DNA from: Escherichia phage AnnaHegner_Bas87
Length of the DNA: 64,000 bases
Sequence record: PQ850594.1
Strand: one strand, 5' to 3'
In this document: positions 1 to 64,000 of the stretch, piece by piece
How positions within the stretch are numbered: the first letter of the stretch is position 1
How the letters are laid out: each line of letters opens with the position of its first letter
The notes under the pieces: generated by a model
The model's database searches: none
Told to the model about the DNA's origin: nothing
What the model saw: only the letters and a program-made list of their open reading frames with translations
Translations under genes and position numbers: made by a program

Positions 1-1542
1 ATGTCGTTAGATAAAGAAATTTATGAAGCTCTAACTGGAGACAAGTTGAGTATAGAGGAAAAGAAAGCTTTGCTCAATATGTTAAAAGAAAGGGACCAGT
101 GGAGAAAATATAACAAGATGTTGGCTTTTAAAGCTTACGACTTTCAGAAGAAATTCTATGCAGCAGGGTTGAAGCATCGCTTTCGATTCCTGTGCGCAGC
201 TAACCGTGTTGGTAAATCTTACAGCGAGGCATACGAGTTTGCTTGTCATGTCACAGGTCGCTATCCAACTTGGTGGACAGGTTACAGGTTTAATCGACCC
301 ATATTGGCTTGGGCAGTAGGGATTACAGGGGACTCTACAAGAAAGGTATTGCAAAAGGAGTTGTTTGGAACACCTATCGGAAAGGATATGAATCTAATAG
401 GAACAGGTGTTATTCCTCGTGATGCTATCGTATTGGACACGATAGAACGAGATGGGAACAAATTACAGATTGTACAAATTAAGCATCAAAACGCGAGAGG
501 CGAGTTTGACGGTTTAAGTACATTAGAGTTCCGTTCTACCCAACAGGGTGAACATACATTGATGGGTGCTACAGTTGATTATATTTGGCTGGACGAAGAA
601 GATCCATATGAATCTATGGCAATCTTCTCTCAGTGTGTAACACGTACGCTTACAACTAAAGGTTTAGTTACTATTACAGCTACACCAGAGAACGGTTTAA
701 CAGAGCTGGTGGATAAGTTTATGAAAGGTGAAGGAGATGAGAACACAGGTTCTCTGTATTTCCAGAATGCTTCTTGGTGGGATGCTCATGTAGATTTAGG
801 TGGACATATCACTGACCAAGATATTAAAGACATGACTGAAGGTATCCCAACATGGCAGTTAGAGATGCGTTCAAAAGGTATGCCGTTGCTTGGTTCTGGT
901 TTGATTTATGATGTATCAGATGACATGATTAAGTGCGATCCCTTTGAGATACCTGATACGTGGAAACGTGTTTGTGCTATTGATATTGGTATCGATCACC
1001 CGACAGCTGCTGTTTGGACAGCATATGATGCTAACACTGATACGATTTATGTTTATGACTGCTATAAAGAAGGTGGGTTTACTCCGGTGTACCATGCACC
1101 AGCTATTAATGGTCGTGGTCAGTGGATTCCAGTTATTCTTCCTCACGATGCCGATAATATTGAGAAGGGAAGTGGTTCGTCTGTTGCTCAATTCTATAAG
1201 AATGCAGGGGTTAATGTACAGAGTGAGACCTTCTACAACAAGATTGGAATGGATGGTAAGAAGAACTTCTTTGTAGAGCCGGGAATTACTGATATTCGTG
1301 AACGTATGATGTCAGGTCGTTTTAAAATCTTTAATATTGCTTCGTGTGCTAAACTCTTTGAAGAGAAAGCTCGCTATCACCGTAAGGTTGGCAAGATTGT
1401 TAAGGAACATGATGACTTGATGGATGCTATGCGATATTCAGCTTGTTCTGTAACACATCGTGGACGTAGTAAGCATGATGCTAGTTATGGTAGTTCATCG
1501 CTTTATCAAGACAATATTAACAGATGGAATCAGACCTACTAA
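1..1542 (+). CDS. terminase large subunit
   Basis: 513-aa ORF with Walker A-like AANRVGKS near N-terminus; first gene of structural block, immediately upstream of portal. Confidence 0.75.
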   Translation: MSLDKEIYEALTGDKLSIEEKKALLNMLKERDQWRKYNKMLAFKAYDFQKKFYAAGLKHRFRFLCAANRVGKSYSEAYEFACHVTGRYPTWWTGYRFNRPILAWAVGITGDSTRKVLQKELFGTPIGKDMNLIGTGVIPRDAIVLDTIERDGNKLQIVQIKHQNARGEFDGLSTLEFRSTQQGEHTLMGATVDYIWLDEEDPYESMAIFSQCVTRTLTTKGLVTITATPENGLTELVDKFMKGEGDENTGSLYFQNASWWDAHVDLGGHITDQDIKDMTEGIPTWQLEMRSKGMPLLGSGLIYDVSDDMIKCDPFEIPDTWKRVCAIDIGIDHPTAAVWTAYDANTDTIYVYDCYKEGGFTPVYHAPAINGRGQWIPVILPHDADNIEKGSGSSVAQFYKNAGVNVQSETFYNKIGMDGKKNFFVEPGITDIRERMMSGRFKIFNIASCAKLFEEKARYHRKVGKIVKEHDDLMDAMRYSACSVTHRGRSKHDASYGSSSLYQDNINRWNQTY

Positions 1543-1547
1543 AAATA

Positions 1548-1570
1548 GGGGAGGCTTTGTCCTCCCTTTA
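1548..1570 (+). terminator. stem-loop (GGGAGG/CCTCCC) followed by TTTA between terminase and portal; weak terminator or attenuator
   Basis: 6-bp GC stem at 1549-1566, short T tract. Confidence 0.3.
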
Positions 1571-1607
1571 GTAGTTCCTTCCAAGCTATCACCGAGGGAG
1601 AGATTAG

Positions 1608-3851
1608 ATGGCTAAGAAGAAATTTAGTGAAGATGTTTTGGATGAATTACGCGTTGACCTTCAACGTCGATTCAATTATGCTCAAGGCTATGTAGACTTA
1701 GCTGTAAAAGGCTATGCTCGTGAGGCTTGGGAATACTTCTATGGGAACCTTCCTGCTCCAGTTACTGCTGGTAGTTCTAGTTGGGTAGACCGTACAGTAT
1801 GGGAATCAGTGAATGGTACGCTCCAAGATATCATTAACGTGTTCTGTTCTGGTGACGAAGCGGTAACTTTCGTAGCCGATAACCAAGAAGATAGTGATGC
1901 TGCTGACGTAGCCACTAAACTTGTCAACCAAATTCTGTTACGTGATAATCCGGGATACAATATTATCTCTTCAGCGGCACAAGAGTGTCTGGTTACACGT
2001 AACTCTTTTATTAAATATTATTGGGATGAACAAACTTCTACCCAAACAGAAGAAGCAGAGGGTGTTCCTCCGGAAGCTTTGGCTGCATATGTCCAAGGTT
2101 TAGAAGCTGGTGGGCTTCAAGATTTAGAAATCTTTACCACTGACAACGAAGATGGTACAGTGGATGTTAAAGTAACTTACAAACAAACAGTAAAACGCGT
2201 TAAAGTAGAATATGTTCCTTCAGAACAGATTTTTGTTGACGAACATGCTACCTCTTTTGCAGATGCTCAGTATTTCTGTCATCGCACACGTAAATCTAAA
2301 GAAGATCTGGTTGCTATGGGCTTCCCTAAAGATGAAATTGAAGCTTTTAATGACTGGACTGATACAATGGACACTACTCAATCTACTGTTGCATGGTCAC
2401 GTACTGACTGGAGACAGGATACAGATGCTGATATTGGTGTTGACACTGAAGATATCGCAAGTATGGTATGGGTTTACGAGCATTACATTCGTACTGGTAC
2501 GCTCGATAAGAACAAAGAGTCAAAACTCTACCAAGTTATTCAAGCAGGCGAGCATATTCTCTCTTGTGAAGAAGTAACTAGCATTCCTTTTGTAACATTC
2601 TGCCCTTATCCTATTCCGGGTTCATTCTATGGACAGTCGGTTTATGATATTACTAAAGATATTCAGGATTTGCGTACCGCTTTGGTTCGTGGTTATATCG
2701 ATAACGTAAACAATGCTAACTATGGTCGATATAAGGCGCTTGTAGGCGCGTATGACCGTCGTTCTTTGCTAGACAACCGTCCGGGCGGTGTAGTAGAAAT
2801 GGAGCGTCAGGATGCGATTGATCTCTTCCCATACCATAATCTACCTCAAGGTATCGATGGCTTGCTGGGAATGTCTGATGAGTTGAAAGAAACTCGTACT
2901 GGTGTTACTAAACTCGGTATGGGTATTAACCCTGATGTGTTTAAGAATGATAACGCATATGCAACTGTTGGATTGATGATGAATGCTGCTCAGAACCGTC
3001 TCCGTATGGTCTGTCGTAACATTGCTCACAACGGTATGGTTGAATTGATGCGTGGTATTTATAATTTAGTCCGAGAAAATGGTGAGGTTCCTTTACAAGT
3101 ACAAACCCCTCGTGGTATGGTTCAGGTTCATCCTAAACAACTGCCTGCTCGTCACAATCTACAAGTTGTTGTAGCTATCTCTCCTAGCGAGAAATCAGAA
3201 CGTGCCCAGAAACTAATCAGCCTGAAGCAATTGATTGCTGCTGATGCTCAGTTAGCACCTCTGTTTACTCTGGAGCAAGATCGTTACATGACTGCACAGA
3301 TCTTCGAGTTGATGGGAATTAAAGATACTCACAAATACTTAATGCCTCTGGAACAATATCAACCGCCAGAACCTTCTCCGATGGAAATCCTCCAGCTTGA
3401 GATGACTAAAGCACAGGTTGAGAACGTACAGGCTTCTTCTCAGAAGATGATTGCTGATGCATTCGACCAGCGTGAACGCACTACGTTTGAACAGCAGAAA
3501 GCTGCGGACGAGTTCAGCTTACGTCAAGAAGAACTGCAATTTAAGCAAGAGAATGCTGCTGATCAGATGACTTTGGAGAATCGTAAAGAAGACAACAGTG
3601 CTACACTTGAACAGGCTAAGCACAAGTTGGCTCTGCTCCAGCAACAGGTCCGTCAGTATGAATCTGTACTTAAAGAATTGCAGATGACTCTTAATCATCA
3701 GGTCGATGTTGAGAAAGTTGCAAATCAGGCTAAAATTCAAGATAAGACTTTGGAACTCCAAAAGAAAGAAGCAAATGAAACTAAGAAAGAACAGCAAAGT
3801 TCAATCAAAGATTCACGGATTCCTAACCGTCGTCTTGGTAGTAGAAAATAA
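1608..3851 (+). CDS. portal protein (probable)
   Basis: 747-aa ORF directly after terminase with strong RBS (GAGGGAGAG); coiled-coil C-terminal region; position and size typical of portal. Confidence 0.6.
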   Translation: MAKKKFSEDVLDELRVDLQRRFNYAQGYVDLAVKGYAREAWEYFYGNLPAPVTAGSSSWVDRTVWESVNGTLQDIINVFCSGDEAVTFVADNQEDSDAADVATKLVNQILLRDNPGYNIISSAAQECLVTRNSFIKYYWDEQTSTQTEEAEGVPPEALAAYVQGLEAGGLQDLEIFTTDNEDGTVDVKVTYKQTVKRVKVEYVPSEQIFVDEHATSFADAQYFCHRTRKSKEDLVAMGFPKDEIEAFNDWTDTMDTTQSTVAWSRTDWRQDTDADIGVDTEDIASMVWVYEHYIRTGTLDKNKESKLYQVIQAGEHILSCEEVTSIPFVTFCPYPIPGSFYGQSVYDITKDIQDLRTALVRGYIDNVNNANYGRYKALVGAYDRRSLLDNRPGGVVEMERQDAIDLFPYHNLPQGIDGLLGMSDELKETRTGVTKLGMGINPDVFKNDNAYATVGLMMNAAQNRLRMVCRNIAHNGMVELMRGIYNLVRENGEVPLQVQTPRGMVQVHPKQLPARHNLQVVVAISPSEKSERAQKLISLKQLIAADAQLAPLFTLEQDRYMTAQIFELMGIKDTHKYLMPLEQYQPPEPSPMEILQLEMTKAQVENVQASSQKMIADAFDQRERTTFEQQKAADEFSLRQEELQFKQENAADQMTLENRKEDNSATLEQAKHKLALLQQQVRQYESVLKELQMTLNHQVDVEKVANQAKIQDKTLELQKKEANETKKEQQSSIKDSRIPNRRLGSRK

Positions 3852-3860
3852 GGATACTGA

Positions 3861-4097
3861 ATGAATACAAGACAGCAATTCAATAAAGAGCACGCCGCCG
3901 CTTTGGCGGCTCTCAATCACAACGGCATTCTTGACGCAGCATTAGAGGCATTAAAAGAAACCCTCATGAGAGATATTGTATTAACCGAGGCTCATGAGAA
4001 TAAGAAACGCGAAGAGTGTTATCAAAAGTATAAAATGGTTGGTAGCTTAAAAGAGGTCATAAAAGCTGCTATCAATAATGCAGGAGATATTTCCTAA
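3861..4097 (+). CDS. hypothetical small protein
   Basis: 78-aa ORF with RBS, abuts next gene (ATG overlaps stop). Confidence 0.4.
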   Translation: MNTRQQFNKEHAAALAALNHNGILDAALEALKETLMRDIVLTEAHENKKREECYQKYKMVGSLKEVIKAAINNAGDIS

Positions 4098-5179
4098 TGG
4101 CAAATGATTATATTGACCCGAACGATTTTAAATCTTTCCTCCAACTAGACGACTTAAAAGGCTCCTTTAAAGAAGAGCTTAGTCAATTAGAATCAGAACG
4201 TGAACCAGAAGTGAACATTGATGATGAATTCCCAGAACAGTCTGAGACTTTTGATCTTGATGCTTCCGACCTTCTCGGTGATGACGATACGTTAGCGTTC
4301 GAAGATGAAGATGGTTGGGAAGATCGTGAAGAGGAAGGCGAAGAAGAAGAGGAAGAGTCTGAGTTCTCTGATGAAGACGATGAAGAAGATGATTCCGGTG
4401 AAGCAGATCACGATGAAGCTGCTAACAGTGATGAAGATGGCGAAGAAGGTGAAGTCTTTGACGTAGATTATGAAACTGTTATCACCCTTCCTGATGGTCG
4501 TGAGATGACTATTGAAGAGTTGTCTAATGGCTATTTGACTGGTGCAGAAATGTCCGAACGTGAGACTACTTTGCAGCGTCATGTTGAAGCTTTTGAAGAA
4601 CGTGTTTCTGGCTTGGGTGATGTATTAGAACTAGCTGCCCTAGAAGCAGACCGAGTAATTGAAGATTACAACGGTTTTGATTGGGACAAACTCGCACAAG
4701 AAGATCCTCAAGCTTATGTAGAAAATAAACGTTTCTTAGAAAAATATACAGCTCGTCGCCAACAGCTTGAACAAGCTCAGCTTAAAATCAAGCAAGAAGC
4801 ACTAGCAAAAGAACAACAGCTCTTCCAAGCTAAATGTACTGAGTGTGTAAGCGTACTTAAACGTGAGATTCCTAATTGGGATGACAACTTGTATCAGAAC
4901 CTGATGCAGTATGCAATCGACTTAGGTGCTACAGAAGAAGAAGTGCTGAAAGAGAACCGTCCGTCAATCTTCCTAGCTCTACACAAAGCATACCAGTTTG
5001 ATAAAGGTAAGCAGCAGGTGATGGCTAAGATTAAACGTCCCGGCTCTCCACGCAAGGTTGTGAAGTCCGATGCTTCTAAGTCTCGTTCTTCCAATACGCC
5101 AGACAACGCTAAGGTTGCCAAGGCATTCTCAGAGGGTCGTATTCGTCACGAAGACGCATTTAAGTATCTCGTAGATTAA
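4097..5179 (+). CDS. scaffolding protein (probable)
   Basis: 360-aa highly acidic (E/D runs), helical/coiled-coil protein between portal and major capsid. Confidence 0.55.
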   Translation: MANDYIDPNDFKSFLQLDDLKGSFKEELSQLESEREPEVNIDDEFPEQSETFDLDASDLLGDDDTLAFEDEDGWEDREEEGEEEEEESEFSDEDDEEDDSGEADHDEAANSDEDGEEGEVFDVDYETVITLPDGREMTIEELSNGYLTGAEMSERETTLQRHVEAFEERVSGLGDVLELAALEADRVIEDYNGFDWDKLAQEDPQAYVENKRFLEKYTARRQQLEQAQLKIKQEALAKEQQLFQAKCTECVSVLKREIPNWDDNLYQNLMQYAIDLGATEEEVLKENRPSIFLALHKAYQFDKGKQQVMAKIKRPGSPRKVVKSDASKSRSSNTPDNAKVAKAFSEGRIRHEDAFKYLVD

Positions 5180-5219
5180 TCGACAAATTTATTTTTAATA
5201 GTATAGGAGCTAATATAAC

Positions 5220-6275
5220 ATGGCAAATCCAACTTTATTTGTATCTTACGACCAGAATGGTAAAAAACTTTCTTTTGCTAACTGGATTTCTGTCCTGTCT
5301 CCGCAAGACACTCCGTTTGTGTCTATGACTGGTAAAGAGTCTATCAATCAGACTATTTTCAGCTGGCAGACCGATGCTCTGGCGAGCGTAGATGCTAACA
5401 ACGCCCACGTCGAAGGCTCTCGTGCTGAAGATGGCGAAATGAAACCGACTGTAATCAAGTCCAACGTTACCCAAATTCTGCGTAAAGTTGTTCGTGTTTC
5501 TGATACTGCTAACACCACCGCTAACTACGGTCGTGGTCGTGAACTGATGTATCAGCTGGAGAAGAAAGGTAAAGAGATTAAACGTGACCTCGAGAAAATC
5601 TTGCTGTCCGGTCAGGCTCGTACCGATATTCTGGCAGACCAGTATCTGACCAACTCTGCAACTGATCCTGCTGTTGTAGGTCAGAATGATACCTCAGCTG
5701 CTCGTAAGACTGGTGCTTTCCAGTTCCTGTGTGCACACAATGGTGTTACTGGTGGTGTTGTTAAGAAAGAAGATGGTCCTGCTGACCCGGATACTGGTGC
5801 AGTAACTGTTAAAGTTGCACAGAATGCTTCTAACCCGACTACGAACATCGGTTTTGATGAAGCTGATATCTTTGATATGACTCTGCAACTGTATACCGCC
5901 GGTTCTGAAGCAGACATCATCATGATTAACCCTGCTCACGCTAGCATCTTTGCTAAGCTTCAGGAAAACTCTGTTGGTTCTCGTCAGCGTATCTTTGAGA
6001 ACACCAAACAGTTCATCTATGAAGTTAACAGCATCACTGACCCGCTGGGTCAGAGCTATAAAATCATCGTTAACCGTTGGATGCCTGCTGATGCAGTTTA
6101 CTTCTTCCGCAGCTCTGACTGGACTCAGATGGTTCTTCGTGCTCCGAAACGTACTGAACTGGCGAAAGATGGTTCTTACGAGAAATGGATGATCGAAATG
6201 GAAGTTGGTCTGCGTCACCGCAACCCATATGCTTCTGGTGTACTGTTCACCGCTGCGGGAAAGGTGGAGGCGTAA
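5220..6275 (+). CDS. major capsid protein (0-frame product)
   Basis: 351-aa ORF after scaffold with strong RBS; followed in -1 frame by an Ig-like extension. Confidence 0.7.
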   Translation: MANPTLFVSYDQNGKKLSFANWISVLSPQDTPFVSMTGKESINQTIFSWQTDALASVDANNAHVEGSRAEDGEMKPTVIKSNVTQILRKVVRVSDTANTTANYGRGRELMYQLEKKGKEIKRDLEKILLSGQARTDILADQYLTNSATDPAVVGQNDTSAARKTGAFQFLCAHNGVTGGVVKKEDGPADPDTGAVTVKVAQNASNPTTNIGFDEADIFDMTLQLYTAGSEADIIMINPAHASIFAKLQENSVGSRQRIFENTKQFIYEVNSITDPLGQSYKIIVNRWMPADAVYFFRSSDWTQMVLRAPKRTELAKDGSYEKWMIEMEVGLRHRNPYASGVLFTAAGKVEA

Positions 6276-6296
6276 CAGTTGACAGCGTAACTGTTA
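6257..6296 (+). promoter_or_regulatory. -1 programmed ribosomal frameshift signal: slippery heptamer G_GGA_AAG plus 9-nt spacer plus 8-bp stem-loop
   Basis: GGGAAAG at 6257-6263 in capsid 0-frame 10 nt before its TAA; perfect hairpin TAACAGTT (6273-6280) / AACTGTTA (6289-6296); -1 frame stays open to 7630. Confidence 0.6.
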
Positions 6297-7630
6297 GTCC
6301 CGCGTCAGTGGCTATTCTGCTGACCGGGGCTACCCAACAGTTTACAGCTGAAGCAGAACTAAGCGATGGCTCCACATCTACTACAGGCTTCGATTGGTCA
6401 GTAGCCGGTGGTGGGGCCATTTCTGTTTCTGGACTGTTCACTGCTCCGGGTTCGCCTCAAACCGCTGATATTGCAGTGACTGCTACTCTTAAAGGTGTAT
6501 CAGGTACTGCCGTTATCTCGGAAATTAAAGCTCCAATCCCTGACCCAGCTTCCATTGCCGTGACTGGTGGTGGTCTGACTGGTGACACTCTTACCTTAAC
6601 TGTTCCAGATGCTACCAACCTGACTGCTTCTGTATCTCCTGCTGGTGCACCTCAAGGCGTTACTTGGGAAATTGCAGATCAGACTAAGGCTACGGTAACA
6701 ACTGCTGGTCGTGTAACTGCTGTTGAAGCGGGCACTACTACTCTTACAGTTAAATCTTCTACTAAACCTTCTGTCACTAAAGTAATTAACCTTGTTGTTA
6801 ACCCCCAGCCTCCGACTATCGTAGCTAAAGCTGCTATTACTGGAAAATCTGGTGGAGATACCGTTGCTTTTACAGACATGTTTACCGTCCAACGCTCGGC
6901 TGCTAGTGATTATACTTTTGTAGTTACTCCAACTGCTGCTGGTACCGTGAATGCGTCCGGTCAGCTCTCTTTAGCTAGTACCGCTAGTGGTAACGTAACT
7001 GTTAAAGCTACTCACAAGACAGAAACATCTGTTACTGCAACTGCTAATATTAATGGTGTAACCCCTCTCCCAACGATTGAAGCGAAAGCTCCTATCACTG
7101 GTAAAGTAGGTGGTTCTACCACTGCATTCACCACCATGTTTACAGCAACCAATTCAGCTGCGTCTGACTACAATTTCGTAGTAACTCCAACTGAAGCAGG
7201 TACTGTAAGTGCTGCTGGTCTTCTGACCTTAGCTGACAGTGCTAGTGGAGATGTTACAGTAAAAGCTACTCATAAAACCCAGACTTCAGTAACTGCAACT
7301 TCTACCATAGAAGACGTAATACCTAAACTTACTGGTTTAGTTGTTTCAGCAGTGTCTGATGGGTCAGTAGCTGGTGATACTTTGACAATCTCAGACCCAA
7401 GCCAACCGGGAGTTTTTAACATAGCTTCTGTTCCTCAAGGTGCTCCACTAGGAACTATCGTATATGATGTAGAAGGCACAGATGCAGACAAATTGAGTAT
7501 TACCATTTCTGGTGATGCTTTAACAATTACGCTCTCTGGTGCTATCGCTAGTGAAGATACTAAAGTAACCCTGAGAACTGACCCAGGTTCTACAGTGTTC
7601 AAAACCTACACCGTTAAATCTGGTGCTTAA
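6257..7630 (+). CDS. -1 frame C-terminal extension of major capsid protein with Ig-like (Big_2-type) domains
   Basis: open -1 frame from slippery site; Big_2-like sequence (VTVSPASVAILLTGATQQF...) and internal repeats; no independent RBS at the in-frame Met 6185. Confidence 0.55.
   Translation, partial: GKGGGVTVDSVTVSPASVAILLTGATQQFTAEAELSDGSTSTTGFDWSVAGGGAISVSGLFTAPGSPQTADIAVTATLKGVSGTAVISEIKAPIPDPASIAVTGGGLTGDTLTLTVPDATNLTASVSPAGAPQGVTWEIADQTKATVTTAGRVTAVEAGTTTLTVKSSTKPSVTKVINLVVNPQPPTIVAKAAITGKSGGDTVAFTDMFTVQRSAASDYTFVVTPTAAGTVNASGQLSLASTASGNVTVKATHKTETSVTATANINGVTPLPTIEAKAPITGKVGGSTTAFTTMFTATNSAASDYNFVVTPTEAGTVSAAGLLTLADSASGDVTVKATHKTQTSVTATSTIEDVIPKLTGLVVSAVSDGSVAGDTLTISDPSQPGVFNIASVPQGAPLGTIVYDVEGTDADKLSITISGDALTITLSGAIASEDTKVTLRTDPGSTVFKTYTVKSGA
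6812..7327 (+). repeat. tandem duplication, 2 x 258 bp (86-aa units) within capsid Ig-like extension
   Basis: units starting PTIVAKAAITGKSGGDTVAFTDMFT... and PTIEAKAPITGKVGGSTTAFTTMFT... are clearly homologous. Confidence 0.6.
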
Positions 7631-7635
7631 AACTA

Positions 7636-7665
7636 AGGCTGCCTTCGGGTGGCCTTTTCTCATTT
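7636..7665 (+). terminator. rho-independent terminator after capsid gene
   Basis: hairpin AGGCTGCC-TTCG-GGTGGCCT followed by TTTCTCATTTT. Confidence 0.45.
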
Positions 7666-7688
7666 TAAGACCCTTATAAGGAGATATG

Positions 7689-7697
7689 TAATGTATT
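7689..7697 (+). promoter_or_regulatory. phage promoter-like motif TAATGTATT
   Basis: variant of TAATGTATA motif, ~35 nt upstream of ATG 7731. Confidence 0.35.
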
Positions 7698-7730
7698 CTC
7701 TTTGTCTATACACAACTAGGAGGACAAGTT

Positions 7731-8477
7731 ATGGCAATGCCTGACGTTCAATATCCCATCAATACCTACGGATGGCTCAAGAAAGCTGTGTCCCTCTGGG
7801 CTGACAGGGATGATGATGAATTTGTTAATCAGATTCCAAACTTTATTAACTTTGCAGAGAAAGAAATCTATCGTAACTTACGAATTCCTCCTCTGGAAAA
7901 AGAAGTATATTTAGATATTAAAGATGGTGTGGCTTTTATTCCACCAGACTACTTAGAAGCTCAGTGGATGATGAGAGCAAGTAATGGACATATGTTCCGA
8001 GTAACTTCTCCAGAAGAGTTAGATTGGCTGAAAAGAAATAACTCAGTAAACCCAACTAACTGGAATCAGGGAGAAGTGAGTTTTACTAGGTTGGGAAGTC
8101 GGTTCCTGTTCTACCCAGCCATCAACGCTGATACTCCGGTCTACCCTGATGATGGAAGCCCTCTTATTCCAGCGGAGAATTCGGTAATTCTTAGCTATTA
8201 TGCAGACCCTCCGGAGTTTCATGAGGATTCTGATACAAGTGCAATTTTAACAATAGCTCCAGAGCTTCTTCTATATTTCACATTACGTCATGCAAGCTTA
8301 TTTGTCCAAGATGATAATGGGGTTCAGAAGTGGTCTGCTTTAGGGAAAGCTATTCTAGATGAGGTAGTTGAGCAGAGTAAGAAAGCTGAATACTCAGGCT
8401 CTCCTCTAGTTATTCCTAGAACTATTGACCGTCTTCACAGCTCTCGTGAGTTGTATGGAATCAAACACTACAGTTAA
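7731..8477 (+). CDS. hypothetical virion structural protein
   Basis: 248-aa ORF with AGGAGG RBS in structural block. Confidence 0.5.
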   Translation: MAMPDVQYPINTYGWLKKAVSLWADRDDDEFVNQIPNFINFAEKEIYRNLRIPPLEKEVYLDIKDGVAFIPPDYLEAQWMMRASNGHMFRVTSPEELDWLKRNNSVNPTNWNQGEVSFTRLGSRFLFYPAINADTPVYPDDGSPLIPAENSVILSYYADPPEFHEDSDTSAILTIAPELLLYFTLRHASLFVQDDNGVQKWSALGKAILDEVVEQSKKAEYSGSPLVIPRTIDRLHSSRELYGIKHYS

Positions 8478-8486
8478 GGAGAGATT

Positions 8487-11264
8487 ATGATCGTTTATAA
8501 CAACCAAGCACCAGCTAATCCTAATAATGTTGGTCAGTTTGGTGCTACAGAAGGCTCTATCGGAGCCTATAAACAAGCAGCGGAATATGCTGCTGATTCT
8601 AAATATTGGGCACTTTTAGCAGAATCTAAGTTTGGGACAATTGATGATCTGATTGCACAGGTAGAGCGTCTATACCAACAAGGTGTTTTACTCCGAGAAG
8701 ATATTGAAGATTTGAAGCAGGATTTTGCTGCTCAAGACGTTCGCTTAATGAACCTGATTGCTCAAACAAACGCTGCTGTTGCAGATGCCAATAACTCAGT
8801 TGCACTTATTGATCAAAAGATTGTAGAAGTCCAGAAGCAATTGGATATTCTAATGGATATGAAGGTTACTGTCACTACCCTGCCTCCGGGTTCTCAAGCT
8901 ACTGGCTCTTTTGATAACCAAACTGGTGAGATTAAGCTGGGAATTCCTGAGGGTGAAAAAGGTGCAGATGGCTCTGTAACTGACTTATCAACAGTATCTT
9001 CTGGGGTTCCCGAGTTAGGGGATTTAGGTTTTTATGTAGACAAAGATGATAACACTGTACATAAAACCACCCTAGAAAACATTGCTAACCTGATCCCTTC
9101 TGTTCGCTCTATCTCTGTCAATGGTGGAGAGGCTCAGGATGGTGACGTTGCTTTGGATATTAATAAAACCACAGTAGGTTTAGGTAATGTTCTTAATGTA
9201 GCTCAGTACAGTCGCCAAGAGATTAATGATAAGTTTGACAAACCTATTAAGATTTATCAATCCAAAGCAGAAGCAGATGCAAATGCTCAATATCGTCAAG
9301 CCGGAGAATCTGTTTTAGTTTGGGAAGACACTCAGTATGTATTCTACACTGTTGCTGCTAATAAAACCTTAACTCCAGTTAAATCTGAAAGTCGTATATT
9401 GACAGTAAACTCAAGATCTCCCGACTCTACAGGTAATATTGATATTACAATACCTACAGGGAACCCTTCTCTATATTTGGGTGAAATGGTAATGTTTCCA
9501 TATGACCCTAACAAAACTGTAGCATACCCCGGTGTGTTGCCTGCTGATGGTAGATTAGTTTCTAAAGAAAACGCATCTGACTTAGGTCCATCTCTTGTTA
9601 GTGGACAGTTACCAGTAGTTAGCGAAACCGAGTGGCAAGCTGGTGCTAAACAATATTTCTCTTGGGGTAAGTTAGCTGATGGTATCACTGATGCAGACTC
9701 TACCAACTTCATTAATATTCGACTTCCAGACTGGACTGGTGGAGAAGCCATTCGTGCTCCAGATTCTATTAAAGACTCTAATTACAAAGGTCGTATCCAG
9801 AATCAGATTCCTTACATTGTGACCGTAAATGGTAAAGGTCCAGATGATGCTAATGGTAATGTGGTATTATCTGCCTCTAATATCGGAGCAGCTGCTTCTG
9901 GCGCTAACTCGGATATCACTTCACTCTCCGGTTTAACTACACCACTATCTCCAAGTCAAGGTGGTACAGGGGTAACCGATCTTGGAATGCTTCGTAGGGC
10001 TATTCTAGTTCAGGGTGTAGAGTGTAATGATCAAGCAGGTCCACAGTCTTATAACAGCTACAAATCCCCTAATGGGACATATACTTTTAAAGTTGATAAC
10101 TCTGGGTTAGTTGCTGCTATTAATACAGGCACAGAAGCAGTTGTTCCTTTTGCAGTAAGTGCAGGAGGTACAGGAGGCACTACTCCGGCTGAATCTCGTA
10201 GTAATTTAGGGCTTGACAGGGTTGATCAAAGAGAATTAGAGACTGTAATCTACTCTCCCGACAAGAACTCCTATATCTTTATGAACAACGGAGATTGGGG
10301 GTGCTTTAGTAATGTTTCAGGGACTATAGCTCTTTCTATTCCGCGTGGTGGTACAGGTGCACAAAGTGTTGAGGGAGCTAAAACTAATCTCGGAATCGAT
10401 AAGTTTGTACAAAGTTCTACGGATACTAAGGTGTTGGATGGTGAAGGGACTCATACATTCTTTGTAGCCGGAAATGATTGGGGGTATTTTAATAACGCTG
10501 ACTCTGTACGAGTTGCGCTTCCTGTAATAAGTGGCGGTACAGGAGGCACTACCCCAGCTCATTCATGCGAAAATCTATCTGCGCTACACACTCAATATGG
10601 AGCTGACACTTTTTATGGTAGTGAAGATTTACCTTCTGGAATAGGTTTTTATTCTGGTGACTCTTCTCCTTTTCCGGGAGGCAACGGGGCGCCTTACACT
10701 TACGCCGAAATTATGACTATCGCTGAAGGTGGTCGTGGTGGTAACTGGTCTCAGATTGGTTTCTCTACTATAACTAACCAAGCTCCTCGGTATCGTCAAA
10801 GAACTAATGACCCAGCTTTAATTACAAACTGGAGAGATTTCTTAATCCGAGATTTAAACACAACAGTAGATGTTAATGGTTTTGTCAAAATAGCGTCGCC
10901 TATTGTGAAAGTTAAGTCTGACGGCTCTTTTGAAGTTAACGATGCAGCGGTTGGTGCGACAGTAGAGAAGCTGGGGGTTGGTATTTATAAGGTTTCTGGT
11001 GTCTTAGGTTTTAACTCTGACCCTTCTTGGGGAGGGACTTCTGGTGGATTCTCAGTTCCTTACAACTCTAACGGATTGGCTCTGCTCTGGGTCGACTATG
11101 AGATTGAAGAAACTGGTGATATTATCCTGAAAACCTACCATCGTGTCCATGCTGATGCTCCTGTTTTTGCTAGAAATGAAATAGATGGATTAGCGGATGG
11201 GGATCCTGTAGATATTCCAGAAGGTCGGTGGATTGATCTTCGTGTCGAAATGCCATCCAAGTAA
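8487..11264 (+). CDS. tail fiber protein with repeated GGTGG-T motifs
   Basis: 925-aa ORF; N-terminal coiled coil; recurring ...SGGTGGTTPA.S..NLG.. segments typical of phage fiber repeats. Confidence 0.55.
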   Translation: MIVYNNQAPANPNNVGQFGATEGSIGAYKQAAEYAADSKYWALLAESKFGTIDDLIAQVERLYQQGVLLREDIEDLKQDFAAQDVRLMNLIAQTNAAVADANNSVALIDQKIVEVQKQLDILMDMKVTVTTLPPGSQATGSFDNQTGEIKLGIPEGEKGADGSVTDLSTVSSGVPELGDLGFYVDKDDNTVHKTTLENIANLIPSVRSISVNGGEAQDGDVALDINKTTVGLGNVLNVAQYSRQEINDKFDKPIKIYQSKAEADANAQYRQAGESVLVWEDTQYVFYTVAANKTLTPVKSESRILTVNSRSPDSTGNIDITIPTGNPSLYLGEMVMFPYDPNKTVAYPGVLPADGRLVSKENASDLGPSLVSGQLPVVSETEWQAGAKQYFSWGKLADGITDADSTNFINIRLPDWTGGEAIRAPDSIKDSNYKGRIQNQIPYIVTVNGKGPDDANGNVVLSASNIGAAASGANSDITSLSGLTTPLSPSQGGTGVTDLGMLRRAILVQGVECNDQAGPQSYNSYKSPNGTYTFKVDNSGLVAAINTGTEAVVPFAVSAGGTGGTTPAESRSNLGLDRVDQRELETVIYSPDKNSYIFMNNGDWGCFSNVSGTIALSIPRGGTGAQSVEGAKTNLGIDKFVQSSTDTKVLDGEGTHTFFVAGNDWGYFNNADSVRVALPVISGGTGGTTPAHSCENLSALHTQYGADTFYGSEDLPSGIGFYSGDSSPFPGGNGAPYTYAEIMTIAEGGRGGNWSQIGFSTITNQAPRYRQRTNDPALITNWRDFLIRDLNTTVDVNGFVKIASPIVKVKSDGSFEVNDAAVGATVEKLGVGIYKVSGVLGFNSDPSWGGTSGGFSVPYNSNGLALLWVDYEIEETGDIILKTYHRVHADAPVFARNEIDGLADGDPVDIPEGRWIDLRVEMPSK

Positions 11265-11274
11265 ATTTAAGAAT

Positions 11275-11295
11275 GCCCTCTTCGGAGGGCTTTAT
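11275..11295 (+). terminator. rho-independent terminator-like hairpin
   Basis: GCCCTC-TTCG-GAGGGC followed by TTTAT. Confidence 0.4.
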
Positions 11296-11307
11296 GGAGG
11301 ATTATAA

Positions 11308-13476
11308 ATGTCTAGAGAGTTAATGCCCAAATCTGGGATAATGATGCCTCACGTGGTAGTTACTAGAGATGCCGCAGTAGTGGGTGTATCTACTGTAGAT
11401 GGGGCCGCTGGTGCTATCAACTTAACAGAAAAATACCTTCAGAAGTCTGACGCTGAAGCAACCTATCAAACGAAAGCAGAAGGGGCTACTAAGCAATATG
11501 TAACCGACGCTATCAACCCCATTATGACAAATGCTCTTTTTAAAGATGACCCCTTTGTTAATAATGACACACCTATTCGCTCTGGCGGTGGTAATGGTGT
11601 TGAATCGGTAGATATGATTAAAGTCACCCCTGAGAACACCATCAAACTAGGGAGCTATGCTTCTTCTGTTCAGGGGGTTGAGATTCATTCTGCTGGTCGT
11701 CTTCAGGTTGTTGACCAGAACGACTCTGGGGTCGAAACTAAATACCCGGTATACTCTAAAAGATATCGCCCAGAAGTTGAGGATTTACCTTTCGCTTCAA
11801 TTGGTTCCTATGTTAAAGACTCCAAAGGACGCACAATTGGTGTAACTCGTACTGGCATCAACTCTGATATCAAACAACTCACCCAAAAGGTCACATTTAC
11901 CCAACCTGTAACCGTACCTGATGCTGTGGGTGATTATGATGCAGTTACTTTGAGACAGCTTCGTAATAGTGGTGGCGGTTCTGGTGGTCCTACCATGAGC
12001 GGTATCTCTAACTTCGGAATTGGCGACTTTCATTTACGTGACAGCCGTGCTTTCATCCCAGCTTTTGAGGTAGTGTCTGATGGGCAGCTTTTGAATCGTG
12101 CTGACTACCCAGATTTATGGGCTTATGCACAACTGCTATCTCCAATCGAAGACTCTCTTTGGTTGTCTAATATCTATCAGAGGGGTAGGTATTCTACCGG
12201 AAATGGTACAACAACTTTCCGTGTTCCTGACCGAAATGGTATCCAAGAGGGGTCACTGAGAGCTTTATATGGCCGTGGTGATGGTGGTAATTCTGCTGCA
12301 AATGGTCAAGTGTTTGATTCTGCTGCACCGAATATCACATATGCGTCCCCTCACACAATGGTAACACTAGCCTCCGCTCCGGGGCAGGTGGCGACTGACG
12401 GGGCACTTCAATCGATCACTTCTACAGACAATGTGGCTCCAGTGGGGACTGGAGGTAAATACATATCCACAAACTTTGACGCATCACGTTCTAGTCCTAT
12501 TTATGGCCGCTCCACTGAGGAGATTCTGACCCGTAACTTTGTAGGCGTTTGGACTATTCGTGCGCATGGTGGTTTTACTGCTGCTAATACTTCTTGGTCA
12601 GTTATTAATAGTGATGCAAACCGTCCTGCTGGTGGAACTCGAGCAACTAGTGGTTCTGTTGTTGCTGAATATAAAATTGGTTCAGAAGTAGAGGCTTCTA
12701 CTACGCTCCAAACTGATGCTTATATCGACGGAGTTTATTATGGGATTATCAATGTTTATAATAAAACCAAAGGAGTTACCAAGCAATTAGCTTTTGACGA
12801 TTCTGGAACCCTGAACTCTGATAGATATGCTGCTCGGTTTGGCACTTTGATGGCTTGGAGTGAAACAGGAACTAAGAGAGGCACCTTCTCTATGGACAAC
12901 CAAGGGATAGGGACTAACTTCCCCTTCAACTCCATACTAAGTGCTTCTCAAGCAACTAGTGGGGGGTACAAAACTACCACTCATGTTGGCATGATTCACA
13001 ACGATGCTGAGTCTTTTGCTGATTCATGCTGGCATGTTGCAGGGGATGAAGACAACAAATACGGTTGTCGTTTAACCCTTAGGCCAAGCAGGAATGAGAT
13101 TTATTACTACACTTGGCAGCCCGGCTCCACTGGAACTTACACTCTTGCTATGAATCCTGTGTCTGATGAAAAGTTGAAACATAACATCCAAGATATCTCG
13201 CCTGATGAAGCAATTCGTGCGATAAAAGGTTTGGATTTCAAATCGTTTGTGTACAACAATGATAATCAAGGAAGAACTCGTCGTGGTATCATTGCACAGC
13301 AGGCAGAGAAAGTTGAACCTCTTTATGTTAAAACTCGTAAATTCCATGACAACGATGGGGTAGAGCAGGAACAGAAAGAGTTGGATGCAACTCCAATGCT
13401 TTTAGATACCATGCAGGTTGTTCAAGATCTGCTGAAGCGTATTGAAGTTCTAGAAGCGAAGTTAGCAGAGAAGTGA
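11308..13476 (+). CDS. tail fiber/tailspike with C-terminal intramolecular chaperone (peptidase S74-like) domain
   Basis: 722-aa ORF; C-terminal ...NPVSDEKLKHNIQDISPDEAIRAIKGLDFKSFVYNN...GIIAQQAEKVEPLYV... resembles autocleaving chaperone domain of endosialidase-type fibers. Confidence 0.6.
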   Translation: MSRELMPKSGIMMPHVVVTRDAAVVGVSTVDGAAGAINLTEKYLQKSDAEATYQTKAEGATKQYVTDAINPIMTNALFKDDPFVNNDTPIRSGGGNGVESVDMIKVTPENTIKLGSYASSVQGVEIHSAGRLQVVDQNDSGVETKYPVYSKRYRPEVEDLPFASIGSYVKDSKGRTIGVTRTGINSDIKQLTQKVTFTQPVTVPDAVGDYDAVTLRQLRNSGGGSGGPTMSGISNFGIGDFHLRDSRAFIPAFEVVSDGQLLNRADYPDLWAYAQLLSPIEDSLWLSNIYQRGRYSTGNGTTTFRVPDRNGIQEGSLRALYGRGDGGNSAANGQVFDSAAPNITYASPHTMVTLASAPGQVATDGALQSITSTDNVAPVGTGGKYISTNFDASRSSPIYGRSTEEILTRNFVGVWTIRAHGGFTAANTSWSVINSDANRPAGGTRATSGSVVAEYKIGSEVEASTTLQTDAYIDGVYYGIINVYNKTKGVTKQLAFDDSGTLNSDRYAARFGTLMAWSETGTKRGTFSMDNQGIGTNFPFNSILSASQATSGGYKTTTHVGMIHNDAESFADSCWHVAGDEDNKYGCRLTLRPSRNEIYYYTWQPGSTGTYTLAMNPVSDEKLKHNIQDISPDEAIRAIKGLDFKSFVYNNDNQGRTRRGIIAQQAEKVEPLYVKTRKFHDNDGVEQEQKELDATPMLLDTMQVVQDLLKRIEVLEAKLAEK

Positions 13477-13479
13477 GAT

Positions 13480-13500
13480 AAGCCCCCTTCGGGGGCTTTT
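13480..13500 (+). terminator. rho-independent terminator
   Basis: AAGCCCCC-TTC-GGGGGCTT then TT. Confidence 0.45.
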
Positions 13501-13566
13501 AGGAGTGAAACTGGTGAATAAGTAATGAAACTACTATATCCAAAAGGAAAATGAAAGGAGAAGAAA

Positions 13567-13785
13567 ATGAAAATGATGAAACAGGTAACTTATGGTCTAG
13601 CTTGCTTAGGGACAGGTTTTGTGATTTCCACAGCAGTACCTGTAAATGCAGTAGGCTCTCATTCTATTATAGAAGCTCCTGTAGAGAAGCTTAGTTCTCA
13701 ATGTAAACAAAGGACCATTCAAAATAATTTGGTTGTTATTTGCCCAGACGCTCAATCTTCAGCTCTGAGAAAAATTCTTCCTTAA
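13567..13785 (+). CDS. small protein with N-terminal signal/TM segment (holin or secreted protein candidate)
   Basis: 72-aa ORF, strong RBS, hydrophobic N-terminus, immediately upstream of lysozyme. Confidence 0.35.
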   Translation: MKMMKQVTYGLACLGTGFVISTAVPVNAVGSHSIIEAPVEKLSSQCKQRTIQNNLVVICPDAQSSALRKILP

Positions 13786-13818
13786 TTGACCTAAAATAAC
13801 AACAAAAGGAGGTCAAAG

Positions 13819-14310
13819 ATGGACGCTATCGCATTGCCGCCTGTACAGATGAGCCTAAGTCCGGCTGGTATGGAGTTTATCATGAAGCATGAAGGCATGA
13901 GAACTAAAGCCTATAAAGACTCCGCTGGAATCTGGACTATATGTGTAGGGGCTACGCGCGATATGAATGGGTATCCAGTAAGACAAGGATTAACGTATTC
14001 TATAGAGGATTGTCTAGCTCTGCTAGATAGAGACACACAAGACTCTGTTCGTGCTACTCAGAAAAACATAAGAGTTCCTATGCTAGCTCATGAATTTGAT
14101 GCTGTCACTTCTTTCAACTTTAATGTTGGTGGTGGTGCTTTGTCAGCTTCAAAACTTAGGAAAGTGATCAACGGAGATGTGAAGGGTGATGTTTACTCAG
14201 AGTTCTTACGTTGGGATAAGATAACTGTTAAAGGTGTAAAGCAGCGGAGTCCGGGACTTCACAATCGCAGGGTTGCAGAAGCAAATCTATACACTACAGG
14301 AAAATATTAA
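13819..14310 (+). CDS. lysozyme (GH24, T4-lysozyme-like) endolysin
   Basis: E-x8-D-x5-T catalytic spacing in ...KHEGMRTKAYKDSAGIWTICVGAT... Confidence 0.75.
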   Translation: MDAIALPPVQMSLSPAGMEFIMKHEGMRTKAYKDSAGIWTICVGATRDMNGYPVRQGLTYSIEDCLALLDRDTQDSVRATQKNIRVPMLAHEFDAVTSFNFNVGGGALSASKLRKVINGDVKGDVYSEFLRWDKITVKGVKQRSPGLHNRRVAEANLYTTGKY

Positions 14311-14322
14311 TGGAGGTGCCTT

Positions 14323-15126
14323 TTGGCTATCGAAACAACTGCAGTAGTTACTACCGACTTAAACCCTCTGTACCCACGGGACAGGGATTATCTTTATGAA
14401 GGGGCTGCCCAGATACGACTGGTCAAACAAGTCTTAATTAACACTTTCCCTAACATCACAGAGCCGGTTCAACTTGATTCGGATTCTTTCAATATCCTAG
14501 CAAACAAGGTCTCTTTTACTGGAGACTCTATGGATGTTGGTGGTTTGATGATCAAAAACTTAACTCCGGGAACAGGAGACAAAGATGCTGTAACCAAGGG
14601 TCAGATGGAAGCTTTCATGTTAAACTGGATGCAGAATAAACTCTATCGTATTGGAGCTTACTATATCACTGAAGAAGATATCAACCCCGGAGATTCTAGC
14701 TCTCTTGGCTTCGGTTCTTGGGCTAAAGTAACTGGTGTTGTTATGGGTACTGGTGTTGTTAACCCTGACGGTTCGGTTCCTAACGCCCAGCGTGTGGAAT
14801 TCCAAGCAGGTGGCACAGGAGGTCGAGTATTCAACACAATCCGTGCTGACAATATGCCTCTTACTACAATCAATGGTTCCAGTTTTCAAGTTAGTTCTTA
14901 TTCTCACTCACATAATATCACGATGGGTCGTGGAGATGCTAGCGGTCACAACAGCAGTCCTAATTGGTACAGTCCGGGTGGTGGTTATACTCAGGTAACT
15001 GATACTAACACTCACTCTCACTCGATTACAGGTTCTGTTAGTTTTGGACGTGATGATGTATCGAGACAACCTATCAACACTTTGCCGCCTTTCAGAGCAG
15101 CGCATATCTGGAGACGTATTAGCTAA
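14323..15126 (+). CDS. tail fiber-like protein with His-x-His motifs
   Basis: 267-aa ORF (TTG start after GGAGGTG); HSHNIT and HSHSIT motifs and RGD near C-terminus. Confidence 0.45.
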   Translation: MAIETTAVVTTDLNPLYPRDRDYLYEGAAQIRLVKQVLINTFPNITEPVQLDSDSFNILANKVSFTGDSMDVGGLMIKNLTPGTGDKDAVTKGQMEAFMLNWMQNKLYRIGAYYITEEDINPGDSSSLGFGSWAKVTGVVMGTGVVNPDGSVPNAQRVEFQAGGTGGRVFNTIRADNMPLTTINGSSFQVSSYSHSHNITMGRGDASGHNSSPNWYSPGGGYTQVTDTNTHSHSITGSVSFGRDDVSRQPINTLPPFRAAHIWRRIS

Positions 15127-15135
15127 GGAGGAACT

Positions 15136-18100
15136 ATGGCGCTTTATCCAATAAAATCTTTAGGGGCTGTAGGGGTTATTGCTGACCAAGCTCCGACTGA
15201 TTTAGCACCTAATGCTTTCACTAATGCTATCAATGCCCGCTTTGTAGAGCAAAGAGTTTTTAAGACGGGGGGCAATGCCCCTCTTTCTTATGTAGAAGAA
15301 GATAAAGAGATTACACCACTTTCTTTTATATCAATGCCTTTTGACTACTATAGTGCAGGTAATAGCTTTCTGATTGTTGGTACAGACAAAAAGCTATACA
15401 AGCTAACAGATGAAAGTTTGACAGATATTAGCCGAAAGGTTGCTACTGTCACAAAAAGAGCTTCCGCTTCTATTAAGATATATCCGGTTGTTTCTCAGAT
15501 TGTTCCTAAAGAAACTTCTATTTCAATGAATTTCAATCAAACTAAAGCCTTGGAAGTTTCTATTCTTCCTGAAGATGCTAATAACACAGCTTTAGTTTGG
15601 GAGGTTAGTAATTCTTCTTATGGTAAAGTAGAAGCTGACACCGAGAACCCTAAAACTGCAACCTTGACGTCTTATGAAAAAGAAGGGAATTTAGTAGTTA
15701 CTGTATCAACAGCTGATAAATCTATTAGTGCTCAGATTGCAGTAAACATCATAGATGGTGATTCTGGTATCTTCTTAAGTCAGGATACAATAACTGTCCG
15801 CAAAGGTGGTAACACAACGCTAACTGCTGTTACTGGAAAAACTCCTGTAACTTGGGTCTCTAGTAATGCTTCTGTTGTGTCTGTAACACCTAATGCTAAT
15901 ACACTGACAGCTACTTTGTCTGCTAATGGTGAGGGTACTGTAACAATAACTGCTGATAACGGAACTAAGAGTGCTTCTTGTCAAGTTACTGTTATACCTC
16001 AGATAGATAGTATCACTCTGAGTCAGACAAGCGTTCAAATGAGCAGGGGTACTCAGTATGTTTTAACTGCTACGGTTAATCCTTCAGATGCTCCCAATAA
16101 AAGCATAACTTGGACTTCCTCTAATCCTACCATTGCCACAGTTTCTGGAAATAGTACAGAAGCGGTAATAACAGGGTTACTAGCTGGGTTTACTGAAATC
16201 ACAGCTGTTACTCAAGAGGGTGATAGATCAGCAACCTGTACAGTGAGAGTTGATTTAGCTGGGAGAATGATGCGAACTTCTGCAATGGCTTTATCAGAAC
16301 CTGTTGTAGATTCTATACAAGAAGAAGAAACCAATAATACTCCTATCGAATCAGAAGAGGTTTTATATTTTGTTAATGAGCCATCTGGAGTTGATACCTC
16401 AGGAATGTATGAAGGTAACAACTTCTATGATTACTCAAACGTCAACGATATGGAAGGTTTTGCACGAGCTGCACTCATGTCCAGCGATACTCCGTTGCAA
16501 TCTTTATCACTAGATATCATCGATGCCTCTCTTGATGTTGGGGAAGATATTGTAATCACAGCCAATGCTTTGCCTGAGGGAGAGTATTTCTATCAGTGGA
16601 CAGTGGACAAAGCAGGATATGTTTCAACCACATCTACTACCGGGAAATCTCTAAAACTGACAGCTATTCGTAAAGGTGAGATCAAAGTTACTTGTACTGC
16701 TAGTCAAATGACTCAGAAAGATTATGATGCTTTTGACGACTATCCTTGGTATCACACCATAATCTCTAACTGTGCAGTGGCTACCACTCACTATGAAACA
16801 CCACAGGTCAAAGAATTTGAATCTGAGTATTTCGTAGATCTTCCGGGATGGGGTGAGCAAACAGTCGTTGATAATGATGGCAACCCTTCTGTTAAGAAAT
16901 TTAACTGGAAGTGTGAGCGTATTCGTGCATTCAACAACAGACTTTTTGCTCTGAATATGAGGGAATCTAATGCATCTGGTGTAACTACTCACTACCCTCT
17001 AAGACTTCGGTGGTCGAATTTCGCTAACGAAAACAAAGCTCCATCTCTTTGGGATGATTATGCTTATGATCGTTTAACAACTTCAGACCTATCAGCAAAC
17101 ATTGTTGGTCAAACTGAGGCTTTGGAAAATGGGTACGCTGGGTATATAGATTTAGCAGATTCTAACGGAAGCTTGATTGATGTACTTCCTCTGAAAGATT
17201 ACCTTTTTGTTTACACGGAGTTCGAAACCTACATTGGCTCTCCAACCAATAACACATATCAGCCCCTTATGTTTAAGAAGCTGTTTAATGACTCTGGCAT
17301 ACTTGCTCCTGAGTGTGCAGTTGAAGTCGAAGGTGGACACTTCGTAGTAACTCAAAATGATGTGATCTTACATAATGGTGCATCTAAAAAATCTATAGCA
17401 TCTAACCGAGTCAAGAATCTTCTCATTAATGAGATCTGTCTAGTAAACCCTCTAGCTACTAGAGTTCACCTACACCAAGACAAGAAAGAGGTTTGGGTTT
17501 TATATGTAGGTCCGGGAGAGCCTAAAGAGAGTTTTGCTTGTAATAAAGCCGCTGTTTGGAATTATGAGTTTGACACTTGGTCTTTCCGTACAATACCATA
17601 TGCTCAGTGTATTGGGTTAGTCGATCCACCAGTTCTTGAGAGAGGTCCAATCTGGGCAGATTTTCAAGAGATCACTTGGGATGATCCCTCTATTAACCAA
17701 TTAGTCTGGAGAAAGGATGCTAATAACTTCCGTCAAAGGATTACAATAGTTGGCTCTTTCCTGAAGGGATTCTATCAAGTGGATGTTGGTGCTCTGGACT
17801 ACATCTACGATAGAACCAATGATAGGATTATAGAAAAACCTTTAGAAATGAGGCTAGAAAGAACTGGTATTGATTTTGATAATGTCACTAATGAGTGGAA
17901 TCAAAAACATATTAATAGATTTAGACCTCAAGTTACTGGTACAGGTACTTATACTTTTGAAGTCGGTGGAAGTCAATTCTCAAACGAGTATGGACACAAT
18001 CACTCAACTAAAGAGTTTAGGGTAGGCTCAGATCGTCATGTATCCGTGAGACTGAACCATCCATACCTATTCTATAATGTTATAGATAATGATGTTAACA

Positions 18101-18156
18101 GTAATGCTTCTATGAATGGTTTAACCATAGAGTTTAGTGTTGGCGGTCGAAGATAA
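15136..18156 (+). CDS. large virion protein with three Ig-like (Big_2-type) domains
   Basis: 1006-aa ORF; three ~80-aa segments with Big_2-like pattern (e.g. ITLSQTSVQMSRGTQYVLTATVNPSDAPNKSITWTSSNPTIATV...). Confidence 0.55.
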   Translation: MALYPIKSLGAVGVIADQAPTDLAPNAFTNAINARFVEQRVFKTGGNAPLSYVEEDKEITPLSFISMPFDYYSAGNSFLIVGTDKKLYKLTDESLTDISRKVATVTKRASASIKIYPVVSQIVPKETSISMNFNQTKALEVSILPEDANNTALVWEVSNSSYGKVEADTENPKTATLTSYEKEGNLVVTVSTADKSISAQIAVNIIDGDSGIFLSQDTITVRKGGNTTLTAVTGKTPVTWVSSNASVVSVTPNANTLTATLSANGEGTVTITADNGTKSASCQVTVIPQIDSITLSQTSVQMSRGTQYVLTATVNPSDAPNKSITWTSSNPTIATVSGNSTEAVITGLLAGFTEITAVTQEGDRSATCTVRVDLAGRMMRTSAMALSEPVVDSIQEEETNNTPIESEEVLYFVNEPSGVDTSGMYEGNNFYDYSNVNDMEGFARAALMSSDTPLQSLSLDIIDASLDVGEDIVITANALPEGEYFYQWTVDKAGYVSTTSTTGKSLKLTAIRKGEIKVTCTASQMTQKDYDAFDDYPWYHTIISNCAVATTHYETPQVKEFESEYFVDLPGWGEQTVVDNDGNPSVKKFNWKCERIRAFNNRLFALNMRESNASGVTTHYPLRLRWSNFANENKAPSLWDDYAYDRLTTSDLSANIVGQTEALENGYAGYIDLADSNGSLIDVLPLKDYLFVYTEFETYIGSPTNNTYQPLMFKKLFNDSGILAPECAVEVEGGHFVVTQNDVILHNGASKKSIASNRVKNLLINEICLVNPLATRVHLHQDKKEVWVLYVGPGEPKESFACNKAAVWNYEFDTWSFRTIPYAQCIGLVDPPVLERGPIWADFQEITWDDPSINQLVWRKDANNFRQRITIVGSFLKGFYQVDVGALDYIYDRTNDRIIEKPLEMRLERTGIDFDNVTNEWNQKHINRFRPQVTGTGTYTFEVGGSQFSNEYGHNHSTKEFRVGSDRHVSVRLNHPYLFYNVIDNDVNSNASMNGLTIEFSVGGRR

Positions 18157-18161
18157 CAAAT

Positions 18162-18189
18162 AGGGGCTTCGGCCCCTTTTATTGTTTTT
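18162..18189 (+). terminator. rho-independent terminator
   Basis: AGGGGC-TTCG-GCCCCT followed by TTTTATTGTTTTT. Confidence 0.5.
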
Positions 18190-18191
18190 AA

Positions 18192-19172
18192 TTGGAGGTA
18201 CTTATGGGTGCTGGAGGTTTTCGAAAGAATACTGGTAGAAACAACACCACACTTCCGTACAATGTTGGTTTTCTAAACAATGTGCAGGATACAGAAACTT
18301 ACAACGTTGCCGTCTATGATGAACTACAAAAAGTTAGTACAGCAACTAATCAGATGTTTCAAGCTATTGATGAAATACATGAAGAAATTGATGTTAGGAT
18401 TAAAGCTCTTAATGCAATGAATCTTCAATTTGATGAACTTGAAAACAGAATTACTACAGAGATCGAAACAGCTATTGCTGATATTCAAACACAGATGGGC
18501 AATCTGTCCACTGAAGATATTTGGGATAATTCAGTACAACCGCCAGTTAAGCTAGAAAGTTCTATGGCAGGGTTTAAAACTTCTATAGAAGGTAATGAGG
18601 TTAAGATACAATCTGTTGAGGGAATCGTAAACCAGCAGGGAGAGGAAATTGGCTTAGTTCAAACAGAGATCTCCAACATTAACAGCAGTCTATCTTCTTA
18701 TATGAAGCTATCTGACTACGAAGCTACGTGGGGAATTAACTCAAATGTCAACGGTAGGTATGCTGGTGTCAAACTAACTAACAACGGCACGAATAGTCAG
18801 TTCCAAGTTACAGCTGATAAGTTTGTTGTAGGTGATGGTAACTCGGGTAATACACCTTTTGTATTTGAAGGAGGTCGAGCTAAGATAGAGTTTGCTGATA
18901 TTAAGAACGTCAATATCACAACTGCTCAAATTGCTAATGCTCGTATTCAGTTTGCTCAAATAGATAACGTGTGGATTACTGATGGTCAGATTGCCAATCT
19001 TACAGCTAACAAGATCACTGCTGGCTCTATGAGTGGTTCAAACTGGAGACTTACTGTTGGTGGGGATTTTGTGATGGGTGGCACAGGTGGGGCACAGCTC
19101 TGGATGAATGGTAATAGAATTGATTTCTATGATGGGAGCGGTGCACTGAGAATCAGAATAGGGAGTTGGTAA
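18192..19172 (+). CDS. tail fiber-like protein (coiled-coil N-term, beta-rich C-term)
   Basis: 326-aa ORF; likely true start ATG at 18204 after GGAGGT. Confidence 0.4.
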   Translation: MEVLMGAGGFRKNTGRNNTTLPYNVGFLNNVQDTETYNVAVYDELQKVSTATNQMFQAIDEIHEEIDVRIKALNAMNLQFDELENRITTEIETAIADIQTQMGNLSTEDIWDNSVQPPVKLESSMAGFKTSIEGNEVKIQSVEGIVNQQGEEIGLVQTEISNINSSLSSYMKLSDYEATWGINSNVNGRYAGVKLTNNGTNSQFQVTADKFVVGDGNSGNTPFVFEGGRAKIEFADIKNVNITTAQIANARIQFAQIDNVWITDGQIANLTANKITAGSMSGSNWRLTVGGDFVMGGTGGAQLWMNGNRIDFYDGSGALRIRIGSW

Positions 19173-19173
19173 T

Positions 19174-20205
19174 ATGGCTTATGGAATATGGTGTCAACCT
19201 GTAGGACCGGGACCAGCTTCCCCAGCTCCTCTCTTTATTGATAGCGGAAGCACTTTTCCTCAAATAAAAAATTCAATAAGTGGGAGTTTCAACTTTAACG
19301 GGGCTGGTAGATCTTTTCCTATTAGTGGGTGGGATGGGAGTGGTCAAATAGTGATTGTACCAACAGGCTCTCTTTGTTGGCAATGGGAGGTTCCTCCTAA
19401 TTTAGTTCCTGATGTATATTGTGTCAACAATATCTATGTAGAGAATAACACATCATTCAGGGTTACATTAAACCAAAACCCGGGAAGCAACCCTTTGTTT
19501 GACTGTGGTTTCAATGTATATCAAATCTACCCAAGAGCTGATAGGAACTATGGAATAACCTTCTCTAATACAGCTGATTATTTCTCTATCTCAGATGCTG
19601 GGATTGTGGGTCAATGCATCTGGGCTTGGCAAGGAACTATAAACAACGCTCTACAGATACCTGATATTGGTGGTTTCTATATGCCTAATGCTGTAGTTTT
19701 TGCTAACTGGTCTGATGGTGGTGTTGGTTTATCTTATACATCAGGAGATAGGGTGATTCGAGTTTATCAAAACAGGTCTTATAACAATGGCAACACTAAT
19801 GAAGGTGGTTCTGTGTTTGCTAGGGTTGCTGTATTTTGTAATGGTGCTGGGGTTCCTGAACACAACGGCGGTTTAAATATATACTCTCCCGGAACTACTC
19901 AGTGCGTATTCTCTACTTATAGGTCTCCTTTTACAGTAGACACTTTCGTAGGCTCAGCAGGTGGAAATACTGGCTTAGCTTATCCTATGATTCCTCTGTC
20001 TTCTGGAGTTGGAGCTATCAGAGGAAGTGGGAGTGGTTGGTATTATCAACAAATGCGTTCTCATACCATGTCAGGGTCTTCAATAGGAACTGGATATGGT
20101 AGATATATGTTCCAATGGTCTAACAGTTATGACTTAGGTTCTAATGCTGCTGTTAATATCTCCATCCCTGTAATCAACGCTGCTAAGATTTTTGCAGGTT
20201 TATGA
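19174..20205 (+). CDS. hypothetical virion protein
   Basis: 343-aa ORF abutting previous gene. Confidence 0.4.
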   Translation: MAYGIWCQPVGPGPASPAPLFIDSGSTFPQIKNSISGSFNFNGAGRSFPISGWDGSGQIVIVPTGSLCWQWEVPPNLVPDVYCVNNIYVENNTSFRVTLNQNPGSNPLFDCGFNVYQIYPRADRNYGITFSNTADYFSISDAGIVGQCIWAWQGTINNALQIPDIGGFYMPNAVVFANWSDGGVGLSYTSGDRVIRVYQNRSYNNGNTNEGGSVFARVAVFCNGAGVPEHNGGLNIYSPGTTQCVFSTYRSPFTVDTFVGSAGGNTGLAYPMIPLSSGVGAIRGSGSGWYYQQMRSHTMSGSSIGTGYGRYMFQWSNSYDLGSNAAVNISIPVINAAKIFAGL

Positions 20206-20217
20206 TAAGGAGTTTTT

Positions 20218-21015
20218 ATGACAAAAATAATGGGAGTGTCAGAGCTTGACCCTTTGGTCCAACAAGCTTCTAAGAAATATGGCATTCCTGCTGCTCTTAT
20301 ACATGCAGTGATTCAGAGAGAGTCTAATGGAAGACCTTCTGTTGAATCTGGTACAGGACCAGTAGGTTTAATGCAAATCAGTAAGGGGTTGGCTAAAGAT
20401 TATGGATATAAACTTGAAGATAGGTTAGACCCTGCAAAGAATATTGACATGGGTGCTAGATATTTAAGAGATAACCTGAAAGCTTTTGATGGTGATGTGA
20501 GGAAGGCTTTGGTGGGGTATTCAGAAGGAACTGGTGGTGCTAAGCAAATGTTTGCTGGTAAGAGAGGGTTTACACCTCAAGCTTTAGATTCAATGAATAA
20601 TAAGCTGTTCCTACCATTCTTTGATAAGAACACAGCAGCGGCACAAGTGGCTAATCCTGTAGGTGCTTTGAAAGCAGTTCAGCCTGTGGACCAGTTTGAT
20701 TCTAATACGCTGACTAGAGAAGGTGCTGCAAACGCTCCTACTCAAGCAGAGATAGCTGCAAGCAAGGCTGGAGCTTTAGGTGGTCGTCCTGTAGAGTTTT
20801 ACTCTGATGAACAATCTACTGGGGAAAATCAAAAACCTCAACAGAACTTTGGAAATGCTGTATTGGCAGCTGCTTCTATGCTTGCAGGAAAACAGCCTAA
20901 CTCTCAAACCGTACAGAGAGCACATGCCCCTACTCAAGCAGGTTCTCGATACAGTCCACAAACACAAGCCGTGCTGAGACGTTTGTCTAGCATAGGTACT
21001 GATATTTACAGATAA
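20218..21015 (+). CDS. lytic transglycosylase (SLT domain) virion protein
   Basis: ...IQRESNGRPSVESGTGPVGLMQIS... matches SLT catalytic Glu region. Confidence 0.65.
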   Translation: MTKIMGVSELDPLVQQASKKYGIPAALIHAVIQRESNGRPSVESGTGPVGLMQISKGLAKDYGYKLEDRLDPAKNIDMGARYLRDNLKAFDGDVRKALVGYSEGTGGAKQMFAGKRGFTPQALDSMNNKLFLPFFDKNTAAAQVANPVGALKAVQPVDQFDSNTLTREGAANAPTQAEIAASKAGALGGRPVEFYSDEQSTGENQKPQQNFGNAVLAAASMLAGKQPNSQTVQRAHAPTQAGSRYSPQTQAVLRRLSSIGTDIYR

Positions 21016-21024
21016 GGAGGACGT

Positions 21025-22077
21025 ATGTCTCTTTTCGGTTCTGCTCCTAAATCTAAGACTACGGTAGCTCCGTCTTCTCAGGTTGATGCTCTTCTGAAAC
21101 AGATTGTAGCAAATGCTCAGGCTATGAATCAAAACGATCAAGGTTTTATTAATCGTAACATAGCAGGTTTTAATGAAAATCAAACAGCAGCTCTTTCTAA
21201 TTTAGCAAATTCTAACACACTCAACCAACTCAGTAAGATGTACACCCCTAGAACTCAACAAGGGTTGGACCAGATGAATGAGTTGGCTCAGAAATATCAA
21301 AACCTAGTTAATAAAGGTGGTATCACTGCTCAGGATGTTAATAATTTTAGCTCTGGATTGAATAGCTCTGCTTTAGCTAAGTCTACAGGTAAAGCTGCTG
21401 CTAATGTATCTCTTGGTAATGGTTCTGATTCAGGTTCTCTTAGACGTGCTGCTGCTCAAGGTGCTGCTCTCTCTTCAGCGAATACAAACCTTTCTCGTTC
21501 TATTCAAGGTAAAAACATGGGTGTTAGCAATCTTATGAATAACAACTCCTATCAGCAAGGTTTGCTCAATGCTCAATCGGGTCTAGCAAATCAGAATCTG
21601 AATCTAGGAGCTGCTGGGGTACAAGCTGGTCAACAGGCAATACAGAATCAGCTCACTGCTGGGAATCTTCAACAACAGCAAGATCAACTCCAAGCTAACA
21701 ACAATTGGGAGAATGCTATTGGCAATCAGCAGTATGGTTGGAATCAGCTTAACAACCAGCTTAATGTATTAAACTCAGTAAGCCCAATGGCTGGGTACAC
21801 CATTACTAACAAAGGTGCTGCCCCTAATGTTTCACAACAAATCCTTGGTGCTGGGGTTACTGGTCTTGGTATTGCTGGACGTCTAGGTGCTTTTACCCCT
21901 AATCAGCAAACTACTAATGCTTGGAACTCATACAATGCTTCTGGAGGTCAAGCTGGGATGGCTGGTCCTATGATTGGTGGCTCAAACCTGTCTCAACAGA
22001 ATGGTCAGAGCAACTGGTTATCTACCGCAGGAAGTAATATCTTAGGTGGTGTTCTAGGAGCCTTTGGAGCAAATTAA
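21025..22077 (+). CDS. Q/N/G-rich low-complexity virion protein
   Basis: 350-aa ORF; N-terminus MSLFGSAPKSKTT; poly-Q/N segments. Confidence 0.5.
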   Translation: MSLFGSAPKSKTTVAPSSQVDALLKQIVANAQAMNQNDQGFINRNIAGFNENQTAALSNLANSNTLNQLSKMYTPRTQQGLDQMNELAQKYQNLVNKGGITAQDVNNFSSGLNSSALAKSTGKAAANVSLGNGSDSGSLRRAAAQGAALSSANTNLSRSIQGKNMGVSNLMNNNSYQQGLLNAQSGLANQNLNLGAAGVQAGQQAIQNQLTAGNLQQQQDQLQANNNWENAIGNQQYGWNQLNNQLNVLNSVSPMAGYTITNKGAAPNVSQQILGAGVTGLGIAGRLGAFTPNQQTTNAWNSYNASGGQAGMAGPMIGGSNLSQQNGQSNWLSTAGSNILGGVLGAFGAN

Positions 22078-22086
22078 GGAGGAGCT

Positions 22087-23055
22087 ATGGCTTTATTTGG
22101 TAGTGGGAGTAGCAAGACTACTTCTAAAATGACAAGACCTGACTACATTCAGTCCTATATTGATCAGTTGGTCAATCAGGTTAATAACACTAGTTCAGGC
22201 GATTATGTGTATCGAGAAAATGTTGGACTTAATCAAAACCAGCAAGAAGCTCTGAACAATCTATCACAATCTGGTGCATTAGGTGCACTTTCTTCTCAGT
22301 ATATGGATGCTGCTCAATCTGGTTTAGGTTATCTAGATAATGCATACTCTGGATATAACAACCTGTCTAACTCTGGTCAAATCACTGGGGAACAGATTGG
22401 TGCTCTTGCAGGCCAGCTCTATGACGACGAGGCTGTGCAAGCAGCTATTGCAGCGAATAATGAACAAACCCAACAGAGTTTGGCTAGGAATGCACTTCCT
22501 CAAATCTCTCAGCAGTTTGCTGGTCAGCAAGGTTCTGGTGCACGTATGGCTAAATCTTTTGCTCAGGGTGATGCTCTGAACCAGATGCAGAACACAGCAA
22601 CTAATATTACTAACAGTGCTTATGACTCCGCTCTAACTCAAGCACAGAACATTCTTTCTGGTAATAGACAAACACAAGCATCTGCTTTGGGTGGTTTATC
22701 TAACATTGGCTCCAATCTTGCTAATCTAGGAAACCAAGCTGGTCAGTTATCACAACAGCAAATGATGAATCAGTGGAATGCAGGACTGCAACAGCAGCAA
22801 CAACAGCAGTCTGATTTGAACAATGCTTATGAGAATGCTCAGAATGCCGCTAATTGGGGTTGGCAGGATATTAACAATCAACTAGGTGCTGCCGGGGTTC
22901 TTAATGGAGCTTTAGGGACAACCACAACTACTAAAACATCTGGTGGTAGTGGAGGCTTCCTAGGTGGTGCTGCTAGCGGTGCTGCTGCTGGCTCAGCTTT
23001 TGGCCCTTGGGGTGCTTTAGCTGGCGGTGTTATCGGTGGCTTAGCTAGCTCTTAA
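22087..23055 (+). CDS. Q/N/G-rich low-complexity virion protein (paralog of 21025-22077)
   Basis: 322-aa ORF; N-terminus MALFGSGSSKTTSK; similar composition and motifs. Confidence 0.5.
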   Translation: MALFGSGSSKTTSKMTRPDYIQSYIDQLVNQVNNTSSGDYVYRENVGLNQNQQEALNNLSQSGALGALSSQYMDAAQSGLGYLDNAYSGYNNLSNSGQITGEQIGALAGQLYDDEAVQAAIAANNEQTQQSLARNALPQISQQFAGQQGSGARMAKSFAQGDALNQMQNTATNITNSAYDSALTQAQNILSGNRQTQASALGGLSNIGSNLANLGNQAGQLSQQQMMNQWNAGLQQQQQQQSDLNNAYENAQNAANWGWQDINNQLGAAGVLNGALGTTTTTKTSGGSGGFLGGAASGAAAGSAFGPWGALAGGVIGGLASS

Positions 23056-23069
23056 TTAGGAGAATAATT

Positions 23070-24737
23070 ATGCAACAAACTTCTTATGCGTATCTTCGCA
23101 GTCAAGACCCAAGAAATCAGATTTATGGTGTTAAACAAGGGGCCGCTTCGGCCTCTCCATACATGGCAAGACCTGCTTATCCAGCTGCTGATGTTTCTAT
23201 GTATAACCGGAGACCTCCTGCCTCTCCTGTAGGTTTATCCTCTCTTGTTGCTACTACTCAAGAAGACCAAGAAGCTATGTTAAATCCGGGATTTAGGCAG
23301 CGCCTTATGGAAGCAGAGAATCAAGGGACTCCTACAAGCCTTCAGGGTATTGATATTGGCGAACCAGCTCCTGCTATGAATAACCCAGATCTATCCTCTG
23401 ATGAGGGTCTACAAGCTGCTGGGTTGATGCCTAGTGACCCACTTCCTGTTACTCCTCCTCGTAAACCTCTGGAAGAAACAGATAAAGAGTTCTCTCCAGT
23501 TCAGGTGGAACAGGCTCAGAATGTTATTAACACTTTAGCTAATAGTAATCCAGCTCCTGAAGGTATGGCTGGTGCAACTCGTGCTAAAGACCAAGAACGT
23601 ATTAATAATGATATTATGGAAGTAGCTAAAGCTAAAGATCCAGCACAAGCTTGGAATGAGCTTCAGAAGCAACCGTTCTACCAGAAGTCTAGTTTCTATA
23701 CTGGCTTAATGGGTGTTGGTCTTTCTATCATGTCAGGTAAATCCCCTATTGAAGCTTTCCAGATTGGTTCTGGCTTAGCTGCTCAGGATGAAACTAAACA
23801 ACAACTAGAAGCCAACCGTGATGCTCTGTTAGAACAAGGCTATTCTCAAGATTCAGTTGCTGCTGCAATTGCTTCGGGAGATCCCTCCCTTCTCAAAATG
23901 CGTCAGATTAGTCCTCAGGAGAAGATGGCTCTTGCTGCTCAGGATGAAGAACGTGCTAATCGTGAGTGGGATAGACGTCAACAGATTCAAGAGAATTCGA
24001 TGCGGGAACGTGCTGCTGAAACTCGTCGTGCTGCTGAAGAACGTGCTAATGCTCAGTTCGAGAAACAGAAAGAACTTATTGGATATCGTGATCAAGTTAA
24101 AGCAGAGCGTGCAGAGAAGGCTGCTCAGAGCTTTACTTTCAACCCTAAAGAAGTTCGTCTGGCTCAGAACACAGCAGAAGGTACAGTTGCTAAGCAGTGG
24201 GCAGAGAAAGCAGGTCTGTTCAACCAGTCTCATAAGGACTTGGATTTAGCAGACAAAGCTGTTAAGGATAAGGATTACCAAACTGCTCGTTCTGCTTACA
24301 TGCAGGCTATTATGAACTCCGCAAGGGCAGAAATTGGTGCTAACCGTTCTCTCCAAGCTGATGACTTGGCTCACTTTGCAGAAGACCCGTCAATCTTCGT
24401 TAAGGTTGGTAATACTTGGTCCCTTAAAGCAGGCTATCGTCCTTCTGATGCTGCTCTGTCATATGCTCGTAAGCAGGCAACTGTTGGTGCTACTTCCGCT
24501 GAGAAAGGTGTGAAGGATGCTAAGAAAGCAACAATTGAGGCATATATCGGTTCTGGTATGGATAAGAAAAGAGCTACAGCTCTTGTCAACCGTGCTATCC
24601 CATCTGCTGGTTTCTATGACCCATTCGGTACGTTTGAGAGTGAAGCTGAAGCAGCTGTTGGTGGAGATACTACAAATCCTCGCTTAACAGGTGCTCTTTC
24701 TTCTTCAGCGGCAGATACGAGTTGGATGTTCCAGTAA
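23070..24737 (+). CDS. hypothetical internal virion protein
   Basis: 555-aa ORF with RBS in structural block. Confidence 0.45.
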   Translation: MQQTSYAYLRSQDPRNQIYGVKQGAASASPYMARPAYPAADVSMYNRRPPASPVGLSSLVATTQEDQEAMLNPGFRQRLMEAENQGTPTSLQGIDIGEPAPAMNNPDLSSDEGLQAAGLMPSDPLPVTPPRKPLEETDKEFSPVQVEQAQNVINTLANSNPAPEGMAGATRAKDQERINNDIMEVAKAKDPAQAWNELQKQPFYQKSSFYTGLMGVGLSIMSGKSPIEAFQIGSGLAAQDETKQQLEANRDALLEQGYSQDSVAAAIASGDPSLLKMRQISPQEKMALAAQDEERANREWDRRQQIQENSMRERAAETRRAAEERANAQFEKQKELIGYRDQVKAERAEKAAQSFTFNPKEVRLAQNTAEGTVAKQWAEKAGLFNQSHKDLDLADKAVKDKDYQTARSAYMQAIMNSARAEIGANRSLQADDLAHFAEDPSIFVKVGNTWSLKAGYRPSDAALSYARKQATVGATSAEKGVKDAKKATIEAYIGSGMDKKRATALVNRAIPSAGFYDPFGTFESEAEAAVGGDTTNPRLTGALSSSAADTSWMFQ

Positions 24738-24762
24738 TCTAAGACCTAAGTCCTATCTCTTA

Positions 24763-24771
24763 TAATGTATA
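24763..24771 (+). promoter_or_regulatory. phage promoter-like motif TAATGTATA
   Basis: exact 9-mer 37 nt upstream of ATG 24808; AAGGAG RBS between. Confidence 0.45.
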
Positions 24772-24807
24772 TAGGAGGTAGGACATTTTTATTTATAAGG
24801 AGACGTT

Positions 24808-27800
24808 ATGGCTAATTTAAAATCGTGGGAAGAAGCTTCCAAAGCTCCTGCGTATCTGAATGCCTCTCCAGAGCAACAGGCTCAAATGAGAGAACAATAC
24901 AAGGCAGCAGGGGGCACTATTCCTGAGACTCAACCACAAGAGCAACCACAACAAGAAGAACGAGGTGTTATTGGGGAGTTTGCTCAAGGTGTGTCTAACG
25001 CTCTTCAATCAGGTGGTGCTAACATTGCAGCTAGTGCTGCTAAAGGTTTAGGTGGGCTGGTAGAGATTGGTGAAAACCTAACTGGTTCGGAAACAAGCTA
25101 TGGTAAGCGCATTCAAGAGAACTCTAAGCAATTGCTGGAAGAACGCTTATCTAAGATAGAAGATGGTTTTGGTAAAACAGCTGGTCAGTATGCTGGTGTT
25201 GCTGCTGATATTGGTTTGACAGTTGCAAACCCTGCTGTTGCTGCTGCTGTTATCGCAGCTCGTGAAACAGGTCGTGCTTATGCTGATCAAACTCCTAAAG
25301 AAGATGAAGATAAGTCAATCTTAGATGCTGCTCTTGTTGGTGGTGCTAACTACGCTGCTCAGAAGATACTTCCGGGCATGACTGGTACAGCTTCTACTAC
25401 TCTAGGTCGTGTAGGACAAAGCGTAGCCTCTAACGCGGTTGCTGGTGCTAAGGGTGGTGCTATTGTTGGTGCTGCTGAAGCTCAGAACAAATATGGAGAT
25501 GATACTACTCTAGCTAATGTCTTAGAAGGGGCTATTGAAGAAGGTGCACTCGGTGCCGCTTATGGTGGGGCGATTGGTGGGGTTCATGGGTTAATAAGTC
25601 GTCCTAGTCCTCAAGTGTTTGATCGTACTCCTGAGCATGTTAAGACTGACATTGCTGCTGAAGATGAGGCTATTCGTAAAGCTGCTAACGCTGATGAACT
25701 TCGTGAAGCCTATGCTAAAGCTGAGAATGCTAATGCTGCCTCTGCTTTAAACCTTCTGGATGAAAATGGTTTCCGAATCACAGATGCAGTTGCTATGGAC
25801 TCTCCTGCTGTTCAACGTATATTAAATACAGATCAAAATCGTGCAGAGAAGGCTGCTACGGTTCAGAAAGATAGTTCTAACGTTCCCGGTCTTAATCCTT
25901 TAGCTTCTCCTAAGAAGACTCAAGGTAAAGCTTTTGCGGACAACGAGTACAACCAGAAACAAGCTGTGGCAATGAAAGATGCAATGGCTGACTACACTAA
26001 AGATAACACCAAAGCCCTTACTGATGTTCTAGACAACCTAGACCGAGAGTTAGTAGCTCTGAGAGCAAGTGGTGATTTTACTGGTAGTGCTATTGACATT
26101 AAAAACCGTACTCAAGCTGATCGTGATTTTATTGATGCTTATAAAACTTTTTACAGTGAAGCTAATCGTTTCAAAGCTCGTGATGGTGAAGACCTAAACA
26201 ACTTCATTGATAAAGCTACTCAGTTGCAGAAGCTCTCTGAAAATGTTTCTCCAGAAATGAAGAAGGCCATTGGTGGATTAAAGAAACTAAAAGGTATGCC
26301 TGAAGGTTTTAACCCTATCCAAGATGCTTTCACTCTGAATAATACAGCTAAGTTCATGAGTAACCAAGACCGTGGTTGGACCTCTCTGACTGATGACGGT
26401 TTTCGTGAAGCTCCGGCTCCTGTGTTAGTTAAGAATCCTCTCGGTGCAGCCAAGTATGTACTTAACCGCTTTACTTCCGATCGTGCTCGTGCTCAACGTG
26501 AGAAGCAACAGTCAGCTAATAGTGAAGCTATCCGCTCTTTGGCTAGGGCTGATTTAGAAGTACAACGAGCTAGAACTCAGGCTGAAGAAGCAAGAGCAAA
26601 AATGGAAGAAGAACCAACTACAGAAGATATCAAATTCCGTACTCAAAATGATGCACCTTCCGAACCGGTTCGTGAGGAGCCTTCTGCTACTACTGTGACG
26701 GAAGAAATTCCTTCCTCTCCAGCTCCAGCTGAAACACCTCTTACTGCGAGGGATTTGGTTGCTCAAAGACGTGCTCTCCAACAAGCAGAGCTTAGACGTC
26801 AAGAAGCTGAAGCTGCTCAGGCTCAAGAAAGTGCTACATCAGAACCTGAACCACAGCAAGAAGCTCTTACAGCTAGAGAATTAGTAGCTCAGCGTAGGGC
26901 TGTAGCAGAGGCTAAGAAACGTCAAGAGGCAGAGGAAGCAGAACGTGCTAAAGAAGCTCCTGAGGAGGCCGTAGAAGAGCCTAAAGAGAAACCTGAGCCA
27001 TTACCTGCTCGTGCTCCTAAAGCTCCTGAGAAGGCTCCTGAGCCTGTTAAACCATCACTCGGTGTAGAGCGTCTGGCTTCTATGTCAACTGCTGCCCGTC
27101 AGGCAACAAAAGATCGTGCTGACCGATTTGCTCGTTCTTTGTATTCGGCTGCTGCTAAAGCTAAAGCTACTGCGGAAAACTTCCTTTCTTATAAAGGAGA
27201 CCCTAAAGAGCTTATGCGTCGTATCCGTCAGGAAGACCAAGCAAACAACACACAGCGTCATGAAGAGATGGCTAGAAACCAACTAGCTTCACAGCAAGGC
27301 ATTGCTTCTGCTAAATCTCAACATGTTCGTGCTTCTTTTGCTGATTGGGTGAAAGAACGTGGGTTGCCTTCTGATATTGCTACTAAGGCTTTACGGGCTG
27401 AAGAGAAAGGTTTAGGTGGGAACGTCACAAGTCTAGATTCACTGAAGCGAAGAGCTGAGCGTTTATATCAGAAACAAAGAGATGATGAGTTTGACCGTCT
27501 CTATAGAGAGGCTCTGGAAGAGAATAAAGCTTTTGATAAGAGAGATGCTCCTAAACTGGTAGACCAGAAGAAAGAGCTTCAGGATGAAATTGGTGCGTTG
27601 CTTGATGCTGAACCGTTACGTCCTGCTCAGAAAGATGCTATGCGTAGGATTATGGAAGACTTCGTGGAGAGCAAGTTTAAATCTTCAGAGAAAGCTGGAA
27701 GGGTTGAGGCTTTGGAAGTTGGTCAGATGAAGGATGTGTGGGATGGGTTTATTAATACCTATAACCGAGAAGTTAACATGTTCAACAAGGCTAACAAGAA

Positions 27801-29253
27801 TTCTCAATACGAAGCAGCAGCTAAACACTTGCAAGCACGTCAAGAACGTCTTGAGACGCTCCGTAACAGAGCTAAGGCTCGCAGTGATGCTAAGGCAGCC
27901 ATGGAGGCTGAGAAGCAGTCCTTGGAGGCTATAGCGGCTCAGAAATCAGAGATAGAGAAGATGTTCAAAGAATTGCCTGAAAGTGTCAGAGAGGCTCAGG
28001 AAGGGCGTACTTTGAAACAGCTTGCTGCTCACCATGATAAGAACTCTCCAGTACCACCGGAGCGTTTCCGTAGTATTATTGAACGTATCCACAACGCTGA
28101 GAGTGATTACCTCGATCGCAAACGTCGTTTGACCGAAGCAGAGGAAGATGCTCGTGAAGCTAAGTGGAACAGGATGTATGAACAGGCTGAGGAAATGAAC
28201 CGTAGGTTTGATATCGATGCTAGAGTGAAGAGAGATAAAGCTCTAAAGGAAGCTCAAGAACGAGAGAATGACTTAATGGCAGTTCAACGTCAGCGTGATG
28301 ACATTCATAAGCGTTTAGTCAATACTCTGGAAGAGAAGGGAGTTTCTAGGGAAGATGCTGAAGCGTATGCTGGGTCTTACATGGATAATCGGTATGCTTT
28401 GTTAGAGAAACCAATGACTCCAGTGGAACACCAGAATGCTCGTGCTCGTATTGAATCTGACGTAGAGAAGTTTGTTAAGAAATACGAAACAGCTACTCCA
28501 ATCGAAAGAGAGATCGCTAAAGCAACTGGTGATGTAGATGGGAAACCTTCTGACTTAGATGCAGAAACATTAAAAGCTATCGAAGATGCTCGTAAAGTTG
28601 ATTCCGATTTTAAGAAACTCTTAGATGAAGAGAAGGAAATGGAGAAGATTCGTTCAGCTCTACCTGAAGATGAAAGATCTCAGGCGAACTCTGATATTCT
28701 GGAAAGTATCAAGAAACAGGAAGATGATTTTGCTAGCAAAGCAGAGAAAGCTTTTATTGAAGGGAAGGATTTGCAGGAGTTAGCGAGTGTTGCAGAAGTT
28801 CTAGATAGGGTTCATGGTGCAGACAAGGCTGGTAACAACCGTCGATTTGTACGTGCTCTACAGACTGCTGCCGAGAACAAGAAACGTTATGGGGATAATC
28901 CAGTGGCTTGGTTTAGTGCTGATGATTACTCTGCTATTGCGAAACTTGGTGCTGCTTCGGCAGGTGGTAACAAATCTCGAGCACTTGAGAAAATCTTTGG
29001 TTCTACAGCAGAACAAGCTAAAGGGAAACTTTTAGGGCGGGATGATGTAGCTAAGATTAGGCGTGTGATTGAAGCGAATCCTAATGTTAAGATTCCTTCT
29101 TACAAGACAACTACTCGACAAGAGTACATGCAGTTCTTGGAGAAGTATAATGACGAGGGAGAGTTGAAAGTCAAACGTGGTTCTCTGTCTGACAAGTTGG
29201 AGAGAGGTAAGCGTCAAGCCAAACTCCGTGTTAGAGTTCGAGCTAAAGAGTAA
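24808..29253 (+). CDS. giant internal virion/ejection protein
   Basis: 1481-aa Ala- and charge-rich ORF with long helical regions; last gene of structural module. Confidence 0.55.
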   Translation: MANLKSWEEASKAPAYLNASPEQQAQMREQYKAAGGTIPETQPQEQPQQEERGVIGEFAQGVSNALQSGGANIAASAAKGLGGLVEIGENLTGSETSYGKRIQENSKQLLEERLSKIEDGFGKTAGQYAGVAADIGLTVANPAVAAAVIAARETGRAYADQTPKEDEDKSILDAALVGGANYAAQKILPGMTGTASTTLGRVGQSVASNAVAGAKGGAIVGAAEAQNKYGDDTTLANVLEGAIEEGALGAAYGGAIGGVHGLISRPSPQVFDRTPEHVKTDIAAEDEAIRKAANADELREAYAKAENANAASALNLLDENGFRITDAVAMDSPAVQRILNTDQNRAEKAATVQKDSSNVPGLNPLASPKKTQGKAFADNEYNQKQAVAMKDAMADYTKDNTKALTDVLDNLDRELVALRASGDFTGSAIDIKNRTQADRDFIDAYKTFYSEANRFKARDGEDLNNFIDKATQLQKLSENVSPEMKKAIGGLKKLKGMPEGFNPIQDAFTLNNTAKFMSNQDRGWTSLTDDGFREAPAPVLVKNPLGAAKYVLNRFTSDRARAQREKQQSANSEAIRSLARADLEVQRARTQAEEARAKMEEEPTTEDIKFRTQNDAPSEPVREEPSATTVTEEIPSSPAPAETPLTARDLVAQRRALQQAELRRQEAEAAQAQESATSEPEPQQEALTARELVAQRRAVAEAKKRQEAEEAERAKEAPEEAVEEPKEKPEPLPARAPKAPEKAPEPVKPSLGVERLASMSTAARQATKDRADRFARSLYSAAAKAKATAENFLSYKGDPKELMRRIRQEDQANNTQRHEEMARNQLASQQGIASAKSQHVRASFADWVKERGLPSDIATKALRAEEKGLGGNVTSLDSLKRRAERLYQKQRDDEFDRLYREALEENKAFDKRDAPKLVDQKKELQDEIGALLDAEPLRPAQKDAMRRIMEDFVESKFKSSEKAGRVEALEVGQMKDVWDGFINTYNREVNMFNKANKNSQYEAAAKHLQARQERLETLRNRAKARSDAKAAMEAEKQSLEAIAAQKSEIEKMFKELPESVREAQEGRTLKQLAAHHDKNSPVPPERFRSIIERIHNAESDYLDRKRRLTEAEEDAREAKWNRMYEQAEEMNRRFDIDARVKRDKALKEAQERENDLMAVQRQRDDIHKRLVNTLEEKGVSREDAEAYAGSYMDNRYALLEKPMTPVEHQNARARIESDVEKFVKKYETATPIEREIAKATGDVDGKPSDLDAETLKAIEDARKVDSDFKKLLDEEKEMEKIRSALPEDERSQANSDILESIKKQEDDFASKAEKAFIEGKDLQELASVAEVLDRVHGADKAGNNRRFVRALQTAAENKKRYGDNPVAWFSADDYSAIAKLGAASAGGNKSRALEKIFGSTAEQAKGKLLGRDDVAKIRRVIEANPNVKIPSYKTTTRQEYMQFLEKYNDEGELKVKRGSLSDKLERGKRQAKLRVRVRAKE
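26740..26991 (+). repeat. tandem 126-bp (42-aa) repeat inside giant protein gene
   Basis: LTARDLVAQRRALQQAE... / LTARELVAQRRAVAEAK... Confidence 0.4.
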
Positions 29254-29300
29254 ACAAAAAAAGCCCCCAACCTGTAAAAAGGAAGGGGGCTTCTTTATTT
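29254..29300. terminator. bidirectional rho-independent terminator at convergent junction
   Basis: AAGCCCCC...GGGGGCTT hairpin flanked by A7 upstream and CTTTATTT downstream. Confidence 0.55.
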
Positions 29301-29358
29301 CTAGATGTTAGAATCCATCGAATTCATCACACATCCCAATTTTCTTCTTCGAAGTCAA

Positions 29359-29625
29359 TCATAAGACCTCCCAATCATCTGCAAATAAATCACCCTGAGA
29401 TGGAACCCATCCGGGTTGCATAATACCCTGAGCATTCTTTAAGTCTAAATGAGGGGCGATAGTGAATCGACCTGTGATGCCAGCTTTTTCATAATCAGAA
29501 CCCGGTCGAGCTTCTTCTACTTCATATCCACCTGCTTTGATGACGAACTGATTTGCACCATTCCAACCAGAACGAGCAATCTTCTTACCTTCTTTTACTT
29601 TAATAAGTGCTGAACTAAAATCCAT
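29359..29625 (-). CDS. DUF2829-like protein (Tad2-like anti-defense candidate)
   Basis: 88 aa; ...EGKKIARSGWNG... and C-terminal ...WVPSQGDLFADDWEVL match my recollection of DUF2829. Confidence 0.5.
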   Translation of the reverse strand: MDFSSALIKVKEGKKIARSGWNGANQFVIKAGGYEVEEARPGSDYEKAGITGRFTIAPHLDLKNAQGIMQPGWVPSQGDLFADDWEVL

Positions 29626-29633
29626 TTGTTCTC

Positions 29634-29936
29634 CTAGATTAAATCATAATACTTAATAATATCGGAGAGCTTAAACTCTCGAATGTCATTCTTGTCGTTG
29701 TCCCAAGCGGTCATTATCCAACAAGGTTTGCCCCCATTATGATAGCGGGAAGAAGCAACTGAGGTTCGTAAAGGAATAACGGAGCGGTCTGCAACTTCAC
29801 CTCTCCAATTACGATAGCTAAAGCGAAGAACTTGTTTCGTAGATACTTGATCATGTGTGTTTTCCTTGTTCATAGATTCAAAGACTTCTCTTTCTTCAGG
29901 AGTCTCTAGATTTTTTAAATTCACGTCTTGCATCAT
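29634..29936 (-). CDS. hypothetical protein
   Basis: 100-aa ORF. Confidence 0.4.
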   Translation of the reverse strand: MMQDVNLKNLETPEEREVFESMNKENTHDQVSTKQVLRFSYRNWRGEVADRSVIPLRTSVASSRYHNGGKPCWIMTAWDNDKNDIREFKLSDIIKYYDLI

Positions 29937-30300
29937 TCTCTTCCTTAGTTTTTATCTTATGGCAAGGCTCTTTGCATAAGACTTGAAAACCATCTTTCTC
30001 AACTAAAGCCCTCTCGATGATTTCATCCCAAGTAGCTTCATGGTCCACTGGAACAATAGGCTCTACATGGTCTACTGCTACGTCTTTAAGAGGAGAATCA
30101 TTACCACACATGGCGCATTTGTAATGCATTGCCAGTTTGCCAGTTTTAGGGTTGATTTTACGTTCTGTCTGAGCCTCTTTGAGAGAATCAAACATAGGTT
30201 TCCATTTCCTAGTCAGAGAACGAATCCCTGACTTAATGAAGGAGTTATAACGTGCTTCAGTCCACTGACCAGAGCATCTTGTCTTCTCAGCTTTCGCCAT
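29896..30300 (-). CDS. HNH endonuclease
   Basis: ...CAMCGNDSPLKDVAVDHVEPIVP... HNH motif. Confidence 0.6.
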   Translation of the reverse strand: MAKAEKTRCSGQWTEARYNSFIKSGIRSLTRKWKPMFDSLKEAQTERKINPKTGKLAMHYKCAMCGNDSPLKDVAVDHVEPIVPVDHEATWDEIIERALVEKDGFQVLCKEPCHKIKTKEENDARREFKKSRDS

Positions 30301-30478
30301 AACCTACATCCATATCAGCGTCTTCCCAAATGCGTTTATTGACTCGGTGTGATTCTTTATCAGCACGAGGGATACGACCTGTGCGACGATCAAATGCTTG
30401 GTGCTTAATCTTTTGATCTTTACGAGATTCACGAGTAGAGAAGTTTTCATCATACGAACGATAGTCAAATTTACCCAT
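30287..30478 (-). CDS. hypothetical small basic protein
   Basis: 63-aa ORF. Confidence 0.3.
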   Translation of the reverse strand: MGKFDYRSYDENFSTRESRKDQKIKHQAFDRRTGRIPRADKESHRVNKRIWEDADMDVGYGES

Positions 30479-30488
30479 TATAATATCC

Positions 30489-31334
30489 TTATTCCCAAGT
30501 TTTATCTAACCATGACCAATCAAAGAGGTCACCTTCAGCTTGTCCAACGAAGAGCAATCGAGCGTTTTCTAACATCTTATCTTCTGCTTCTTCCTCGAAC
30601 CTCTTATAGTATTCCATTCGTATAATATGATAAAGAGTCCACTTATCGAATACCTTCTCAATAAGTTTGATTGCAGCCTTGCTACCAATGCCTTTACGAC
30701 GCATTACTAGATTGCCACCCCACATCATTTCAACCTTCTCACCACATCCGGGAATGTTATCTGTGCTATCCCCGATCAGCATCTGGTAGAAGAAGTTCTG
30801 CCATGCTACTTCCTCTGGTACATAGTGGGGAGGTACTTCTTTCTGTCTCTCCCCGCAAGCCCAACGGTAATGCCATCCGGGGGTGATTAACAAATCTTTA
30901 TCACGGGTGCAAATGATAGTGTTCTTATCACGTCTCTGTCTTTCAGCTAAGGCATCATCTGCCTCTCTCCCAAAAACTTCAACGAATTCATAATTCTCTT
31001 TAATGTAATCACTGACATTTTGCCAGTGGTGAGGTCTTTCTCCCGGTGGTCGATTAGCTTTATAACCTTGCTGCTTAGCAATATCAAACCGAAAATTACC
31101 ACCTTCGCTGAAGTAAAAGATTGTTTTCTCGCAACCAGACCTTGCAATGATTACATCTATTTTATGTTGAAGTCGTTCAATCAAGAATCCATAATCAACT
31201 GGAACACGACCTGTGTCTAGAAAAGGATGCTCTTGTGTAAGAGCACCGACTTCATATCGCAGAACATCTGCATCCACAATTGCTACTTCAGGATAGATTA
31301 CATCAGACATAGAGACCTCTCCGTGTCCCTTCAA
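30489..31334 (-). CDS. 5'-3' exonuclease / flap endonuclease
   Basis: ...LIGDSTDNIPGCG... motif characteristic of FEN / T5 D15-type exonucleases. Confidence 0.7.
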   Translation of the reverse strand: MKGHGEVSMSDVIYPEVAIVDADVLRYEVGALTQEHPFLDTGRVPVDYGFLIERLQHKIDVIIARSGCEKTIFYFSEGGNFRFDIAKQQGYKANRPPGERPHHWQNVSDYIKENYEFVEVFGREADDALAERQRRDKNTIICTRDKDLLITPGWHYRWACGERQKEVPPHYVPEEVAWQNFFYQMLIGDSTDNIPGCGEKVEMMWGGNLVMRRKGIGSKAAIKLIEKVFDKWTLYHIIRMEYYKRFEEEAEDKMLENARLLFVGQAEGDLFDWSWLDKTWE

Positions 31335-31899
31335 TAATCCACTCTAAATCCTCAACTGCCTCTTCTACAGAACGGTCATTAAAGAGGAGGTAGGTTGGTA
31401 GGTTTGTTCCTTCAATATAAGAACGGGAGTCTCCTTCAAAGGAGCAGCCATCGCGGAGAATCTGAACTACTCGAACATGGAAGTGTTTCTCTAGTTCTTC
31501 AACTTCTGCTTTAAATCCACCATCAGAGAAGACGATAACATCATTCTGTGATGGGATACGTTGTTGAATACTGCTAACAGCAAGTTTACCCATGCAGGTC
31601 TCACCAAACATAGGCTTCAGGTAATTCTCGCTAGTTGCAATCATCAAGTCTCGAACTGACTTACCGTCCCATTCAGGACGGCTATGTTCTTTCCACTCAC
31701 GGTCGTTGTACAGCTCCATGAACTCGTAAAGAGGTAGACCTAATGCAGCAGCAGCCACTCGATACATAGGCTCCTTAAAAGCCTTTACATGCGGCCTAAA
31801 CTCGGTGTTACCAAGTGTTTTCTCTAACCAAGAATTAGCGATTGTATCTTTACCACAACCCGGTGGTCCATTCAGAATTACTACTAATGGTTTACTCAT
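31303..31899 (-). CDS. P-loop nucleotide kinase (dNMP kinase candidate)
   Basis: Walker A GPPGCGKDT at N-terminus; 198 aa. Confidence 0.5.
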   Translation of the reverse strand: MSKPLVVILNGPPGCGKDTIANSWLEKTLGNTEFRPHVKAFKEPMYRVAAAALGLPLYEFMELYNDREWKEHSRPEWDGKSVRDLMIATSENYLKPMFGETCMGKLAVSSIQQRIPSQNDVIVFSDGGFKAEVEELEKHFHVRVVQILRDGCSFEGDSRSYIEGTNLPTYLLFNDRSVEEAVEDLEWIIEGTRRGLYV

Positions 31900-32549
31900 T
31901 ATTGAATCATCCCTTGAAGATCTTCTTTATCAAAGTGCTTCTCTACTACCGCTTCATACAGATCACGATTCTCTGAATAACGACGATAGAAGGTTCCGTG
32001 TGAAATTCCCAACTCTTGCTGGATGTGATCATGTGGGATGCCGAGAAAGAGCATTGAGAACATGCTTGCCATCTTACGGTTTTCCATAATGTCACTCAGG
32101 TCTTGGAAGAAGAAAAAGATTCTAGATTCCAAGAACGGGTCTCCAGTAGAATCATGCTTATCCATCGCAATCTCTAAAGGACTTTCCCATGAATTCATCT
32201 CAGGAGGTCTAAACATATCAGCCTCTGGAATAGAGTAGATACGTCGGTCTCCAACTGTCTGACGATTAGAACGAATCGACCAGATGATATTCTTGACACG
32301 ATAAGTCATGTGCTCAATATCTTTTTCATCAGTGAGCAGAAGTTCTTCTTGCTTTGCAAATACAAAACGCCAAGCGTTCAGTAACACTTCCTGAGCAACA
32401 TCCTCTGCCTCGTGATAATCTTTAATGTCATACATAAAATACTTATGCACAACTTTCCAGTTCTCTCGATAAAATTCATCGAAGGTTGGATAATATTTAA
32501 TAGGAATGCCATGAATACGATAGCGTGTGGGTGTTGTCTTCTTCTTCAT
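31899..32549 (-). CDS. phage-encoded sigma factor (sigma-70 family, ECF-like)
   Basis: region-2-like ...[15 protein letters not shown]... and C-terminal HTH-like ...[17 protein letters not shown]... Confidence 0.55.
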
Positions 32550-32573
32550 AAGTCGTCCTTAACTTACTTTATA

Positions 32574-32798
32574 TTAAACTACACAGAACAAATATATTGC
32601 TGTGTCAGGACAAGGGATGTGATCACTAGGTTGCCTAATTCTATCCCATTCATCATCTTCTGCTATATAATAAGCCCAATAAGACTCACCATCGTTGATG
32701 AAGAATTTGAATGTTCGTCCCCAAATCTGATTATTATGTTCCCATACTGCATGAAATTGAGTAACACCTTCTGGTATTGTAAGTTCCGCTCTGATCAT
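32574..32798 (-). CDS. hypothetical protein
   Basis: 74-aa ORF. Confidence 0.3.
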   Translation of the reverse strand: MIRAELTIPEGVTQFHAVWEHNNQIWGRTFKFFINDGESYWAYYIAEDDEWDRIRQPSDHIPCPDTAIYLFCVV

Positions 32799-33094
32799 TG
32801 TATTCCTCTCTCCTTGAGAGCTTTAAGTAAACCATTATGGTTAGCAGCACAGGTTGTATAATTATCCTGATACCACTCAAGTGTTGTTGCAAATGCCACT
32901 CCCTGTGCACTCTGAAGTAAAGGGAGGTCTACATCACATTCAGCTTTTAGGTTTGTTGGTAAGGGCATTAGCTGCCTGCTGTTGTCGCTCATTGAACAAG
33001 CCATCAAACTAGAAGCGAGCAAAATCACCAAACAACTCTTTTGCTTTTTCTTTGTAAGCATTTTCTGCACCTTCTTGAGTGCTATGATAACCAA
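32795..33094 (-). CDS. lipoprotein, outer-membrane spanin (Rz1-like) candidate
   Basis: signal peptide with lipobox LMAC; likely start at internal Met (33061); overlaps 3' end of HNH gene. Confidence 0.4.
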   Translation of the reverse strand: MVIIALKKVQKMLTKKKQKSCLVILLASSLMACSMSDNSRQLMPLPTNLKAECDVDLPLLQSAQGVAFATTLEWYQDNYTTCAANHNGLLKALKERGIQ

Positions 33095-33533
33095 GCCAAA
33101 TTACTTTGTTTTGATATCCGATACGAGCACTCCATTTATTAATATCTGACCTGTATCCTACACCTTTTATTCCAGTTAAAGAGTTCTTTTGAACTATTTT
33201 ATTGGCATTGTTGAGGACAGGTGTTGCTTTTCTTAGATTGCTCCAAGAGTTATTAGACTTATCTAAATCTTTATGGTCTATTTGGAAATCGGGAATTTCT
33301 CCAGTTTTTATATACCAAGCAACTCGGTGAGCTTTGTATGTCTTTCTCTGAAAATTCAATGTTACATAACCAGCTTTTGTTTTACACCCTGCAACCTTTC
33401 CTGCGAGTCTTGAGTTCCACTGAGCGCTCTTATCTTTAGAATGTTTCCAGTACAGAAGACCGGAAGCCTCGTCATAAGACAGATATTTAATTAATTCTTT
33501 AATTTCAGTGCCTCCGCTGCTTGTTGTTGTCGT
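33009..33533 (-). CDS. HNH-AP2 homing endonuclease; N-terminal region lacks a canonical start codon
   Basis: open frame reads ...LSYDEASGLLYWKHS...AGYVT-NFQRKTYKAHRVAWYIKTGEIP...IDHKDLDKSNNSWSNLR... then AP2-like domain; only in-frame ATG/GTG/TTG is TTG at 33359. Confidence 0.55.
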   Translation of the reverse strand, partial: TTTTSSGGTEIKELIKYLSYDEASGLLYWKHSKDKSAQWNSRLAGKVAGCKTKAGYVTLNFQRKTYKAHRVAWYIKTGEIPDFQIDHKDLDKSNNSWSNLRKATPVLNNANKIVQKNSLTGIKGVGYRSDINKWSARIGYQNKVIWLGYHSTQEGAENAYKEKAKELFGDFARF

Positions 33534-33856
33534 TCATTGAAAAGTCCTACATACTCATCGCTAGCACACACATTGTAAAAAACTGGCTTAGTCTTTTCAT
33601 AATGCATCTCTTTGTAAATAGTTTCCGTGTTCTTCTTCCAGTTTGATAAACCAGTTAGAACTTTCTGAGCCACTTCATCAGCAGCCCTAGCCCTCTCAAT
33701 CTCTATCTCGTGCTGCTTCTTCTCTTGGTCAAGAGTGTTGCTATCATTTCGATATTGCTCAAACTTCATTCCACCAAAGAAAATAAGAGCTGTGAAAATA
33801 AGAAAGCCTATATTGTTTTGAAGCTTTTCCATTTTAACTCCAACGAAAAAAGCCAC
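33491..33856 (-). CDS. inner-membrane spanin (Rz-like) candidate
   Basis: N-terminal TM helix then charged coiled coil; 121 aa. Confidence 0.4.
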   Translation of the reverse strand: MAFFVGVKMEKLQNNIGFLIFTALIFFGGMKFEQYRNDSNTLDQEKKQHEIEIERARAADEVAQKVLTGLSNWKKNTETIYKEMHYEKTKPVFYNVCASDEYVGLFNERQQQAAEALKLKN

Positions 33857-33868
33857 CCAAAGGTGGCT
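33843..33868 (-). terminator. rho-independent terminator (minus strand)
   Basis: AGCCACC-CAAA-GGTGGCT hairpin followed on minus strand by TTTTT. Confidence 0.45.
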
Positions 33869-33890
33869 AAGCTATTACAAGGAGAGATTC

Positions 33891-34631
33891 TTAGAATGGA
33901 GAGTCATCCTCTTCAAAGGTTGATTGCGGCTCTTCATTAATGGTAGGGATGCTTGGAGTAGCATCTTTCTGTTCAGTGTCAGAAGCTTTAGTAACTTCAC
34001 GACCAGCCAGAGGGATATTCTTAGCATCGTTAGCTTGAGTCAAGAGGCTACGTTGGAATGGGAAGATTGCTTGATAAGCAGCTAAGTTAGCGTCAGTCTC
34101 AGCATACGGTTCGAAGAAGATCAACTCACTACGAGGAGCACCTACCGCGTCACGATATTTAGTCGGGATTGGAGTGATGCTTTTAATGGAGTTTTTCTTC
34201 TCACCAGCTTTGTTTACATAGGAATTAACCAGAATGTTAACAGGCTGACCTAACAGCATATCTTTAAACCAACCCAAATCACCTTTCAGTGCTTGAACAC
34301 TTGGGTCGATCATTTTAATCAGATTTAGAATACCAGAGTTCTTAGCTCGTGGATTTACATCGAAAGATTTAAACTGGCAAGCAGGACGAGGGTCCAGAGG
34401 TTTGCCTTCATTATCAGTCCCTGTTGCATCTACGCCAATCAGCTCAAAAGCTAAGTCCATACGGAAAGCTGGATTCTTAGGAGTAACTGCTTTGGTTTTA
34501 GGGTCAATCCAAGGGTCACGATTGTGAACACCCAAACCTACAACACGAACAATACGTGCTTCGTACTCACCATCAGGGATTACATCGTAGTTGGATTTAC
34601 GGGATACAGACAGTTCAGGGATCATAGACAT
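33891..34631 (-). CDS. ssDNA-binding protein candidate (acidic C-terminal tail ending in Phe)
   Basis: 246 aa; C-terminus ...STFEEDDSPF resembles SSB/gp2.5-type tails; otherwise unverified. Confidence 0.4.
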   Translation of the reverse strand: MSMIPELSVSRKSNYDVIPDGEYEARIVRVVGLGVHNRDPWIDPKTKAVTPKNPAFRMDLAFELIGVDATGTDNEGKPLDPRPACQFKSFDVNPRAKNSGILNLIKMIDPSVQALKGDLGWFKDMLLGQPVNILVNSYVNKAGEKKNSIKSITPIPTKYRDAVGAPRSELIFFEPYAETDANLAAYQAIFPFQRSLLTQANDAKNIPLAGREVTKASDTEQKDATPSIPTINEEPQSTFEEDDSPF

Positions 34632-34690
34632 ATTAATATTTCCTTATATAGATTTAAGATTGTTGCTCTCTTTGAGCGGTTTGTATACTA

Positions 34691-34699
34691 TATACATTA
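34691..34699 (-). promoter_or_regulatory. phage promoter-like motif TAATGTATA (minus strand)
   Basis: ~60 nt upstream of start 34631. Confidence 0.4.
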
Positions 34700-34761
34700 C
34701 ACTTATACAGATAAGGTTCTATTATACTATAACCTTTTTGGTAGTAGATAATGACAAGTAG

Positions 34762-34770
34762 TAATGTATA
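34762..34770 (+). promoter_or_regulatory. orphan plus-strand copy of TAATGTATA motif in ORF-free region
   Basis: no plus-strand ORF downstream; faces antisense to phosphatase gene. Confidence 0.3.
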
Positions 34771-34964
34771 TATGGTATAGCTAGTAAAGCTATTGCAGGC
34801 TTGTATATTGGGCAATCATTGTAACCCTTGCAAGTACCGAAGGGCAGGAGACACCTGCGAGATAAAAATAGAGAATTAAGGAAATCCTTGATTTAGGTTG
34901 AGGACTCCTAGGACTTTGATTCTCTATTAAAATCAAAAGAAAACTTAACTTAAAACAATAACTT

Positions 34965-35603
34965 CTACCATTCTAAAAGACCTTTAAAACTAGTTTGTTC
35001 TACTGTTCTCTGATAAGGTAAGTTAGATTCTGCTTGTTTGCTTAACATCTCTTGTACTTTATCAGTAATTGGATAATCTTTTTGTAATAAAGAAGCTATC
35101 CACTCTTTCCTACTTTCCAGTTCTTTTCTAATCTCTTGCAGAGACACAGCTTTGTAATCAATTTGTTCCATAGAGGTACAAAAATATCTCCAATCTTTGA
35201 TAGTAGAGTTATGAGTATGAGCATAGATATTATACTTTCCTCTCATTTCATCAGAGTGAATAGGAATATGAGTTACCCAAAATTCTTTGTATTTATAATC
35301 ACCACTGATGTGTCTAAAGACTTTCATCATATCAGGGAGAAGTTCTAATCTGTCATGATTTCCTAAGACAAGATGTTTCTCTCCCTTTACTTCAGCGATA
35401 ATATCAAGTGCATATTTCTCAAACACCCAATCACCTGTAAAGAAAGTTTTATCACGTTTAGTAACATGGTCGAACGCTGCTAAGATAGCTTTGTCATGTT
35501 CTTCAATACTACTAAACTTCTTTCTAAAATTACAGATGTTACGATGGCCTAGGTGACCATCACCTGCAAAATAAACTTCAGCCATTCTCGTATGTGTCCT
35601 CAT
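34965..35603 (-). CDS. metallophosphoesterase (Ser/Thr phosphatase-like)
   Basis: GDGHLGH and LVLGNHD motifs of calcineurin-like phosphoesterases. Confidence 0.65.
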   Translation of the reverse strand: MRTHTRMAEVYFAGDGHLGHRNICNFRKKFSSIEEHDKAILAAFDHVTKRDKTFFTGDWVFEKYALDIIAEVKGEKHLVLGNHDRLELLPDMMKVFRHISGDYKYKEFWVTHIPIHSDEMRGKYNIYAHTHNSTIKDWRYFCTSMEQIDYKAVSLQEIRKELESRKEWIASLLQKDYPITDKVQEMLSKQAESNLPYQRTVEQTSFKGLLEW

Positions 35604-35763
35604 AATATGAGTAGTTGAAGGATTCAGCTTTCGTTTCAGCCTCCTCCATATCGTCTGTTTCCAGAATCACTTTCCAGCCAGAACCTTCAGGATACTCAGC
35701 CCCTTCGTCTAGCCAGACTTTATACCGTTTAGATAGTGCAACCATCGCAGATATAATCTCCAC
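35578..35763 (-). CDS. small acidic protein (paralog of 36313-36492)
   Basis: shared pattern Y.VW..E..E....GW..IL.TDD.EEAE...N..YYE. Confidence 0.45.
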   Translation of the reverse strand: MEIISAMVALSKRYKVWLDEGAEYPEGSGWKVILETDDMEEAETKAESFNYSYYEDTYENG

Positions 35764-35932
35764 TCAAGGATTCTTGTAAGAGACGAGATTGCTCATCGGC
35801 ATACAAAGCATCAATTTCTTCCTTGAGCTTTGCAAGCTCTACAAAGTTGATAAGTTGCCCATAATCTGTCGCATCTGTGATAAATTGAAACAAACCTGTC
35901 GCATCATTTTTAATAATATATTCATTAGACAT
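35729..35932 (-). CDS. hypothetical small protein
   Basis: 67-aa ORF. Confidence 0.35.
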   Translation of the reverse strand: MSNEYIIKNDATGLFQFITDATDYGQLINFVELAKLKEEIDALYADEQSRLLQESLSGDYICDGCTI

Positions 35933-36156
35933 TATAGCAACTCCCTTTGTTTACTGTTGATAACAGTCATCGCTGTTACTGGGTTGTTTGTTCCAAGATA
36001 TTCTAGAACAGAGACACCCTTAGTCGGTTTATCAGCCTCTATGTAATTCTTAACCTTGCCACCAAGAACCGCTAGAGAAGCCTGAGCTTCTGCTTCATCA
36101 GTATGAACTCGGTCAACTGTTTTCTTTCCAATCGTGTAAGTGTGAACGTAAATCAT
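35932..36156 (-). CDS. hypothetical small protein
   Basis: 74-aa ORF. Confidence 0.35.
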   Translation of the reverse strand: MIYVHTYTIGKKTVDRVHTDEAEAQASLAVLGGKVKNYIEADKPTKGVSVLEYLGTNNPVTAMTVINSKQRELL

Positions 36157-36359
36157 TTAACTTCCTCAATATTGACTAATTCAAAACTTCCTATTTCTTC
36201 AAGTTTGATAATCTCTTTAACCTTCTCAACAGCTTTAATAGGGTTTTCTTCTTCTACAACTTTACACCCTGACACTTCAAGACTTCCTGTTCCACGAAGG
36301 TATAAATTTAACTTATAAACTACTTTGTAGTATTTCATCGTGCTCCCAATTTCTTTCAT
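36153..36359 (-). CDS. hypothetical small protein
   Basis: 68-aa ORF. Confidence 0.35.
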   Translation of the reverse strand: MKEIGSTMKYYKVVYKLNLYLRGTGSLEVSGCKVVEEENPIKAVEKVKEIIKLEEIGSFELVNIEEVK

Positions 36360-36492
36360 AATATCCAGAGTTGTAGTTTAGGGCGCATTTCTCGGCCTCT
36401 TCTATGTCGTCTGTGTTTAGGATATTAACCCAACCACCAACTTCATCAAAACCCTCTTCTTCTTCATTAAACCATACGCTGTATTTCTTCAT
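36313..36492 (-). CDS. small acidic protein (paralog of 35578-35763)
   Basis: likely ATG start at 36492 (MKKYSVWFNEEEE...). Confidence 0.45.
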   Translation of the reverse strand: MKKYSVWFNEEEEGFDEVGGWVNILNTDDIEEAEKCALNYNSGYYERNWEHDEILQSSL

Positions 36493-36664
36493 CTTGATAA
36501 GACTCTCCCCCAATCCTTGATGTAACAGCGACCGTCAACCCACTTGGTCTCTGATTTAAACTCTTTTGAGATTCGAGTCTCGCAATCTTCTTTACTGTAA
36601 TCTCCAAGAGCATCCATCGCCCAAAGAAACAGAGCAATTACAATAGACCAGATTAGAAACTTCT

Positions 36665-37057
36665 TCATCGTATCACCAGAGGCTCTTCAGAGTATACAGG
36701 AGAGGCTATTTCTACCGGAGGTGCTGCTCTAAGGTCATTAAGCCTTACGCCCTTCAGCATACCATCTAGGTGGTCCATTTTAGGGATACCTACAGGGAAG
36801 TCATCAATCCAAACATCCACAAAGAAACCCAAGCTCTGAGTGACGGAATCCTTCTGAACACCGTTGCAAAAGATAACAGGAATATCTAGACTTGCTGCAT
36901 CTGCTAGAAGCTCCTCATTTGAATACCCATTGGGTTGAGCAAAACGATAGGTGACAATACGTACGTCATGTCCACGAGATTTCATAAGACCTACAATGTG
37001 GGTCCACATCTCTTTGTCCACTGTAAAAGTATCATCATAATCTAAACCAATATTCAT
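36665..37057 (-). CDS. HAD-superfamily phosphatase (nucleotidase candidate)
   Basis: N-terminal MNIGLDYDDTFT = HAD motif I DxDxT. Confidence 0.5.
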   Translation of the reverse strand: MNIGLDYDDTFTVDKEMWTHIVGLMKSRGHDVRIVTYRFAQPNGYSNEELLADAASLDIPVIFCNGVQKDSVTQSLGFFVDVWIDDFPVGIPKMDHLDGMLKGVRLNDLRAAPPVEIASPVYSEEPLVIR

Positions 37058-37095
37058 ATTAGCCTCTTAGACAAGAAAAGCCACCCGAAGGTAGC

Positions 37096-37338
37096 TTATT
37101 TATTCTGTGTTTCCAGTTCGCTGATACGAACTTTCAAACCATTGATTTCAGCCTGAGCGGCTTCTAGCTTAATTAGAGCTTCTTCAGCGTCAGCTTCTGT
37201 TTGAAGAACCGCAGTAGTTAGTTCATACAAAGCCTGACGTAGTGAATCTTTGCCCATAGAATGAATCTGTGCAACAAAGAATTGCTTACCTTCAGTTGTT
37301 TCTAGAGTCTCTTTCAATTCTTTAGATGTTAAAGTCAT
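37096..37338 (-). CDS. hypothetical coiled-coil protein
   Basis: 80-aa ORF. Confidence 0.4.
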   Translation of the reverse strand: MTLTSKELKETLETTEGKQFFVAQIHSMGKDSLRQALYELTTAVLQTEADAEEALIKLEAAQAEINGLKVRISELETQNK

Positions 37339-37340
37339 TA

Positions 37341-37508
37341 TTACTCCCTTTCATAAATTTTGAGAACTGTACCACCATCTGCTTTAATCTGAGCAGCGAC
37401 TTCATCGCGTTCTTCATCAGAATAAACCAGTTGGTTGTGAAATTTTCCTGTAGCATCTTGGAAATATACATTCCATTTTGGAGCAGGTTTACGAATCAAA
37501 TCCATCAT
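37341..37508 (-). CDS. unlisted small ORF (55 aa)
   Basis: ATG start, TAA stop overlapping next start (TAATG); MMDLIRKPAPKWNVYFQDATGKF... Confidence 0.35.
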   Translation of the reverse strand: MMDLIRKPAPKWNVYFQDATGKFHNQLVYSDEERDEVAAQIKADGGTVLKIYERE

Positions 37509-37639
37509 TGATCTTTCTCCTCTCGTTCAACCCATGTACGGAAAAGCTCCCCATACACTTTGGCATCATCAAAACGTCCTTCTTCCTGTGCGAGTTTTTG
37601 TTGCTTCAAGCACCATTCAGAACTTTTTACTTCTTCCAC
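37505..37639 (-). CDS. unlisted small ORF (44 aa, GTG start)
   Basis: AAGGAGACAAGGAA RBS; stop overlaps next ATG (ATGATG). Confidence 0.3.
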   Translation of the reverse strand: MEEVKSSEWCLKQQKLAQEEGRFDDAKVYGELFRTWVEREEKDQ

Positions 37640-37696
37640 TTCCTTGTCTCCTTAAAAAGAACTAATCAATAAGACTAGTTCATTTCGTAATACGAT

Positions 37697-37888
37697 TCAG
37701 CTCTTCCACGGGAGGTTGATGGTTAAATTCTTAATGGAGAAATCTTTATCAGGAAACTCTTCCATTAACTCAGCCGCTTCTTGAATAGCTTTTCTTTCTG
37801 TGTTATAGATGCAGAAATGTCCATTACAGCAAACAATTGCATCTTTTGCTCCCGTAATGGCCCATGTTTCATGTACATGTCTAGTCAT
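37697..37888 (-). CDS. hypothetical small protein
   Basis: 63-aa ORF abutting DNA polymerase gene. Confidence 0.35.
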   Translation of the reverse strand: MTRHVHETWAITGAKDAIVCCNGHFCIYNTERKAIQEAAELMEEFPDKDFSIKNLTINLPWKS

Positions 37889-37905
37889 TATTCCTCCACT
37901 ACAAA

Positions 37906-39753
37906 TTAGTGAGTGTGATTCCAGTTTAACCCAATCTTACAGTCAGATGCCAGAGGGCATTCCATTTTGAGATACTCACCTGCTTTACGAACACACTCTT
38001 CAGTGAGGGTACGAAGTTTGTTAACATCGTCACGATGTACAGTGAACTGGCCTTCATCATGCATGTCAATAACCTTCGCACAACGAACACCATCACGCTC
38101 AATCCATTTATTAAGGAATAGCATTGCATACTTCATAACAATCGCCCCAGCGCTCTGTAAGAGAGTATTTAAGGCTTTATGAACCATAACCTTTCCAGTT
38201 GCATCTCTTCTCATTGTAATACGACGTCCATCCACACCGTAGATGTATCCACTTTGTGCTTTCTCTGTCATACGTTCAATAAGAATTGCAATACAAGGAT
38301 TCTCTGCTAAGAATCTTGCCCTCATGACAGCTCCTTCATCAGAGCCACCGCCTACGATGCTTCCTAACTTAGCGTCACCAGCTCCGTAGTTGAATGCGTA
38401 GATAAATGTTTTAGCATTATCACGAGTAGGAAGGCCAGCAAGTTTTTGGTTATGTGAGTGAATATCTCCTTCTAAAAGAATATCTCTGTACATAACAGCA
38501 GAAGCTAGACCGCGTTCAGCTTCTCGTTTCTTAGCCGGGTTGTTTTCTCGCTCTGCTTCAGCGAGCATCTCACGACACTCTTTAATAAGGTAGTGAGCTA
38601 GCATCCTCAGCTCAAGACCAGAGCCATCGTAACCTAAGAAGATTTCACGACCAGCAGGAACATAGAACTTATAGGCACCTACAGGTTTGTCTTTCTTGCC
38701 CGGTTTTCCCACTTCGTAGATAGTGTTAGTACCCTTTCGTACGTAACACCCATCAGGGATATGGTTGGTAATGGTGAAAGGATGGTTATGACTATCGTCT
38801 GAGGAATAGTCAGATTGAAAAAGACTGCGGCACTCGTGACCAAACAAACCGCGAGAAGGAATATTAACAACAATGCGATGTTTAAAACGAAATGTCGGAG
38901 TAGCGCAGCTATTAGCTTCGGCGGACAACTTACCATCTTTACGTTCCTTGTCGATAAGCCCGCTAATCAAACCTAGCCTGTGAGCCGCTACAACGCGTCT
39001 CTTAAGCAAACTTCCTACACCCCCTAGCTCACCCCCAAGCCCTTCTTCAAGAGTCTCCTCAAGGTTTGTAGGGGCTGTAGGCCACTTGTTTGATGTAGCC
39101 AAAGCTTTTTTGATTTCATCAAAGGTTACAGGCTTCTTCCTATTAGGGTTAAGACCTAAACCGCTGACATAGGCTTTCATATAATTGACAGTGTGATAAC
39201 GGAAGTGCTTATCCAAAAACCTTCGGATATCAGCATCTATCATCTCTGCTGTCTGTTTCTCTTTAGCGTTACCTCGAATCCAAGCAGAATACCATGCAGA
39301 GTATGTACCATACTTCTTCATAGCTTTACGAATTTCAAAAGTATTCCAAGGTTTCTTAGAATAATTCCACTCTGGAGGTATAAAACCTTCATCCATCAAG
39401 GCTTCTTTAATACGTGCATCTTTTGATGGGTCAAAATCTACATACTCAACGCAAGTAAACGCCCCACCGATATCTTCTCTTTTAAGACCAACCCTATCGC
39501 AATAGAGCTGAGGCCACTTCTGTAAAGCACCTGACTTCTTAAAAGGCTTAGCATAAGTTGAACCATCCACCCGCATTTTAGGGAGGAGAGGAATCAGTTC
39601 TTTATCAATATTGACAATAATCTCTTTGAGAAGGTGAACAAACCACCGAGCGTTTCTTCTGTTGAAGTTGACTCCATGCTTCGCTTGTTTTGAGATTATA
39701 TCAGCGACTGTCATCTCCGTTATGAAAGGTAACTTATCAGGGTTATCCATCAC
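37906..39753 (-). CDS. DNA polymerase, family A (polymerase domain)
   Basis: motif A YDGSGLELRMLAH, motif B RDNAKTFIYAFNYGAG, motif C MHDEGQF. Confidence 0.8.
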   Translation of the reverse strand: MMDNPDKLPFITEMTVADIISKQAKHGVNFNRRNARWFVHLLKEIIVNIDKELIPLLPKMRVDGSTYAKPFKKSGALQKWPQLYCDRVGLKREDIGGAFTCVEYVDFDPSKDARIKEALMDEGFIPPEWNYSKKPWNTFEIRKAMKKYGTYSAWYSAWIRGNAKEKQTAEMIDADIRRFLDKHFRYHTVNYMKAYVSGLGLNPNRKKPVTFDEIKKALATSNKWPTAPTNLEETLEEGLGGELGGVGSLLKRRVVAAHRLGLISGLIDKERKDGKLSAEANSCATPTFRFKHRIVVNIPSRGLFGHECRSLFQSDYSSDDSHNHPFTITNHIPDGCYVRKGTNTIYEVGKPGKKDKPVGAYKFYVPAGREIFLGYDGSGLELRMLAHYLIKECREMLAEAERENNPAKKREAERGLASAVMYRDILLEGDIHSHNQKLAGLPTRDNAKTFIYAFNYGAGDAKLGSIVGGGSDEGAVMRARFLAENPCIAILIERMTEKAQSGYIYGVDGRRITMRRDATGKVMVHKALNTLLQSAGAIVMKYAMLFLNKWIERDGVRCAKVIDMHDEGQFTVHRDDVNKLRTLTEECVRKAGEYLKMECPLASDCKIGLNWNHTH

Positions 39754-39766
39754 CCACTCCTTATAG

Positions 39767-40120
39767 TTATTGGTATATTAAATCTGTGAATGCTTGGTTG
39801 TCTTCAACAATATCTAAAGCTTCATATGAATCAGCCAATTCATCCACATAAAAGACTGCTGGAATATCTTCTGCTCGTTGTCTACGAGCTTCTCTCCGTT
39901 CGTTGCTGTTTCTCTGAACCTGTGCAAGTTTCATACCCCACACCTGCTCATATAACTCTGGATACTTGTCACTAACCACTACATAGTTTCGAGCTGGTTG
40001 GTTTCTATTAATCTTCGCTGTCAACTCAATAAACTGGCGAAACTCTTGAATAGAGAGGTTGTCATGAATATTATCCCACTTGAGAACGCAGTGACGTTCT
40101 AGGCGTTGAGGTACTGGCAT
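39767..40120 (-). CDS. hypothetical protein
   Basis: 117-aa ORF. Confidence 0.4.
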   Translation of the reverse strand: MPVPQRLERHCVLKWDNIHDNLSIQEFRQFIELTAKINRNQPARNYVVVSDKYPELYEQVWGMKLAQVQRNSNERREARRQRAEDIPAVFYVDELADSYEALDIVEDNQAFTDLIYQ

Positions 40121-40123
40121 AAC

Positions 40124-40393
40124 TTACTCCACTGTAGGGAATGGTTTTAGGTTGTTCATGGCTGTACGAACATCAGCACAGACTTCAGGGTCACGATAAG
40201 AGAGGAATTTACCATCCTTACCACGAATCATTACATTAGTCCGTGCTGTTTTATTAGGCAATAAAGAAATCCCTCCAATCAGGTGATTGGTAGGGTGTTG
40301 TCCTTGATTAACCTTGTAGTCATGAGTCTGAGCGTCACCATTAAAGAGATGATCACGAATTTGGATTAAGCTGATCTTCATATTATGCACCAA
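40124..40393 (-). CDS. hypothetical protein (tandem paralog A)
   Basis: shares TARTNV.(I/L)RG.DGKF(L/I)S(Y/F)RD...NLKPFP with next ORF. Confidence 0.45.
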   Translation of the reverse strand: MVHNMKISLIQIRDHLFNGDAQTHDYKVNQGQHPTNHLIGGISLLPNKTARTNVMIRGKDGKFLSYRDPEVCADVRTAMNNLKPFPTVE

Positions 40394-40634
40394 AGTTAGG
40401 GAAAGGTTTCAGATTTTCAATAGACTTAGCAATACGCTTAGGAACAATCTTATCACGGAAGGAGATGAACTTGCCATCAGGGCCACGAAGGGCTACATTA
40501 GTACGAGCTGTTGTTTTGTTAAACTGAATCATCTCAACAGAGCTTGTAACATTTTCTACAGGAAAAGTATAACTCTCAGTTGTGTTCAGAGAAGGAAGGA
40601 AATCAGTTACAGTGATATAAGTTACTTTAGACAT
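40383..40634 (-). CDS. hypothetical protein (tandem paralog B)
   Basis: see paralog A. Confidence 0.45.
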   Translation of the reverse strand: MSKVTYITVTDFLPSLNTTESYTFPVENVTSSVEMIQFNKTTARTNVALRGPDGKFISFRDKIVPKRIAKSIENLKPFPNFGA

Positions 40635-40653
40635 ATTTATTACCTTAGGTTAC

Positions 40654-40687
40654 ATAAAAGAAAAGGCCACCCGAAATGGGTAGCCTT
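40654..40687 (-). terminator. rho-independent terminator (minus strand)
   Basis: AGGCCACCC-GAAAT-GGGTAGCCT hairpin (one G-U pair) followed on minus strand by TTTTCTTTTAT. Confidence 0.45.
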
Positions 40688-40690
40688 ATA

Positions 40691-41008
40691 TTAACTTGAG
40701 CTTAAAGCTCCTTTTCGACCGCCTGCTGATTTTCCAGCACGATCTCCACTTTTGCCGCCGTTCGAGCGATTTCGAGAGACTGATTCAACACGTAAGTTAC
40801 TTGACGCATTAGAACCTCCCGACTTGATTGATCGTTTGTGTCCAACATCTTTACCTCGGACAGCAGCTTTTCCATCGCGCTTTTCAACGATGCGACGTGC
40901 ACGGTGGCGCTGAGCATCTCCGCTCTTGCTACCAACGCCGGTCTCACCCCTTGCGATTGCAGTTCTTCGTTCTTGTGCATAATCACGTTTCGCCTTATCG
41001 GTCATCAC
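40691..41008 (-). CDS. basic Gly/Lys/Arg-rich low-complexity protein (frame uncertain)
   Basis: ATG directly downstream of promoter motif; overlapping alternative frame 40702-40986 also open. Confidence 0.3.
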   Translation of the reverse strand: MMTDKAKRDYAQERRTAIARGETGVGSKSGDAQRHRARRIVEKRDGKAAVRGKDVGHKRSIKSGGSNASSNLRVESVSRNRSNGGKSGDRAGKSAGGRKGALSSS

Positions 41009-41030
41009 AACTCCTTAACATATCAGTGTA

Positions 41031-41039
41031 CACTAAGGA
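41031..41039 (-). promoter_or_regulatory. phage promoter-like motif TAATGTATA (minus strand)
   Basis: exact 9-mer ~22 nt upstream of ATG 41008. Confidence 0.4.
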
Positions 41040-41052
41040 GTATACATTATGT

Positions 41053-41790
41053 TTATGATTTTTCAGATTCCATTGCTTTAACAATAGCTTTACAGAAACC
41101 TGAACGAACAATATCGTCTGATTCACCATCTACTAGAGCGGCAAATTCAAATAACTGGTGACGGTAGATGAAATCAGTAGCCCAATCCAGACCACTCTCA
41201 CCACGCATATCATGCTGATTAGTATCTCCCATGCAGAACATCTGAGAGGTTTCACCAAGACGTGTCATGATTGAATATGCTTCATCAGGAGTAGTATTCT
41301 GGAACTCATCAACAATCACGATGGCGTCATTGAATGATCGACCACGCAGATATTCCAGAGGTACGAACTCAATGTTACCATTACCTACTTGACATTCGTA
41401 GAAACCTTTACCGTAGCGCTGAGTAATAACATCAACGATTGGCATCAGGTATGGTTCAAACTTCTCACGAAGCCCACCGGGAAGTAGTCCAAGACTGTTA
41501 CCCATACCAACAGCAGGTCGGCTTAGGATAATCTTCTCAATCTTCCCACTCTTCAGAGCATCGATCACTGTAGAAGTGATTACGAATGTCTTACCACAGC
41601 CAGCAGGAGCATCTGTGAATACAACCTGTTTGGTTTTAATTGCATCAAGCAGCTCACTCTGGAATTGGTTCTGAGGTACTACCGGCTTAGCAAGAACTAC
41701 TTCTTCAAATTCCCGCTTTCCTTTCTTGGTGACGAGAGCTTCACGACGTAATTCTCTCCGTGATGCTTTCCGAGATTCTCTACGACTCAT
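41053..41790 (-). CDS. phoH: PhoH-like ATPase
   Basis: Walker A ...DAPAGCGKTF...; 245 aa. Confidence 0.75.
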   Translation of the reverse strand: MSRRESRKASRRELRREALVTKKGKREFEEVVLAKPVVPQNQFQSELLDAIKTKQVVFTDAPAGCGKTFVITSTVIDALKSGKIEKIILSRPAVGMGNSLGLLPGGLREKFEPYLMPIVDVITQRYGKGFYECQVGNGNIEFVPLEYLRGRSFNDAIVIVDEFQNTTPDEAYSIMTRLGETSQMFCMGDTNQHDMRGESGLDWATDFIYRHQLFEFAALVDGESDDIVRSGFCKAIVKAMESEKS

Positions 41791-41968
41791 TTCCTACCTC
41801 CGTGTTCTTCATATAAGAAGCTACAGGATTTACACTCTGAGCAATGGATACCTATAACCTTAATTTCGACAAACTTCTTATTCTTCCCTTTAGTCGGGGA
41901 GCCTTTGGCAAGCTCCCGTATTACTTTCGAGTCCAAATGGAGAAGAGTTGATTCACATTTAAAACATT

Positions 41969-42289
41969 TCAGATTGATTTGTCCTTATGTAAACGGTATA
42001 CTTCAGTAGCCATACAAGCTATACGCTCGTCATGAGGAAGATGCATACCAGTGGAGCCATTCCATCCATTGAACTCTGAATCGAAGAATCCAATAGGCTC
42101 AGGATACATCTCTTGCAAGGTGGTTAAGTCATCAGCCACTTGTTGCCACTTATCGTCAGACCAGATTGGGTCATCCAACCAATAATACAAATAGGAGTGG
42201 ATAAGCATCTGTGTTCTGTGTCGTTTAATCACTTCAGCAGGACTGATTTCATTTCCGTTACCAGTCCTAAATGTATTATTGTTGATCAT
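41969..42289 (-). CDS. hypothetical protein (motif resembling NAD-ligase domain Ia)
   Basis: ...LIHSYLYYWLDDPIWSDDKWQQVADDLTTLQEMYPE... ; weak. Confidence 0.35.
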   Translation of the reverse strand: MINNNTFRTGNGNEISPAEVIKRHRTQMLIHSYLYYWLDDPIWSDDKWQQVADDLTTLQEMYPEPIGFFDSEFNGWNGSTGMHLPHDERIACMATEVYRLHKDKSI

Positions 42290-42765
42290 TCCAAAACCCT
42301 TTCTTCTAAATCATAAAAGATTTGATTTGTCCCATTATTCTCAACAAGCACTGTTCCATTATCTAACAGGGTAGCAACTTGGGAATAAGGAATGTTCTTT
42401 AACATCAGAGAGTTGGTGGTTGGCTTCTTTTTGAAGTAAGCGACAGGCTCAACGTAGAAGGAAATCCCACGACTCCCTTTGATTGGAGTACTCGAAGACA
42501 ATACCCAAATTGTTTCTGGATTGCCTACTCCTTTTTCAACACCGACCTCAACAAGAGAGTCAGCAGCGAAACCTACAGGACGCCTAGAAGAACCAAGCAA
42601 CCGAATATATCCCGGTAGTTTTGACATATTAGACCAACTGCCAGTGTTTTCATTAAACATAGGTCGTGTATTTCCATATGCCCAAACCTGATTATCACAA
42701 TCGCGGGCTATGTATTTGGTCCACTCAGGAACATCATATTCTCTTCCTTCAAAAATAGCTTTCAT
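42286..42765 (-). CDS. hypothetical protein
   Basis: 159-aa ORF. Confidence 0.4.
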   Translation of the reverse strand: MKAIFEGREYDVPEWTKYIARDCDNQVWAYGNTRPMFNENTGSWSNMSKLPGYIRLLGSSRRPVGFAADSLVEVGVEKGVGNPETIWVLSSSTPIKGSRGISFYVEPVAYFKKKPTTNSLMLKNIPYSQVATLLDNGTVLVENNGTNQIFYDLEERVLE

Positions 42766-43074
42766 TTAGATAACCTTGTGCTTGTAGGTGTTAGGTTTGT
42801 AGTAATGCAACCAGTTTATGTGTTGCTTCTGTTCAAGGTAGTGCCTGCAATCATGACAAAAAGCATGACCCAAACCTGTTTCCTCGTTCAGCTTGAAATT
42901 GATAAGAAGCTTCTTCTTTTGACAGAAGCTACATACTTTAGTGGGCTTCACGTAGTGCGTCCCATGAGATTGGGAAAAGTTTACGAAGCTCTTCATCAAC
43001 AGTTGATGCGAATAAACGCACTTCGTATTGAGCATGGTCTGACAGACGTTGACGACACAACTCTGACCAACCAA
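42766..43074 (-). CDS. Cys-rich zinc-ribbon-like protein
   Basis: CSFCQ...CHDCRH motifs; 5' end overlaps ThyX gene in another frame, start uncertain. Confidence 0.3.
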   Translation of the reverse strand: MVGQSCVVNVCQTMLNTKCVYSHQLLMKSFVNFSQSHGTHYVKPTKVCSFCQKKKLLINFKLNEETGLGHAFCHDCRHYLEQKQHINWLHYYKPNTYKHKVI

Positions 43075-43588
43075 ATAAAGACCCTGTCCACACCCACTCA
43101 GTGATCATGCCCTGAGGCAATACGAATCGAGCTTGCTCTGGAGCGATAAACTTAATCAATTCATCATACGACTCAAGAGCTGTTTCGTATGCCCGATTAA
43201 TCAGAACTAGTGCAGAGTTTTGTGCTCCTGTGGTGAGGAGATTCCCCGCACCTGCATGGAGGTCCGAAGGTCTTTCAAAAATCTCTTTAGGGATGAAGAG
43301 TTCAACTGCTCCATCTTTATACCGCCGGGACATTTCGTTCCATGAGAATCCAACTTGGTGTTTATTGAGTTGTCTAGCAATTGCAATGGGAGCCTTACAC
43401 CGAAAGGTGATTTGAGGGTGTCGAAAAGGAGTCACATGACGTTCCCGAGCTAAGAATTTAATCAACCGCTCGTCACGTTCGTTCAGATCACCATCTCGTG
43501 TCACACCAAAGGAAACCCTTGCTGCATTGACCACAGATTTGTCGGAACCCATGTGCTCTACCAGTGTTGCTTTTAAAAAATCAGACAT
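42938..43588 (-). CDS. thyX: flavin-dependent thymidylate synthase (ThyX)
   Basis: ...TPFRHPQITFR...ARQL.KH....SWNEMSRRY ThyX-like signature. Confidence 0.65.
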   Translation of the reverse strand: MSDFLKATLVEHMGSDKSVVNAARVSFGVTRDGDLNERDERLIKFLARERHVTPFRHPQITFRCKAPIAIARQLNKHQVGFSWNEMSRRYKDGAVELFIPKEIFERPSDLHAGAGNLLTTGAQNSALVLINRAYETALESYDELIKFIAPEQARFVLPQGMITEWVWTGSLFGWSELCRQRLSDHAQYEVRLFASTVDEELRKLFPISWDALREAH

Positions 43589-44048
43589 ACTTCAACTTCT
43601 CCTTGTTGTAAACTTCTTCTGCCTCTTCGCAAGAAGCAAAAGTCCCTAAATGTATATTCTTACCTTTGACGCCAATGATGGCTCGGTATCTATCACCAGA
43701 AGTTGTCTTACGAAGATACACACCCCTAGGAAGATTTCCTATCTTGCTATCAACATCATACTGCTTTCTGTTATGGCAGTTAGTGGATGGATTTACATCT
43801 CTTAGGTTATCAATCGAATCATTAAGTTTGTTCTGGTCGATGTGGTCAATTTCAAACTCAGGAAACTTTCCATGAACAAAGAACCAAGCAAGGCGACAAG
43901 CTCTGTAGCTTTTCCCTTCATACTCAATATAACGATAACCTAGAGAAGATACATATCCAGCTTGATTCCCTTTAACCCTTCGACCTTTTGTGTTCTTCCA
44001 GAAGAAGGCTCCAGTCTTAGGGTTATATTCCAAGTCATCTTGTATCAT
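43581..44048 (-). CDS. HNH-AP2 homing endonuclease
   Basis: N-terminal ...YNPKTGAFFWK...AGYV..LGYRYIEYEGKSYRACRLAWFFVHG...IDHID... plus AP2-like ...DRYRAIIGVKGKNIHLGTFASCEEAE... Confidence 0.65.
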   Translation of the reverse strand: MIQDDLEYNPKTGAFFWKNTKGRRVKGNQAGYVSSLGYRYIEYEGKSYRACRLAWFFVHGKFPEFEIDHIDQNKLNDSIDNLRDVNPSTNCHNRKQYDVDSKIGNLPRGVYLRKTTSGDRYRAIIGVKGKNIHLGTFASCEEAEEVYNKEKLKYV

Positions 44049-44055
44049 CTCTTCC

Positions 44056-44268
44056 TTAATAATAAACTTTTGGTACTACTACAATGAAACCCGCTGCTGT
44101 CATATATGCACGGTGGATTGAAATCTTCGAATCACGACCCATCTTCTTGAGGGCACGTTTAGTGCATCGTGCAGTTTTACGAGTAGCACACGTGTTAACC
44201 CTTGGATACTCCATCTCTGGATATTCAGAAACAACAGCCCAAAAATACACATCTTTTCCTTGAGTCAT
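44056..44268 (-). CDS. small protein, paralog family member 1 of 4 (C-terminal K-V/I-Y/H-Y)
   Basis: 70 aa; shared TR.EAR..K.. and C-terminal PKVYY. Confidence 0.45.
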   Translation of the reverse strand: MTQGKDVYFWAVVSEYPEMEYPRVNTCATRKTARCTKRALKKMGRDSKISIHRAYMTAAGFIVVVPKVYY

Positions 44269-44283
44269 AATAGCACCTATTCT

Positions 44284-44499
44284 TTAATAGTAAATCTTTT
44301 TATAAATCAGGTTGCTTCCACTTTCTGTTTCAATCCCTTTCTGGATTGTAATCTTAGAAGCACCGGTATTAGCAATTTTTAAAGCTCGTTTAAAGCGGCG
44401 AGCCTCTCTCCGTGTTGTGTATGAGGAGAAGCTAGGGATTGTACTATCAAAATTAAACCACTTAACTACCCAAAAAGTAATCCAAGGTTTCTTTTCCAT
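44284..44499 (-). CDS. small protein, paralog family member 2 of 4
   Basis: 71 aa; TRREARRFKRALK ... KKIYY. Confidence 0.45.
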   Translation of the reverse strand: MEKKPWITFWVVKWFNFDSTIPSFSSYTTRREARRFKRALKIANTGASKITIQKGIETESGSNLIYKKIYY

Positions 44500-44500
44500 A

Positions 44501-44776
44501 TTAAATACCTTTCAGAGCTGTATCTAAAAACGCACGGAGGTTTGATTCAGTTTGCATACCGGACAAGCTGTAGTGAGCACCACTGTTCATGTTAGGAACC
44601 ACAAAGGCTGGGATACTGCGAACACCATATTCAATGGCTCGCTCTCGACCATCACCTTCAGAGATATTTACTTCTTCAACTTCTACGTTGTAATCAGCTA
44701 CAACTTTCTTAAACACAGGAGCCATAGCTGCACATGGAGCACAGGAATTACTATAAAACTTAATTACTTTACTCAT
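44501..44776 (-). CDS. thioredoxin-fold (thioredoxin/glutaredoxin-like) protein
   Basis: CAPC active-site-like motif after beta strand (KFYSNSCAPCAAM); likely start MSKVIKF with AAGGAA RBS. Confidence 0.55.
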   Translation of the reverse strand: MSKVIKFYSNSCAPCAAMAPVFKKVVADYNVEVEEVNISEGDGRERAIEYGVRSIPAFVVPNMNSGAHYSLSGMQTESNLRAFLDTALKGI

Positions 44777-44777
44777 T

Positions 44778-44954
44778 TTATTCCTTGTTAATAAACAGAT
44801 TGATATGACGCTGGGTAGCAGGAACAACAATAAAAGATTTATACTGACCTTTTGCTAAGTCATGAGCAATCTTCTTTGTCTGACCAAGACCCATCACACA
44901 GCCACTAACGATAATGGCATGTGCTTGTAATTCTTCAGGTAGGTTTAGTTTCAC
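44778..44954 (-). CDS. unlisted small ORF (58 aa, GTG start)
   Basis: AAGGAA RBS; stop overlaps thioredoxin ATG (TAAAATG). Confidence 0.3.
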   Translation of the reverse strand: MKLNLPEELQAHAIIVSGCVMGLGQTKKIAHDLAKGQYKSFIVVPATQRHINLFINKE

Positions 44955-44966
44955 TCTTTGGATTCC

Positions 44967-45152
44967 TTATAGCATACAAAGAATAATAACAAGAGGTAGT
45001 GTTATAGCAAAATGTACCAGAACAACACTACCTAGCTTGATAGCTTTAACATCCTCTTCTGCTGGGTTTTCTTTAATTGCTAAATTTCGAGCTTTATATA
45101 TAACAGTACCAACTATTAACGACCACACGGCCCACACAATCAGTGAAATCAT
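44967..45152 (-). CDS. small membrane protein (2 TM), tandem paralog
   Basis: shared K.NP...K.IK.GS.ALV.F pattern with next ORF. Confidence 0.45.
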   Translation of the reverse strand: MISLIVWAVWSLIVGTVIYKARNLAIKENPAEEDVKAIKLGSVVLVHFAITLPLVIILCML

Positions 45153-45161
45153 ATCAAACCC

Positions 45162-45383
45162 TTATGCAGTCAACAGGTGGAGAAGGAAAGGAATGACAAC
45201 AGAGAAAACTACCAGAGCAATGCTACCATGTTTAATAGGTTTGGCATCATTTGGATTTTCTTTAAGCATCTGCTTCTGAGCCAGATAAACGATACCACCA
45301 ACAAGGATTGCCCATACAGACCATACGATTGCTGAAAACATACTCATATCCTTATAAAGAAGTTCGCCCCACCTCTTGAACAA
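45162..45383 (-). CDS. small membrane protein (2 TM), tandem paralog
   Basis: see above. Confidence 0.45.
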   Translation of the reverse strand: MFKRWGELLYKDMSMFSAIVWSVWAILVGGIVYLAQKQMLKENPNDAKPIKHGSIALVVFSVVIPFLLHLLTA

Positions 45384-45404
45384 AGAGACAGGGCGGAGGT
45401 TTGA

Positions 45405-45980
45405 TTAGTAAGACACATCACCACTGGAGTGGGACATGTTGCTCTTGACGAAGTAACAGAACTTGCCAAGACCTTCATTAATTTCTTGAAGCATACTCTG
45501 GTCCACTGGATAGGTGCACAAGTCTGAATCAAACTCATCCATCTTCTCAATGATACACATAAGAGTCATGCACATGTCGGAAAGCATACCGTCCATGTCG
45601 AGATCAGCGTTACCTTCTCGGAACCAAGCATGGCCTAAATAATTACTAGCAGTAGCATCCACTTTAACACAATGAAAGCGCATACGCTCTGCTATTCGGT
45701 CGCCTGCCTCACGAGCATAATCTTCTAGTTCATCGAACATACCATGAACACCTTGGAAACCAGCTCCAGAGACGTTCCAGTGGTAGTTCTTTGCTTTGAT
45801 GTGTAGAAGTTCAAGGTTAGCTTGCACACCACACAAGATGTGTTCTAAGCTGTTACCGCTAATCAGTTTATTCATTCCCTCAAGACGAGAGATAGAAGAG
45901 TCAGTAGTAGAGAATGGGTTGCTAGAACCCACTCGTGTTAGTTCTGGTAAGTCGAAGACATTATTATGCATTAGGTGCAT
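45405..45980 (-). CDS. Dps/ferritin-like protein
   Basis: ...KAKNYHWNVSGAGFQGVHGMFDELEDYAREAGDRIAERM... matches Dps ferroxidase region. Confidence 0.6.
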   Translation of the reverse strand: MHLMHNNVFDLPELTRVGSSNPFSTTDSSISRLEGMNKLISGNSLEHILCGVQANLELLHIKAKNYHWNVSGAGFQGVHGMFDELEDYAREAGDRIAERMRFHCVKVDATASNYLGHAWFREGNADLDMDGMLSDMCMTLMCIIEKMDEFDSDLCTYPVDQSMLQEINEGLGKFCYFVKSNMSHSSGDVSY

Positions 45981-46311
45981 CCCCTTCTAAGTTAGTTGAA
46001 TTAGCTACATTACGAGCAATGTTATCCATGACCTGCTGGGTAATAACAATGCAATTCTGTGGGTCTACAGACTTAGAACGCCCCATTTCAGGGTCATAAA
46101 CCTTAACACGCTTGGCTGTTGAGCCAGTAACTTGCAACACTTTGAGAAGATAACCTTGGTTTCCAATAGACCATGCAACAACATCACGATTCTTGATATA
46201 ACGACCAAGCATATCACGATGATAGAACTGCTGCATAACTTTAGCTTTGCTAATCTCTTCAGATGGCGGGGCCACTTTACTCAAATCTAACATAACTCTC
46301 TCCTGTTTCAT
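45964..46311 (-). CDS. hypothetical protein
   Basis: 115-aa ORF. Confidence 0.4.
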   Translation of the reverse strand: MKQERVMLDLSKVAPPSEEISKAKVMQQFYHRDMLGRYIKNRDVVAWSIGNQGYLLKVLQVTGSTAKRVKVYDPEMGRSKSVDPQNCIVITQQVMDNIARNVANSTNLEGDAPNA

Positions 46312-46330
46312 ACAATATTCTTATACTGTA

Positions 46331-46339
46331 TATACATTT
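46331..46339 (-). promoter_or_regulatory. phage promoter-like motif (AAATGTATA, minus strand)
   Basis: ~20 nt upstream of start 46311. Confidence 0.3.
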
Positions 46340-46363
46340 GAGAGTTATCATATCTACTACCAA

Positions 46364-46579
46364 CTAGTAATAAACCTTGCTGGATATGAATCCAGCACTG
46401 TTATGGATATTTTCAATCCAACGATGAATCTCCACCTTTTCAGCGATTCCTAAAGCTTTTGTAGCTTTTATAGTTTTCTTAGCAAGACGAGCCTCTTGTC
46501 TTGTGTTGAATAATTGAATACAATCACCACCAAGAGCTTTGTTAGCCCATTTAGTACGAACTGCCCATAATTTATCCAT
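46364..46579 (-). CDS. small protein, paralog family member 3 of 4
   Basis: 71 aa; TRQEARLAKK ... SKVYY. Confidence 0.45.
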   Translation of the reverse strand: MDKLWAVRTKWANKALGGDCIQLFNTRQEARLAKKTIKATKALGIAEKVEIHRWIENIHNSAGFISSKVYY

Positions 46580-46791
46580 TAGTAATGTACCTTTCCGCTG
46601 ATATAGAAACGACCTGATTTAAAGTCTTGAGCTTTGTGGATAGTGATCTTATTAATTGTGCTTTCACAACTTAACAAGAACTTCTTATGAGCGCGAGCTT
46701 CTTGACGGGTATTCCTAATACCCATTGACTCTGTACCACTGCTCCAGTGAATACGAACTACCCAACGTCTTTTCATTGTTCCAAACTCCAT
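46579..46791 (-). CDS. small protein, paralog family member 4 of 4
   Basis: 70 aa; TRQEARAHKK ... GKVHY. Confidence 0.45.
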   Translation of the reverse strand: MEFGTMKRRWVVRIHWSSGTESMGIRNTRQEARAHKKFLLSCESTINKITIHKAQDFKSGRFYISGKVHY

Positions 46792-46982
46792 TATCTGTCA
46801 ACCAATTTAGGGACAAACTGCATTACACAGACCTGACTACGAGGGAGATTTATTTCACAAGCGGCTCTTCTCGTCTCAATCTTAACGCTAGAATCTGGAC
46901 CAACGTTAGATATAAATACTCCCATAGCAAATGCCCCAACTACAAAACCAATAGCTAAGTAAGTAGCTTTTTCTTCTTTCAT
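46791..46982 (-). CDS. small membrane protein
   Basis: 63 aa with one TM segment. Confidence 0.35.
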   Translation of the reverse strand: MKEEKATYLAIGFVVGAFAMGVFISNVGPDSSVKIETRRAACEINLPRSQVCVMQFVPKLVDR

Positions 46983-46987
46983 CTTGG

Positions 46988-47521
46988 TTATACACCTTTA
47001 GATGCAACTACCCCATTGCTGCCATTGTAACGACCCTTCACTGCATAGGAATCATCACCAGCGTGAGAGTGTTCAAACATAACCATCTGACCAACACGCA
47101 TCCCAGCACGAACTCGTAAGCTGTGGTTGTGGGTAACGTTATGGAATTCAAAGGTCAGCTTACTGCTGTTAAACCCTGCATCAGCCCAACCAGCATGTAA
47201 GTGGTTCAAACCACAACGAGCCATTGAGGAGCGAAGTACAAACAGACTTGAGATGTTATCTGGAAGGTTAAACTCTTCCATTGAGTGCGCTAAGAAGAAT
47301 TGTCCCGGAGTGATGACAATACCATCTTCAGGGATTTTCACCTCTTTCCACTTGAGGTTTTCTTTAGCATCAATGTCAACAATGCCGTCAGCCTGTTCTT
47401 CAACAAGGATAGTATCACCAATACGGATATCCACACTAGCAGCGTTAACATATTTATGCTCCGCATCTAAAAAGCCATTATCAATAACACTGTGTAATTC
47501 TTGAGAACCTAAAAGACTCAT
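46988..47521 (-). CDS. dCTP deaminase / dUTPase-family enzyme
   Basis: ...NAASVDIRIGDTILV... and downstream motifs typical of dCTP deaminase. Confidence 0.6.
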   Translation of the reverse strand: MSLLGSQELHSVIDNGFLDAEHKYVNAASVDIRIGDTILVEEQADGIVDIDAKENLKWKEVKIPEDGIVITPGQFFLAHSMEEFNLPDNISSLFVLRSSMARCGLNHLHAGWADAGFNSSKLTFEFHNVTHNHSLRVRAGMRVGQMVMFEHSHAGDDSYAVKGRYNGSNGVVASKGV

Positions 47522-48966
47522 GAGTTTCTGTTTCCTTGTACAGATGATGCCAAATTGTTAATCATGTTACGAGCTGTTTCACGAGTCAGCGTAACACCTG
47601 CTAAGTTACTATCAAGTTCACCAACTAATTCACGAGCTGTTGCTCGGAGTTCTGCACCAAGTGTAGTGTTAGAATGAGCCAGACCATTACGACGACCGAC
47701 AGGTCGAGGAGTATTGTTAGCATCATTAGCTAAAGATGCAAAACCAATACGAGCAGCTTCACGAGCGGCTATAGCTGCTACCCGATCTTCCGTAGGGGTT
47801 GGCAAATCACCAACTTCTACACGTTCTATATCACTAGAACGTAGACCCTGAACAACAGAGCTAACTGTTTCCCATGAACGACGGGAGCGCTGCAAATCAC
47901 CCATAGATGGAGAAGAAGCAGGTCGAACAGTTACTCCACCTGTATCATGAGTGACGTGCCATGTACGAGTACCCATTCCAGAAGAACGGGCACTACCAAA
48001 ACTACCAGTGAAAGTATCACGAGGTGACTCTGTAGCAGGTGCTGCGAATCTTGTCTGTTGCCAAGAGTCACGTCTGTCAGTTCCCGGAGTCCAAGGCTGC
48101 GTAATTGCTTCAGCACCTATAGTGGTTAATCCGCTAGACCATTCTGTCTGTAGATTAACTTCCTCGTCCAGATAACTACGACCCCTTTCCTGAGGAATGT
48201 TTAATATAGTTTCCATCATCTTCAGGGTATAATGACGACGCTGATTCTGATATAAATTTACACCAGCCATAGGTCCAACTAAATCACTAATCAGGTGAAC
48301 TTCTGGCTCACCGAAAGCTCCCATTGCAAGGTGCATGTATTCAGTAGAACTGCTATAAACTGCAACAGTTGCTTCAGGCCACTTCTTGTGAACATACTTC
48401 ATTTCACGACTAGATACCACAGGAATGTCACGAGTGTATGACATTGCAAACAAACCTTCGTTTGACACATACAGATTACCAAGAGTCATAAACCCTTGAC
48501 AGATCATAGGAAAGCGACGGCTTAAAGTATCCATATCCAAAGGTAGATTAATCATCATCTGGATTTTAACTTGATCAATCTCAATTTCCAGAATCTCTTG
48601 GAAAGTGAAAAGCGCTTCAGCATAGGTTGTCCCGTTAACAGGCTGAATTAGTCGAGATGTAACCTGAAGCCCCTTACTTTCTGTCCAAGATAAGAAGTTG
48701 TCAAGGAATAGTGCAGCATTACCTACGTTAGCAGGGCTGTTTTCTTGACGAGTGTTCCAACGAAGCCCTCCTTGAACTAGGAAGATATCAACATCATTCG
48801 GAGTTCTATTTTGAAAGAACGTATCACGGATAGCACCACCTGCAATAACAGGATAGATGCCATCAGGGACTACGTTATCTCTGATCAAATTACGAATCAG
48901 GTCAAGCCCTACACTGAGGGCTTCTCCTTCTTGAAGGTTCAATTCAGATAGTGGAATCTTAATCAT
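47518..48966 (-). CDS. Pol-beta-superfamily nucleotidyltransferase (CCA-adding/poly(A) polymerase head-like) with low-complexity C-terminal half
   Basis: ...VIAGGAIRDTFFQNRTPNDVDIFL... (GG..RD...DxD); C-terminal ~230 aa rich in R/S/T/G/A. Confidence 0.55.
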   Translation of the reverse strand: MIKIPLSELNLQEGEALSVGLDLIRNLIRDNVVPDGIYPVIAGGAIRDTFFQNRTPNDVDIFLVQGGLRWNTRQENSPANVGNAALFLDNFLSWTESKGLQVTSRLIQPVNGTTYAEALFTFQEILEIEIDQVKIQMMINLPLDMDTLSRRFPMICQGFMTLGNLYVSNEGLFAMSYTRDIPVVSSREMKYVHKKWPEATVAVYSSSTEYMHLAMGAFGEPEVHLISDLVGPMAGVNLYQNQRRHYTLKMMETILNIPQERGRSYLDEEVNLQTEWSSGLTTIGAEAITQPWTPGTDRRDSWQQTRFAAPATESPRDTFTGSFGSARSSGMGTRTWHVTHDTGGVTVRPASSPSMGDLQRSRRSWETVSSVVQGLRSSDIERVEVGDLPTPTEDRVAAIAAREAARIGFASLANDANNTPRPVGRRNGLAHSNTTLGAELRATARELVGELDSNLAGVTLTRETARNMINNLASSVQGNRNS

Positions 48967-48968
48967 TT

Positions 48969-49517
48969 CTACATTTTCCAGTTGAGAGATGGGGGATTCT
49001 TATAATCAAATCCAGCCATTTGGCAAAGACACATGTAAACCTTAACTGTCAAGTTAACGTCTTGTTCACAATACGTGAACATGTCTTCAGTGAAAGCATC
49101 CCATGCTTCTTCCTGTTCACCATAGTCACCCTTCAGCTCTCCCAGAAATTCGCCCCATTGCTTGAGGCCATGACCGCGAGGTCCGTGTCTAGGGTCGCCT
49201 TTGGGATATTCTGGACTGTCACCAATACGGTCAGGCTTGAGGTATCGACTCAGGCACAGGGTATCAAAGACATTAAAACGAAAAGGTATCACATGAGAGT
49301 AGAATTTAAACAAAGCAGGAAGGTCAAAATCAATAATATTGTGACCTATTACTACATCAGCTTCTTTCAGTTTGTGTAGTGCTTCTTCAATTTGGTGAGG
49401 GCGATACCCCCACCGTTCTCCAGACAGTACATCAAATATCCATATACACCAGACATTCTGAATACCATCATAGAGGTTATCACCTTCAATATCAAACGCA
49501 TACAGTTTCTTTACCAC
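48969..49517 (-). CDS. DEDD-family 3'-5' exonuclease (DnaQ-like)
   Basis: Exo I YAFDIEGD, Exo [16 protein letters not shown], Exo III YCEQDV. Confidence 0.6.
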
Positions 49518-51301
49518 GGACGTGCCTCCCCTTCTTGTGAAAGTAAGGAAGCTGCATCTTCTCCGTTGGTGACTGTAAACGGATTATCTTCATCAACTTC
49601 ATGATCTTCTCGTTCCACAAGACGACCTGTTTCGTTAATGTATTTGGTATAGCAAACCCCTGTCTGTCCATAGTTACGCTCTTTGAGCAGACGTATGATT
49701 GACAAGTTTTTACCTAACCCATCCGCTTGTTTATTACGTTCGAAACCGATAATACATTGACACCAGCGCATTAATGAACGTGAGCCAGTAAACTGTACTT
49801 CTTTAACCTGACCACCTTCTTCGTGAGGGGCACCGCCCGCCGGAGCATTCAAGTGAGATAACACAAAAGCAGTGAAGTCTAATTCCTTACACATACCAGC
49901 AAGCTCTGAAGCAATCTTACTGATTTCTGTATTCACTTCGGATGGAGTTAAGTGAGATACCAATGCAGTGATGTTATCAAGAATGATAAATTTACACTGA
50001 TTCTCAACTACCCAAAAGCGAATACACTGCTTAATGTCTTCCCATTCGTTCTGCCCAAAGTTGTCATACAAGAAAAACTTATCAGCGTATCGAAGTGCTT
50101 CATCTCGTAGCTGGCTTTCTTCGTACTCAACATCTGGTCGGTGGAAAGGTACAGATGCTGACTTACCTGCAATGTTCTTAACAGACATGCCTACCTTCTC
50201 TTCCAAGAAGAAGCCACCACCATTAAAACCATGCTCAAGGCAAAGCCATGCTACCAGTTCGTGTGCGATTAAGGTTTTACCTGAACCAACACCACCGCCG
50301 ATTGCAACCATCTCTCCCCAACGAATACCGAAAGTCATGTCGTTAAGAGTTTTCCACGGATAAGGGATACCCCACTCCGCTTTCTTCAGAGCATCTTCAA
50401 GGCAATCAAAAACTGTAACAGCGCCGGCAGGAGATTCCCGCTTAGCTGAATATTTCAGATTGTTGAAAAGCTCTTGACCTCTCCCTGCAAGTAACATGTC
50501 GTTTGCATCTTTGATTTCCTTTTCTTGTCCGTTATAAGTGAACGTACCTTTTGGAATTCTTGCAAACTTGACATGTGGGTACAGAGAACGACCTTTAGTC
50601 AATGCAATCTCTCCTGCATCATCATTGTCCATGCAGAGTACAATCTCCTCGAAACCATTAATAAAATCACGATTTCTTGACAACACAGAAGAGATTGAAC
50701 CTGCACCGAACGGAAGAGAGACACAAGCAGGTTTGATATTAGTTGCGTTTGTGAACGCAGTAAGTACGTGGAATCCAGACATACAAGAGAGTGGGTCTTC
50801 GAAGATGAAGAGCTTCTTATTGTAAACATCGCCACGTTGTGCTTGAGCCATACCAAATAAGTCGGCTTCTTTCACATTACCTACATAATAGAACTTCTTG
50901 CTGTCTAGAAGTTTTACTTCATATCCAACAATATTCCCATCACGTTCACGAGGGAAGAAGTAGCTGTCAGGAGTTTGACCATCTGTTTGGCTTAAACCGA
51001 TACGGCATCCATAACGTTCAGATACAGCTTTAGGAATTAAGCGACGAGTCAACTCTCCCTGAGGAAGCTCTAAGCAATCGTCTAAGACTTCTCGGAGTTC
51101 TTCAGGGGACAGCTCTTTCTTTTCATTAGGAGTGGGCGTCGTTCCTTTCTCGAAGATTTCATACGCACCACATCTGTTACATGAACCCCACTCCTCACCG
51201 GACTCTTCATTTCGGAAGAGAATCATGTGATTGCGGGTCTTATCACGACCATGAGAGATACACTCTTTACAGCCTGTGTCTCCCAAAATGATCTTTGACA
51301 T
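49511..51301 (-). CDS. primase-helicase (T7 gp4-like)
   Basis: N-terminal Cys4 zinc ribbon, central primase region, C-terminal DnaB-like helicase with Walker [10 protein letters not shown]. Confidence 0.8.
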
Positions 51302-51336
51302 GCTCTATCCTCCTTGGAATTCCTTGAGCAATCTTC

Positions 51337-51594
51337 TTAATAAAACGATCGTATTTCTTCCCACACGTCATCTTGCAAGTTTCGGAAACCCTGCAAGGTT
51401 TGCTTTGTTCTGTGAATAAATTCTTCAGAGTGCTTATCAGGTGTGAGCATACTGACAAACTTTTCATAGCGATTAATCTTCCACCGCATCTTTAAGTAGT
51501 CAGATTCAAGCTTTCTTAATTTCTGCCTGTCAGTTACTGTCATCCTTCTCACCTGCCAGATATGCTGTCCAGTCACCCGATTCAACCAGAACAT
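51337..51594 (-). CDS. hypothetical protein
   Basis: 85-aa ORF; likely shorter true start. Confidence 0.35.
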   Translation of the reverse strand: MFWLNRVTGQHIWQVRRMTVTDRQKLRKLESDYLKMRWKINRYEKFVSMLTPDKHSEEFIHRTKQTLQGFRNLQDDVWEEIRSFY

Positions 51595-51961
51595 CTTGTT
51601 CTTCGTCGATGTGATAAATCCACGCTTCCACAGTTTCGCCGCTGTCCAATAATACTGGAATCAGCGTACGCTTATAAAAGGTGTATGGGTTATCATTGCC
51701 ACGGTGACCTTCCAGACCGTCATATGGGCCTTCCAGACCAGCTTGGGTTGTTTCAAAGACTTCTACACGAACAGGCTTACCATTGCTGTCATGCTCCAAA
51801 GATACACTTGGGAAGTATGCTGTGCAATACTGATACAGGTTACAGTTGTTTACTGTCCACCCTTCACCAATAGACACACCACCTGCACGAGCATTGATAG
51901 CATGGTTGTGTTGACCTTTTCTCAAGCTTCCGTAAGTTGCAACTAGTACTTTATCAGACAT
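51530..51961 (-). CDS. GGCT/AIG2-like protein (gamma-glutamyl cyclotransferase fold)
   Basis: N-terminal VLVATYGSLRKG motif; 143 aa. Confidence 0.5.
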   Translation of the reverse strand: MSDKVLVATYGSLRKGQHNHAINARAGGVSIGEGWTVNNCNLYQYCTAYFPSVSLEHDSNGKPVRVEVFETTQAGLEGPYDGLEGHRGNDNPYTFYKRTLIPVLLDSGETVEAWIYHIDEEQDVLVESGDWTAYLAGEKDDSN

Positions 51962-52027
51962 TATATTACCTTTTAGTGTTTCAGTTAAATTCGAACTAGC
52001 CTCCTCTTTCGAAGAGGCTAAAGCAAA

Positions 52028-52213
52028 TCATTCTACTTCGAAGTGTTTGATCACACCAGTCAACACATCAGATTGGAATGTACCCACTAGCTCTGTACCT
52101 CGGAAGAAGTTAACACTTGTTCCAAGTGATTCAAAGCGATCTGCTTGAATGTCCAGAGATTGAATATTTCCTTCTGCTGACATTGTACGAAACATGATTG
52201 TGTATTTATTCAC
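52028..52213 (-). CDS. hypothetical small protein
   Basis: 61-aa ORF in cassette. Confidence 0.35.
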   Translation of the reverse strand: MNKYTIMFRTMSAEGNIQSLDIQADRFESLGTSVNFFRGTELVGTFQSDVLTGVIKHFEVE

Positions 52214-52452
52214 AGACTTGTTACTCCCTTATCTGCTTGTGCAATTGCGATGATACGCTCAGCACATTCCATTGAATATTTATCACCTCGTTTGAGGAAG
52301 GTGATGATTGCAGAGAACTGATTACCAATCATTCTCTTATTTGTGATACCGAACTCTTCACAGAGTTGGTTGATAGCTTTACGAGAGCCTACAATCAGAG
52401 GCTCTTTTTCTTCGGTCATTCCACGGCTGATCAAATCTTCGATAGACAACAT
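52210..52452 (-). CDS. hypothetical small protein
   Basis: 80-aa ORF in cassette. Confidence 0.35.
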   Translation of the reverse strand: MLSIEDLISRGMTEEKEPLIVGSRKAINQLCEEFGITNKRMIGNQFSAIITFLKRGDKYSMECAERIIAIAQADKGVTSL

Positions 52453-52478
52453 TACAAATTCCTTTTTGTTTAATTTAA

Positions 52479-53714
52479 TTACAGAGTTACTGCTACTTCG
52501 CTACCTTCAACATTGACAGACTCTAACTTGCGAGGGTTATGAATCTGTACCGGATTAACCGGAACGTTCCAACCACTACGGTAGAAGTTACGACCATCAC
52601 AGAACAAAATGACATTGGCAGACATTGCATTCGGTTGCAGGTTGTTATGGACATGACGGATATCTGCAATCCAATAACCACGAGACAAAGTGTAACCAGT
52701 AGGTGCATTACGAATAGTTTGAGTATTCATCTGACCTTCCAGTTGCATCTCTTCAGGAACTACATCTACCGAATCAACTGGCTGTGCTACCTGATCTTCC
52801 AGTGCAAAGTTTTCATCATTAGCGCTTTCGCTGTCATCTACCAACTCACCGTCTCCATCTTCAATCGGAGTCTGGTAAACCACTTTATACTGAGGAGTAT
52901 AGAGAGGGTTCTGAGCTTTAACAAACTCAAGGATGTTATGGCGGTAGGTATCCAGAGTTGTACCAGTCAGGCCCGGTGCTGTATTAACTTCCAGTACCCA
53001 CGCTTCTTGACCTTTGGTGATAATATCAACTGCACCGAAATCCAGACCCATTGATTCAACAGCTTTCACCGCATTGATCAGAGAGGCGTCATTCGGAGCA
53101 TCTGTGAAGGAGCTTGAGTAAACCCAGCCAGTGTGGTGATTACGAATATCTTCACGATAGTTAGGGTCTTCGCGATAACCATTGCGACGAATCTTCTTCT
53201 GAACATAGGTGATTACACCTTTGAACACATGGACACGCCACTCACGACGTGGGCCTTGAATGCCTTTAGTGTACAGTTCAGCTCGACCAAGACCATCACC
53301 CGGTTCTACAACAACAATACCCGAACCAGAGTGACCAGTCAGCTCATGGCGCTCATACACAATATTACCAGTGTTTGACCACTCCTGAGCAGTCTCTTGA
53401 ACATCTGTGTATTCCACAGTTTTAACACCTGCTTGGTCCATCACACTGAAAGCACGACGTTTGTTCGCTGCCATATATAAGGCTGCGGTACGGTTAAGGA
53501 CGGTTGCAGAACCAAAGAATGATTCAGGATAGCGACGGTTCCCGTAGTTAACAACCACATCACCTTCACGAGAACGCCAGCGGCTATTCTCTGAAAGAAG
53601 ACCCATCACGTTAGCATTGATGCGTTCATCACGGATAGTATCACTGATAGCAGATACTAGAGCGTTAACAGAATCAGACGGGCCATACGGAAGAACACGG
53701 ATACGAGTAGTCAT
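52479..53714 (-). CDS. ATP-grasp ligase (RimK-like)
   Basis: ...DFGAVDIITKGQEAWVLEVNTAPGL... ATP-grasp signature; ~130-aa C-terminal extension. Confidence 0.6.
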   Translation of the reverse strand: MTTRIRVLPYGPSDSVNALVSAISDTIRDERINANVMGLLSENSRWRSREGDVVVNYGNRRYPESFFGSATVLNRTAALYMAANKRRAFSVMDQAGVKTVEYTDVQETAQEWSNTGNIVYERHELTGHSGSGIVVVEPGDGLGRAELYTKGIQGPRREWRVHVFKGVITYVQKKIRRNGYREDPNYREDIRNHHTGWVYSSSFTDAPNDASLINAVKAVESMGLDFGAVDIITKGQEAWVLEVNTAPGLTGTTLDTYRHNILEFVKAQNPLYTPQYKVVYQTPIEDGDGELVDDSESANDENFALEDQVAQPVDSVDVVPEEMQLEGQMNTQTIRNAPTGYTLSRGYWIADIRHVHNNLQPNAMSANVILFCDGRNFYRSGWNVPVNPVQIHNPRKLESVNVEGSEVAVTL

Positions 53715-53716
53715 TT

Positions 53717-53947
53717 TTAGATACCTTTTAGTTTAAGAATTTCGTTACGACAGGATTGAATTTTAGCTTCGATTGCCCAATACTCAGCGAACATTTCGTC
53801 TTCTTGGGCATCGCTTGGAGAGTCAATTAAGTTAAAAGCAAACGGATACAGCTTTCGCTGCTCCGTTACCAGTTGTTGAAGTCGGAGTTGTTGATACTCC
53901 AGCATTGTCAGGTGAGGCTTAGCTCCCTTGCTTGACATGAGGCTCAA
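53717..53947 (-). CDS. hypothetical small protein
   Basis: 76-aa ORF. Confidence 0.35.
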   Translation of the reverse strand: MSLMSSKGAKPHLTMLEYQQLRLQQLVTEQRKLYPFAFNLIDSPSDAQEDEMFAEYWAIEAKIQSCRNEILKLKGI

Positions 53948-54152
53948 CTTTAATCCCCTTCATTTTAACATAGTCAGCCAACACGTTATTGATAACGGTT
54001 GGAAAAGGGATTTCTACTGGAGAGTCAACCAGCTTCCCAATACCTTCTTGCATCCACTTCTGGATTGCTCGGAGGTTATCACATCCTGTGCTTGTCATCG
54101 GAATACGGCGGGTAGTTACCACGTTATCCAACATCAGTTTACGAACTTCCAT
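53919..54152 (-). CDS. hypothetical small protein
   Basis: 77-aa ORF. Confidence 0.35.
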   Translation of the reverse strand: MEVRKLMLDNVVTTRRIPMTSTGCDNLRAIQKWMQEGIGKLVDSPVEIPFPTVINNVLADYVKMKGIKVEPHVKQGS

Positions 54153-54163
54153 AACTATACCTC

Positions 54164-56197
54164 TTAGTGTTTACCTTTACAGTAATCTGAATTACAGATC
54201 ACCCTGTTTTCTTTGTTCAGTGAGCAAGTTTCTGCATCACGCCACGGAATTTGTTTATAACAGACTGCACAAAACCCAATTGAAGTCCAGAGGGCTTTTG
54301 TAAACTCAGCTGTTCGTTGTCCATCGTAACTGACAACTGTTTTTCGGAGAGAGGTTGACTTTTCTGGAAATGTCTCCGCTTTCTCAGCGGGTACCTCCTT
54401 TGGGGCATTCTTTGGACCATAAACAGAGATGGCATAAGTATCACCACCACGTTTTTCCAAATACGAATTAGGAACATCTGCAAGTGTGATGTCCCCTGAA
54501 CGTTTTGCTGAGCTGACCATTACAATCATACGGCTAAGCATACGTTCATCAACACGAACAGCTACTTCAGGACGACGTGGGTTGGTTGTGTCTACTGCTT
54601 TAGTCCAAATATAACCTTCAGATAGAGTAACATTCTTTACTTTATCTTTGATTTCTTTGGAGCAGATATAACAAACGTCTTCACCACGAAGTTTACTCAT
54701 TTCGTTGTCAAACTCGAAATCAGTCTTGACTTCACCACAGATAGCACATACACCCAAAGGCACATCTTCTTCCTCTTCAGAGGTTTTAGATAACGCTTCG
54801 AAGCATTCTGGATGCCAGTATGCCTGATAAGCAAACACAGCCTTACGAGCATCTTTCCAGTCAATGTGCTTATCACAACCACCACAGTCACCATGAGAGT
54901 GAGATTCCCAGAACTTACGAGTGACTTCTACACCATTCTTAGTGATGAAGGAGTCCTCTGCATCAAAAGGGATATCATCATCAAAATCAGCAGTAGTGCT
55001 TTGAGGCTCCTTATCTGTAGCATCAACAAACAGCCCTGAAGTTAGTACGAGGCGAATCATACTGTCCACTTCGGAGATACAAGCGATTGTCCCGCGATAT
55101 ACTACCTTTGGGTTTTCAAGAGCCTTAAGATATTCATCTTTGGCTACGTTGTGAACATCCCCTTCGACATACTCTTGGGCTTTATCATCGTAGATGTAAC
55201 CAACCATCTTACCACGATCTGTGTTGTTATAAGCATGGAACTCGTGAGGAATAATATCCACACGACCATCACGACGATAAGGAAGACCACGATCGGCAGC
55301 CAGTTTGTTCTGGTCTTCAATCGCTTTACGACGACGAATGTCTCCGCTTGTCACGCCGGGCTTGTCGTCTTTGTTTCCGTAAATGTCGCTTGTGCTGCTG
55401 CTTGGTTTGTTTGTCTGTTGGTTCTGATAAAGAGAGGAGTTCGAGTAATAGCCGCCCCAGCGACTCGTTACCGTAAAAACCGGAAGCTTGTGCTCCACCT
55501 CTTGAACCAGAGTCATACGACTGTTAGACACATCAAAGATATACTCAGTTCCCACTTTACACTCGAAGTGGTCATTGATACGGTTCTTGTGGGATTTAGA
55601 ACGCTCTAAAATCCACATAAGCATAGCTTCTTCAGAAGCCCCAAACCAATCCAAACCACAGCGGGCTAGGTGGAAAGGACGCTCATCATTACGGATAATG
55701 TGAAGCGTGTTGTCTTTAGCATCATGCCAAATCAAAGTGAATGCACCATCCAGTTTTTGGATAGTCTCTGCTGCTCCAATGGTGTTAATTGAGTGGCAGA
55801 TGTTTTCACTATCAACTTCGAAACGCTTACTGTCAGGAAGGAGATCTTGATCTAACAGGGTTCCATTATGAACCAGAGTAATATCCCCGTGAGTAAATGG
55901 GTGAGCATTTCGAGCATTGACAGCCCCACGAGTGGCATGTCGGCTGTGACCAACAATCCACGAAGGAGGAACTACGTAGTTCGTAAGCCCTTTGGTAATA
56001 TTTGTATATTCTGTCTGGAGCATAAAAGCATAAGAAGGAAGAGCTTCTTTATAAGAGAAGACTTGCTTTTCACCTTTACGCTGACCAAACACACCAGTTG
56101 AGTGCTGTCCACGGAAAACACCAGCATACAGAAGTTGGTTGAAAATGTCCAAATCTGCTGAGGTCATGTTGCCGCCAGCTAATACGATACCACAAAT
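54164..56197 (-). CDS. class-II (Ntn) glutamine amidotransferase domain fused to Cys-rich zinc-ribbon region; probable AUU start directly before catalytic Cys
   Basis: in-frame ...TAG AAA ATT TGT GGT ATC GTA... gives (I)CGIVLAGGNMTSADL...FRGQHSTGVFG matching GAT-II N-termini; AGGTGG 8 nt upstream of ATT; no asparagine-synthetase PP-loop seen. Confidence 0.55.
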   Translation of the reverse strand: MCGIVLAGGNMTSADLDIFNQLLYAGVFRGQHSTGVFGQRKGEKQVFSYKEALPSYAFMLQTEYTNITKGLTNYVVPPSWIVGHSRHATRGAVNARNAHPFTHGDITLVHNGTLLDQDLLPDSKRFEVDSENICHSINTIGAAETIQKLDGAFTLIWHDAKDNTLHIIRNDERPFHLARCGLDWFGASEEAMLMWILERSKSHKNRINDHFECKVGTEYIFDVSNSRMTLVQEVEHKLPVFTVTSRWGGYYSNSSLYQNQQTNKPSSSTSDIYGNKDDKPGVTSGDIRRRKAIEDQNKLAADRGLPYRRDGRVDIIPHEFHAYNNTDRGKMVGYIYDDKAQEYVEGDVHNVAKDEYLKALENPKVVYRGTIACISEVDSMIRLVLTSGLFVDATDKEPQSTTADFDDDIPFDAEDSFITKNGVEVTRKFWESHSHGDCGGCDKHIDWKDARKAVFAYQAYWHPECFEALSKTSEEEEDVPLGVCAICGEVKTDFEFDNEMSKLRGEDVCYICSKEIKDKVKNVTLSEGYIWTKAVDTTNPRRPEVAVRVDERMLSRMIVMVSSAKRSGDITLADVPNSYLEKRGGDTYAISVYGPKNAPKEVPAEKAETFPEKSTSLRKTVVSYDGQRTAEFTKALWTSIGFCAVCYKQIPWRDAETCSLNKENRVICNSDYCKGKH

Positions 56198-56274
56198 TTT
56201 CTAATCCACCTGAAGGGTAAACCCTTTCATCTAATTAACCTTTAAATGCGCCCTGTATAAGAGCGCCCGTTGTG

Positions 56275-57375
56275 TTACAGTAGTCGTTCTAATTGCATTT
56301 CCAGATGGTCTGGAATATAACCAGTGACGTTATCATCACTGCTACCTGATTCACGCATCAATGCAAACATGTGACGAATTTCACGAACCGTTGCGATTCG
56401 AGTGCTTTCAATCTGAGGGGTGTAGTAGGTCATGATCTCTTCGTAGACACTGTTGGCATTACCGCGCACATATCCCAAGAAACCATAGAAGTCATTCATA
56501 TCACGTAAGTTGATAAGGACTTCACCATCAGGGCCAGTCTGTTGCACACGAACACGACCAACCAAAGTCACAGATTGCTCACGACAGAAGAGAATATCAC
56601 GAGCAAGACGATACCCTTCAGTGAGATCACTGTCTCTTGGAGTATAGTCTAGGGGTAGATGTTGAATCATAGGAGCGAAGCGCAGCTCATTCAACTTCTC
56701 AACATAAGCTTCATTGTCTAAATCTGCATATTCAACAGCCAGTTTCTTGAGAACCAAGAAGCGGTTGACCAGATTCAGAAGTTGGCTCTTTTTCCACTTC
56801 GGCTCTGAGATACGGAACTCAACAGAACCAAATTGAGATAGAGGCAAAAGATTAAGGGAGGTATATTTATCCCAGCTATTAACAAGAGAGTGGAAGAAAG
56901 CTTCCCCGTCTCGGTTGAACGCTGACGAAGCATTCATAACTTGTGCTTGAACGACAGCAAAAGCTGGACAGAAGTTGCTACGATAGCGATGGTATCCAGA
57001 ACATTTGAACATCATCTTTTCATAGAACGTCCATCCAAGAATAACTTTCTTAAGGATGTTACTATCAGCGTCACGCATATCCATATGAACATGAGTGGAG
57101 CAGCGCCAAGTTCCCTCGGCTCCAGAATCCTGTACTGCTTCACTCAGATTGTTAATAGCACGAAGTAATTCTTCACCGTTGTAAGGTCGTGCACATACTA
57201 ATTCACAACCATCACGAAGAGAGCCATCTTCAGTACAAACCCACATATCAGCGTCAATGTCAGTTGTACCTTCGACTTCTAACTCAATACCAACACCACA
57301 CTGAAAAGCAATACTTGGATGCGGTTCAGATAAGCGAGGGTTACGGTATCCAAAAACTTGTGCTACGGTTGTCAT
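56275..57375 (-). CDS. GS-like carboxylate-amine ligase (amidoligase) candidate
   Basis: 366 aa with ...WRCSTHVHMDMRD... (HVH motif); adjacent to second such gene. Confidence 0.45.
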   Translation of the reverse strand: MTTVAQVFGYRNPRLSEPHPSIAFQCGVGIELEVEGTTDIDADMWVCTEDGSLRDGCELVCARPYNGEELLRAINNLSEAVQDSGAEGTWRCSTHVHMDMRDADSNILKKVILGWTFYEKMMFKCSGYHRYRSNFCPAFAVVQAQVMNASSAFNRDGEAFFHSLVNSWDKYTSLNLLPLSQFGSVEFRISEPKWKKSQLLNLVNRFLVLKKLAVEYADLDNEAYVEKLNELRFAPMIQHLPLDYTPRDSDLTEGYRLARDILFCREQSVTLVGRVRVQQTGPDGEVLINLRDMNDFYGFLGYVRGNANSVYEEIMTYYTPQIESTRIATVREIRHMFALMRESGSSDDNVTGYIPDHLEMQLERLL

Positions 57376-57998
57376 AATGATTCCACCAACTCTACATTAT
57401 ATGATGACAGGTCTGAAGAAATATGCTTGAACTTCTCCAGAAGGTTTAAAGATTGACGACCATTGTCGCCATAACCAGCTTCAAGAAGCACGTTTCCAAC
57501 GTAAGCCCCTTTGTAATAAACTTTTCCATCGACAGGATTGATATAGATGAAACGAGTAACCAACCCTTCAAACTCTGGATTAAACAGGTTGTACACCAAA
57601 TCACCCGGAATCGAACGTCCGAGAGAAGGTGGAGTACCACGAAGTTTATTCCCCATCAAGCCTTTAGCTCGCTGACGAACAGGGTTGATATGGGTCCAGC
57701 TCACCATGTTATTACCATGCTGAAGGTATCCTACATCTGGAGACTCCAGAATGAGGCTGTGATCAAACACTGGGATATTACTAACAATCTGACGTTCAAA
57801 CTGACCTTCGGAGTTTTTAGTCCAGCGTTCCGCCTCAAACACTAAAGACATTTCAGCGTCGTGTGAGTAGTCGTCAATATCAAAGTTACCTTGCTGACGA
57901 ACATCAAGCACATATAGAGGGAGGTTTTTACCATCAGGTGATCGCTGGGCAATCCATGTTCCACAATAATAGTGTTGAAAATCTCTTAACAAGCTCAC
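57372..57998 (-). CDS. hypothetical protein (cassette member)
   Basis: 208-aa ORF overlapping neighbours by 4 nt. Confidence 0.45.
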   Translation of the reverse strand: MSLLRDFQHYYCGTWIAQRSPDGKNLPLYVLDVRQQGNFDIDDYSHDAEMSLVFEAERWTKNSEGQFERQIVSNIPVFDHSLILESPDVGYLQHGNNMVSWTHINPVRQRAKGLMGNKLRGTPPSLGRSIPGDLVYNLFNPEFEGLVTRFIYINPVDGKVYYKGAYVGNVLLEAGYGDNGRQSLNLLEKFKHISSDLSSYNVELVESL

Positions 57999-58007
57999 AA
58001 TATCACC

Positions 58008-58859
58008 TTATACAATCTGGAGTTTAGAGGAGAATTTATCCGCTTCTTTAACATCGTTACTGTTGATGATGTTGTGAAGCTTTTCAATTGGAAGGCGAGA
58101 ATGAAGTGACATCAATACTTCCATATCACAGCCTTGAACAACCTTATCAACTTGCTCATAAACAAACTTGCGGGTTGACTTCTCGCCAATCCAGAAGTTA
58201 GAAAGAGAACGATATTCAATACCGTAATCTTTGTAGCGAATGGCAGAAGCCTTTCCGTATAACTCTTTACGACGAGTGTCTTTATCCATGATCACAGCTG
58301 GCAAGGACAGGAAGTAATCACACAACACACCCAACATCATTTGAGTCTGACGACTAATTTCCAGCGTACCAGTGACGCCAAGGTGAACATGACCGCCAGC
58401 AGTACGCAGACCTTTGTCTGTCGCTACTGGAGATGGGTTTTTCTGACCAGTGAAGGCGTTGAAATCAGGAGTACAACCAAATACAAAAGCTGACGGGTGG
58501 AATGATTCAAGCTCTTCTGAAGTGAACACATGAGAGCTAATCCCAAGCGCTGCTTCCAGACCACGATCATTCAGGATTTTGTTAGTCAGATCAATACCAC
58601 GCTGAATATTATCATCAAACGCTTCAAATCCTTTCTGTGGGTTAATATCGAATTCAGCCAGAACGTTGTCTTCTTGAAGACGAACATCAGGGGCCAGATC
58701 AATTTTGTTGTCTTTAGAGCAGCCCAGCTTACCAGCCACAGAGGTGATAATACCAGAAGCAGTACGAACAAACATTTCAGGGTCAGAACCAATAAGGAAA
58801 GCACGCTTAGTCATTGTAATACTCCACGAGTTCATCAAAAAGGGAAACAACACGAGCAC
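58008..58859 (-). CDS. GS-like carboxylate-amine ligase (amidoligase) candidate
   Basis: ...RTAGGHVHLGV... motif; probable start MTKRAFLIG at 58814 overlapping upstream stop (AATGACTAA). Confidence 0.45.
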   Translation of the reverse strand: MLVLFPFLMNSWSITMTKRAFLIGSDPEMFVRTASGIITSVAGKLGCSKDNKIDLAPDVRLQEDNVLAEFDINPQKGFEAFDDNIQRGIDLTNKILNDRGLEAALGISSHVFTSEELESFHPSAFVFGCTPDFNAFTGQKNPSPVATDKGLRTAGGHVHLGVTGTLEISRQTQMMLGVLCDYFLSLPAVIMDKDTRRKELYGKASAIRYKDYGIEYRSLSNFWIGEKSTRKFVYEQVDKVVQGCDMEVLMSLHSRLPIEKLHNIINSNDVKEADKFSSKLQIV

Positions 58860-59757
58860 CAGCTTCTTCTGGTGTCATTGAGGAAGGTACTGCTTGCATC
58901 AGTCGTTCGATAAAACTGCGAACAGTGATTCTGTCCATACGCTGATCTAATACTTCTCGCTTGTGACCTGCACAAGTTGACCAGAGACGCAACCACTCAC
59001 TCATACTTTCATAATGGTCAGGGTCTTGGTCACGACGGCGTGCCATACGACGGAGAACTCCATCATTATGGTTTCGTACATAACCATCTCGGTTATCATC
59101 AACACCGAACACATTCTGAACCCATACGTTTTCAGAAAATTCATCAGTGGTGCAAATTAGTGGCAGAAATGCAATTGCACTCATGTCACCATCAAAATAA
59201 GTCGCTGCTGACTCATCGGTTGAGTCTACGTCATTACTATAACACCAGCGACCAAAGAAGTTACGACTTAAACCAGCTAAGCGTAGAGCTAAACCGATTC
59301 GTTGTCGCTTAAGCAACTCTTCCTTGTCTTGTACGCCTTCCTGAAGGAACTCCATTCCATTAAAATCACCATCCAAATAACTACGGATGGTCATTAGTCC
59401 AGTAAACACCTTGTCTGCTGGATGGTTTCGAAGGTTCACGGCAATGGAGTTCACCGAAGTGACAGAGAACATATCTTTATAGCAAGACATTGAGTTAAAA
59501 ATGTCTGTTGCTTCAACTAAAGCTCTTTCGATATCTTTAGCCGGCACGCCATAAAAATTGTGAGGCCAGAAGTTAATAACTTCAATTTCTGAAGTTCTGT
59601 CACGAAGGCTTGTTCGGTTACGACTTTCACCGTTAATGTCTGTAACAGAATACATGTGCATACAGTTAAAAGTACCAAAGCAAGCTCTTCCTTTGAACAC
59701 TGACTCACCGAAATCCTCTGCCGGTGTTACCGGAGCAATCGATGCGGAGATTGACAT
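58807..59757 (-). CDS. hypothetical protein (cassette member)
   Basis: 316-aa ORF. Confidence 0.45.
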   Translation of the reverse strand: MSISASIAPVTPAEDFGESVFKGRACFGTFNCMHMYSVTDINGESRNRTSLRDRTSEIEVINFWPHNFYGVPAKDIERALVEATDIFNSMSCYKDMFSVTSVNSIAVNLRNHPADKVFTGLMTIRSYLDGDFNGMEFLQEGVQDKEELLKRQRIGLALRLAGLSRNFFGRWCYSNDVDSTDESAATYFDGDMSAIAFLPLICTTDEFSENVWVQNVFGVDDNRDGYVRNHNDGVLRRMARRRDQDPDHYESMSEWLRLWSTCAGHKREVLDQRMDRITVRSFIERLMQAVPSSMTPEEAGARVVSLFDELVEYYND

Positions 59758-59765
59758 ATTCGCCT

Positions 59766-60983
59766 CTATTTATTAAAGAATAATTTTTCCATAATGGTTT
59801 CCCACTCTTCTGAGGGGAGGGTTGAGAACCCGTTTCCGTGAAGCCTGTTTGTCATGCAACTAATAATATTGTACATGTTGTAGCTTCGGGTGGATTCTGT
59901 TCCATTGTTCCAGTTATAACCGAAAACAATTTTATCGAAGGAGGTTTTATCCGTAGTTACTTCTCGGATGAACTCAACCAAGAGCGATTTCTCTGTGATG
60001 ACCGCACGTTCACCATCTGGCAGATTACAATACTGAGGAAGAAGGATTGGTAAGAACATCGAATTGTTCACTCGACAATCGCGCACACCTTCACTGCGAT
60101 AGATTAGGCTTGAGAAGTCTTCATCACGCAGGTGTCCTTCACCTTCAGTGTATTCACACTGTCGCCATTTGGTCTGGCGAGGTTTAACCATTGTACTACC
60201 AACGCCTACTGTATACAGAGACGCTTGGAAGATACATGAATCGTAATCATTCCCTGTTAAAGCAACTTGCTCATTGCCGAACACATCCACTGAAGAGTTG
60301 ATCAGTCGGCTGAATGCAAGAGAGGCTAAAGGGGACCAACCTTTCTTATACATCTTGTTCAACATTTCATACACAGCAGATTTTTCATCATCTGTATAGA
60401 ATGTACGATTCAGCATCAGATAGAACAGAGCGCGATCAGCAGGACAACCATCAGTACAAACACCCATGAATCCTACTTCATGCCATACCAGACATGAGTC
60501 AGAATCCTTATCCATGAATGCTTCAAAGGCTTCCATTACAGCCCTGTCAGTAACATCAGGACGGTTGTTTTCTTCTGCCCATGTTTCTACATGAGAAGGA
60601 GGACGAGGGTCTCCATTCTCCACCCCTTCGCGGAAATATTGAGTGGTAATAGGCTTTTTATCACCATAACGTTTTACACCATAAGCGGGAAGGTGTGTAC
60701 CAGAGTTCCAGATGTACTTAATTTCGGACATAGGCATCATGTTTTCAAGAACGTTCTCTTCAGCAGTGCCTTGACGAACCATCATATTTTCACTCCACAC
60801 CTTAATGCGGATATTCCAGCCGTAGTTGCTGTCATACGTGTTATAATAATCAGGATCACCATCTTCATCTTCATCATAATCACCACCCTGATAGTAACCT
60901 GCTTTCAGGAAACCATAACAAGGAGGCCAGATGGTTACAACATCATCTGATTCTTTCCAGCTTTGAAGTGTTACAGGGAACAT
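59766..60983 (-). CDS. hypothetical protein (cassette member)
   Basis: 405-aa ORF, first long gene of cassette. Confidence 0.45.
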   Translation of the reverse strand: MFPVTLQSWKESDDVVTIWPPCYGFLKAGYYQGGDYDEDEDGDPDYYNTYDSNYGWNIRIKVWSENMMVRQGTAEENVLENMMPMSEIKYIWNSGTHLPAYGVKRYGDKKPITTQYFREGVENGDPRPPSHVETWAEENNRPDVTDRAVMEAFEAFMDKDSDSCLVWHEVGFMGVCTDGCPADRALFYLMLNRTFYTDDEKSAVYEMLNKMYKKGWSPLASLAFSRLINSSVDVFGNEQVALTGNDYDSCIFQASLYTVGVGSTMVKPRQTKWRQCEYTEGEGHLRDEDFSSLIYRSEGVRDCRVNNSMFLPILLPQYCNLPDGERAVITEKSLLVEFIREVTTDKTSFDKIVFGYNWNNGTESTRSYNMYNIISCMTNRLHGNGFSTLPSEEWETIMEKLFFNK

Positions 60984-60994
60984 CTTTTACCTCT

Positions 60995-61357
60995 TTACTC
61001 TGCTACCAAAAGGCTCAGAGATTTGCGAATGTAGTCAATACTACGGAAGTTTCGATAGTTCTCTTGGAAGCGCATTTTTTCAAACTCTGCTTCCTGAAGC
61101 TCTACCTCTGCTGCTTTATATCCTGATAAAGCTAAACTTACCACATCCTGAGGTAAGGTATTACGACGGCGAATAAGATATTTATTCGCTTTTAGTTTAC
61201 CTTGTGCACGAGCCATTTTGGCCTTTGCCGCCTTGATACCATGAGAAATCCAAAGCAGTTGCTGTTTCAGATCTTCCTCATCCATACCACCTAAATCATT
61301 TGCTACTTTATGAAGCGTAGACAGGTTCACATGGCCTTTAATGGGGCGTAGGTTCAT
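60995..61357 (-). CDS. hypothetical protein
   Basis: 120-aa ORF. Confidence 0.4.
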   Translation of the reverse strand: MNLRPIKGHVNLSTLHKVANDLGGMDEEDLKQQLLWISHGIKAAKAKMARAQGKLKANKYLIRRRNTLPQDVVSLALSGYKAAEVELQEAEFEKMRFQENYRNFRSIDYIRKSLSLLVAE

Positions 61358-61521
61358 AACTTCTCCTGTTTGTCACATTGATTGGTTAGCCAGTTGTAAG
61401 ACCCTCTGTTATTCTTGCTTAACTCGCAAGATGCAAAAGAGTACATCCTGACAAACCCCACAGTGGCTAAGCAAATAAAGATTGCTGCCAATAAGAATTT
61501 AGCTTTCAACTTATTATCCAT
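61354..61521 (-). CDS. unlisted small membrane protein ORF (55 aa)
   Basis: MDNKLKAKFLLAAIFICLATVGFV...; stop overlaps next ATG (ATGA). Confidence 0.3.
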   Translation of the reverse strand: MDNKLKAKFLLAAIFICLATVGFVRMYSFASCELSKNNRGSYNWLTNQCDKQEKL

Positions 61522-61762
61522 ACAACCTCTTCTTTGAACTTAAAAAAGGACTCTCATAAGAGAGCCAAGCTTTAAGGCCAATTAAATAGATATCACCCAA
61601 TATCTGTGGATAACCTGCTCTTAAAATATTCTATCCGACGGATGTTCGAGGATTATTCCTCTCCCTAGCATCGGCCCCATACGGGAAAGATTAAATTAAG
61701 ATTAGGTTAGTTGAGCCAGAATAGCTCACATAGCCCTCTGATACTCACGAGGGCTATAGATG

Positions 61763-62014
61763 TTACTCTGTATCTCCGTCGAAGCGGAGGATTGCTGTCG
61801 GAACAGGAATAACTGCCATGTCAATCTCTAAACGGAAGAGATGACCTGTGCTCAACTGAACTGCTGTTACCGGCTTAGCGATACCAGCAACAGAGGCAGA
61901 AGGGATTCGGATAAAGAATTCCCCCGGATATTCAACCGAACGAAACACATCTCCCGGTGTCATATCTTTTACTTGAACAGTAGGCTCAGGAGGTGTTTTA
62001 TTGGAAATTTGCAT
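61763..62014 (-). CDS. hypothetical protein
   Basis: 83-aa ORF. Confidence 0.4.
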   Translation of the reverse strand: MQISNKTPPEPTVQVKDMTPGDVFRSVEYPGEFFIRIPSASVAGIAKPVTAVQLSTGHLFRLEIDMAVIPVPTAILRFDGDTE

Positions 62015-62247
62015 TACAAACCTTTCTTAGCACGATCTTTGGCAGTCTTGCCAGTGCGAATACGGTGGGAAACATTAACCAGTTCGCCGCCTTCGACGAT
62101 GGTTACGCTTTTATTTTTCGCAATATCGAATACAGTCTTCTCTGTACCGCCCAGACGAATCTGTTTAGGTTCGCTGTGGGTCTGAGTTGATTTAGACTGG
62201 AACTGGAACGGCTGACGGATGGCATCAATTGCGCTAACTTTAGACAT
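62014..62247 (-). CDS. hypothetical protein
   Basis: 77-aa ORF with AAGGTAA RBS. Confidence 0.4.
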   Translation of the reverse strand: MSKVSAIDAIRQPFQFQSKSTQTHSEPKQIRLGGTEKTVFDIAKNKSVTIVEGGELVNVSHRIRTGKTAKDRAKKGL

Positions 62248-62274
62248 GCTTTATTACCTTACATTAAAGAGAGA

Positions 62275-62703
62275 TTAAACAACAAATTGGAACGCTTCGT
62301 ATCCAAACTTGTATGAGAAGTCATGCTTGAATTTCACTACACGACCACGATCACGGAAAGATTTCAGACGACTAATAAAGCCAGCCATCGGCTCAGGGTC
62401 AATAGGGCTACGAATCTTCATAGCTACAGAGTGCAGCTTGAAGCGTTTACCAGTGCTACAGGCCATCATCACATACTCCATACGAGTAGTCCAGATGTTG
62501 AGCACCATGCTTGTTTTCTCCGCTGACCAACCAGTCTTGCGGGCGATTTCTTTATGGACATTAAGCTCCAAAGGAAGAGGGAATTGCTTGTTGAATGAAG
62601 CCGGATATAGCTTGACCAGAAGGTCAATGTTTTCTTTATACGTTAAGTAAGCCAATTTCTTGCTTACGTTAGGGAATTTCCCAGACATTTTTTGAAGCTC
62701 CAA
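62275..62703 (-). CDS. hypothetical protein, possible ProQ/FinO-like RNA-binding domain
   Basis: ...LYPASFNKQFPLPLELNVHKEIARKTGWSAEKTSMVLNIWTTRMEYV... loosely fits FinO/ProQ pattern. Confidence 0.35.
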   Translation of the reverse strand: MELQKMSGKFPNVSKKLAYLTYKENIDLLVKLYPASFNKQFPLPLELNVHKEIARKTGWSAEKTSMVLNIWTTRMEYVMMACSTGKRFKLHSVAMKIRSPIDPEPMAGFISRLKSFRDRGRVVKFKHDFSYKFGYEAFQFVV

Positions 62704-62887
62704 AACAGCGCCGAAAAGAGAGGCGTCATAGTAGCTAAAGGGAGGAGAGAAGAGGGATTATTTACTTACCTTTTTCTGTCCATTGATATACCAGATAACT
62801 GAACCGTCAGGCTGTCGTTGACCGAAGCCTTTCAAGTTAACCATTTCTTCTTCAGAGTAGGCACGTTTTCTCACTGAGTTTCTCCTG

Positions 62888-63145
62888 TCAATAGAAGGTG
62901 TGTGTAGAGTCATCGTTCATACATAACCAAACGAAGAAGACAATCACACAGAAAGCAATAACACCGAGAACTGCAAGGATTATAGTGTTAGCTAATGTGG
63001 TATCTAACACGCTTTGCAGGTACATAAAGAATTGTACGATACCACATAACCCTAGCACGACCCCAACGACAATGAGGAGCCAATATGTGCAGAGAAGGAC
63101 TGCATCTAATAGTGATACATACTTTGGATGATCTTTATGTCTCAC
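62888..63145 (-). CDS. small membrane protein (2 TM)
   Basis: 85 aa, two hydrophobic helices. Confidence 0.4.
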   Translation of the reverse strand: MRHKDHPKYVSLLDAVLLCTYWLLIVVGVVLGLCGIVQFFMYLQSVLDTTLANTIILAVLGVIAFCVIVFFVWLCMNDDSTHTFY

Positions 63146-63401
63146 TGATCTTTTCCACTAAATCCAGAGTTGCTGATTCAAATACAACACCAACTACCAT
63201 ATTAGGTGCCATATTACGAACGTATCCGCTCTGCATAGACACGGCCCGAGAGTATTCAGAACCGTTAGAACTTTTGTTTACCTTCATGTAAAGGGTTTGC
63301 TCTTTATCTTCTTTCAGAGTAAAGAAAGAGCCGGGAAGAAGCCTCTGAACAGTCAGAGGGATATCTGCAACATGAGTCTTATTGATAGTAAGAACTGTCA
63401 T
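63135..63401 (-). CDS. hypothetical protein
   Basis: 88-aa ORF. Confidence 0.35.
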   Translation of the reverse strand: MTVLTINKTHVADIPLTVQRLLPGSFFTLKEDKEQTLYMKVNKSSNGSEYSRAVSMQSGYVRNMAPNMVVGVVFESATLDLVEKISET

Positions 63402-63404
63402 TGC

Positions 63405-63659
63405 TTATTCCTTAATAGTTGCTTCAGCTTTAATAGGAATAACAGCAACATCTTTACGAGGTGCGGTCGCTCGACCTGTGTTAAGGCAGGCTACAAGTCT
63501 GTGCTCATCCGCACCTTTAATACACAGTCGAGTTGAGAACTCGGTAGATAGTAAGATGTACAAATCGTCATCTTCACTGTTAGGATACATGAAGCAATCC
63601 CCAAGACGCAGAGCGCTGAGTGGTATTGCGTTCTTACTGGCTGGTTTATTAACTTTCAT
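63405..63659 (-). CDS. hypothetical protein
   Basis: 84-aa ORF; most upstream minus-strand gene in window. Confidence 0.35.
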   Translation of the reverse strand: MKVNKPASKNAIPLSALRLGDCFMYPNSEDDDLYILLSTEFSTRLCIKGADEHRLVACLNTGRATAPRKDVAVIPIKAEATIKE

Positions 63660-64000
63660 TTTACCACCTTTAGTTATGGACCAATTTATGAGAGAACTCT
63701 CGGAAGAATGCTTTCATAAATAGGGGGAGGGGACGAATCCTCCCATATCCTATTAATTAATGTTGCATGTAAGACCTAACAATCCGATGCTGTAGTGGAT
63801 AGCGTAAAACGCTTACCGGCATTAAACCCAGCCCATGAGGGGCTTATGTGATTAAAATGCTCAACATTGAGCGGTTAGTTGATAGGAGATCTGAAGTCCT
63901 ATCTCAAAGGACTCTCGTAAGAATCCTTCACGATATCACTTAGTAAGAAAGATTATCAACTTATCCGCTACCCAGCCTATTAACATAAGGACAGGTAAGA

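Follow-up and report, generated by a model that had tools for sequence, protein, structure and literature searches.

The stretch of DNA considered here (the window; 64,000 nt of Escherichia phage AnnaHegner_Bas87, PQ850594.1) carries a major capsid protein gene and, overlapping its 3' end in the -1 frame, a long second reading frame for Ig-like domains. The features from which our argument starts are these:

5205-5209, plus strand: Shine-Dalgarno sequence of the major capsid gene (AGGAG), 10 nt upstream of the ATG
5220-6275, plus strand: major capsid protein gene of the SU10_MCP family (PF17236), with a zero-frame product of 351 aa (38.7 kDa)
6257-6263, plus strand: slippery heptamer G_GGA_AAG in X_XXY_YYZ register, 5 codons short of the zero-frame end
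6257-7630, plus strand: -1 frame ORF, 457 codons plus stop
6273-6275, plus strand: TAA stop of the capsid gene, zero frame
7635-7666, plus strand: intrinsic terminator-like hairpin with a T-run, immediately 3' of the extension stop

The capsid product matches PF17236 in Pfam at E = 3e-79 and SU10 gp9 (PDB 7z45) at E = 6e-221, and it is 92-99.7% identical to the major capsid proteins (MCPs) of members of the phiEco32/SU10 group. The local gene order—portal, small ORF, scaffold, capsid, Ig ORF, terminator, adaptor (an SU10_adaptor match in Pfam at 7731-8477) and tail fibre—also matches that of the phiEco32-type group. There is no terminator between the capsid stop and the extension, and in SU10 a terminator is annotated at the place equivalent to that of ours, after the extension region. 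A promoter scan of the capsid-to-extension interval returned matches at chance level only, and ARAGORN found no tRNA or tmRNA.

How might a ribosome that has begun on the capsid gene come to read the second frame? A preliminary description of this locus answered with a programmed -1 frameshift that fuses the capsid protein to the Ig-like extension, and our analysis supports that proposal, for which all of the sequence-level predictions hold. The final capsid codons are GCG GGA AAG GTG GAG GCG TAA, and the heptamer does lie near the capsid stop, as described, with 9 nt (6264-6272) between it and the TAA. The -1 frame had been said to continue open to 7630, and it is indeed open from 6158 through the stop at 7628-7630; within the 38-codon overlap of the two frames (6158-6272), the heptamer at 6257-6263 is the only canonical one. 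Both the heptamer and its position are invariant, wobble bases included, in 21 distinct relatives, and the wobble bases that flank it vary. The Proteus phage Privateer, with an MCP that is just 58% identical, also carries a GGGAAAG heptamer. Within the window, GGGAAAG occurs no more often than expected (6 copies vs. 7.0 expected); the weight of the heptamer comes from its frame, position and conservation. Another copy of the motif, at 8343, was set aside: it starts on the first codon position of the adaptor gene and is thus out of register. Rfam, applied at its gathering thresholds to the whole window, found no family; in other words, no catalogued frameshift element is present there.

If the fusion is read as 5220-6263 and then 6263-7627, its predicted length is 803 aa and its predicted mass 83.1 kDa, so that the earlier estimates (an extension of ~450 aa and a capsid-related species of ~85 kDa) can be corrected to 455 residues after K348 and 83.1 kDa. 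The predicted junction is NPYASGVLFTAAGK, then GGGVTVDS, and a trypsin site after K348 falls exactly there. Beyond the junction, the extension divides into a linker and five modules:

6263-6271, plus strand: Gly-Gly-Gly linker in the -1 frame (GGT GGA GGC); in relatives, Gly/Ser with a 3-nt in-frame indel
6272-6538, plus strand: module D1, Big_2, 24.3 bits
6539-6805, plus strand: module D2, Big_2, 38.5 bits
6806-7063, plus strand: module D3, copy 1 of an 86-aa repeat; Big_2 at 16.2 bits, below threshold; a beta-sandwich in AlphaFold2 with pLDDT >90
7064-7321, plus strand: module D4, copy 2 of the 86-aa repeat; Big_2 at 21.4 bits, below threshold; 60 of 86 aa identical to D3
7322-7627, plus strand: module D5, C-terminal, 102 aa, all-beta; no Pfam family, and present in only some relatives

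The extension matches Big_2 (PF02368) at E = 6.4e-15. When the Pfam gathering threshold of 22.8 bits is applied module by module, the claim that the extension encodes Big_2-like Ig domains stands for D1 and D2; D3 and D4 fall under the threshold, and D5 is unmatched. The internal 86-aa tandem duplication, also noticed earlier, is real: 6806-7063 and 7064-7321 share 172 of 258 nt as well as the 60 of 86 aa. AlphaFold2 models the whole extension as five beta-sandwich domains (pLDDT 82), and Foldseek, given the five-domain model, returned generic tandem Ig, cadherin and S-layer arrays at low TM-scores, matches from which no specific functional homologue of the extension can be named. To our knowledge, there is no structure of the displayed Ig array for any member of the group.

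Downstream of the slip site, there is more RNA structure than the preliminary description had recognized:

6273-6296, plus strand: hairpin H1, with arms 6273-6280 and 6289-6296, -6.8 kcal/mol
6295-6332, plus strand: hairpin H2, 16 bp with one bulge, -24 kcal/mol, adjoining H1 and previously overlooked
6337-6345, plus strand: alternative partner segment, which pairs with 6287-6294 instead of the H1 5' arm and lengthens H2

The perfect 8-bp hairpin that had been described, TAACAGTT (6273-6280) with AACTGTTA (6289-6296), set 9 nt beyond the heptamer and closed by an 8-nt loop, is present but weak alone at -6.8 kcal/mol. Its 7-bp core is invariant in 16 sequences, 4 wobble positions included, and the wobble positions in its loop vary; conservation does not extend to its top pair, 6280:6289, which is of standard type in 6 of the 16 (UA in 5, AU in 1) and unpaired in the other 10. 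H1 is the mere edge of a larger conserved structure with compensatory changes (6295-6332): among relatives, the H2 pair 6307:6321 is U-A, G-C or A-U, and the pair 6308:6320 is G-C or U-G. Across four sequence clades, standard pairs fill 91-95% of the cells for the downstream RNA, and the observed covariation score was reached by 0 of 500 shuffles; folding z-scores range from -2.1 to -2.9 in three of the four clades. Wobble conservation in the stems (p = 0.0026 vs. the rest of D1 and p = 0.11 vs. the capsid-gene background) is only suggestive as a sign of RNA structure.

The usual distance from a heptamer to its stimulator is 5-9 nt; H1 begins 9 nt from the heptamer, and H2 sits further, at 31 nt (20 nt in its extended form). 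The minimum-energy fold is a long hairpin, 6284-6349, at -35 kcal/mol. Three segments are invariant, which we call a (6273-6279), b (6290-6296) and c (6337-6343), and since a and c are alternative partners for b, the element may be two-state. We would entertain, tentatively, the idea that the downstream RNA is such a two-state structure and that it determines how many capsid subunits are decorated relative to plain ones. In Aeromonas-phage-like relatives, a small hairpin and then a large one follow a noncanonical G_GUA_AAG, and the sequence there is unrelated (z = -4.9). In the accessible literature, we came upon no account of a downstream element of this kind. Two other structures were considered and dropped: a pseudoknot or pairing of the linker (6263-6272) with a downstream CUACC, for which the changes between clades, compared by eye, are not compensatory, and the stem-loop across the slip site from the SU10 paper (CTGCTGCGGGAAAGGCGGCGG; PMC4281155), which a ribosome on the heptamer would have melted already.

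Might the Ig-like ORF rather be a separate gene, begun at GTG 6308, with a product that binds the capsid noncovalently as a decoration protein does? GenBank records of relatives do list a separate "Ig domain containing protein" (with the GTG 6308 start in Bas88 and EK010), the SU10 structure paper considers that gp10 may be a minor capsid protein in its own right, and a GTG is indeed present at 6308. That GTG, however, has no Shine-Dalgarno sequence, unlike all of the neighbouring genes (6 of 6), and the same is true of the other -1-frame candidates, GTG 6476, GTG 6560 and ATG 6185, the last of which had rightly been described as lacking a ribosome-binding site. Moreover, GTG 6308 is buried in the -24 kcal/mol stem of H2, other clades have GTT or TTA in its place, and the starts annotated in GenBank for the "Ig gene" vary from phage to phage. 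The Big_2 match begins at ~6278, and the first D1 strand is encoded upstream of GTG 6308, the earliest start codon that could serve; a start there would lose that strand together with the conserved Gly linker. Finally, a fused product is backed by mass spectrometry in relatives (PMC7881722, PMC4281155). We regard a separate gene as very unlikely.

Another way to obtain the long form without any ribosomal slip would be RNA polymerase slippage, or heterogeneity of the genome, at GGGAAAG. The short runs of G and A at the site lend themselves to such a reading, but three-base runs are far below the lengths known for transcriptional slippage, and the exact X_XXY_YYZ register that has been kept is relevant to tRNA re-pairing alone. 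The ribosomal frameshift of lambda G/GT also uses the identical heptamer (PMC9965538), and we think an RNA-level origin highly improbable. As for the -1 ORF being a decaying remnant, with a coincidental heptamer and no consequential extended protein, the chance-level frequency of GGGAAAG in the window and the viability of SU10 despite loss of the ORF speak for it, but the 457 codons open here and 180-547 in 20 other distinct relatives, the conserved modules with their confidently predicted folds, the group-wide invariance of the heptamer and the protein evidence in relatives (PMC7881722, PMC4281155) make it scarcely credible.

The capsid gene, then, very probably ends in the programmed -1 ribosomal frameshift described for the phiEco32/SU10 group (Gordonclarkvirinae), which would work as follows. 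The majority of ribosomes would continue through GGA-AAG-GUG-GAG-GCG-UAA and terminate there, with the 351-aa capsid protein as their product. In a minority, tRNA-Gly and tRNA-Lys would re-pair one base back, from G_GGA_AAG to GGG_AAA; these ribosomes would go on to translate the Gly3 linker and then the five Ig-like beta-sandwich modules, and an 803-aa minor capsid protein would result. The conserved downstream RNA (H1 and H2, or the extended stem) may tune the efficiency of the slip. The long form would co-assemble through its normal HK97-fold body, bearing a flexible array of ~45 kDa that we imagine to be directed outward; of the roughly 715 subunits in a head, it may make up a few percent, and the array might provide weak adhesion to cell-surface or environmental glycans.

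This capsid/Ig frameshift is already known. With the same GGGAAAG heptamer, it has been published for phiEco32, SU10, YF01 and Privateer, with mass-spectrometry support. Capsid forms of 38.5 and 55.4 kDa were reported for SU10, the long one in virions (PMC4281155), the frameshift of phiEco32 (Savalia 2008) and the presence of its long form in virions are cited in PMC7881722, and work on phage YF01, the long isoform of which has 892 aa, presents capsid frameshifting as common to the whole group (PMC9965538). SU10 itself calls for comment. Its cryo-EM preparation (in the structure paper) had no extra capsid density and no long band, and the absence of the long form has been put down to a -1 frame that stops prematurely in SU10 (PMC9965538); our alignment traces that stop to a 1-nt insertion, and the SU10 -1 ORF has 13 codons, vs. 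180-547 among the 21 distinct relatives.

Within the group, phiEco32 (gp11/gp12) has an orthologous capsid protein (MCPs here are 93-99% identical) and the identical heptamer in the same register, 5-6 codons before the stop; its -1 ORF, like those of the group, opens with a Gly linker and the D1 Big_2 module, in the order portal, scaffold, capsid, Ig, adaptor. It differs in cargo only: 180 codons (D1 and one repeat module) vs. 457 here (D1-D2-D3-D4-D5). D1 is common to all relatives, and the number of Ig modules ranges from 2 to 6. The backbone of our genome is closest to NC-B, Bas86 and SU7, and its Ig cargo is closest to EK010 and Bas88; the cargo has been exchanged among phages that are nearly identical in other respects.

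Outside the group, gene 10A/10B of T7, T3 and K1F resembles our locus in that a shift to the -1 frame late in the capsid gene leads to a C-terminally extended minor capsid protein. T7 slips at a different sequence and adds only ~50 aa; the likeness is one of mechanism, set beside our case as a functional analogue and not as signal homology. The extended form is ~10% in T7 and T3, as cited in PMC9965538. Lambda G/GT has the identical G_GGA_AAG in the same host and shifts at a rate of ~3.5% (PMC9965538), which means that this heptamer is able to shift in E. coli, although the gene is that of a tail assembly chaperone, not a capsid protein, and the products are unrelated. Privateer has an SU10_MCP-family capsid protein whose gene closes with the heptamer, followed by a -1 extension annotated as a joined CDS, and its long form was found in virions by mass spectrometry and as two gel bands (PMC7881722); it differs in that its heptamer abuts the stop, its extension is of other sequence and it belongs to the family Grimontviridae.

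A C-terminally extended capsid protein of the SU10_MCP family also occurs further afield, in Salmonella phage SE131, Cronobacter phage GAP52, Aeromonas phage APT65 and the metagenomic contig L038, but there the extended form is a second, full paralogous capsid gene, in frame and without a frameshift. The two capsid copies of L038 have diverged to 71% identity, and its extension has modules of the D3/D4 and D5 types; the SE131 extension includes Big_2, which among the extended paralogues of SE131, GAP52 and APT65 is demonstrated for SE131 only. Because SE131 and L038 have these in-frame MCP-Ig paralogues, we can say that the extension modules do work as C-terminal extensions of this capsid family. 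On a wider reading, frameshifting and capsid gene duplication would be two separate solutions that the SU10_MCP lineage has found to a single problem. T4 Hoc likewise equips a phage head with arrayed Ig-like domains, with the difference that Hoc is a separate protein on assembled capsids, whereas here the array would be a covalent part of the capsid subunit; weak adhesion is the role proposed for Ig arrays of the Hoc type (Fraser 2006, cited by way of PMC9965538).

What does all of this mean? For annotation, the long product should be a joined CDS (5220..6263, 6263..7630) for a minor capsid protein and not an "Ig domain containing protein" with an arbitrary start, and the error of annotating a separate gene extends to most of the GenBank relatives. 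For the phage group, we have added one further member with an Ig-like array on a subset of its capsid subunits, which is little beyond the literature. For those who would build with phages, the slip site is a ready-made place for low-copy display on the capsid, as in T7 and K1F. A cargo of 2-6 modules that is exchanged in this way would fit a role in adhesion or in interaction with the host environment, and module variation, conserved RNA and capsid duplication together make this lineage a natural system in which to ask why a minority of decorated subunits is advantageous.

The phage behind the window is a phiEco32/SU10-type prolate podophage of E. coli (Gordonclarkvirinae). Its closest records over the window's first 25 kb are NC-B, Bas86 and SU7 (96–97% identity), its late-gene order around the capsid gene is the group's standard one, and its capsid protein matches the solved SU10 gp9 (PDB 7z45) with E = 6e-221. 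The whole 64-kb window (1–64000) yielded no tRNA or tmRNA genes by ARAGORN and no Rfam family at gathering score, the RNA element discussed below included.

Genes and signals around the capsid gene
1608–3851, portal
between portal and scaffold, small ORF
4097–5179, scaffold
5220–6275, major capsid protein (PF17236 SU10_MCP, E = 3e-79)
between capsid gene and adaptor, −1-frame Ig-like ORF
7635–7656 plus T-run, terminator directly 3' of the extension, annotated likewise in SU10
7731–8477, adaptor (PF24175 SU10_adaptor)
3' of the adaptor, tail fibre

How, then, is the long Ig-like ORF behind the capsid gene translated: by ribosomes that slip into the −1 frame, or as a gene of its own? The capsid gene ends GCG GGA AAG GTG GAG GCG TAA, and within this end lies G_GGA_AAG (6257–6263), in X_XXY_YYZ register and 9 nt ahead of the TAA at 6273–6275. 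The −1 frame stays open between 6158 and 7630, the two open frames overlap over 38 codons only, and this heptamer is the one canonical slippery site in the overlap. After a slip the message would read GGG AAA GGT GGA GGC GTA ACA GTT... (G-K-G-G-G-V-T-V-D-S-V-T-V-S-P), giving a predicted fusion of 803 aa and 83.1 kDa; the unextended capsid protein has 351 aa and 38.7 kDa. The preliminary description had noted this heptamer and had the shifted frame open to 7630; both observations are confirmed, and its interpretation, a −1 frameshift, is supported, because the mechanism is published in relatives and the sequence evidence given here favours it. Over the window as a whole GGGAAAG is not above chance level (6 found vs 7.0 expected); a second plus-strand copy at 8343–8349, in the adaptor gene, starts at codon position 1, the wrong register for −1 slippage, and most likely arose by chance.

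The extension usually appears in group genomes as a gene apart, labelled "Ig domain containing protein" or "hypothetical protein," and the start of this "Ig gene" is inconsistent across GenBank records (L001, L003, L030, L031, L033–L036, L043), being a GTG 12 nt past the capsid stop, a GTG 33 nt past it or an ATG ~85 nt past it. Among the records examined, the only one to annotate the frameshift as a joined CDS is that of Proteus phage Privateer, where mass spectrometry verified it. In the window, none of the −1-frame starts (ATG 6185, GTG 6308, GTG 6476 and GTG 6560) is preceded by a Shine–Dalgarno sequence, and a match of 4–6 nt at 5–10 nt is found in all six neighbouring genes. At GTG 6308, the annotated start in Bas88 and EK010, other clades have GTT or TTA, and the codon sits within a strong RNA stem. 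Both the Big_2 match and the predicted first strand start at ~6278, ahead of any start codon, with a Gly/Ser linker before them in which relatives tolerate a 3-nt in-frame indel. No terminator was found in the window between the capsid stop and the extension; in two relatives with no extension at this place (L013, L038), a GC-rich inverted repeat and T-run, terminator-like to the eye, lie just 3' of the capsid stop. Finally, the heptamer is unchanged at the equivalent place in all 21 distinct sequences from 31 loci (phage records, IMG/VR and metagenomes) where adjacent wobble positions vary, the −1 ORF runs to 180–547 codons in every compared relative but SU10, and Privateer, with a capsid protein only 58% identical, ends its gene GAG GGA AAG TAA. 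We regard signal, register, conservation, missing independent start and transcription-unit layout as established at the level of sequence, and these, with the nonconserved annotated start and the domain boundary, point to a frameshift and not a separate gene, as the preliminary description had argued from the Met at 6185.

At the level of mechanism the novelty is nil, the frameshift being already known for the phage group. YF01 "and other group phages" make two capsid forms through a slippery GGGAAAG close to the capsid stop; Ig-like domains are added in the longer form, ~500–550 aa in most of the group, 892 aa in YF01 and 894 aa in Paul (PMC9965538). The SU10 slip site was identified "as in phage phiEco32," and mass spectrometry was reported to show its capsid protein in two forms, 38.5 and 55.4 kDa (PMC4281155), and an equivalent capsid frameshift was reported for Privateer in a paper that cites the SU10 and phiEco32 papers for observation of the product (PMC7881722). 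In the SU10 cryo-EM study extra capsid density was absent, and the missing long form has been put down to a premature −1-frame stop (PMC9965538). Unlike all other aligned sequences, SU10 (L002:4060–4075, KM044272) has a 1-nt insertion just 3' of the capsid stop (GTCTAC vs GT-GAC or GT-AAC in relatives) that brings a stop into the −1 frame after 13 codons, which would explain the cryo-EM result. The absence contrasts with the 55.4-kDa form of the 2014 study; the cause might be strain variation or an error in sequencing.

Modules of the −1-frame extension
6272–6538, D1, Big_2, 24.3 bits
6539–6805, D2, Big_2, 38.5 bits
6806–7063, D3, 86-aa repeat, Big_2 16.2 bits (subthreshold)
7064–7321, D4, 86-aa repeat, Big_2 21.4 bits (subthreshold)
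7322–7627, D5, without Pfam family

The Big_2-like domains proposed for this frame thus hold for D1 and D2, but not at threshold for D3 and D4, nor for D5; the proposed 86-aa tandem duplication stands, D3 and D4 sharing 60 of 86 residues and 172 of 258 nt. An AlphaFold2 model built with 24 homologues as input has five all-beta domains (mean pLDDT 82, above 90 in D3–D5). Because its only Foldseek matches are generic tandem arrays (Ig, cadherin and S-layer), the model makes the fold class evident and indicates no particular function. Module content varies: D1 plus one repeat in phiEco32, SU7 and NJ01 (180–182 aa), D1 plus two in NC-B (266 aa), D1-D2-D3-D5 in EK010 (372 aa), D1-D2-D3-D3-D4-D5 in Bas88 (543 aa) and D1 plus four repeats and D5 in the relative L017 (547 aa). 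The window's backbone is nearest NC-B, SU7 and Bas86, DNA similarity to them ends within D1 at ~6448–6510, and beyond it the nearest sequences are EK010, E20-1 and Bas88, so that this interval marks a recombination boundary. Given the module variation and the switch inside D1, the Ig cargo is a mosaic, expandable cassette.

What of the RNA beyond the slip site? The 8-bp hairpin described after a 9-nt spacer (H1, 6273–6280/6289–6296) is present as an inverted repeat, but alone it reaches just −6.8 kcal/mol and its eighth pair is not conserved. Directly 3' of it, and absent from the preliminary description, is the stronger stem–loop H2 (6295–6332, −24 kcal/mol). In an alignment of 16 distinct sequences representing four clades only, seven base pairs of H1 are invariant, 4/4 wobble positions included, and 4/4 wobble positions of its loop vary. 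In H2, pair 6307:6321 is U-A in seven sequences, G-C in five and A-U in four, changes at one partner being synonymous (a Ser wobble base) and those at the other altering the residue (L, Q, P or E); pair 6308:6320 is G-C or U-G. Standard pairs fill 91.5% of H1 and H2 cells vs 27–51% in slid controls, and the covariation score was reached by 0 of 500 shuffles; wobble conservation in the stems has p = 0.0026 vs the rest of D1 and a nonsignificant p = 0.11 vs the capsid gene. The 3' arm of H1 can pair instead with 6337–6345, making a single long hairpin; in three of the four clades this is the fold of lowest energy (−35 kcal/mol), and it fits the alignment slightly better (95.4% of cells paired, one more compensatory pair). 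The segments GUAACAGUU and GUAACUGUU (6272–6280 and 6287–6295) each encode V-T-V and are both a direct and an inverted repeat, with a third AACAGUU copy at 6337–6345 in a different codon register (Q-Q-F); among the three, two mutually exclusive pairings are possible. A conserved RNA structure is thus present here, and it may tune frameshifting. The strong stem begins 20–31 nt past the heptamer, beyond typical stimulator distance; since lambda G/GT shifts ~3.5% on the same heptamer (PMC9965538), a stimulator may not be essential.

More distant relatives take other routes. Three Aeromonas-phage-like contigs (L009–L011, 4900–5005) lack a canonical heptamer, end their capsid genes CUG AAG GUA AAG GCG UAA and continue into a −1 ORF of ~170 codons, Big_2-like at its start; a GC-rich hairpin 6 nt after AAG is followed by a long second one (z = −4.9), and A_AAG may be a noncanonical slip site. 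Another locus (L014, 4915–4935) has A_AAA_AAG three codons ahead of the stop and a −1 ORF of just 41 codons. SE131, GAP52, APT65 and L038 (Salmonella, Cronobacter and Aeromonas phages and a metagenomic contig; loci L038:996–3506, ENA ERZ28615730 scaffold_9219; L039:1485–4261, SE131; L040; L042) carry capsid paralogues in tandem, two to four of them, and the final copy has an in-frame C-terminal extension that includes Big_2 in SE131. Such natural in-frame fusions are shown by the genes themselves. The L038 extension consists of one D3/D4-type module and one of D5 type, with 58% identity to the window's; L038 is also the contig whose joint was examined, and it directly follows the conserved ...RHRNP(F/Y)ASGVL motif, the frameshift junction point in the window. 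Duplication of the capsid gene in these phages replaces frameshifting as the source of a decorated minor capsid subunit.

In the window's phage, the minority of ribosomes that slip, probably a few percent, would make the Ig-extended capsid protein, a long form reported in virions for relatives only. With 715 capsid subunits in the SU10 head (SU10 cryo-EM study) and slip rates of 3.5–10% in lambda and T7 (PMC9965538), tens of subunits per head might be decorated, their Ig arrays presumably displayed outward and perhaps serving in weak adhesion. What remains new is the RNA element after the slip site and the comparison of frameshift with paralogue. The distant SU10_MCP phages show that what is made counts for more than the route by which it is made.

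Follow-up and report, generated by a model that had tools for sequence, protein, structure and literature searches.

A short tail fiber of Escherichia phage AnnaHegner_Bas87, orthologous to SU10 gp16, with two conserved His-x-His pairs

Results

Tail gene block of the phage

The window, i.e., the whole 64,000-nucleotide stretch of Escherichia phage AnnaHegner_Bas87 (record PQ850594.1) that was analyzed, carries at positions 14323-15126 of the plus strand a gene encoding a protein of 267 amino acids (aa), an orthologue of the short tail fiber gp16 of phage SU10. The region is 96-98% identical to phages NC-B, Bas86 (OliverMaurmann), SU7, and IME267 and matches 98 records, almost all of them from phages of E. 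coli or Shigella that belong to the Gordonclarkvirinae (Kuravirus, Suseptimavirus, and their relatives). Alignment to relatives covers only 81-90% of the window's initial 25 kb. By these alignments, the window is that of a Gordonclarkvirinae (Kuravirus/Suseptimavirus-like) E. coli podophage. The tRNA scan of the whole window found none.

The gene begins with a TTG codon, and the ribosome binding site GGAGGTG (14312-14318, plus strand), read from the sequence, lies 4 nt 5' of it. The start context matches that of SU7 base for base; in SU7, a ribosome binding site is annotated there and the corresponding coding sequence is given an equal length. In GenBank records, the gene often appears as encoding a "baseplate protein", a "hypothetical", or a "tail protein".

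The Pfam and PDB matches together with the annotation of the neighbors placed the gene in a block of the order holin (13567-13785), endolysin (13819-14310), short fiber, nozzle, and needle. The nozzle protein, the partner that carries the fiber, has 1006 aa (15136-18156, plus strand), matches PDB chain 7Z47_G over its full length with E 0, and contains three Big_2 stretches. The tail needle (18204-19172, plus strand) matches 7Z4B_EA with E 1e-191 as well as Pfam Phage_Tail_Tip. The program-made open reading frame (ORF) of the needle starts at TTG 18192 (18192-19172, plus strand), but SU10 7Z4B_EA, with its 322 aa, aligns from residue 5 of this ORF and the SU7 needle is annotated with 322 aa, so the needle, also of 322 aa, probably starts at ATG 18204. 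Upstream of the block lie the adaptor gene (7731-8477; PF24175 SU10_adaptor) and the genes for the proximal (8487-11264) and distal (11308-13476, plus strand) subunits of the long tail fiber. The order of adaptor, two long-fiber genes, holin, endolysin, short fiber, nozzle, and needle is identical in SU7 and SU10.

Several other products of the window drew attention. The distal long-fiber subunit ends in a Peptidase_S74 intramolecular-chaperone domain (aa 619-672), has a Collar match below the threshold, and bears an RGD of its own at residue 323. The ORF at 6185-7630 (plus strand), after the major capsid gene, encodes an Ig-like (Big_2) protein of up to 481 aa; as delimited, this ORF overlaps with the capsid gene, the real start probably lying near 6287. 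The SU7 counterpart, named "Ig domain containing protein", has only 171 aa versus up to 481 aa here, which suggests that the head-decoration protein of this phage is longer. No Pfam family matched the four consecutive large ORFs 3' of the transglycosylase gene (21025-29253, plus strand; 350, 322, 555, and 1481 aa), which in position correspond to the ejection/internal virion proteins of SU10.

Orthology to SU10 gp16 and conservation of the docking interface

The search of PDB sequences aligned residues 1-267 of the protein with residues 1-267 of 7Z47_I, gapless and with 83% identity (E 1e-156). This best match is chain I of 7Z47, 7Z4B, and 7Z4F, the cryo-EM structures of SU10. The protein also matched phrog_6465 ("tail protein") over its full length (E 3e-107) and Pfam PF21939 (Gp10_C) with 39.8 bits at a gathering cutoff of 27, aa 105-266 being aligned with positions 3-139 of the 139-position profile. 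These matches make the protein a member of both the SU10 gp16 family and Pfam Gp10_C, and we regard it as a short tail fiber with near certainty. The label "tail fiber-like", given to it in the initial annotation from the letters alone, was therefore right, the orthologue having been seen by cryo-EM as a trimeric short tail fiber on the virion.

In SU10, gp16 forms the short tail fibers, six trimers of which are attached to the hexamer of the nozzle protein gp17 (Siborova et al. 2022, PMC9509320). The fiber measures 210 Å. For the proximal domain (residues 1-98), a model was built into a 3.8 Å map, and the central domain and the domain for receptor binding are AlphaFold-multimer models fitted into density of 7 Å and 15 Å (PMC9509320). 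The same paper describes the fiber domains, the rotation of the fibers by 135 degrees, and the nozzle, likens the central domain to the tip of T4 gp12, and considers the architecture of the central domain and tip to be shared with JUB59 C24 (6OV6). The short fibers of these phages were treated as conserved terminal-receptor binders in the BASEL study.

The length of 267 aa, the gene neighborhood, the two His-x-His (HxH) pairs, the RGD triplet, the dock motif, and the tryptophan triad of the partner are common to SU10 gp16 and the protein studied here. The 45 substitutions between them are densest in the needle and tip (75% identity versus 89% in the central domain); among them, I24 of SU10 is L24 here, and HTH at the second HxH site is HSH here. 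Nothing suggests a function different from that of SU10 gp16. The fiber, its place on the virion, its role in the formation of the nozzle, and the proposal of Fe2+ binding by the His pairs are already known, having been published in 2022 for this orthologue.

The protein was divided into three parts followed by a last strand. The proximal helical domain (aa 1-98; 14323-14616, plus strand), which holds Y23-L24-Y25, docks on the nozzle protein by analogy with the SU10 structure. The central domain (approximately aa 99-186; 14617-14880, plus strand) has, according to hhalign and Pfam PF21939, a fold like that of the T4 gp10 C-terminus and gp12. The distal needle with the receptor-binding tip (approximately aa 187-245; 14881-15057, plus strand) was delimited from the model and the column identity and comprises an outgoing strand, a variable loop, and a returning strand.

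Tyr23-Ile24-Tyr25 of SU10 gp16 clamp the dock loop of the nozzle protein (PMC9509320). We found this interface conserved on both sides, with Y23-L24-Y25 on the fiber and three tryptophans, W840, W848, and W858, on the dock loop of the nozzle protein (17653-17709, plus strand). The +8/+10 spacing of the triad is that of W839/847/857 in SU10, and the numbering is shifted by one because the nozzle protein has 1006 aa here versus 1005 in SU10. A comparable arrangement is known from Pseudomonas phage Pa223, whose tail fiber gp60 (PDB 9NXK), with a tip like that of gp37, docks on an attachment loop of the tail hub that bears three tryptophans. The two fibers have the N-terminal docking module in common, detectable similarity being limited to residues 4-65 (E 3e-9 with the family profile).

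Position and conservation of the His-x-His pairs

The motifs HSHNIT and HSHSIT and the RGD triplet, reported earlier from the C-terminal third of the protein, were confirmed at residues 195, 231, and 203-205, respectively. The first HxH site, H195-S-H197, corresponds to positions 14905-14913 and the second, H231-S-H233, to positions 15013-15021, both on the plus strand. When the residues of the protein itself were shuffled (n = 200,000), at least two HxH appeared in 0.4% of the shuffles. Across the 85 ORFs of the window, 19 HxH were counted versus 6 expected, with at least two in four ORFs. Since HxH is approximately 3-fold over-represented across the window, motif counts do not single the protein out, and the case for the two sites rests on conservation. 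Two ORFs of the minus strand (37906-39753 and 46988-47521) contain three HxH each, some of which may be metal sites of enzymes.

The close set consisted of 25 full-length homologues from a large protein collection, with 51-91% identity. H195 and H197 were invariant in all 25 of them, and H231 and H233 were kept in 24. The middle residue varied at both sites, being S, A, R, N, H, V, T, E, or D at the first and S, T, D, G, K, or Q at the second. The one homologue that had no second site at the aligned position (P0025) indicates that this site is not indispensable. The His pairs lie in the least conserved segment of the protein: the column identity was 0.40-0.62 in residues 191-240 versus 0.7-0.9 elsewhere. 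Between the two sites, the homologues carried at least three unrelated tip sequences, 'GRGDASGHNSSPNWYSP', 'ANVRLSIDDRHFYVESVDGRYPN', and that of a third group. A variable loop for receptor binding, kept in place by a constant structural clamp on each side, would be expected to give such a pattern.

The wider family was collected in an exhaustive profile search (E ≤1e-3), which gave 1875 cluster representatives, mostly of 260-290 aa and with the same architecture. In the alignment of 128 full-length members, H195 was present in 98, H197 in 99, H231 in 97, and H233 in 85 (66-77%); the core residues W133, G167, G242, W263, and R265 were also kept. Many distant members (among P0040-P0073) have a further HxH right after an N-x-P motif, as in 'NLPAHTHE' or 'ELPSHSHS', and distant relatives bear three or four HxH pairs spaced along the needle. 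Where distant members have this third HxH, the Gordonclarkvirinae clade has 'NMPLTTI' (N-M-P-L-T-T at aa 177-182, 14851-14868), and so one putative metal site seems to have been lost in the clade.

The SU10 paper flags both His pairs and proposes that they bind Fe2+ as in T4 and JUB59 (PMC9509320). It names them His194/196 and His230/232, whereas in chain 7Z47_I, as in the protein studied here, they are residues 195/197 and 231/233; the numbering of Tyr23-Ile24-Tyr25 in the same paper agrees with the chain, and the difference looks like an off-by-one in the text. To that published account, the conservation of the His pairs, as read from the alignments, is added evidence.

Model of the needle and its likeness to other phage proteins

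The AlphaFold2 monomer model, computed with the 25-sequence alignment, had a pLDDT of 55.8 and a pTM of 0.31, such low confidence being expected for one chain of an intertwined trimer. In this low-confidence model, the His pairs were carried by strands 189-201 and 222-234, with a low-confidence or disordered loop, 204-220, between them. Residues i and i+2 of a β-strand point to one and the same face. The trimer model of the SU10 authors is said to be compatible with the His pairs lying at the threefold axis (PMC9509320).

Metal sites of the His-x-His type in the long and short fibers of T4, invoked in the initial annotation, are well documented. T4 gp12 binds Zn2+ through H445-K-H447, the only HxH that gp12 has. 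The pair follows the TGG motif of the collar-like domain, a location topologically equivalent to that of the HxH here. The needle of the T4 long fiber protein gp37 (PDB 2XGF) has seven Fe2+ sites, each formed by H-x-H on the β-strands of three chains. Like gp37 and gp12, which are trimeric fiber tips with axial metal at H-x-H, the protein studied here has the same motif, with putative metal binding. It resembles gp12 also in its role as a secondary, irreversible-binding fiber deployed after the long fibers. It differs from the T4 fibers in having two HxH sites versus seven in gp37, in being a much shorter fiber, and in its attachment to a podovirus nozzle instead of a myovirus baseplate.

Comparisons of profiles did not extend this likeness to homology. 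The family profile showed no relationship to T4 gp12 in hhalign (E 0.81), and the profile search of the PDB with E up to 10 returned no chain of gp37, gp12, or JUB59 (6OV6). The hhalign comparison with residues 450-540 of T4 gp10 aligned only residues 104-186 of the protein (probability 81.5%, E 1e-5). The parts alignable with the T4 gp10 C-terminal domain (PF21939; 2FKK) are the central domain and the last strand, with GFGSW, AGGTGG, N-x-P, and the terminal hydrophobic-W-R. Between the N-x-P motif and the final strand, the HxH needle is inserted; T4 gp10, a baseplate wedge protein and not a receptor-binding fiber, lacks this insertion. T4 gp10, the founder of Gp10_C, is also devoid of any HxH; with only the central domain alignable, the name Gp10_C is thus uninformative on the metal sites.

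The fold search with the poor monomer model returned SU10 (E 1e-18) and the Pa223 fiber (1e-4) and, below significance, the KP1 baseplate protein, the C-terminal domain of T4 gp10, and JUB59 C24. The matches to gp10 and JUB59 were weak (E 0.2-1.4, TM <0.25) and, coming from a poor model, count only as consistent with the comparison made by the SU10 authors; for C24 of the Bizionia prophage JUB59 (6OV6), the likeness was not significant (E about 1 with the low-confidence model). Altogether, the protein would work like the T4 HxH fiber tips through a likeness of architecture, homology to them being not demonstrable.

Discussion

The metal-stabilized tip put forward in the initial annotation coincides with the hypothesis already published for the same residues of SU10; the strong conservation of the His pairs around a free middle residue supports it. 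Binding of one axial metal ion by six histidines at each HxH site is, in our estimation, probable. An improbable alternative, to which we would give roughly one chance in eight, is that the His pairs, instead of serving as metal ligands, contact phosphates or sugars of LPS, act as a pH/protonation switch, or hold the trimer together by an ion-free ladder of His-His stacking and hydrogen bonds. Metal has been seen neither in SU10 gp16, the tip of which is a model in density of 7-15 Å, nor in any close relative; the over-representation of HxH in the proteins of this phage (19 versus 6 expected) makes the motif unspecific by itself, and the family member without the second site fits a non-metal role as well. 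On the other side, histidines spaced strictly as H-x-H on β-strands, the residue between them being free to vary, form the pattern of the Fe2+ sites of T4 gp37, and they match H445-K-H447 of gp12. Residues in contact with a receptor should vary with the tip, but the His pairs stay constant over three tip types, and the three or four HxH pairs along the needle of distant relatives are typical of axial metal sites.

The RGD triplet (aa 203-205; 14929-14937, plus strand) opens the variable loop of the tip and is probably incidental. We consider it very unlikely that it is a functional adhesion motif recognizing a bacterial receptor or the integrins of the mammalian gut, despite its position in the distal loop and its presence, down to 69% identity, in all 11 homologues with this type of tip. 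Common ancestry would by itself account for such retention in a single tip type. The triplet is absent from the other 14 of the 25 homologues, its columns show no consensus among the 128 members of the wider family, and its frequency is that of chance, with 4 RGD in the 85 ORFs of the window versus 4.8 expected and an RGD in 8.3% of the 200,000 shuffles of the protein; the bacterial host, in addition, has no integrins. On these grounds the triplet is best regarded as incidental, in line with the earlier remark that it may be coincidental. An integrin-type RGD was rejected for its lack of conservation and its chance frequency, and from the alignments and counts the triplet is to be ascribed to chance plus the shared ancestry of the closest relatives. 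Least probable of all, with hardly any weight left to it, is the reading of the protein as a baseplate component instead of a fiber or receptor-binding protein. The Pfam Gp10_C match and the "baseplate" annotations in related genomes speak for it, but only one domain, residues 104-186, is similar to T4 gp10. A baseplate is absent from podophages, and in the cryo-EM of SU10 the orthologue is seen as six trimeric fibers on the nozzle; the baseplate assignment was rejected for these reasons.

The reading of the protein as a nozzle-docked short tail fiber with metal-clamped needle, deployed during nozzle formation, is as a whole the best explanation, and we hold it to be likely. We observed directly the gene, its orthology, the residues of the dock interface, and the retention of the His pairs among homologues. 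The location, the trimeric state, and the rotation are carried over from the cryo-EM of SU10, and we infer metal binding, the identity of the metal, and the receptor.

By orthology with SU10 gp16, three chains would form a straight fiber approximately 21 nm long. Its N-terminal helical domain (aa 1-98) would clamp, via Y23-L24-Y25, the nozzle loop, which would present its three tryptophans in pseudo-threefold symmetry. The central gp10_C/gp12-like domain (approximately aa 99-186) would be followed by an intertwined β-needle running out to the tip and back (approximately aa 187-245), and the last strand (aa 246-267) would return to the central domain. Each chain would contribute H195/H197 on the outgoing and H231/H233 on the returning strand, and with one His pair per strand and chain the trimer would surround the threefold axis with six imidazoles at each site. 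Each site may then hold one metal ion octahedrally, as does Fe2+ in the T4 gp37 needle or Zn2+ in T4 gp12, and the needle would be stiffened by these two sites, which flank the variable receptor-binding loop (aa 198-230).

During infection, binding of the long fibers would free the short fibers, which would swing by 135 degrees. Alternating with the straightened domains of the nozzle proteins, the swung fibers would complete a 28-nm nozzle and thereby bring their tips onto the outer membrane, where the terminal receptor would probably be the LPS core. Docking of the trimer and its rotation into the nozzle as in SU10 are very likely by orthology. For the proposed binding of the tip loop 198-230 to a receptor of the cell surface, probably the LPS core, we see somewhat better than even chances.

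A bolder extension would make the HxH clamps the fixed "bookends" of an exchangeable receptor-binding cassette of approximately 33 residues and would add a part for iron in host recognition or for the RGD tip in mammalian adhesion. Iron might, e.g., serve in the engagement of a siderophore or iron-uptake receptor, as in the "Ferrojan horse" idea. The one observation pointing to the bookends is the pattern of a variable tip between conserved clamps, and this extension seems to us a long shot.

In practice, the result is of use in two ways. It allows the gene to be annotated correctly, and it offers the His pairs as conserved landmarks that frame the variable tip, which are relevant to the host-range engineering of Kuravirus-like therapeutic phages.

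Follow-up and report, generated by a model that had tools for sequence, protein, structure and literature searches.

What are the two adjacent glutamine- and asparagine-rich proteins encoded at 21025-23055, and what might they do when the phage infects its host? The window analyzed here is the whole 64,000-nucleotide stretch of DNA. The two open reading frames of 350 and 322 amino acids picked out by a first-pass annotation are indeed present in it on the + strand, p1 at 21025..22077 and p2 at 22087..23055. p1 begins MSLFGSAPKSKTT and p2 begins MALFGSGSSKTTSK. The Gln/Asn-rich composition also noted by that annotation was borne out, with Gln plus Asn making up 27.1% of p1 and 24.6% of p2 vs 10.2% in the remaining long ORFs of the window. 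Charge is scarce, at 7.1% of residues in p1 and 8.1% in p2 vs approximately 24% in those ORFs, and neither protein contains any His or Cys. The QQQQQQQ run was located in p2 (residues 235-241, DNA 22789-22809). The underlying DNA is merely a 2.3-copy GCAACAACA micro-repeat with a 9-bp unit, and because of this low copy number we rejected a slippage-prone DNA repeat as the origin of the run. The entropy of 40-residue windows in the two proteins is 2.8-3.8 bits, and real repeats are absent.

By its sequence the window comes from a phiEco32/SU10-like coliphage podovirus. Across positions 20000-25000 it is 99.5% identical to vB_EcoP_SU7. This phage is of the Suseptimavirus (SU7) lineage, and SU10 itself is a Kuravirus. 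SU10 gp21 and gp22 are also 350 and 322 aa long, and are syntenic orthologues of p1 and p2 from the same PHROG, with identities of 77.7% (p1 to gp21) and approximately 82% (p2 to gp22, the SU10 ‘DNA injection protein’). We found no substantive difference between p1/p2 and either SU10 gp21/gp22 or the phiEco32 ‘putative DNA injection protein’.

The neighbors named in the first-pass annotation were correct. Upstream lies an SLT lytic transglycosylase gene (20218..21015, +; PF01464 E 1.5e-24, phrog_12507), orthologous to the SU10 ejection protein gp20 listed in SU10 Supplementary Table 1. Downstream are genes for a 555-aa internal protein (23070..24737, +; phrog_12130) and a 1481-aa internal protein (24808..29253, +; phrog_14629), assigned by synteny and SU10 mass spectrometry as orthologues of the ejection proteins gp23 and gp24. 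The gene order SLT, p1, p2, ~555 aa, ~1480 aa and the gene sizes match SU10 gp20-gp24. All five genes follow the nozzle and needle genes on the + strand, as in a late structural operon, and the SU7 record has a ribosome-binding site ahead of each gene and a terminator only past the 1481-aa gene.

Mass spectrometry of SU10 virions detected gp21 with 53% and gp22 with 49% coverage (PMC4281155), and both proteins are again listed in the virion mass spectrometry of Supplementary Table 1 in a later study (PMC9509320). That study found genome-release intermediates of SU10 to be without gp20-24, and grouped gp21 and gp22 with the head-internal proteins (PMC9509320). The proposal that p1 and p2 are ejected internal proteins agrees with these orthologue data (presence in virions by mass spectrometry, absence from genome-release intermediates; PMC9509320, PMC4281155). 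By analogy with SU10, this role is supported and was already known.

The two proteins had been described as paralogs with similar N-termini, and the similarity far exceeds what shared composition would give. BLASTP with compositional adjustment aligned p1 and p2 over 270 collinear residues at 30% identity (E 3e-14). The Smith-Waterman score of 299 compares with 96 +/- 13 when whole sequences were shuffled (z = 16) and with 117 +/- 14 when 30-residue blocks were (z = 13), and hhalign of the two orthologue families gave a probability of 99.8% (E 9.3e-28, 286 columns). Both proteins match the same profile, phrog_4287 ‘DNA ejection protein’, p1 with residues 1-350 against profile positions 1-392 (E 3.2e-104) and p2 with residues 1-310 against 1-321 (E 3.9e-99). 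They share a conserved N-terminal motif, M-[GAS]-LFG followed by a Ser/Thr-rich stretch, located from the family alignments at 21025-21063 (+) in p1 and 22087..22128 (+) in p2. Among the 145 Met-starting family representatives, the second residue is G, A or S in 126, [LIMF]FG occurs within the first 12 residues in 50, and at least 5 S/T are found in residues 6-20 in 91.

Neither copy is a pseudogene: dN/dS is 0.10-0.20 for p1 and 0.08-0.14 for p2, indicating that both are under purifying selection. In every locus with a p2 orthologue, down to 42% identity, a p1-like gene lies directly upstream of the p2-like gene; the locus set includes one E. coli contig and viral contigs of 82-90 kb. The p1-like protein is more basic than its p2-like partner in all 8 of 8 pairs (net charge +7 vs -8 in the window), though the difference is slight where the pairs are most distant. 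The best account of p1 and p2 is an old tandem duplication of the gene for a single internal-virion protein, of the kind called ‘ejection’ or ‘pilot’ proteins. The family containing them is large, with 664 clusters at 50% identity. A tblastn search with p1 reached no further than approximately 98 close coliphages; the paralogue went undetected, probably through low-complexity filtering.

The label ‘prion-like low-complexity’ attached to the pair in the first-pass annotation is misleading. The composition is biased, yet long ordered helices are confidently predicted and purifying selection is evident. Using a 140-sequence alignment, AlphaFold2 (AF2) produced an all-helical model of p2 (pLDDT 80.8) in which residues 40-270 are predicted to form ordered helices (block pLDDT 80-97) rather than a disordered Q/N domain. 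Confidence came only with this alignment; a model built from 25 sequences was unusable (pLDDT 43.6). The model contains a predicted single long alpha-helix of 127 residues (residues 150-276, approximately 19 nm; 22534..22914, +; AF2 block pLDDT 80-97) that includes the Q7 run.

Structural searches of the PDB with the p2 model returned generic long helical hairpins only, and when the PDB was searched by sequence or profile the only matches were non-significant, composition-driven ones to coronavirus HR1 and designed helical repeats. The family profile did not match ejection-protein chains in the PDB, and neither T7 gp15 nor other solved tunnel proteins matched p1 or p2 in sequence or fold. No functional domain emerged when both proteins were scanned against Pfam and NCBIfam. 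Analysis of hydrophobic periodicity for heptads was uninformative.

The C-terminus of p2 carries a glycine-zipper tail, residues 286-322 (GGSGGFLGGAASGAAAGSAFGPWGALAGGVIGGLASS; 22942..23052, +). Within the last 40 residues are 9 GxxxG and 20 small-xxx-small pairs. Of the 48 invariant columns in the orthologue alignment, 19 fall within residues 287-317, so that conservation in p2 peaks in the tail, which argues that it is functionally central. In p1, a Gly-rich hydrophobic segment at residues 273-290 (ILGAGVTGLGIAGRLGAF; 21841..21894, +) corresponds in the alignment to the beginning of the p2 tail, coincides with the hydropathy maximum of the protein (1.29 at residue 273) and is conserved in 8 of 8 p1-like orthologues. 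Composition and hydropathy mark a second such segment at the p1 C-terminus, residues 331-350 (WLSTAGSNILGGVLGAFGAN; 22015..22074, +), an end that varies in sequence and length among p1-like orthologues. Hydropathy maxima of the p1 and p2 tails are 1.07-1.29 over 19 residues, lower than a classical transmembrane helix would have. The glycine-zipper Pfam models PF13441, PF13488 and PF05433 were not matched by p1 or p2 even at E <= 10; several relatives do match such models (best E 1.9e-5), with the listed scores below the curated cut-offs. The p2 tail most likely inserts into a host membrane.

We compared the families with known ejection proteins. With hhalign, the p2 orthologues matched the P22 gp7 family (probability 70.8%, E 3.8e-5), the match being confined to the C-terminal ~32 columns. 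The real score was 40.9 vs at most 21 for reversed and column-shuffled controls. None of 35 tail-only shuffles reached 40.9, but one scored 39.2, so tail composition accounts for part of the gp7 signal. Without the tails the similarity was not significant (23.4 vs a shuffle maximum of 21.2), and the p1 family against gp7 gave a probability of 0.7%. The Pfam model of P22 gp7, PF25688, matched neither p1 nor p2 even at E <= 10; three family members do match the gp7 profile and PF25688 through their tails (best E 5e-6, 26.9 bits vs a 28-bit cut-off), and a PWG-containing tail like that of gp7 occurs in 15 of 148 family representatives. HMMER searches against T7 gp13-16 and P22 gp14, gp7, gp20 and gp16 were negative, in part owing to a 50-bit bias correction that cancels the gp7 signal, and hhalign to P22 gp20 was also negative. 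The likeness of the p2 tail to the P22 gp7 tail is moderate and limited to the tail.

We propose that p1 and p2 are ejection proteins that act as the small membrane-pore part of the conduit through which the genome is delivered, a reading we regard as probable. Both would be packaged in the head and leave at genome release, as shown for the SU10 orthologues. Once the tail needle is lost, they would travel with the SLT transglycosylase, the 555-aa protein and the 1481-aa protein through the channel of portal and nozzle, then refold in the envelope. Each is pictured as a long hairpin of helices, one of them approximately 19 nm in length, that also has a Thr-rich linker and ends in an uncharged glycine-zipper tail; this tail would most likely insert into a host membrane. 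The pair would thus be the counterpart of the small membrane-pore ejection class (P22 gp7, T7 gp14), with the larger downstream proteins building the rest of the conduit. More speculatively, basic p1 and acidic p2 may co-assemble into a single hetero-oligomer.

A more far-reaching version, which we think quite doubtful, would place the pair in a large unrecognized membrane-piercing superfamily that includes P22 gp7 and has a fusion-machine-like build, the basic/acidic hetero-oligomer forming the first outer-membrane pore. Here the conserved N-terminal GLFG-type peptide, the long Q/N-rich coiled coil and the C-terminal glycine-zipper anchor would be the working parts, a self-cleaving S74 chaperone would trimerize the coiled coil in some lineages, and the duplication in phiEco32-like phages would have given an obligate hetero-oligomer.

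The conduit could also be served in another way, with p1 and p2 forming a periplasm-spanning tube of the gp15/gp20-like tunnel class and the Gly-rich tails acting as a mere anchor or subunit contact. The predicted 127-residue helix has periplasmic dimensions, both proteins are longer than those of the gp7/gp14 class, tail hydropathy is modest and the gp7 similarity stops at the tail, all of which fit a tube. Nevertheless, the downstream 555-aa protein better fits the tunnel class in size and position, no part of p2 is better conserved than the tail, and the solved tunnel proteins, T7 gp15 among them, resemble p1 and p2 in neither sequence nor fold, leaving this arrangement possible but unlikely. 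We consider it very unlikely that the two are head proteins that organize or lubricate the packaged DNA, or leftover assembly factors, expelled passively and with no part in the conduit. Cryo-EM showed no ordered head density for SU10 gp21 and gp22, nor were they resolved in the tail maps (PMC9509320), and such a role would suit the former observation, the polar, charge-poor composition and the lack of a detected functional domain. A charge of 7-8%, however, poorly suits DNA binding, the sequences are strongly conserved, the hydrophobic tail above all, the genes are always linked to those for the SLT and large internal proteins, and the podovirus internal proteins studied so far were needed for DNA delivery (PMC8954989).

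The first-pass annotation had offered a needle or plug as its second reading, by which p1 and p2 would be trimeric coiled-coil needle or plug components that close the nozzle and are expelled first. The Peptidase_S74 chaperone domain occurs on trimeric fibers (endosialidase and tail-fiber chaperones). We found this domain (PF13884; best E 1.5e-11) directly after the Gly-rich tail, at the C-terminus, in 18 of 140 family members, and in both Salmonella phage 7-11 and locus L006 the single-copy relative lies directly after the nozzle homologue, in the position of the SU10 needle gene. p1 and p2 themselves lack an S74 domain, and the weak profile likeness to trimeric coronavirus HR1 coiled coils (E 0.015) is not significant and reflects composition. 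Furthermore, the SU10 needle density was assigned to trimeric gp18 (PMC9509320), whose homologue in the window is at 18192-19172 (Phage_Tail_Tip match), and SU10 gp21 and gp22 are unseen in the tail maps and classed as head-internal. This second reading is not supported, and we rate a needle or plug as highly improbable.

How DNA of short-tailed phages passes two membranes is poorly understood beyond T7, P22 and N4, and the phiEco32/SU10 group has five ejection proteins without assigned structures or individual roles. The analysis leaves the identity of the two genes unchanged, a result that is real but ordinary and will not surprise specialists. What is new is the size of the family, the conserved glycine-zipper tail with its moderate likeness to that of gp7, and the S74 domain directly after the tail in single-copy relatives. 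The helical model, the tail as the likely membrane-active element and the possible gp7 link are leads for mutants and assays, as are the conserved basic/acidic pairing and the relatives whose tail would be exposed by S74 self-cleavage.

Among characterized systems, P22 gp7 (PF25688) shares several features with p1 and p2. This small internal protein is the product of the first gene in the block for ejection proteins and is placed alongside T7 gp14 in the ‘gp14-like’, outer-membrane ejection class; it is likewise Q/N/G/A-rich and charge-poor (17.9% Q+N, 10.5% charged); and its extreme C-terminus is an uncharged glycine zipper with a P-W-G-A core, gp7 ending STPWGAAIGGGIGLLGSLF where p2 has FGPWGALAGGVIGGLASS. 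It differs in being single-copy and 229 aa long, p1 and p2 being 50-75% longer than proteins of the gp7/gp14 class, and in having, according to a record note, an OpdA-cleaved N-terminal propeptide, of which none is evident in p1 or p2. The similarity is limited to approximately 35 tail residues, and no solved PDB chain for P22 gp7 was detectable by sequence.

T7 gp14 is helical and occupies the same synteny slot, a small protein followed by medium and large internal proteins, and the small-medium-large order here matches the gp14/gp15/gp16 pattern (PMC8954989, PMC11445570). It has no detectable sequence relation to p1 or p2 (hhalign probability 0.1%, negative HMM scores), and differs in having 20% charged residues and no glycine-zipper C-terminus. 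A further comparison is within the family itself, with Salmonella phage 7-11 gp020 and relatives in Cronobacter GAP52, Proteus Privateer and Aeromonas LAh phages. Proteins of the gp020 type are single-copy, encoded directly after the nozzle homologue and upstream of an SLT-like gene, and end in an additional Peptidase_S74 domain, its SDxxLK cleavage motif coming immediately after the tail. They have in common with p1 and p2 the N-terminal motif, the helical Q/N-rich body and the Gly-rich tail, and are likewise annotated as DNA ejection or injection proteins.

The two adjacent ORFs between the lytic transglycosylase (SLT) gene and the genes for the large internal proteins were confirmed on the + strand as p1 (21025-22077, 350 aa, N-terminus MSLFGSAPKSKTT) and p2 (22087-23055, 322 aa, N-terminus MALFGSGSSKTTSK). 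Over 20000-25000 the window shares 99.5% identity with Escherichia phage vB_EcoP_SU7 (Gordonclarkvirinae, Suseptimavirus) and 98.7% with Bas86, and this region is common to about 98 phiEco32/SU10-like coliphages. The syntenic genes of SU10 are gp20 (transglycosylase), gp21 (350 aa), gp22 (322 aa), gp23 and gp24, and p1 and p2 are 78-82% identical to their orthologues gp21 and gp22. Virion proteomics, which had been suggested as a check, is in effect already published for these orthologues: SU10 phage preparations contain gp21 (53% coverage) and gp22 (49% coverage) (PMC4281155), a cryo-EM study lists both among the virion proteins found by mass spectrometry, and genome-release intermediates in that study lack gp20-24, which it named ejection proteins (PMC9509320). 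The first-pass annotation was thus correct in its main inference, that p1 and p2 are ejected internal proteins. That identity is already established through the orthologues, and both genes are essentially identical to annotated, already known genes of published phages. What is new is modest: the size of the family, a confident helical model, a conserved tail with partial resemblance to P22 gp7, single-copy relatives bearing an S74 domain, and a conserved basic/acidic pairing.

The alternative that p1 and p2 are needle or plug components draws its only real support from these single-copy relatives. A genuine C-terminal Peptidase_S74 intramolecular-chaperone domain is present in 18 of 140 family members (best E 1.5e-11), with its SDxxLK motif coming straight after the Gly-rich tail, e.g. 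...GGVIGAFSDATLKD...; if these proteins self-cleave like other S74 proteins, the mature forms would end in a p2-like tail. S74 domains act on trimeric fibres, and their presence gives a hint that this family, too, could form trimers; it is unusual to find such a domain on an internal or ejection protein. The relatives occur in Salmonella phage 7-11, Cronobacter GAP52, Proteus Privateer and Aeromonas phages, where the gene lies after a nozzle homologue and before an SLT-like gene. In Salmonella phage 7-11 (gp020, L021:8971-10209) and in a second related locus (L006:10001-11272) it occupies the slot where SU10-like phages carry the needle gene. The SU10 assignments nevertheless argue against a needle or plug role in this phage, since the SU10 needle was assigned to gp18 (PMC9509320), gp21 and gp22 were classed as ejection proteins, and the gp18 homologue here is a separate gene (18192-19172, Phage_Tail_Tip).

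Both proteins are unusual in composition, with 27.1% (p1) and 24.6% (p2) Gln+Asn, where the window's remaining long ORFs have 10.2%, and 7-8% charged residues against approximately 24%; a composition count found neither His nor Cys in either protein. The Q7 run occupies p2 residues 235-241, and the DNA beneath it is a 9-bp micro-repeat of only 2.3 copies. Paralogy of p1 and p2, as first proposed, holds beyond this shared composition. BLASTP with compositional adjustment aligned 270 collinear residues (E 3e-14), the Smith-Waterman score of 299 exceeded whole-sequence shuffles by 16 SD and 30-residue block shuffles by 13 SD, and hhalign of the p1-like and p2-like orthologue alignments gave a probability of 99.8% over 286 columns (E 9.3e-28). 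Both proteins also gave full-length matches to phrog_4287, "DNA ejection protein". Pairwise dN/dS across four lineages was 0.10-0.20 in p1 and 0.08-0.14 in p2, close to that of the adjoining SLT gene, these values being approximate as dS is near saturation; neither gene is a pseudogene.

Homologues, also suggested as a check, were found in the approximately 98 coliphages and in a larger family: an exhaustive profile search recovered 664 clusters (50% identity) at E <= 1e-3, of which 136 pass the stricter E <= 1e-10. Family representatives keep an N-terminus of M-[G/A/S]-LFGG and, after it, a stretch rich in Ser/Thr (21025-21063 in p1, 22087-22128 in p2). Removal of Met would leave a GLFG-like peptide exposed, which would superficially resemble the start of the influenza HA2 fusion peptide. 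AlphaFold2 with a 25-sequence alignment gave no usable model (pLDDT 43.6); with 140 sequences the p2 model reached a mean pLDDT of 80.8, with 177 residues at or above 90. This model is all-helical, with helices at residues 19-34, 50-61, 63-95, 101-111 and 114-143 and a single unbroken helix from 150 to 276, while residues 278-322 are without structure in the monomer.

All loci with a p2 orthologue have a p1-like gene directly upstream; they include viral contigs of 82-90 kb and an E. coli contig where the p2 orthologue shares only 42% identity with p2 of the window. The p1-like protein is the more basic partner in 8/8 pairs (window, L003, L004, L008, L011-L014), with net charges of +7 versus -8 in the window and +10 versus -10 in L004; the gap narrows in the most distant pairs, and in the viral contigs of 82-90 kb it is only +1 versus -2 to -4.

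L004 is a kuravirus-type module at 204317-225285 of DAHCAP010000002.1 (389,554 bp; E. coli assembly GCA_023211535.1), a chromosome-sized E. coli contig. Its order is SU10-like major capsid protein, terminase, SU10-like portal, SLT, p1-like (334 aa) and p2-like (322 aa) genes, then genes for 498-aa and 1113-aa proteins. Phages of this type are supposedly strictly lytic, and the locus suggests a prophage-like or integrated relative, or an assembly chimera. A megablast search of 5,426 complete E. coli genomes found no match; similar p2-like proteins are also encoded by contigs of Enterobacter cloacae (317 kb) and E. coli (132 kb). Within the window, a gene for a 343-aa DUF6453 protein (19174-20205), annotated as "membrane protein" or moron, separates the SLT gene from the needle gene midway through the structural operon; gp19, its orthologue in SU10, was not among the proteins detected in virions (PMC9509320). 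Two small - strand ORFs (29359-29625 and 29634-29936) lie 3' of the 1481-aa gene in the same arrangement as in Bas86, whereas the SU7 record has one 300-bp gene there, so that this accessory region (29300-30000) may distinguish the window from SU7 despite their 99.5% identity at 20000-25000.

The SU10 orthologues have been shown to be packaged in the head and to leave it together with the genome. From sequence, model and synteny we propose that, after needle release, p1 and p2 would move through the nozzle and refold as elongated helical hairpins whose glycine-zipper tails would insert into a host membrane, forming the small membrane-active component of a conduit. The SLT would cut peptidoglycan, with the 555-aa and 1481-aa proteins completing the channel; more speculatively, the basic/acidic pairing may reflect co-assembly of p1 and p2. 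This scheme is weakened by the modest hydropathy of the tail and by the failure of p1 and p2 to match any glycine-zipper Pfam family, and the 19-nm helix would suit a periplasmic tube equally well.

The tail itself is the most conserved part of p2: residues 287-317 hold 19 of the 48 invariant columns of the orthologue alignment, and the segment GGFLGGAASGAAAGSAFGPWGALAGGVIGGLASS is uncharged with 9 GxxxG pairs. A similar composition and a C-terminus of GGGASGAIAGAGLAKLIGSSTPWGAAIGGGIGLLGSLF are found in P22 gp7, a small ejection protein placed, like T7 gp14, in the outer-membrane class (PMC8954989; PMC11445570), and many family representatives have intermediate tails, e.g. P0293, ending ...GSMFGPWGAAIGGGLGLLGGLF. 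Aligning p2 orthologues with gp7 by hhalign gave a probability of 70.8% (E 3.8e-5) in the tail only; the score of 40.9 compares with at most 21 for reversed and fully shuffled controls, and 0/35 tail-only shuffles reached it (top 39.2). The gp7 HMM and Pfam PF25688 match the tails of three family members, with a top score of 26.9 bits where the cut-off is 28. With tails removed, the similarity of p2 orthologues to gp7 was not significant; p1 and p2 gave no score whatever against PF25688, the p1 family gave no hhalign signal with gp7, and no relationship of the family to T7 gp14 or P22 gp20 was detected. Because the signal is confined to the tail and both the PF25688 score and a p1 signal are absent, the link to P22 gp7 is plausibly a shared C-terminal module rather than family membership.

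Follow-up and report, generated by a model that had tools for sequence, protein, structure and literature searches.

The gene investigated in this study encodes an 88-aa protein whose membership of the Tad2 family is not in doubt, and it lies on the minus strand of the window, which is the whole 64,000-nucleotide stretch of DNA from Escherichia phage AnnaHegner_Bas87 (PQ850594.1) that was analysed. The best explanation of the protein, to which we give a probability of roughly 65%, is that it would serve as a Tad2-family sponge for an ADP-ribose (ADPR)-derived TIR signal. In the mechanism proposed, the small protein would form a homotetramer, for which a dimer of V-shaped dimers is expected from the family, and its canonical inter-dimer pocket would sequester, without degrading it, an ADPR-derived alarm nucleotide with which a bacterial TIR defence of the Thoeris type signals, and would thereby keep the effector of that defence from being activated. 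Taken separately, a role as a signal sponge of some kind appears quite likely, and the residues of the pocket point to a TIR/ADPR-derived nucleotide as the reasonably probable ligand. Thoeris is carried by strains of E. coli, including type VI systems that signal with 2'cADPR, a nucleotide bound by SPO1 Tad2, HgmTad2 and MoTad2; relevant Thoeris targets thus exist in the host species. It is important to note that the annotated Gordonclarkvirinae records with this gene all label it 'hypothetical protein' so far, and that Gordonclarkvirinae phages, which are being considered for therapy, reportedly withstand many of the defence systems against which they were tested.

The gene, its family and its fold

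The original prediction had proposed an 88-aa minus-strand ORF, and both its exact coordinates (Table 1) and its sequence were recovered in the ORF listing; the ORF starts with ATG and its product, MDFSSALIKVKEGKKIARSGWNG...WVPSQGDLFADDWEVL, is identical to the protein quoted at that time. We observed dN/dS values of 0.16-0.37 against the orthologs of Bas86, ShigP1 and Salmonella phage TR2, and the ortholog of IME_EC2 is 83% identical in protein despite saturated synonymous sites. On account of these values, the ORF is recognized as a real, expressed-looking gene under purifying selection and not as a chance ORF.

Table 1. Positions in the window of the Tad2-like gene and of the elements around it
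Feature	Coordinates	Strand	Basis and remarks
Tad2-like (PF11195/DUF2829) CDS, 88 aa	29359..29625	-	ORF listing, Pfam, PDB sequence matches, AlphaFold2 (AF2), Foldseek, dN/dS
Ribosome-binding site (RBS) AGGAG	29631..29635	-	5 nt 5' of the Tad2-like ATG; sequence and motif position
Bidirectional intrinsic terminator	~29257..29300	both	GAAGCCCCC...GGGGGCUUU; minus-strand U-run, plus-strand T-rich tail
11-codon ORF MIDFEEENWDV	29327..29362	-	ATG overlaps the Tad2-like stop (ATGA); translation
WYL-domain protein, 100 aa	29634..29936	-	PF13280, 27 bits against a cutoff of 21.8; phrog_3715
gp36 promoter element tAATGTAtA, exact match	34691..34699	-	Motif search; nearest one upstream on the coding strand

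The RBS is situated inside AATCTAGGAG, where the upstream WYL gene also has its stop codon; according to the indel alignment, this stretch forms one edge of the presence/absence indel of the Tad2-like gene. The same stretch was considered as a genome-wide cassette repeat and rejected, as 4 matches were found against about 6 expected by chance. On the other side of the gene, the region 29250-29362 folds as RNA with -37.1 kcal/mol (z -4.57), and none of 200 shuffles folded equally well. This terminator is common to the Tad2-like gene and the convergent plus-strand gene for a 1481-aa structural protein, and the indel alignment shows it conserved in relatives with and without the Tad2-like gene. 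Since the hairpin and U-tract 3' of the ORF also end the convergent gene, the Tad2-like gene is indeed the last of the minus-strand module, as had been claimed.

The 11-codon ORF forms the other edge of the indel. Its DNA is conserved with and without Tad2, being present in 101114UKE3, which lacks Tad2, and the stretch is fused in frame to the Tad2 of ShigP1 as a C-terminal extension, whereas in SU10 it is no ORF. For this last reason it was rejected as a conserved gene or a fossil Tad2 C-terminus, and its coding status is doubtful; the ...ENWDV end of its translation loosely resembles the ...DDWEV C-terminus of the Tad2 family.

Family membership was recognized at the level of profile, sequence and structure. 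The assignment to DUF2829, originally made from the family's sequence patterns, was borne out by a full-length match to Pfam PF11195 (Tad2-like, formerly DUF2829; E 2.2e-23, 83 bits against a cutoff of 25), in which residues 1-88 align to positions 1-73 of the 73-position profile; a scan of the protein and its WYL neighbour against NCBIfam gave no match. A phmmer search against the PDB sequences matched five solved Tad2 proteins with E values of 2e-9 to 3e-7, SptTad2, ModTad2, HgmTad2/AcrIIA7 and SPO1 Tad2 being among them. The single-chain AlphaFold2 model, which was built on 57 homologs, reached a pLDDT of 95.5 and a pTM of 0.81, and in the comparison with solved structures all 24 Foldseek matches in the PDB with E<=1e-3 were Tad2 structures (TM 0.64-0.79), the next match having an E value of 0.5 and the lowest rmsd, 1.8 A, being obtained against ModTad2. 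The model displays the elements H3-11, E16-18, E27-31, E34-36, H44-47, E54-56, E59-63, H77-81 and E85-87, and hence the N-terminal helix, the antiparallel beta sheet and the short C-terminal helix before the last strand that define the Tad2 fold. Along the chain, helix 3-11 is followed by a GWNG loop (20-23), beta strands, a variable insertion at about residues 32-58, the pocket motif WVPSQGD (73-79) and DW (84-85). The N- and C-terminal motifs on which the original prediction had been based are both real, and they are the most conserved parts of the family among the 57 homologs.

The binding pockets and the N64/G78 subfamily

Pocket residues were taken from Yirmiya et al. (bioRxiv 10.1101/2023.05.01.538930) and Li et al. 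(PMC10680739), and mapped onto the 88-aa protein by HMMER alignments. The residues that bind gcADPR are W25, N26, W73 and D79 in SPO1 Tad2 (bioRxiv 10.1101/2023.05.01.538930) and W21, N22, G23, W87, S90 and D93 in HgmTad2 (PMC10680739), and the core which they form is intact here, as W21, N22, G23, W73, S76 and D79 align to them. W21, N22 and G23 sit on the beta1-beta2 loop and W73, S76 and D79 on the C-terminal loop and helix; these six residues, together with W85, are invariant in the 57 homologs. The residues contacting phosphate and ribose are likewise unchanged, whereas the adenine sub-site of the SPO1/HgmTad2 type is not matched, T92, A78 and V84 of HgmTad2 being replaced by G78, N64 and Q70, respectively. 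Throughout the clade, even at an overall identity as low as 42%, the segment L62-W85 hardly changes. Conservation is lowest in the insertion, most of which is lost in P0053 and the ShigP1 ortholog. These patterns indicate that selection acts on the canonical pocket and not on the insertion.

The intact core is no guarantee of cADPR binding, because ModTad2 keeps the same core and yet does not inhibit type I Thoeris. Depending on the member, Tad2 proteins bind at least 3'cADPR, 2'cADPR, His-ADPR, N7-cADPR, cyclic dinucleotides or cUMP/cCMP (PMC12393519; PMC10680739; bioRxiv 10.64898/2025.12.03.692087), and 18 homologs were screened by Hadary et al. (PMC12393519). With ligands so diverse, and with ModTad2 as a precedent, homology places the protein in the family but does not fix the exact target signal.

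Comparatively, three groups of characterised Tad2 proteins share different features with the protein of the window. SPO1 Tad2 (gp34.65; PDB 8sme/8smf/8smg), the founding anti-Thoeris sponge, which binds 1''-3' and 1''-2' gcADPR, is of nearly the same length (89 against 88 aa) with an insertion of 24 against 27 aa, has the GWNG loop and the WVPSQxD motif in common with it, has all of W25, N26, W73 and D79 conserved and is also a standalone phage gene. The two differ in that their identity is only about 30-33%, SQTD and KTAD of SPO1 correspond to SQGD and KNAQ here, one more residue is present here in the hairpin before W73 (QPGW), the structural match is weaker (TM 0.64-0.72), and the host is Bacillus instead of E. 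coli. HgmTad2 (AcrIIA7; PDB 8kbi-8kbm) and SptTad2 (8wjd), two-pocket sponges for gcADPR and cGG/cGAMP/cUG, show the same fold (TM 0.74-0.79), conserved gcADPR-site residues and an equal hairpin length before the pocket tryptophan, but they are distinguished by their cyclic-dinucleotide (CDN) site residues, by an insertion of 35-41 aa and by the adenine contacts listed above. ModTad2/MoTad2 (PDB 8v3e, 9eib), which sequesters His-ADPR (type II Thoeris) as well as 2'cADPR and cUMP/cCMP and does not act on 3'cADPR, is 38% identical, the highest value among the three characterised Tad2 sequences aligned in full, and it is the closest structure (rmsd 1.8-3.2 A, with 1.8 A against 8v3e_B); the 8v3e chain also has 88 residues, P75 is common to both proteins, and the insertion is strand-helix-strand in each, whereas PSVSD and KTVD of ModTad2 stand where PSQGD and KNAQ are found here. 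The DUF2829 proteins of IME_EC2/sortsyn, TR2 and prophages fall into the same N64/G78 clade as the protein of the window and harbor an identical pocket motif, although they come from unrelated phage backbones.

The N64/G78 combination, which marks a large subfamily, was followed in 80 IMG/VR relatives and in 150 representatives taken from the 2,584 clusters that an exhaustive HMMER search gave at E<=1e-3. Both residues occurred together in 20 of 73 distinct IMG/VR sequences, N64 without G78 only once and G78 without N64 never, and the C-terminal motif was recognized in 136 of the representatives, about 64 of which had Gly at position 78. At positions 64 and 78, SPO1 Tad2 has T/T, ModTad2 T/S, SptTad2 S/T and HgmTad2 A/T, so that N/G is present in none of the four. 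In HgmTad2, both positions (A78 and T92) belong to the same protomer and touch the adenine, T92 through a hydrogen bond to the adenine of gcADPR (PMC10680739), and for this reason the N64/G78 pair gives the impression that the base sub-site was remodelled in a concerted way. In a set of eight cultured phages, the N/G type was observed in Klebsiella phage Miami, Pseudomonas phage Lu11 and the E. coli P1-like phage-plasmid D6; it was absent from the Bacillus, Listeria and Lactobacillus phages, and Pectobacterium phage Koot and Vibrio phage nt-1 display other types. The subfamily was seen here in phages of Gammaproteobacteria, namely the clade of the window, D6, Miami and Lu11.

Fusions of the subfamily were also examined. 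Among 46 long representatives with Gly78, six are fused to Sequestin (PF21825), one to Acb4 (PF13876) and one to an Acb2/Tad1 hairpin. Sequestin, a family of 3'cADPR sponges, Acb4, Acb2 and Tad1 are all validated signal sponges (PMC12265669), and these fusions place the Gly78 subfamily in a counter-defence niche. We also noticed a 154-aa protein (P0048), 75% identical to that of the window and fused to Sequestin (PF21825), in which SMED replaces SQGD in the pocket motif, and many representatives clustered at 50% carry N-terminal extensions of 60-200 aa without a Pfam match.

In the literature, no characterised member of the N64/G78 type was found, nor any binding, oligomer or infection study of the 88-aa protein or its clade. 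As the pair also replaces two adenine contacts, the identity of the ligand is not assignable from homology. It is conceivable, though on the unlikely side, that the subfamily constitutes a distinct specificity class of Tad2, whose remodelled base sub-site would read a TIR-derived signal that characterised Tad2 proteins bind poorly or not at all; such a signal could be canonical cADPR, 2'cADPR as used by type VI Thoeris of E. coli, or a product yet to be identified. If the pair does have a ligand preference of its own, the specificity map of Tad2 sponges would be extended, and the protein would be a possible bait for TIR signals made in Enterobacterales.

A further departure from the known ligands would be a nucleotide-like molecule outside the known immune signals, either a TIR product that has yet to be characterised or a metabolite of the host, for example ADP-ribose or an NAD derivative. 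The protein could then act in counter-defence against a system not yet recognized, in metabolism or in regulation. The strict co-variation of N64 and G78, their absence from all four structurally characterised Tad2 proteins and the continuing discovery of new TIR signals agree with this reading, but the fusions to three other validated sponge families within the same subfamily indicate the same functional niche and the phosphate and ribose contacts are unchanged, and we consider it improbable.

The sponge for a TIR signal must also be weighed against a sponge for a non-TIR signal, namely the cyclic dinucleotides of CBASS or the cUMP/cCMP of Pycsar, which would be held in an insertion-built pocket at the V-shaped dimer interface. 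Some Tad2 members do use this interface for CDNs and cyclic mononucleotides, the precedents being HgmTad2/SptTad2 (cGG, cGAMP) and ModTad2 (cUMP); CBASS has been described as generally commoner than Thoeris (PMC10680739); the insertion is modelled as strand-helix-strand (E34-36, H44-47, E54-56 in the AF2 model); and the model resembles ModTad2 and HgmTad2 more closely than SPO1 Tad2. Mutation of R31, F70, N85 or S47 of HgmTad2 abolishes the binding of cGG/cGAMP (PMC10680739), but the first three align to A31, I56 and P71 here, while S47 falls in the unalignable insertion. Moreover, the insertion (residues 32-58) has 27 aa against 35-41 aa in the CDN binders HgmTad2 and SptTad2, SPO1 Tad2 with its 24-aa insertion binds no CDN, and it is the insertion that varies or is lost in the clade while the canonical pocket is invariant. 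A non-TIR signal is thus quite improbable as the ligand, and the blocking of CBASS through the known CDN site of Tad2 is, judging from these residues, very improbable at best. The original prediction had left the choice between an anti-Thoeris and an anti-CBASS sponge; the conserved core of the ADPR-signal pocket favours a TIR/Thoeris-type signal, whereas the anti-CBASS half is unsupported because the CDN pocket of HgmTad2, both in its residues and in its long insertion, is not conserved.

Distribution and origin of the gene

A query spanning the junction detected the Tad2-like gene at this locus in 8 of 102 related records, corresponding to seven phages (EK010, E20-1, Bas86, NC-B, TH43, Bas88 and ShigP1). 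As it is missing from more than 90% of close relatives, the gene is accessory and dispensable. In 101114UKE3, as in many others, the single-gene deletion is precise to the nucleotide and extends from the Tad2-like RBS to an RBS-like sequence lying across the Tad2-like stop codon. The slot into which the gene falls, with the WYL gene on one side and the convergent terminator on the other (29300..29640), is empty in 101114UKE3 and SU7, and is occupied by a gene for a 53-aa DUF7438 protein in SU10, by an HNH_3 endonuclease in PAS59, and by Tad2 together with an HNH endonuclease in ShigP1. This slot is a hotspot of recombination and gene exchange; as a dedicated anti-defence island it was rejected, since its other occupants are DUF7438 and HNH homing endonucleases. 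The public BASEL phages offer a natural experiment, Bas86 and Bas88 harboring the gene and Bas89, Bas90 and Bas91 lacking it at this locus. The BASEL paper on Bas86 and Bas88 mentions neither Tad2 nor Thoeris, and Thoeris was not among its tests; no literature linking Tad2 to Kuravirus or BASEL phages was found.

Homologs were disclosed in unrelated backbones, with 83% identity in the Murrayvirus phages IME_EC2/sortsyn and 70% in TR2 of the Schitoviridae, and in IME_EC2, too, the gene closes an operon that converges on structural genes. Further homologs are located in prophages of Yersinia, Klebsiella, Raoultella, Pectobacterium and Xenorhabdus. A scan of species-representative genomes revealed only four close loci (Raoultella, an Enterobacteriaceae bacterium and two Xenorhabdus), and a DNA search of 5,426 complete E. 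coli genomes gave no match to the gene. In RefSeq, the homologs of Murrayvirus, TR2 and the prophages are named DUF2829 domain-containing protein, and the UniRef-source name of the IME_EC2 protein begins with 'Thoeris anti-defense 2-li...'. In the N4-like Salmonella phage TR2, two DUF2829 genes of 127 aa and 90 aa (1520-1903 and 2495-2767) were noticed about 600 bp apart in one cluster, suggesting paired sponges with different specificities. A GC anomaly was looked for in the gene of the window and none was detected, its GC content being the same as that of the neighbouring genes. Because of this, and of the synonymous saturation against IME_EC2, recent horizontal transfer was rejected and the gene is not a recent arrival.

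The irregular distribution would also suit a passenger gene, decaying or without function, at a hotspot of recombination, given the absence from most related phages and a slot that also takes homing endonucleases. Such a gene would hardly show the low dN/dS values and the protein conservation described above, nor an intact RBS and terminator with a GC content like that of its neighbours, and we regard this explanation as very improbable. E. coli is not known to carry type II-A CRISPR-Cas. The homology to AcrIIA7/HgmTad2 (PDB 8kbi, E 1.7e-8; Foldseek TM 0.78) would allow an anti-CRISPR like AcrIIA7, the DUF2829 protein first reported as a SpyCas9 inhibitor, but HgmTad2 showed no anti-Cas9 activity in vitro or in vivo (Li et al., PMC10680739), and this role is scarcely credible.

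Genome context and predicted expression

The window belongs to a phiEco32-like podophage of the Gordonclarkvirinae, to which Escherichia phage OliverMaurmann_Bas86 (95.6% over 6 kb) and the phages PAS59, SU7, NC-B and EK010 are most closely related. Upstream of the Tad2-like gene, the same strand encodes a phage sigma factor, a dNMP kinase, a 5'-3' exonuclease, a 63-aa protein, an HNH endonuclease and the WYL-domain protein. WYL domains have been described as ligand sensors in defence regulators. The WYL protein consists of little beyond this domain, and its gene, which shares 41 nt with the HNH gene upstream and stops 8 nt short of the Tad2-like start, is retained in 101114UKE3, SU10 and PAS59, all of which lack Tad2; a PDB sequence search with the protein gave no match.

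In phiEco32, the middle and late promoters consist of a single element, tAATGTAtA, that is recognised by the phage sigma factor phi32_gp36 (PMC8948821). As the nearest exact copy of this element upstream of the Tad2-like gene is the one given in Table 1, about 5 kb away, and the genes from there down to the terminator are tightly packed, the Tad2-like gene is probably of the middle class; judging from position and motif match, the unit that ends with it would start at this copy. Expression from a middle promoter would let the Tad2-like protein accumulate before the late virion proteins. Altogether the element, TAATGTATA, occurs in four exact copies, at 24763-24771 (+), 34691-34699 (-), 34762-34770 (+) and 41041-41049 (-); three of the four are directly upstream of ORFs on the same strand, and the plus-strand copy at 34762 opposes the minus-strand copy at 34691 at a distance of about 70 nt. 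A consensus scan for sigma-70 promoters and terminators displayed only weak promoters (9/12 matches) and missed the real terminator, because the loop of the latter is long.

A Pfam survey of 57 other minus-strand ORFs (32574..63659) recorded no second known sponge family in the window. The survey did disclose a standalone DNA-ligase-like NAD+-binding domain Ia (PF22745, E 1e-33), in an ORF that is not among the 10 ORFs tested one by one, as well as a T4 Y13H-like protein, a GGACT/AIG2-like protein (51530..51961) and a ProQ/FinO-like protein (62275..62703), the last of which lies just under the Pfam cutoff.
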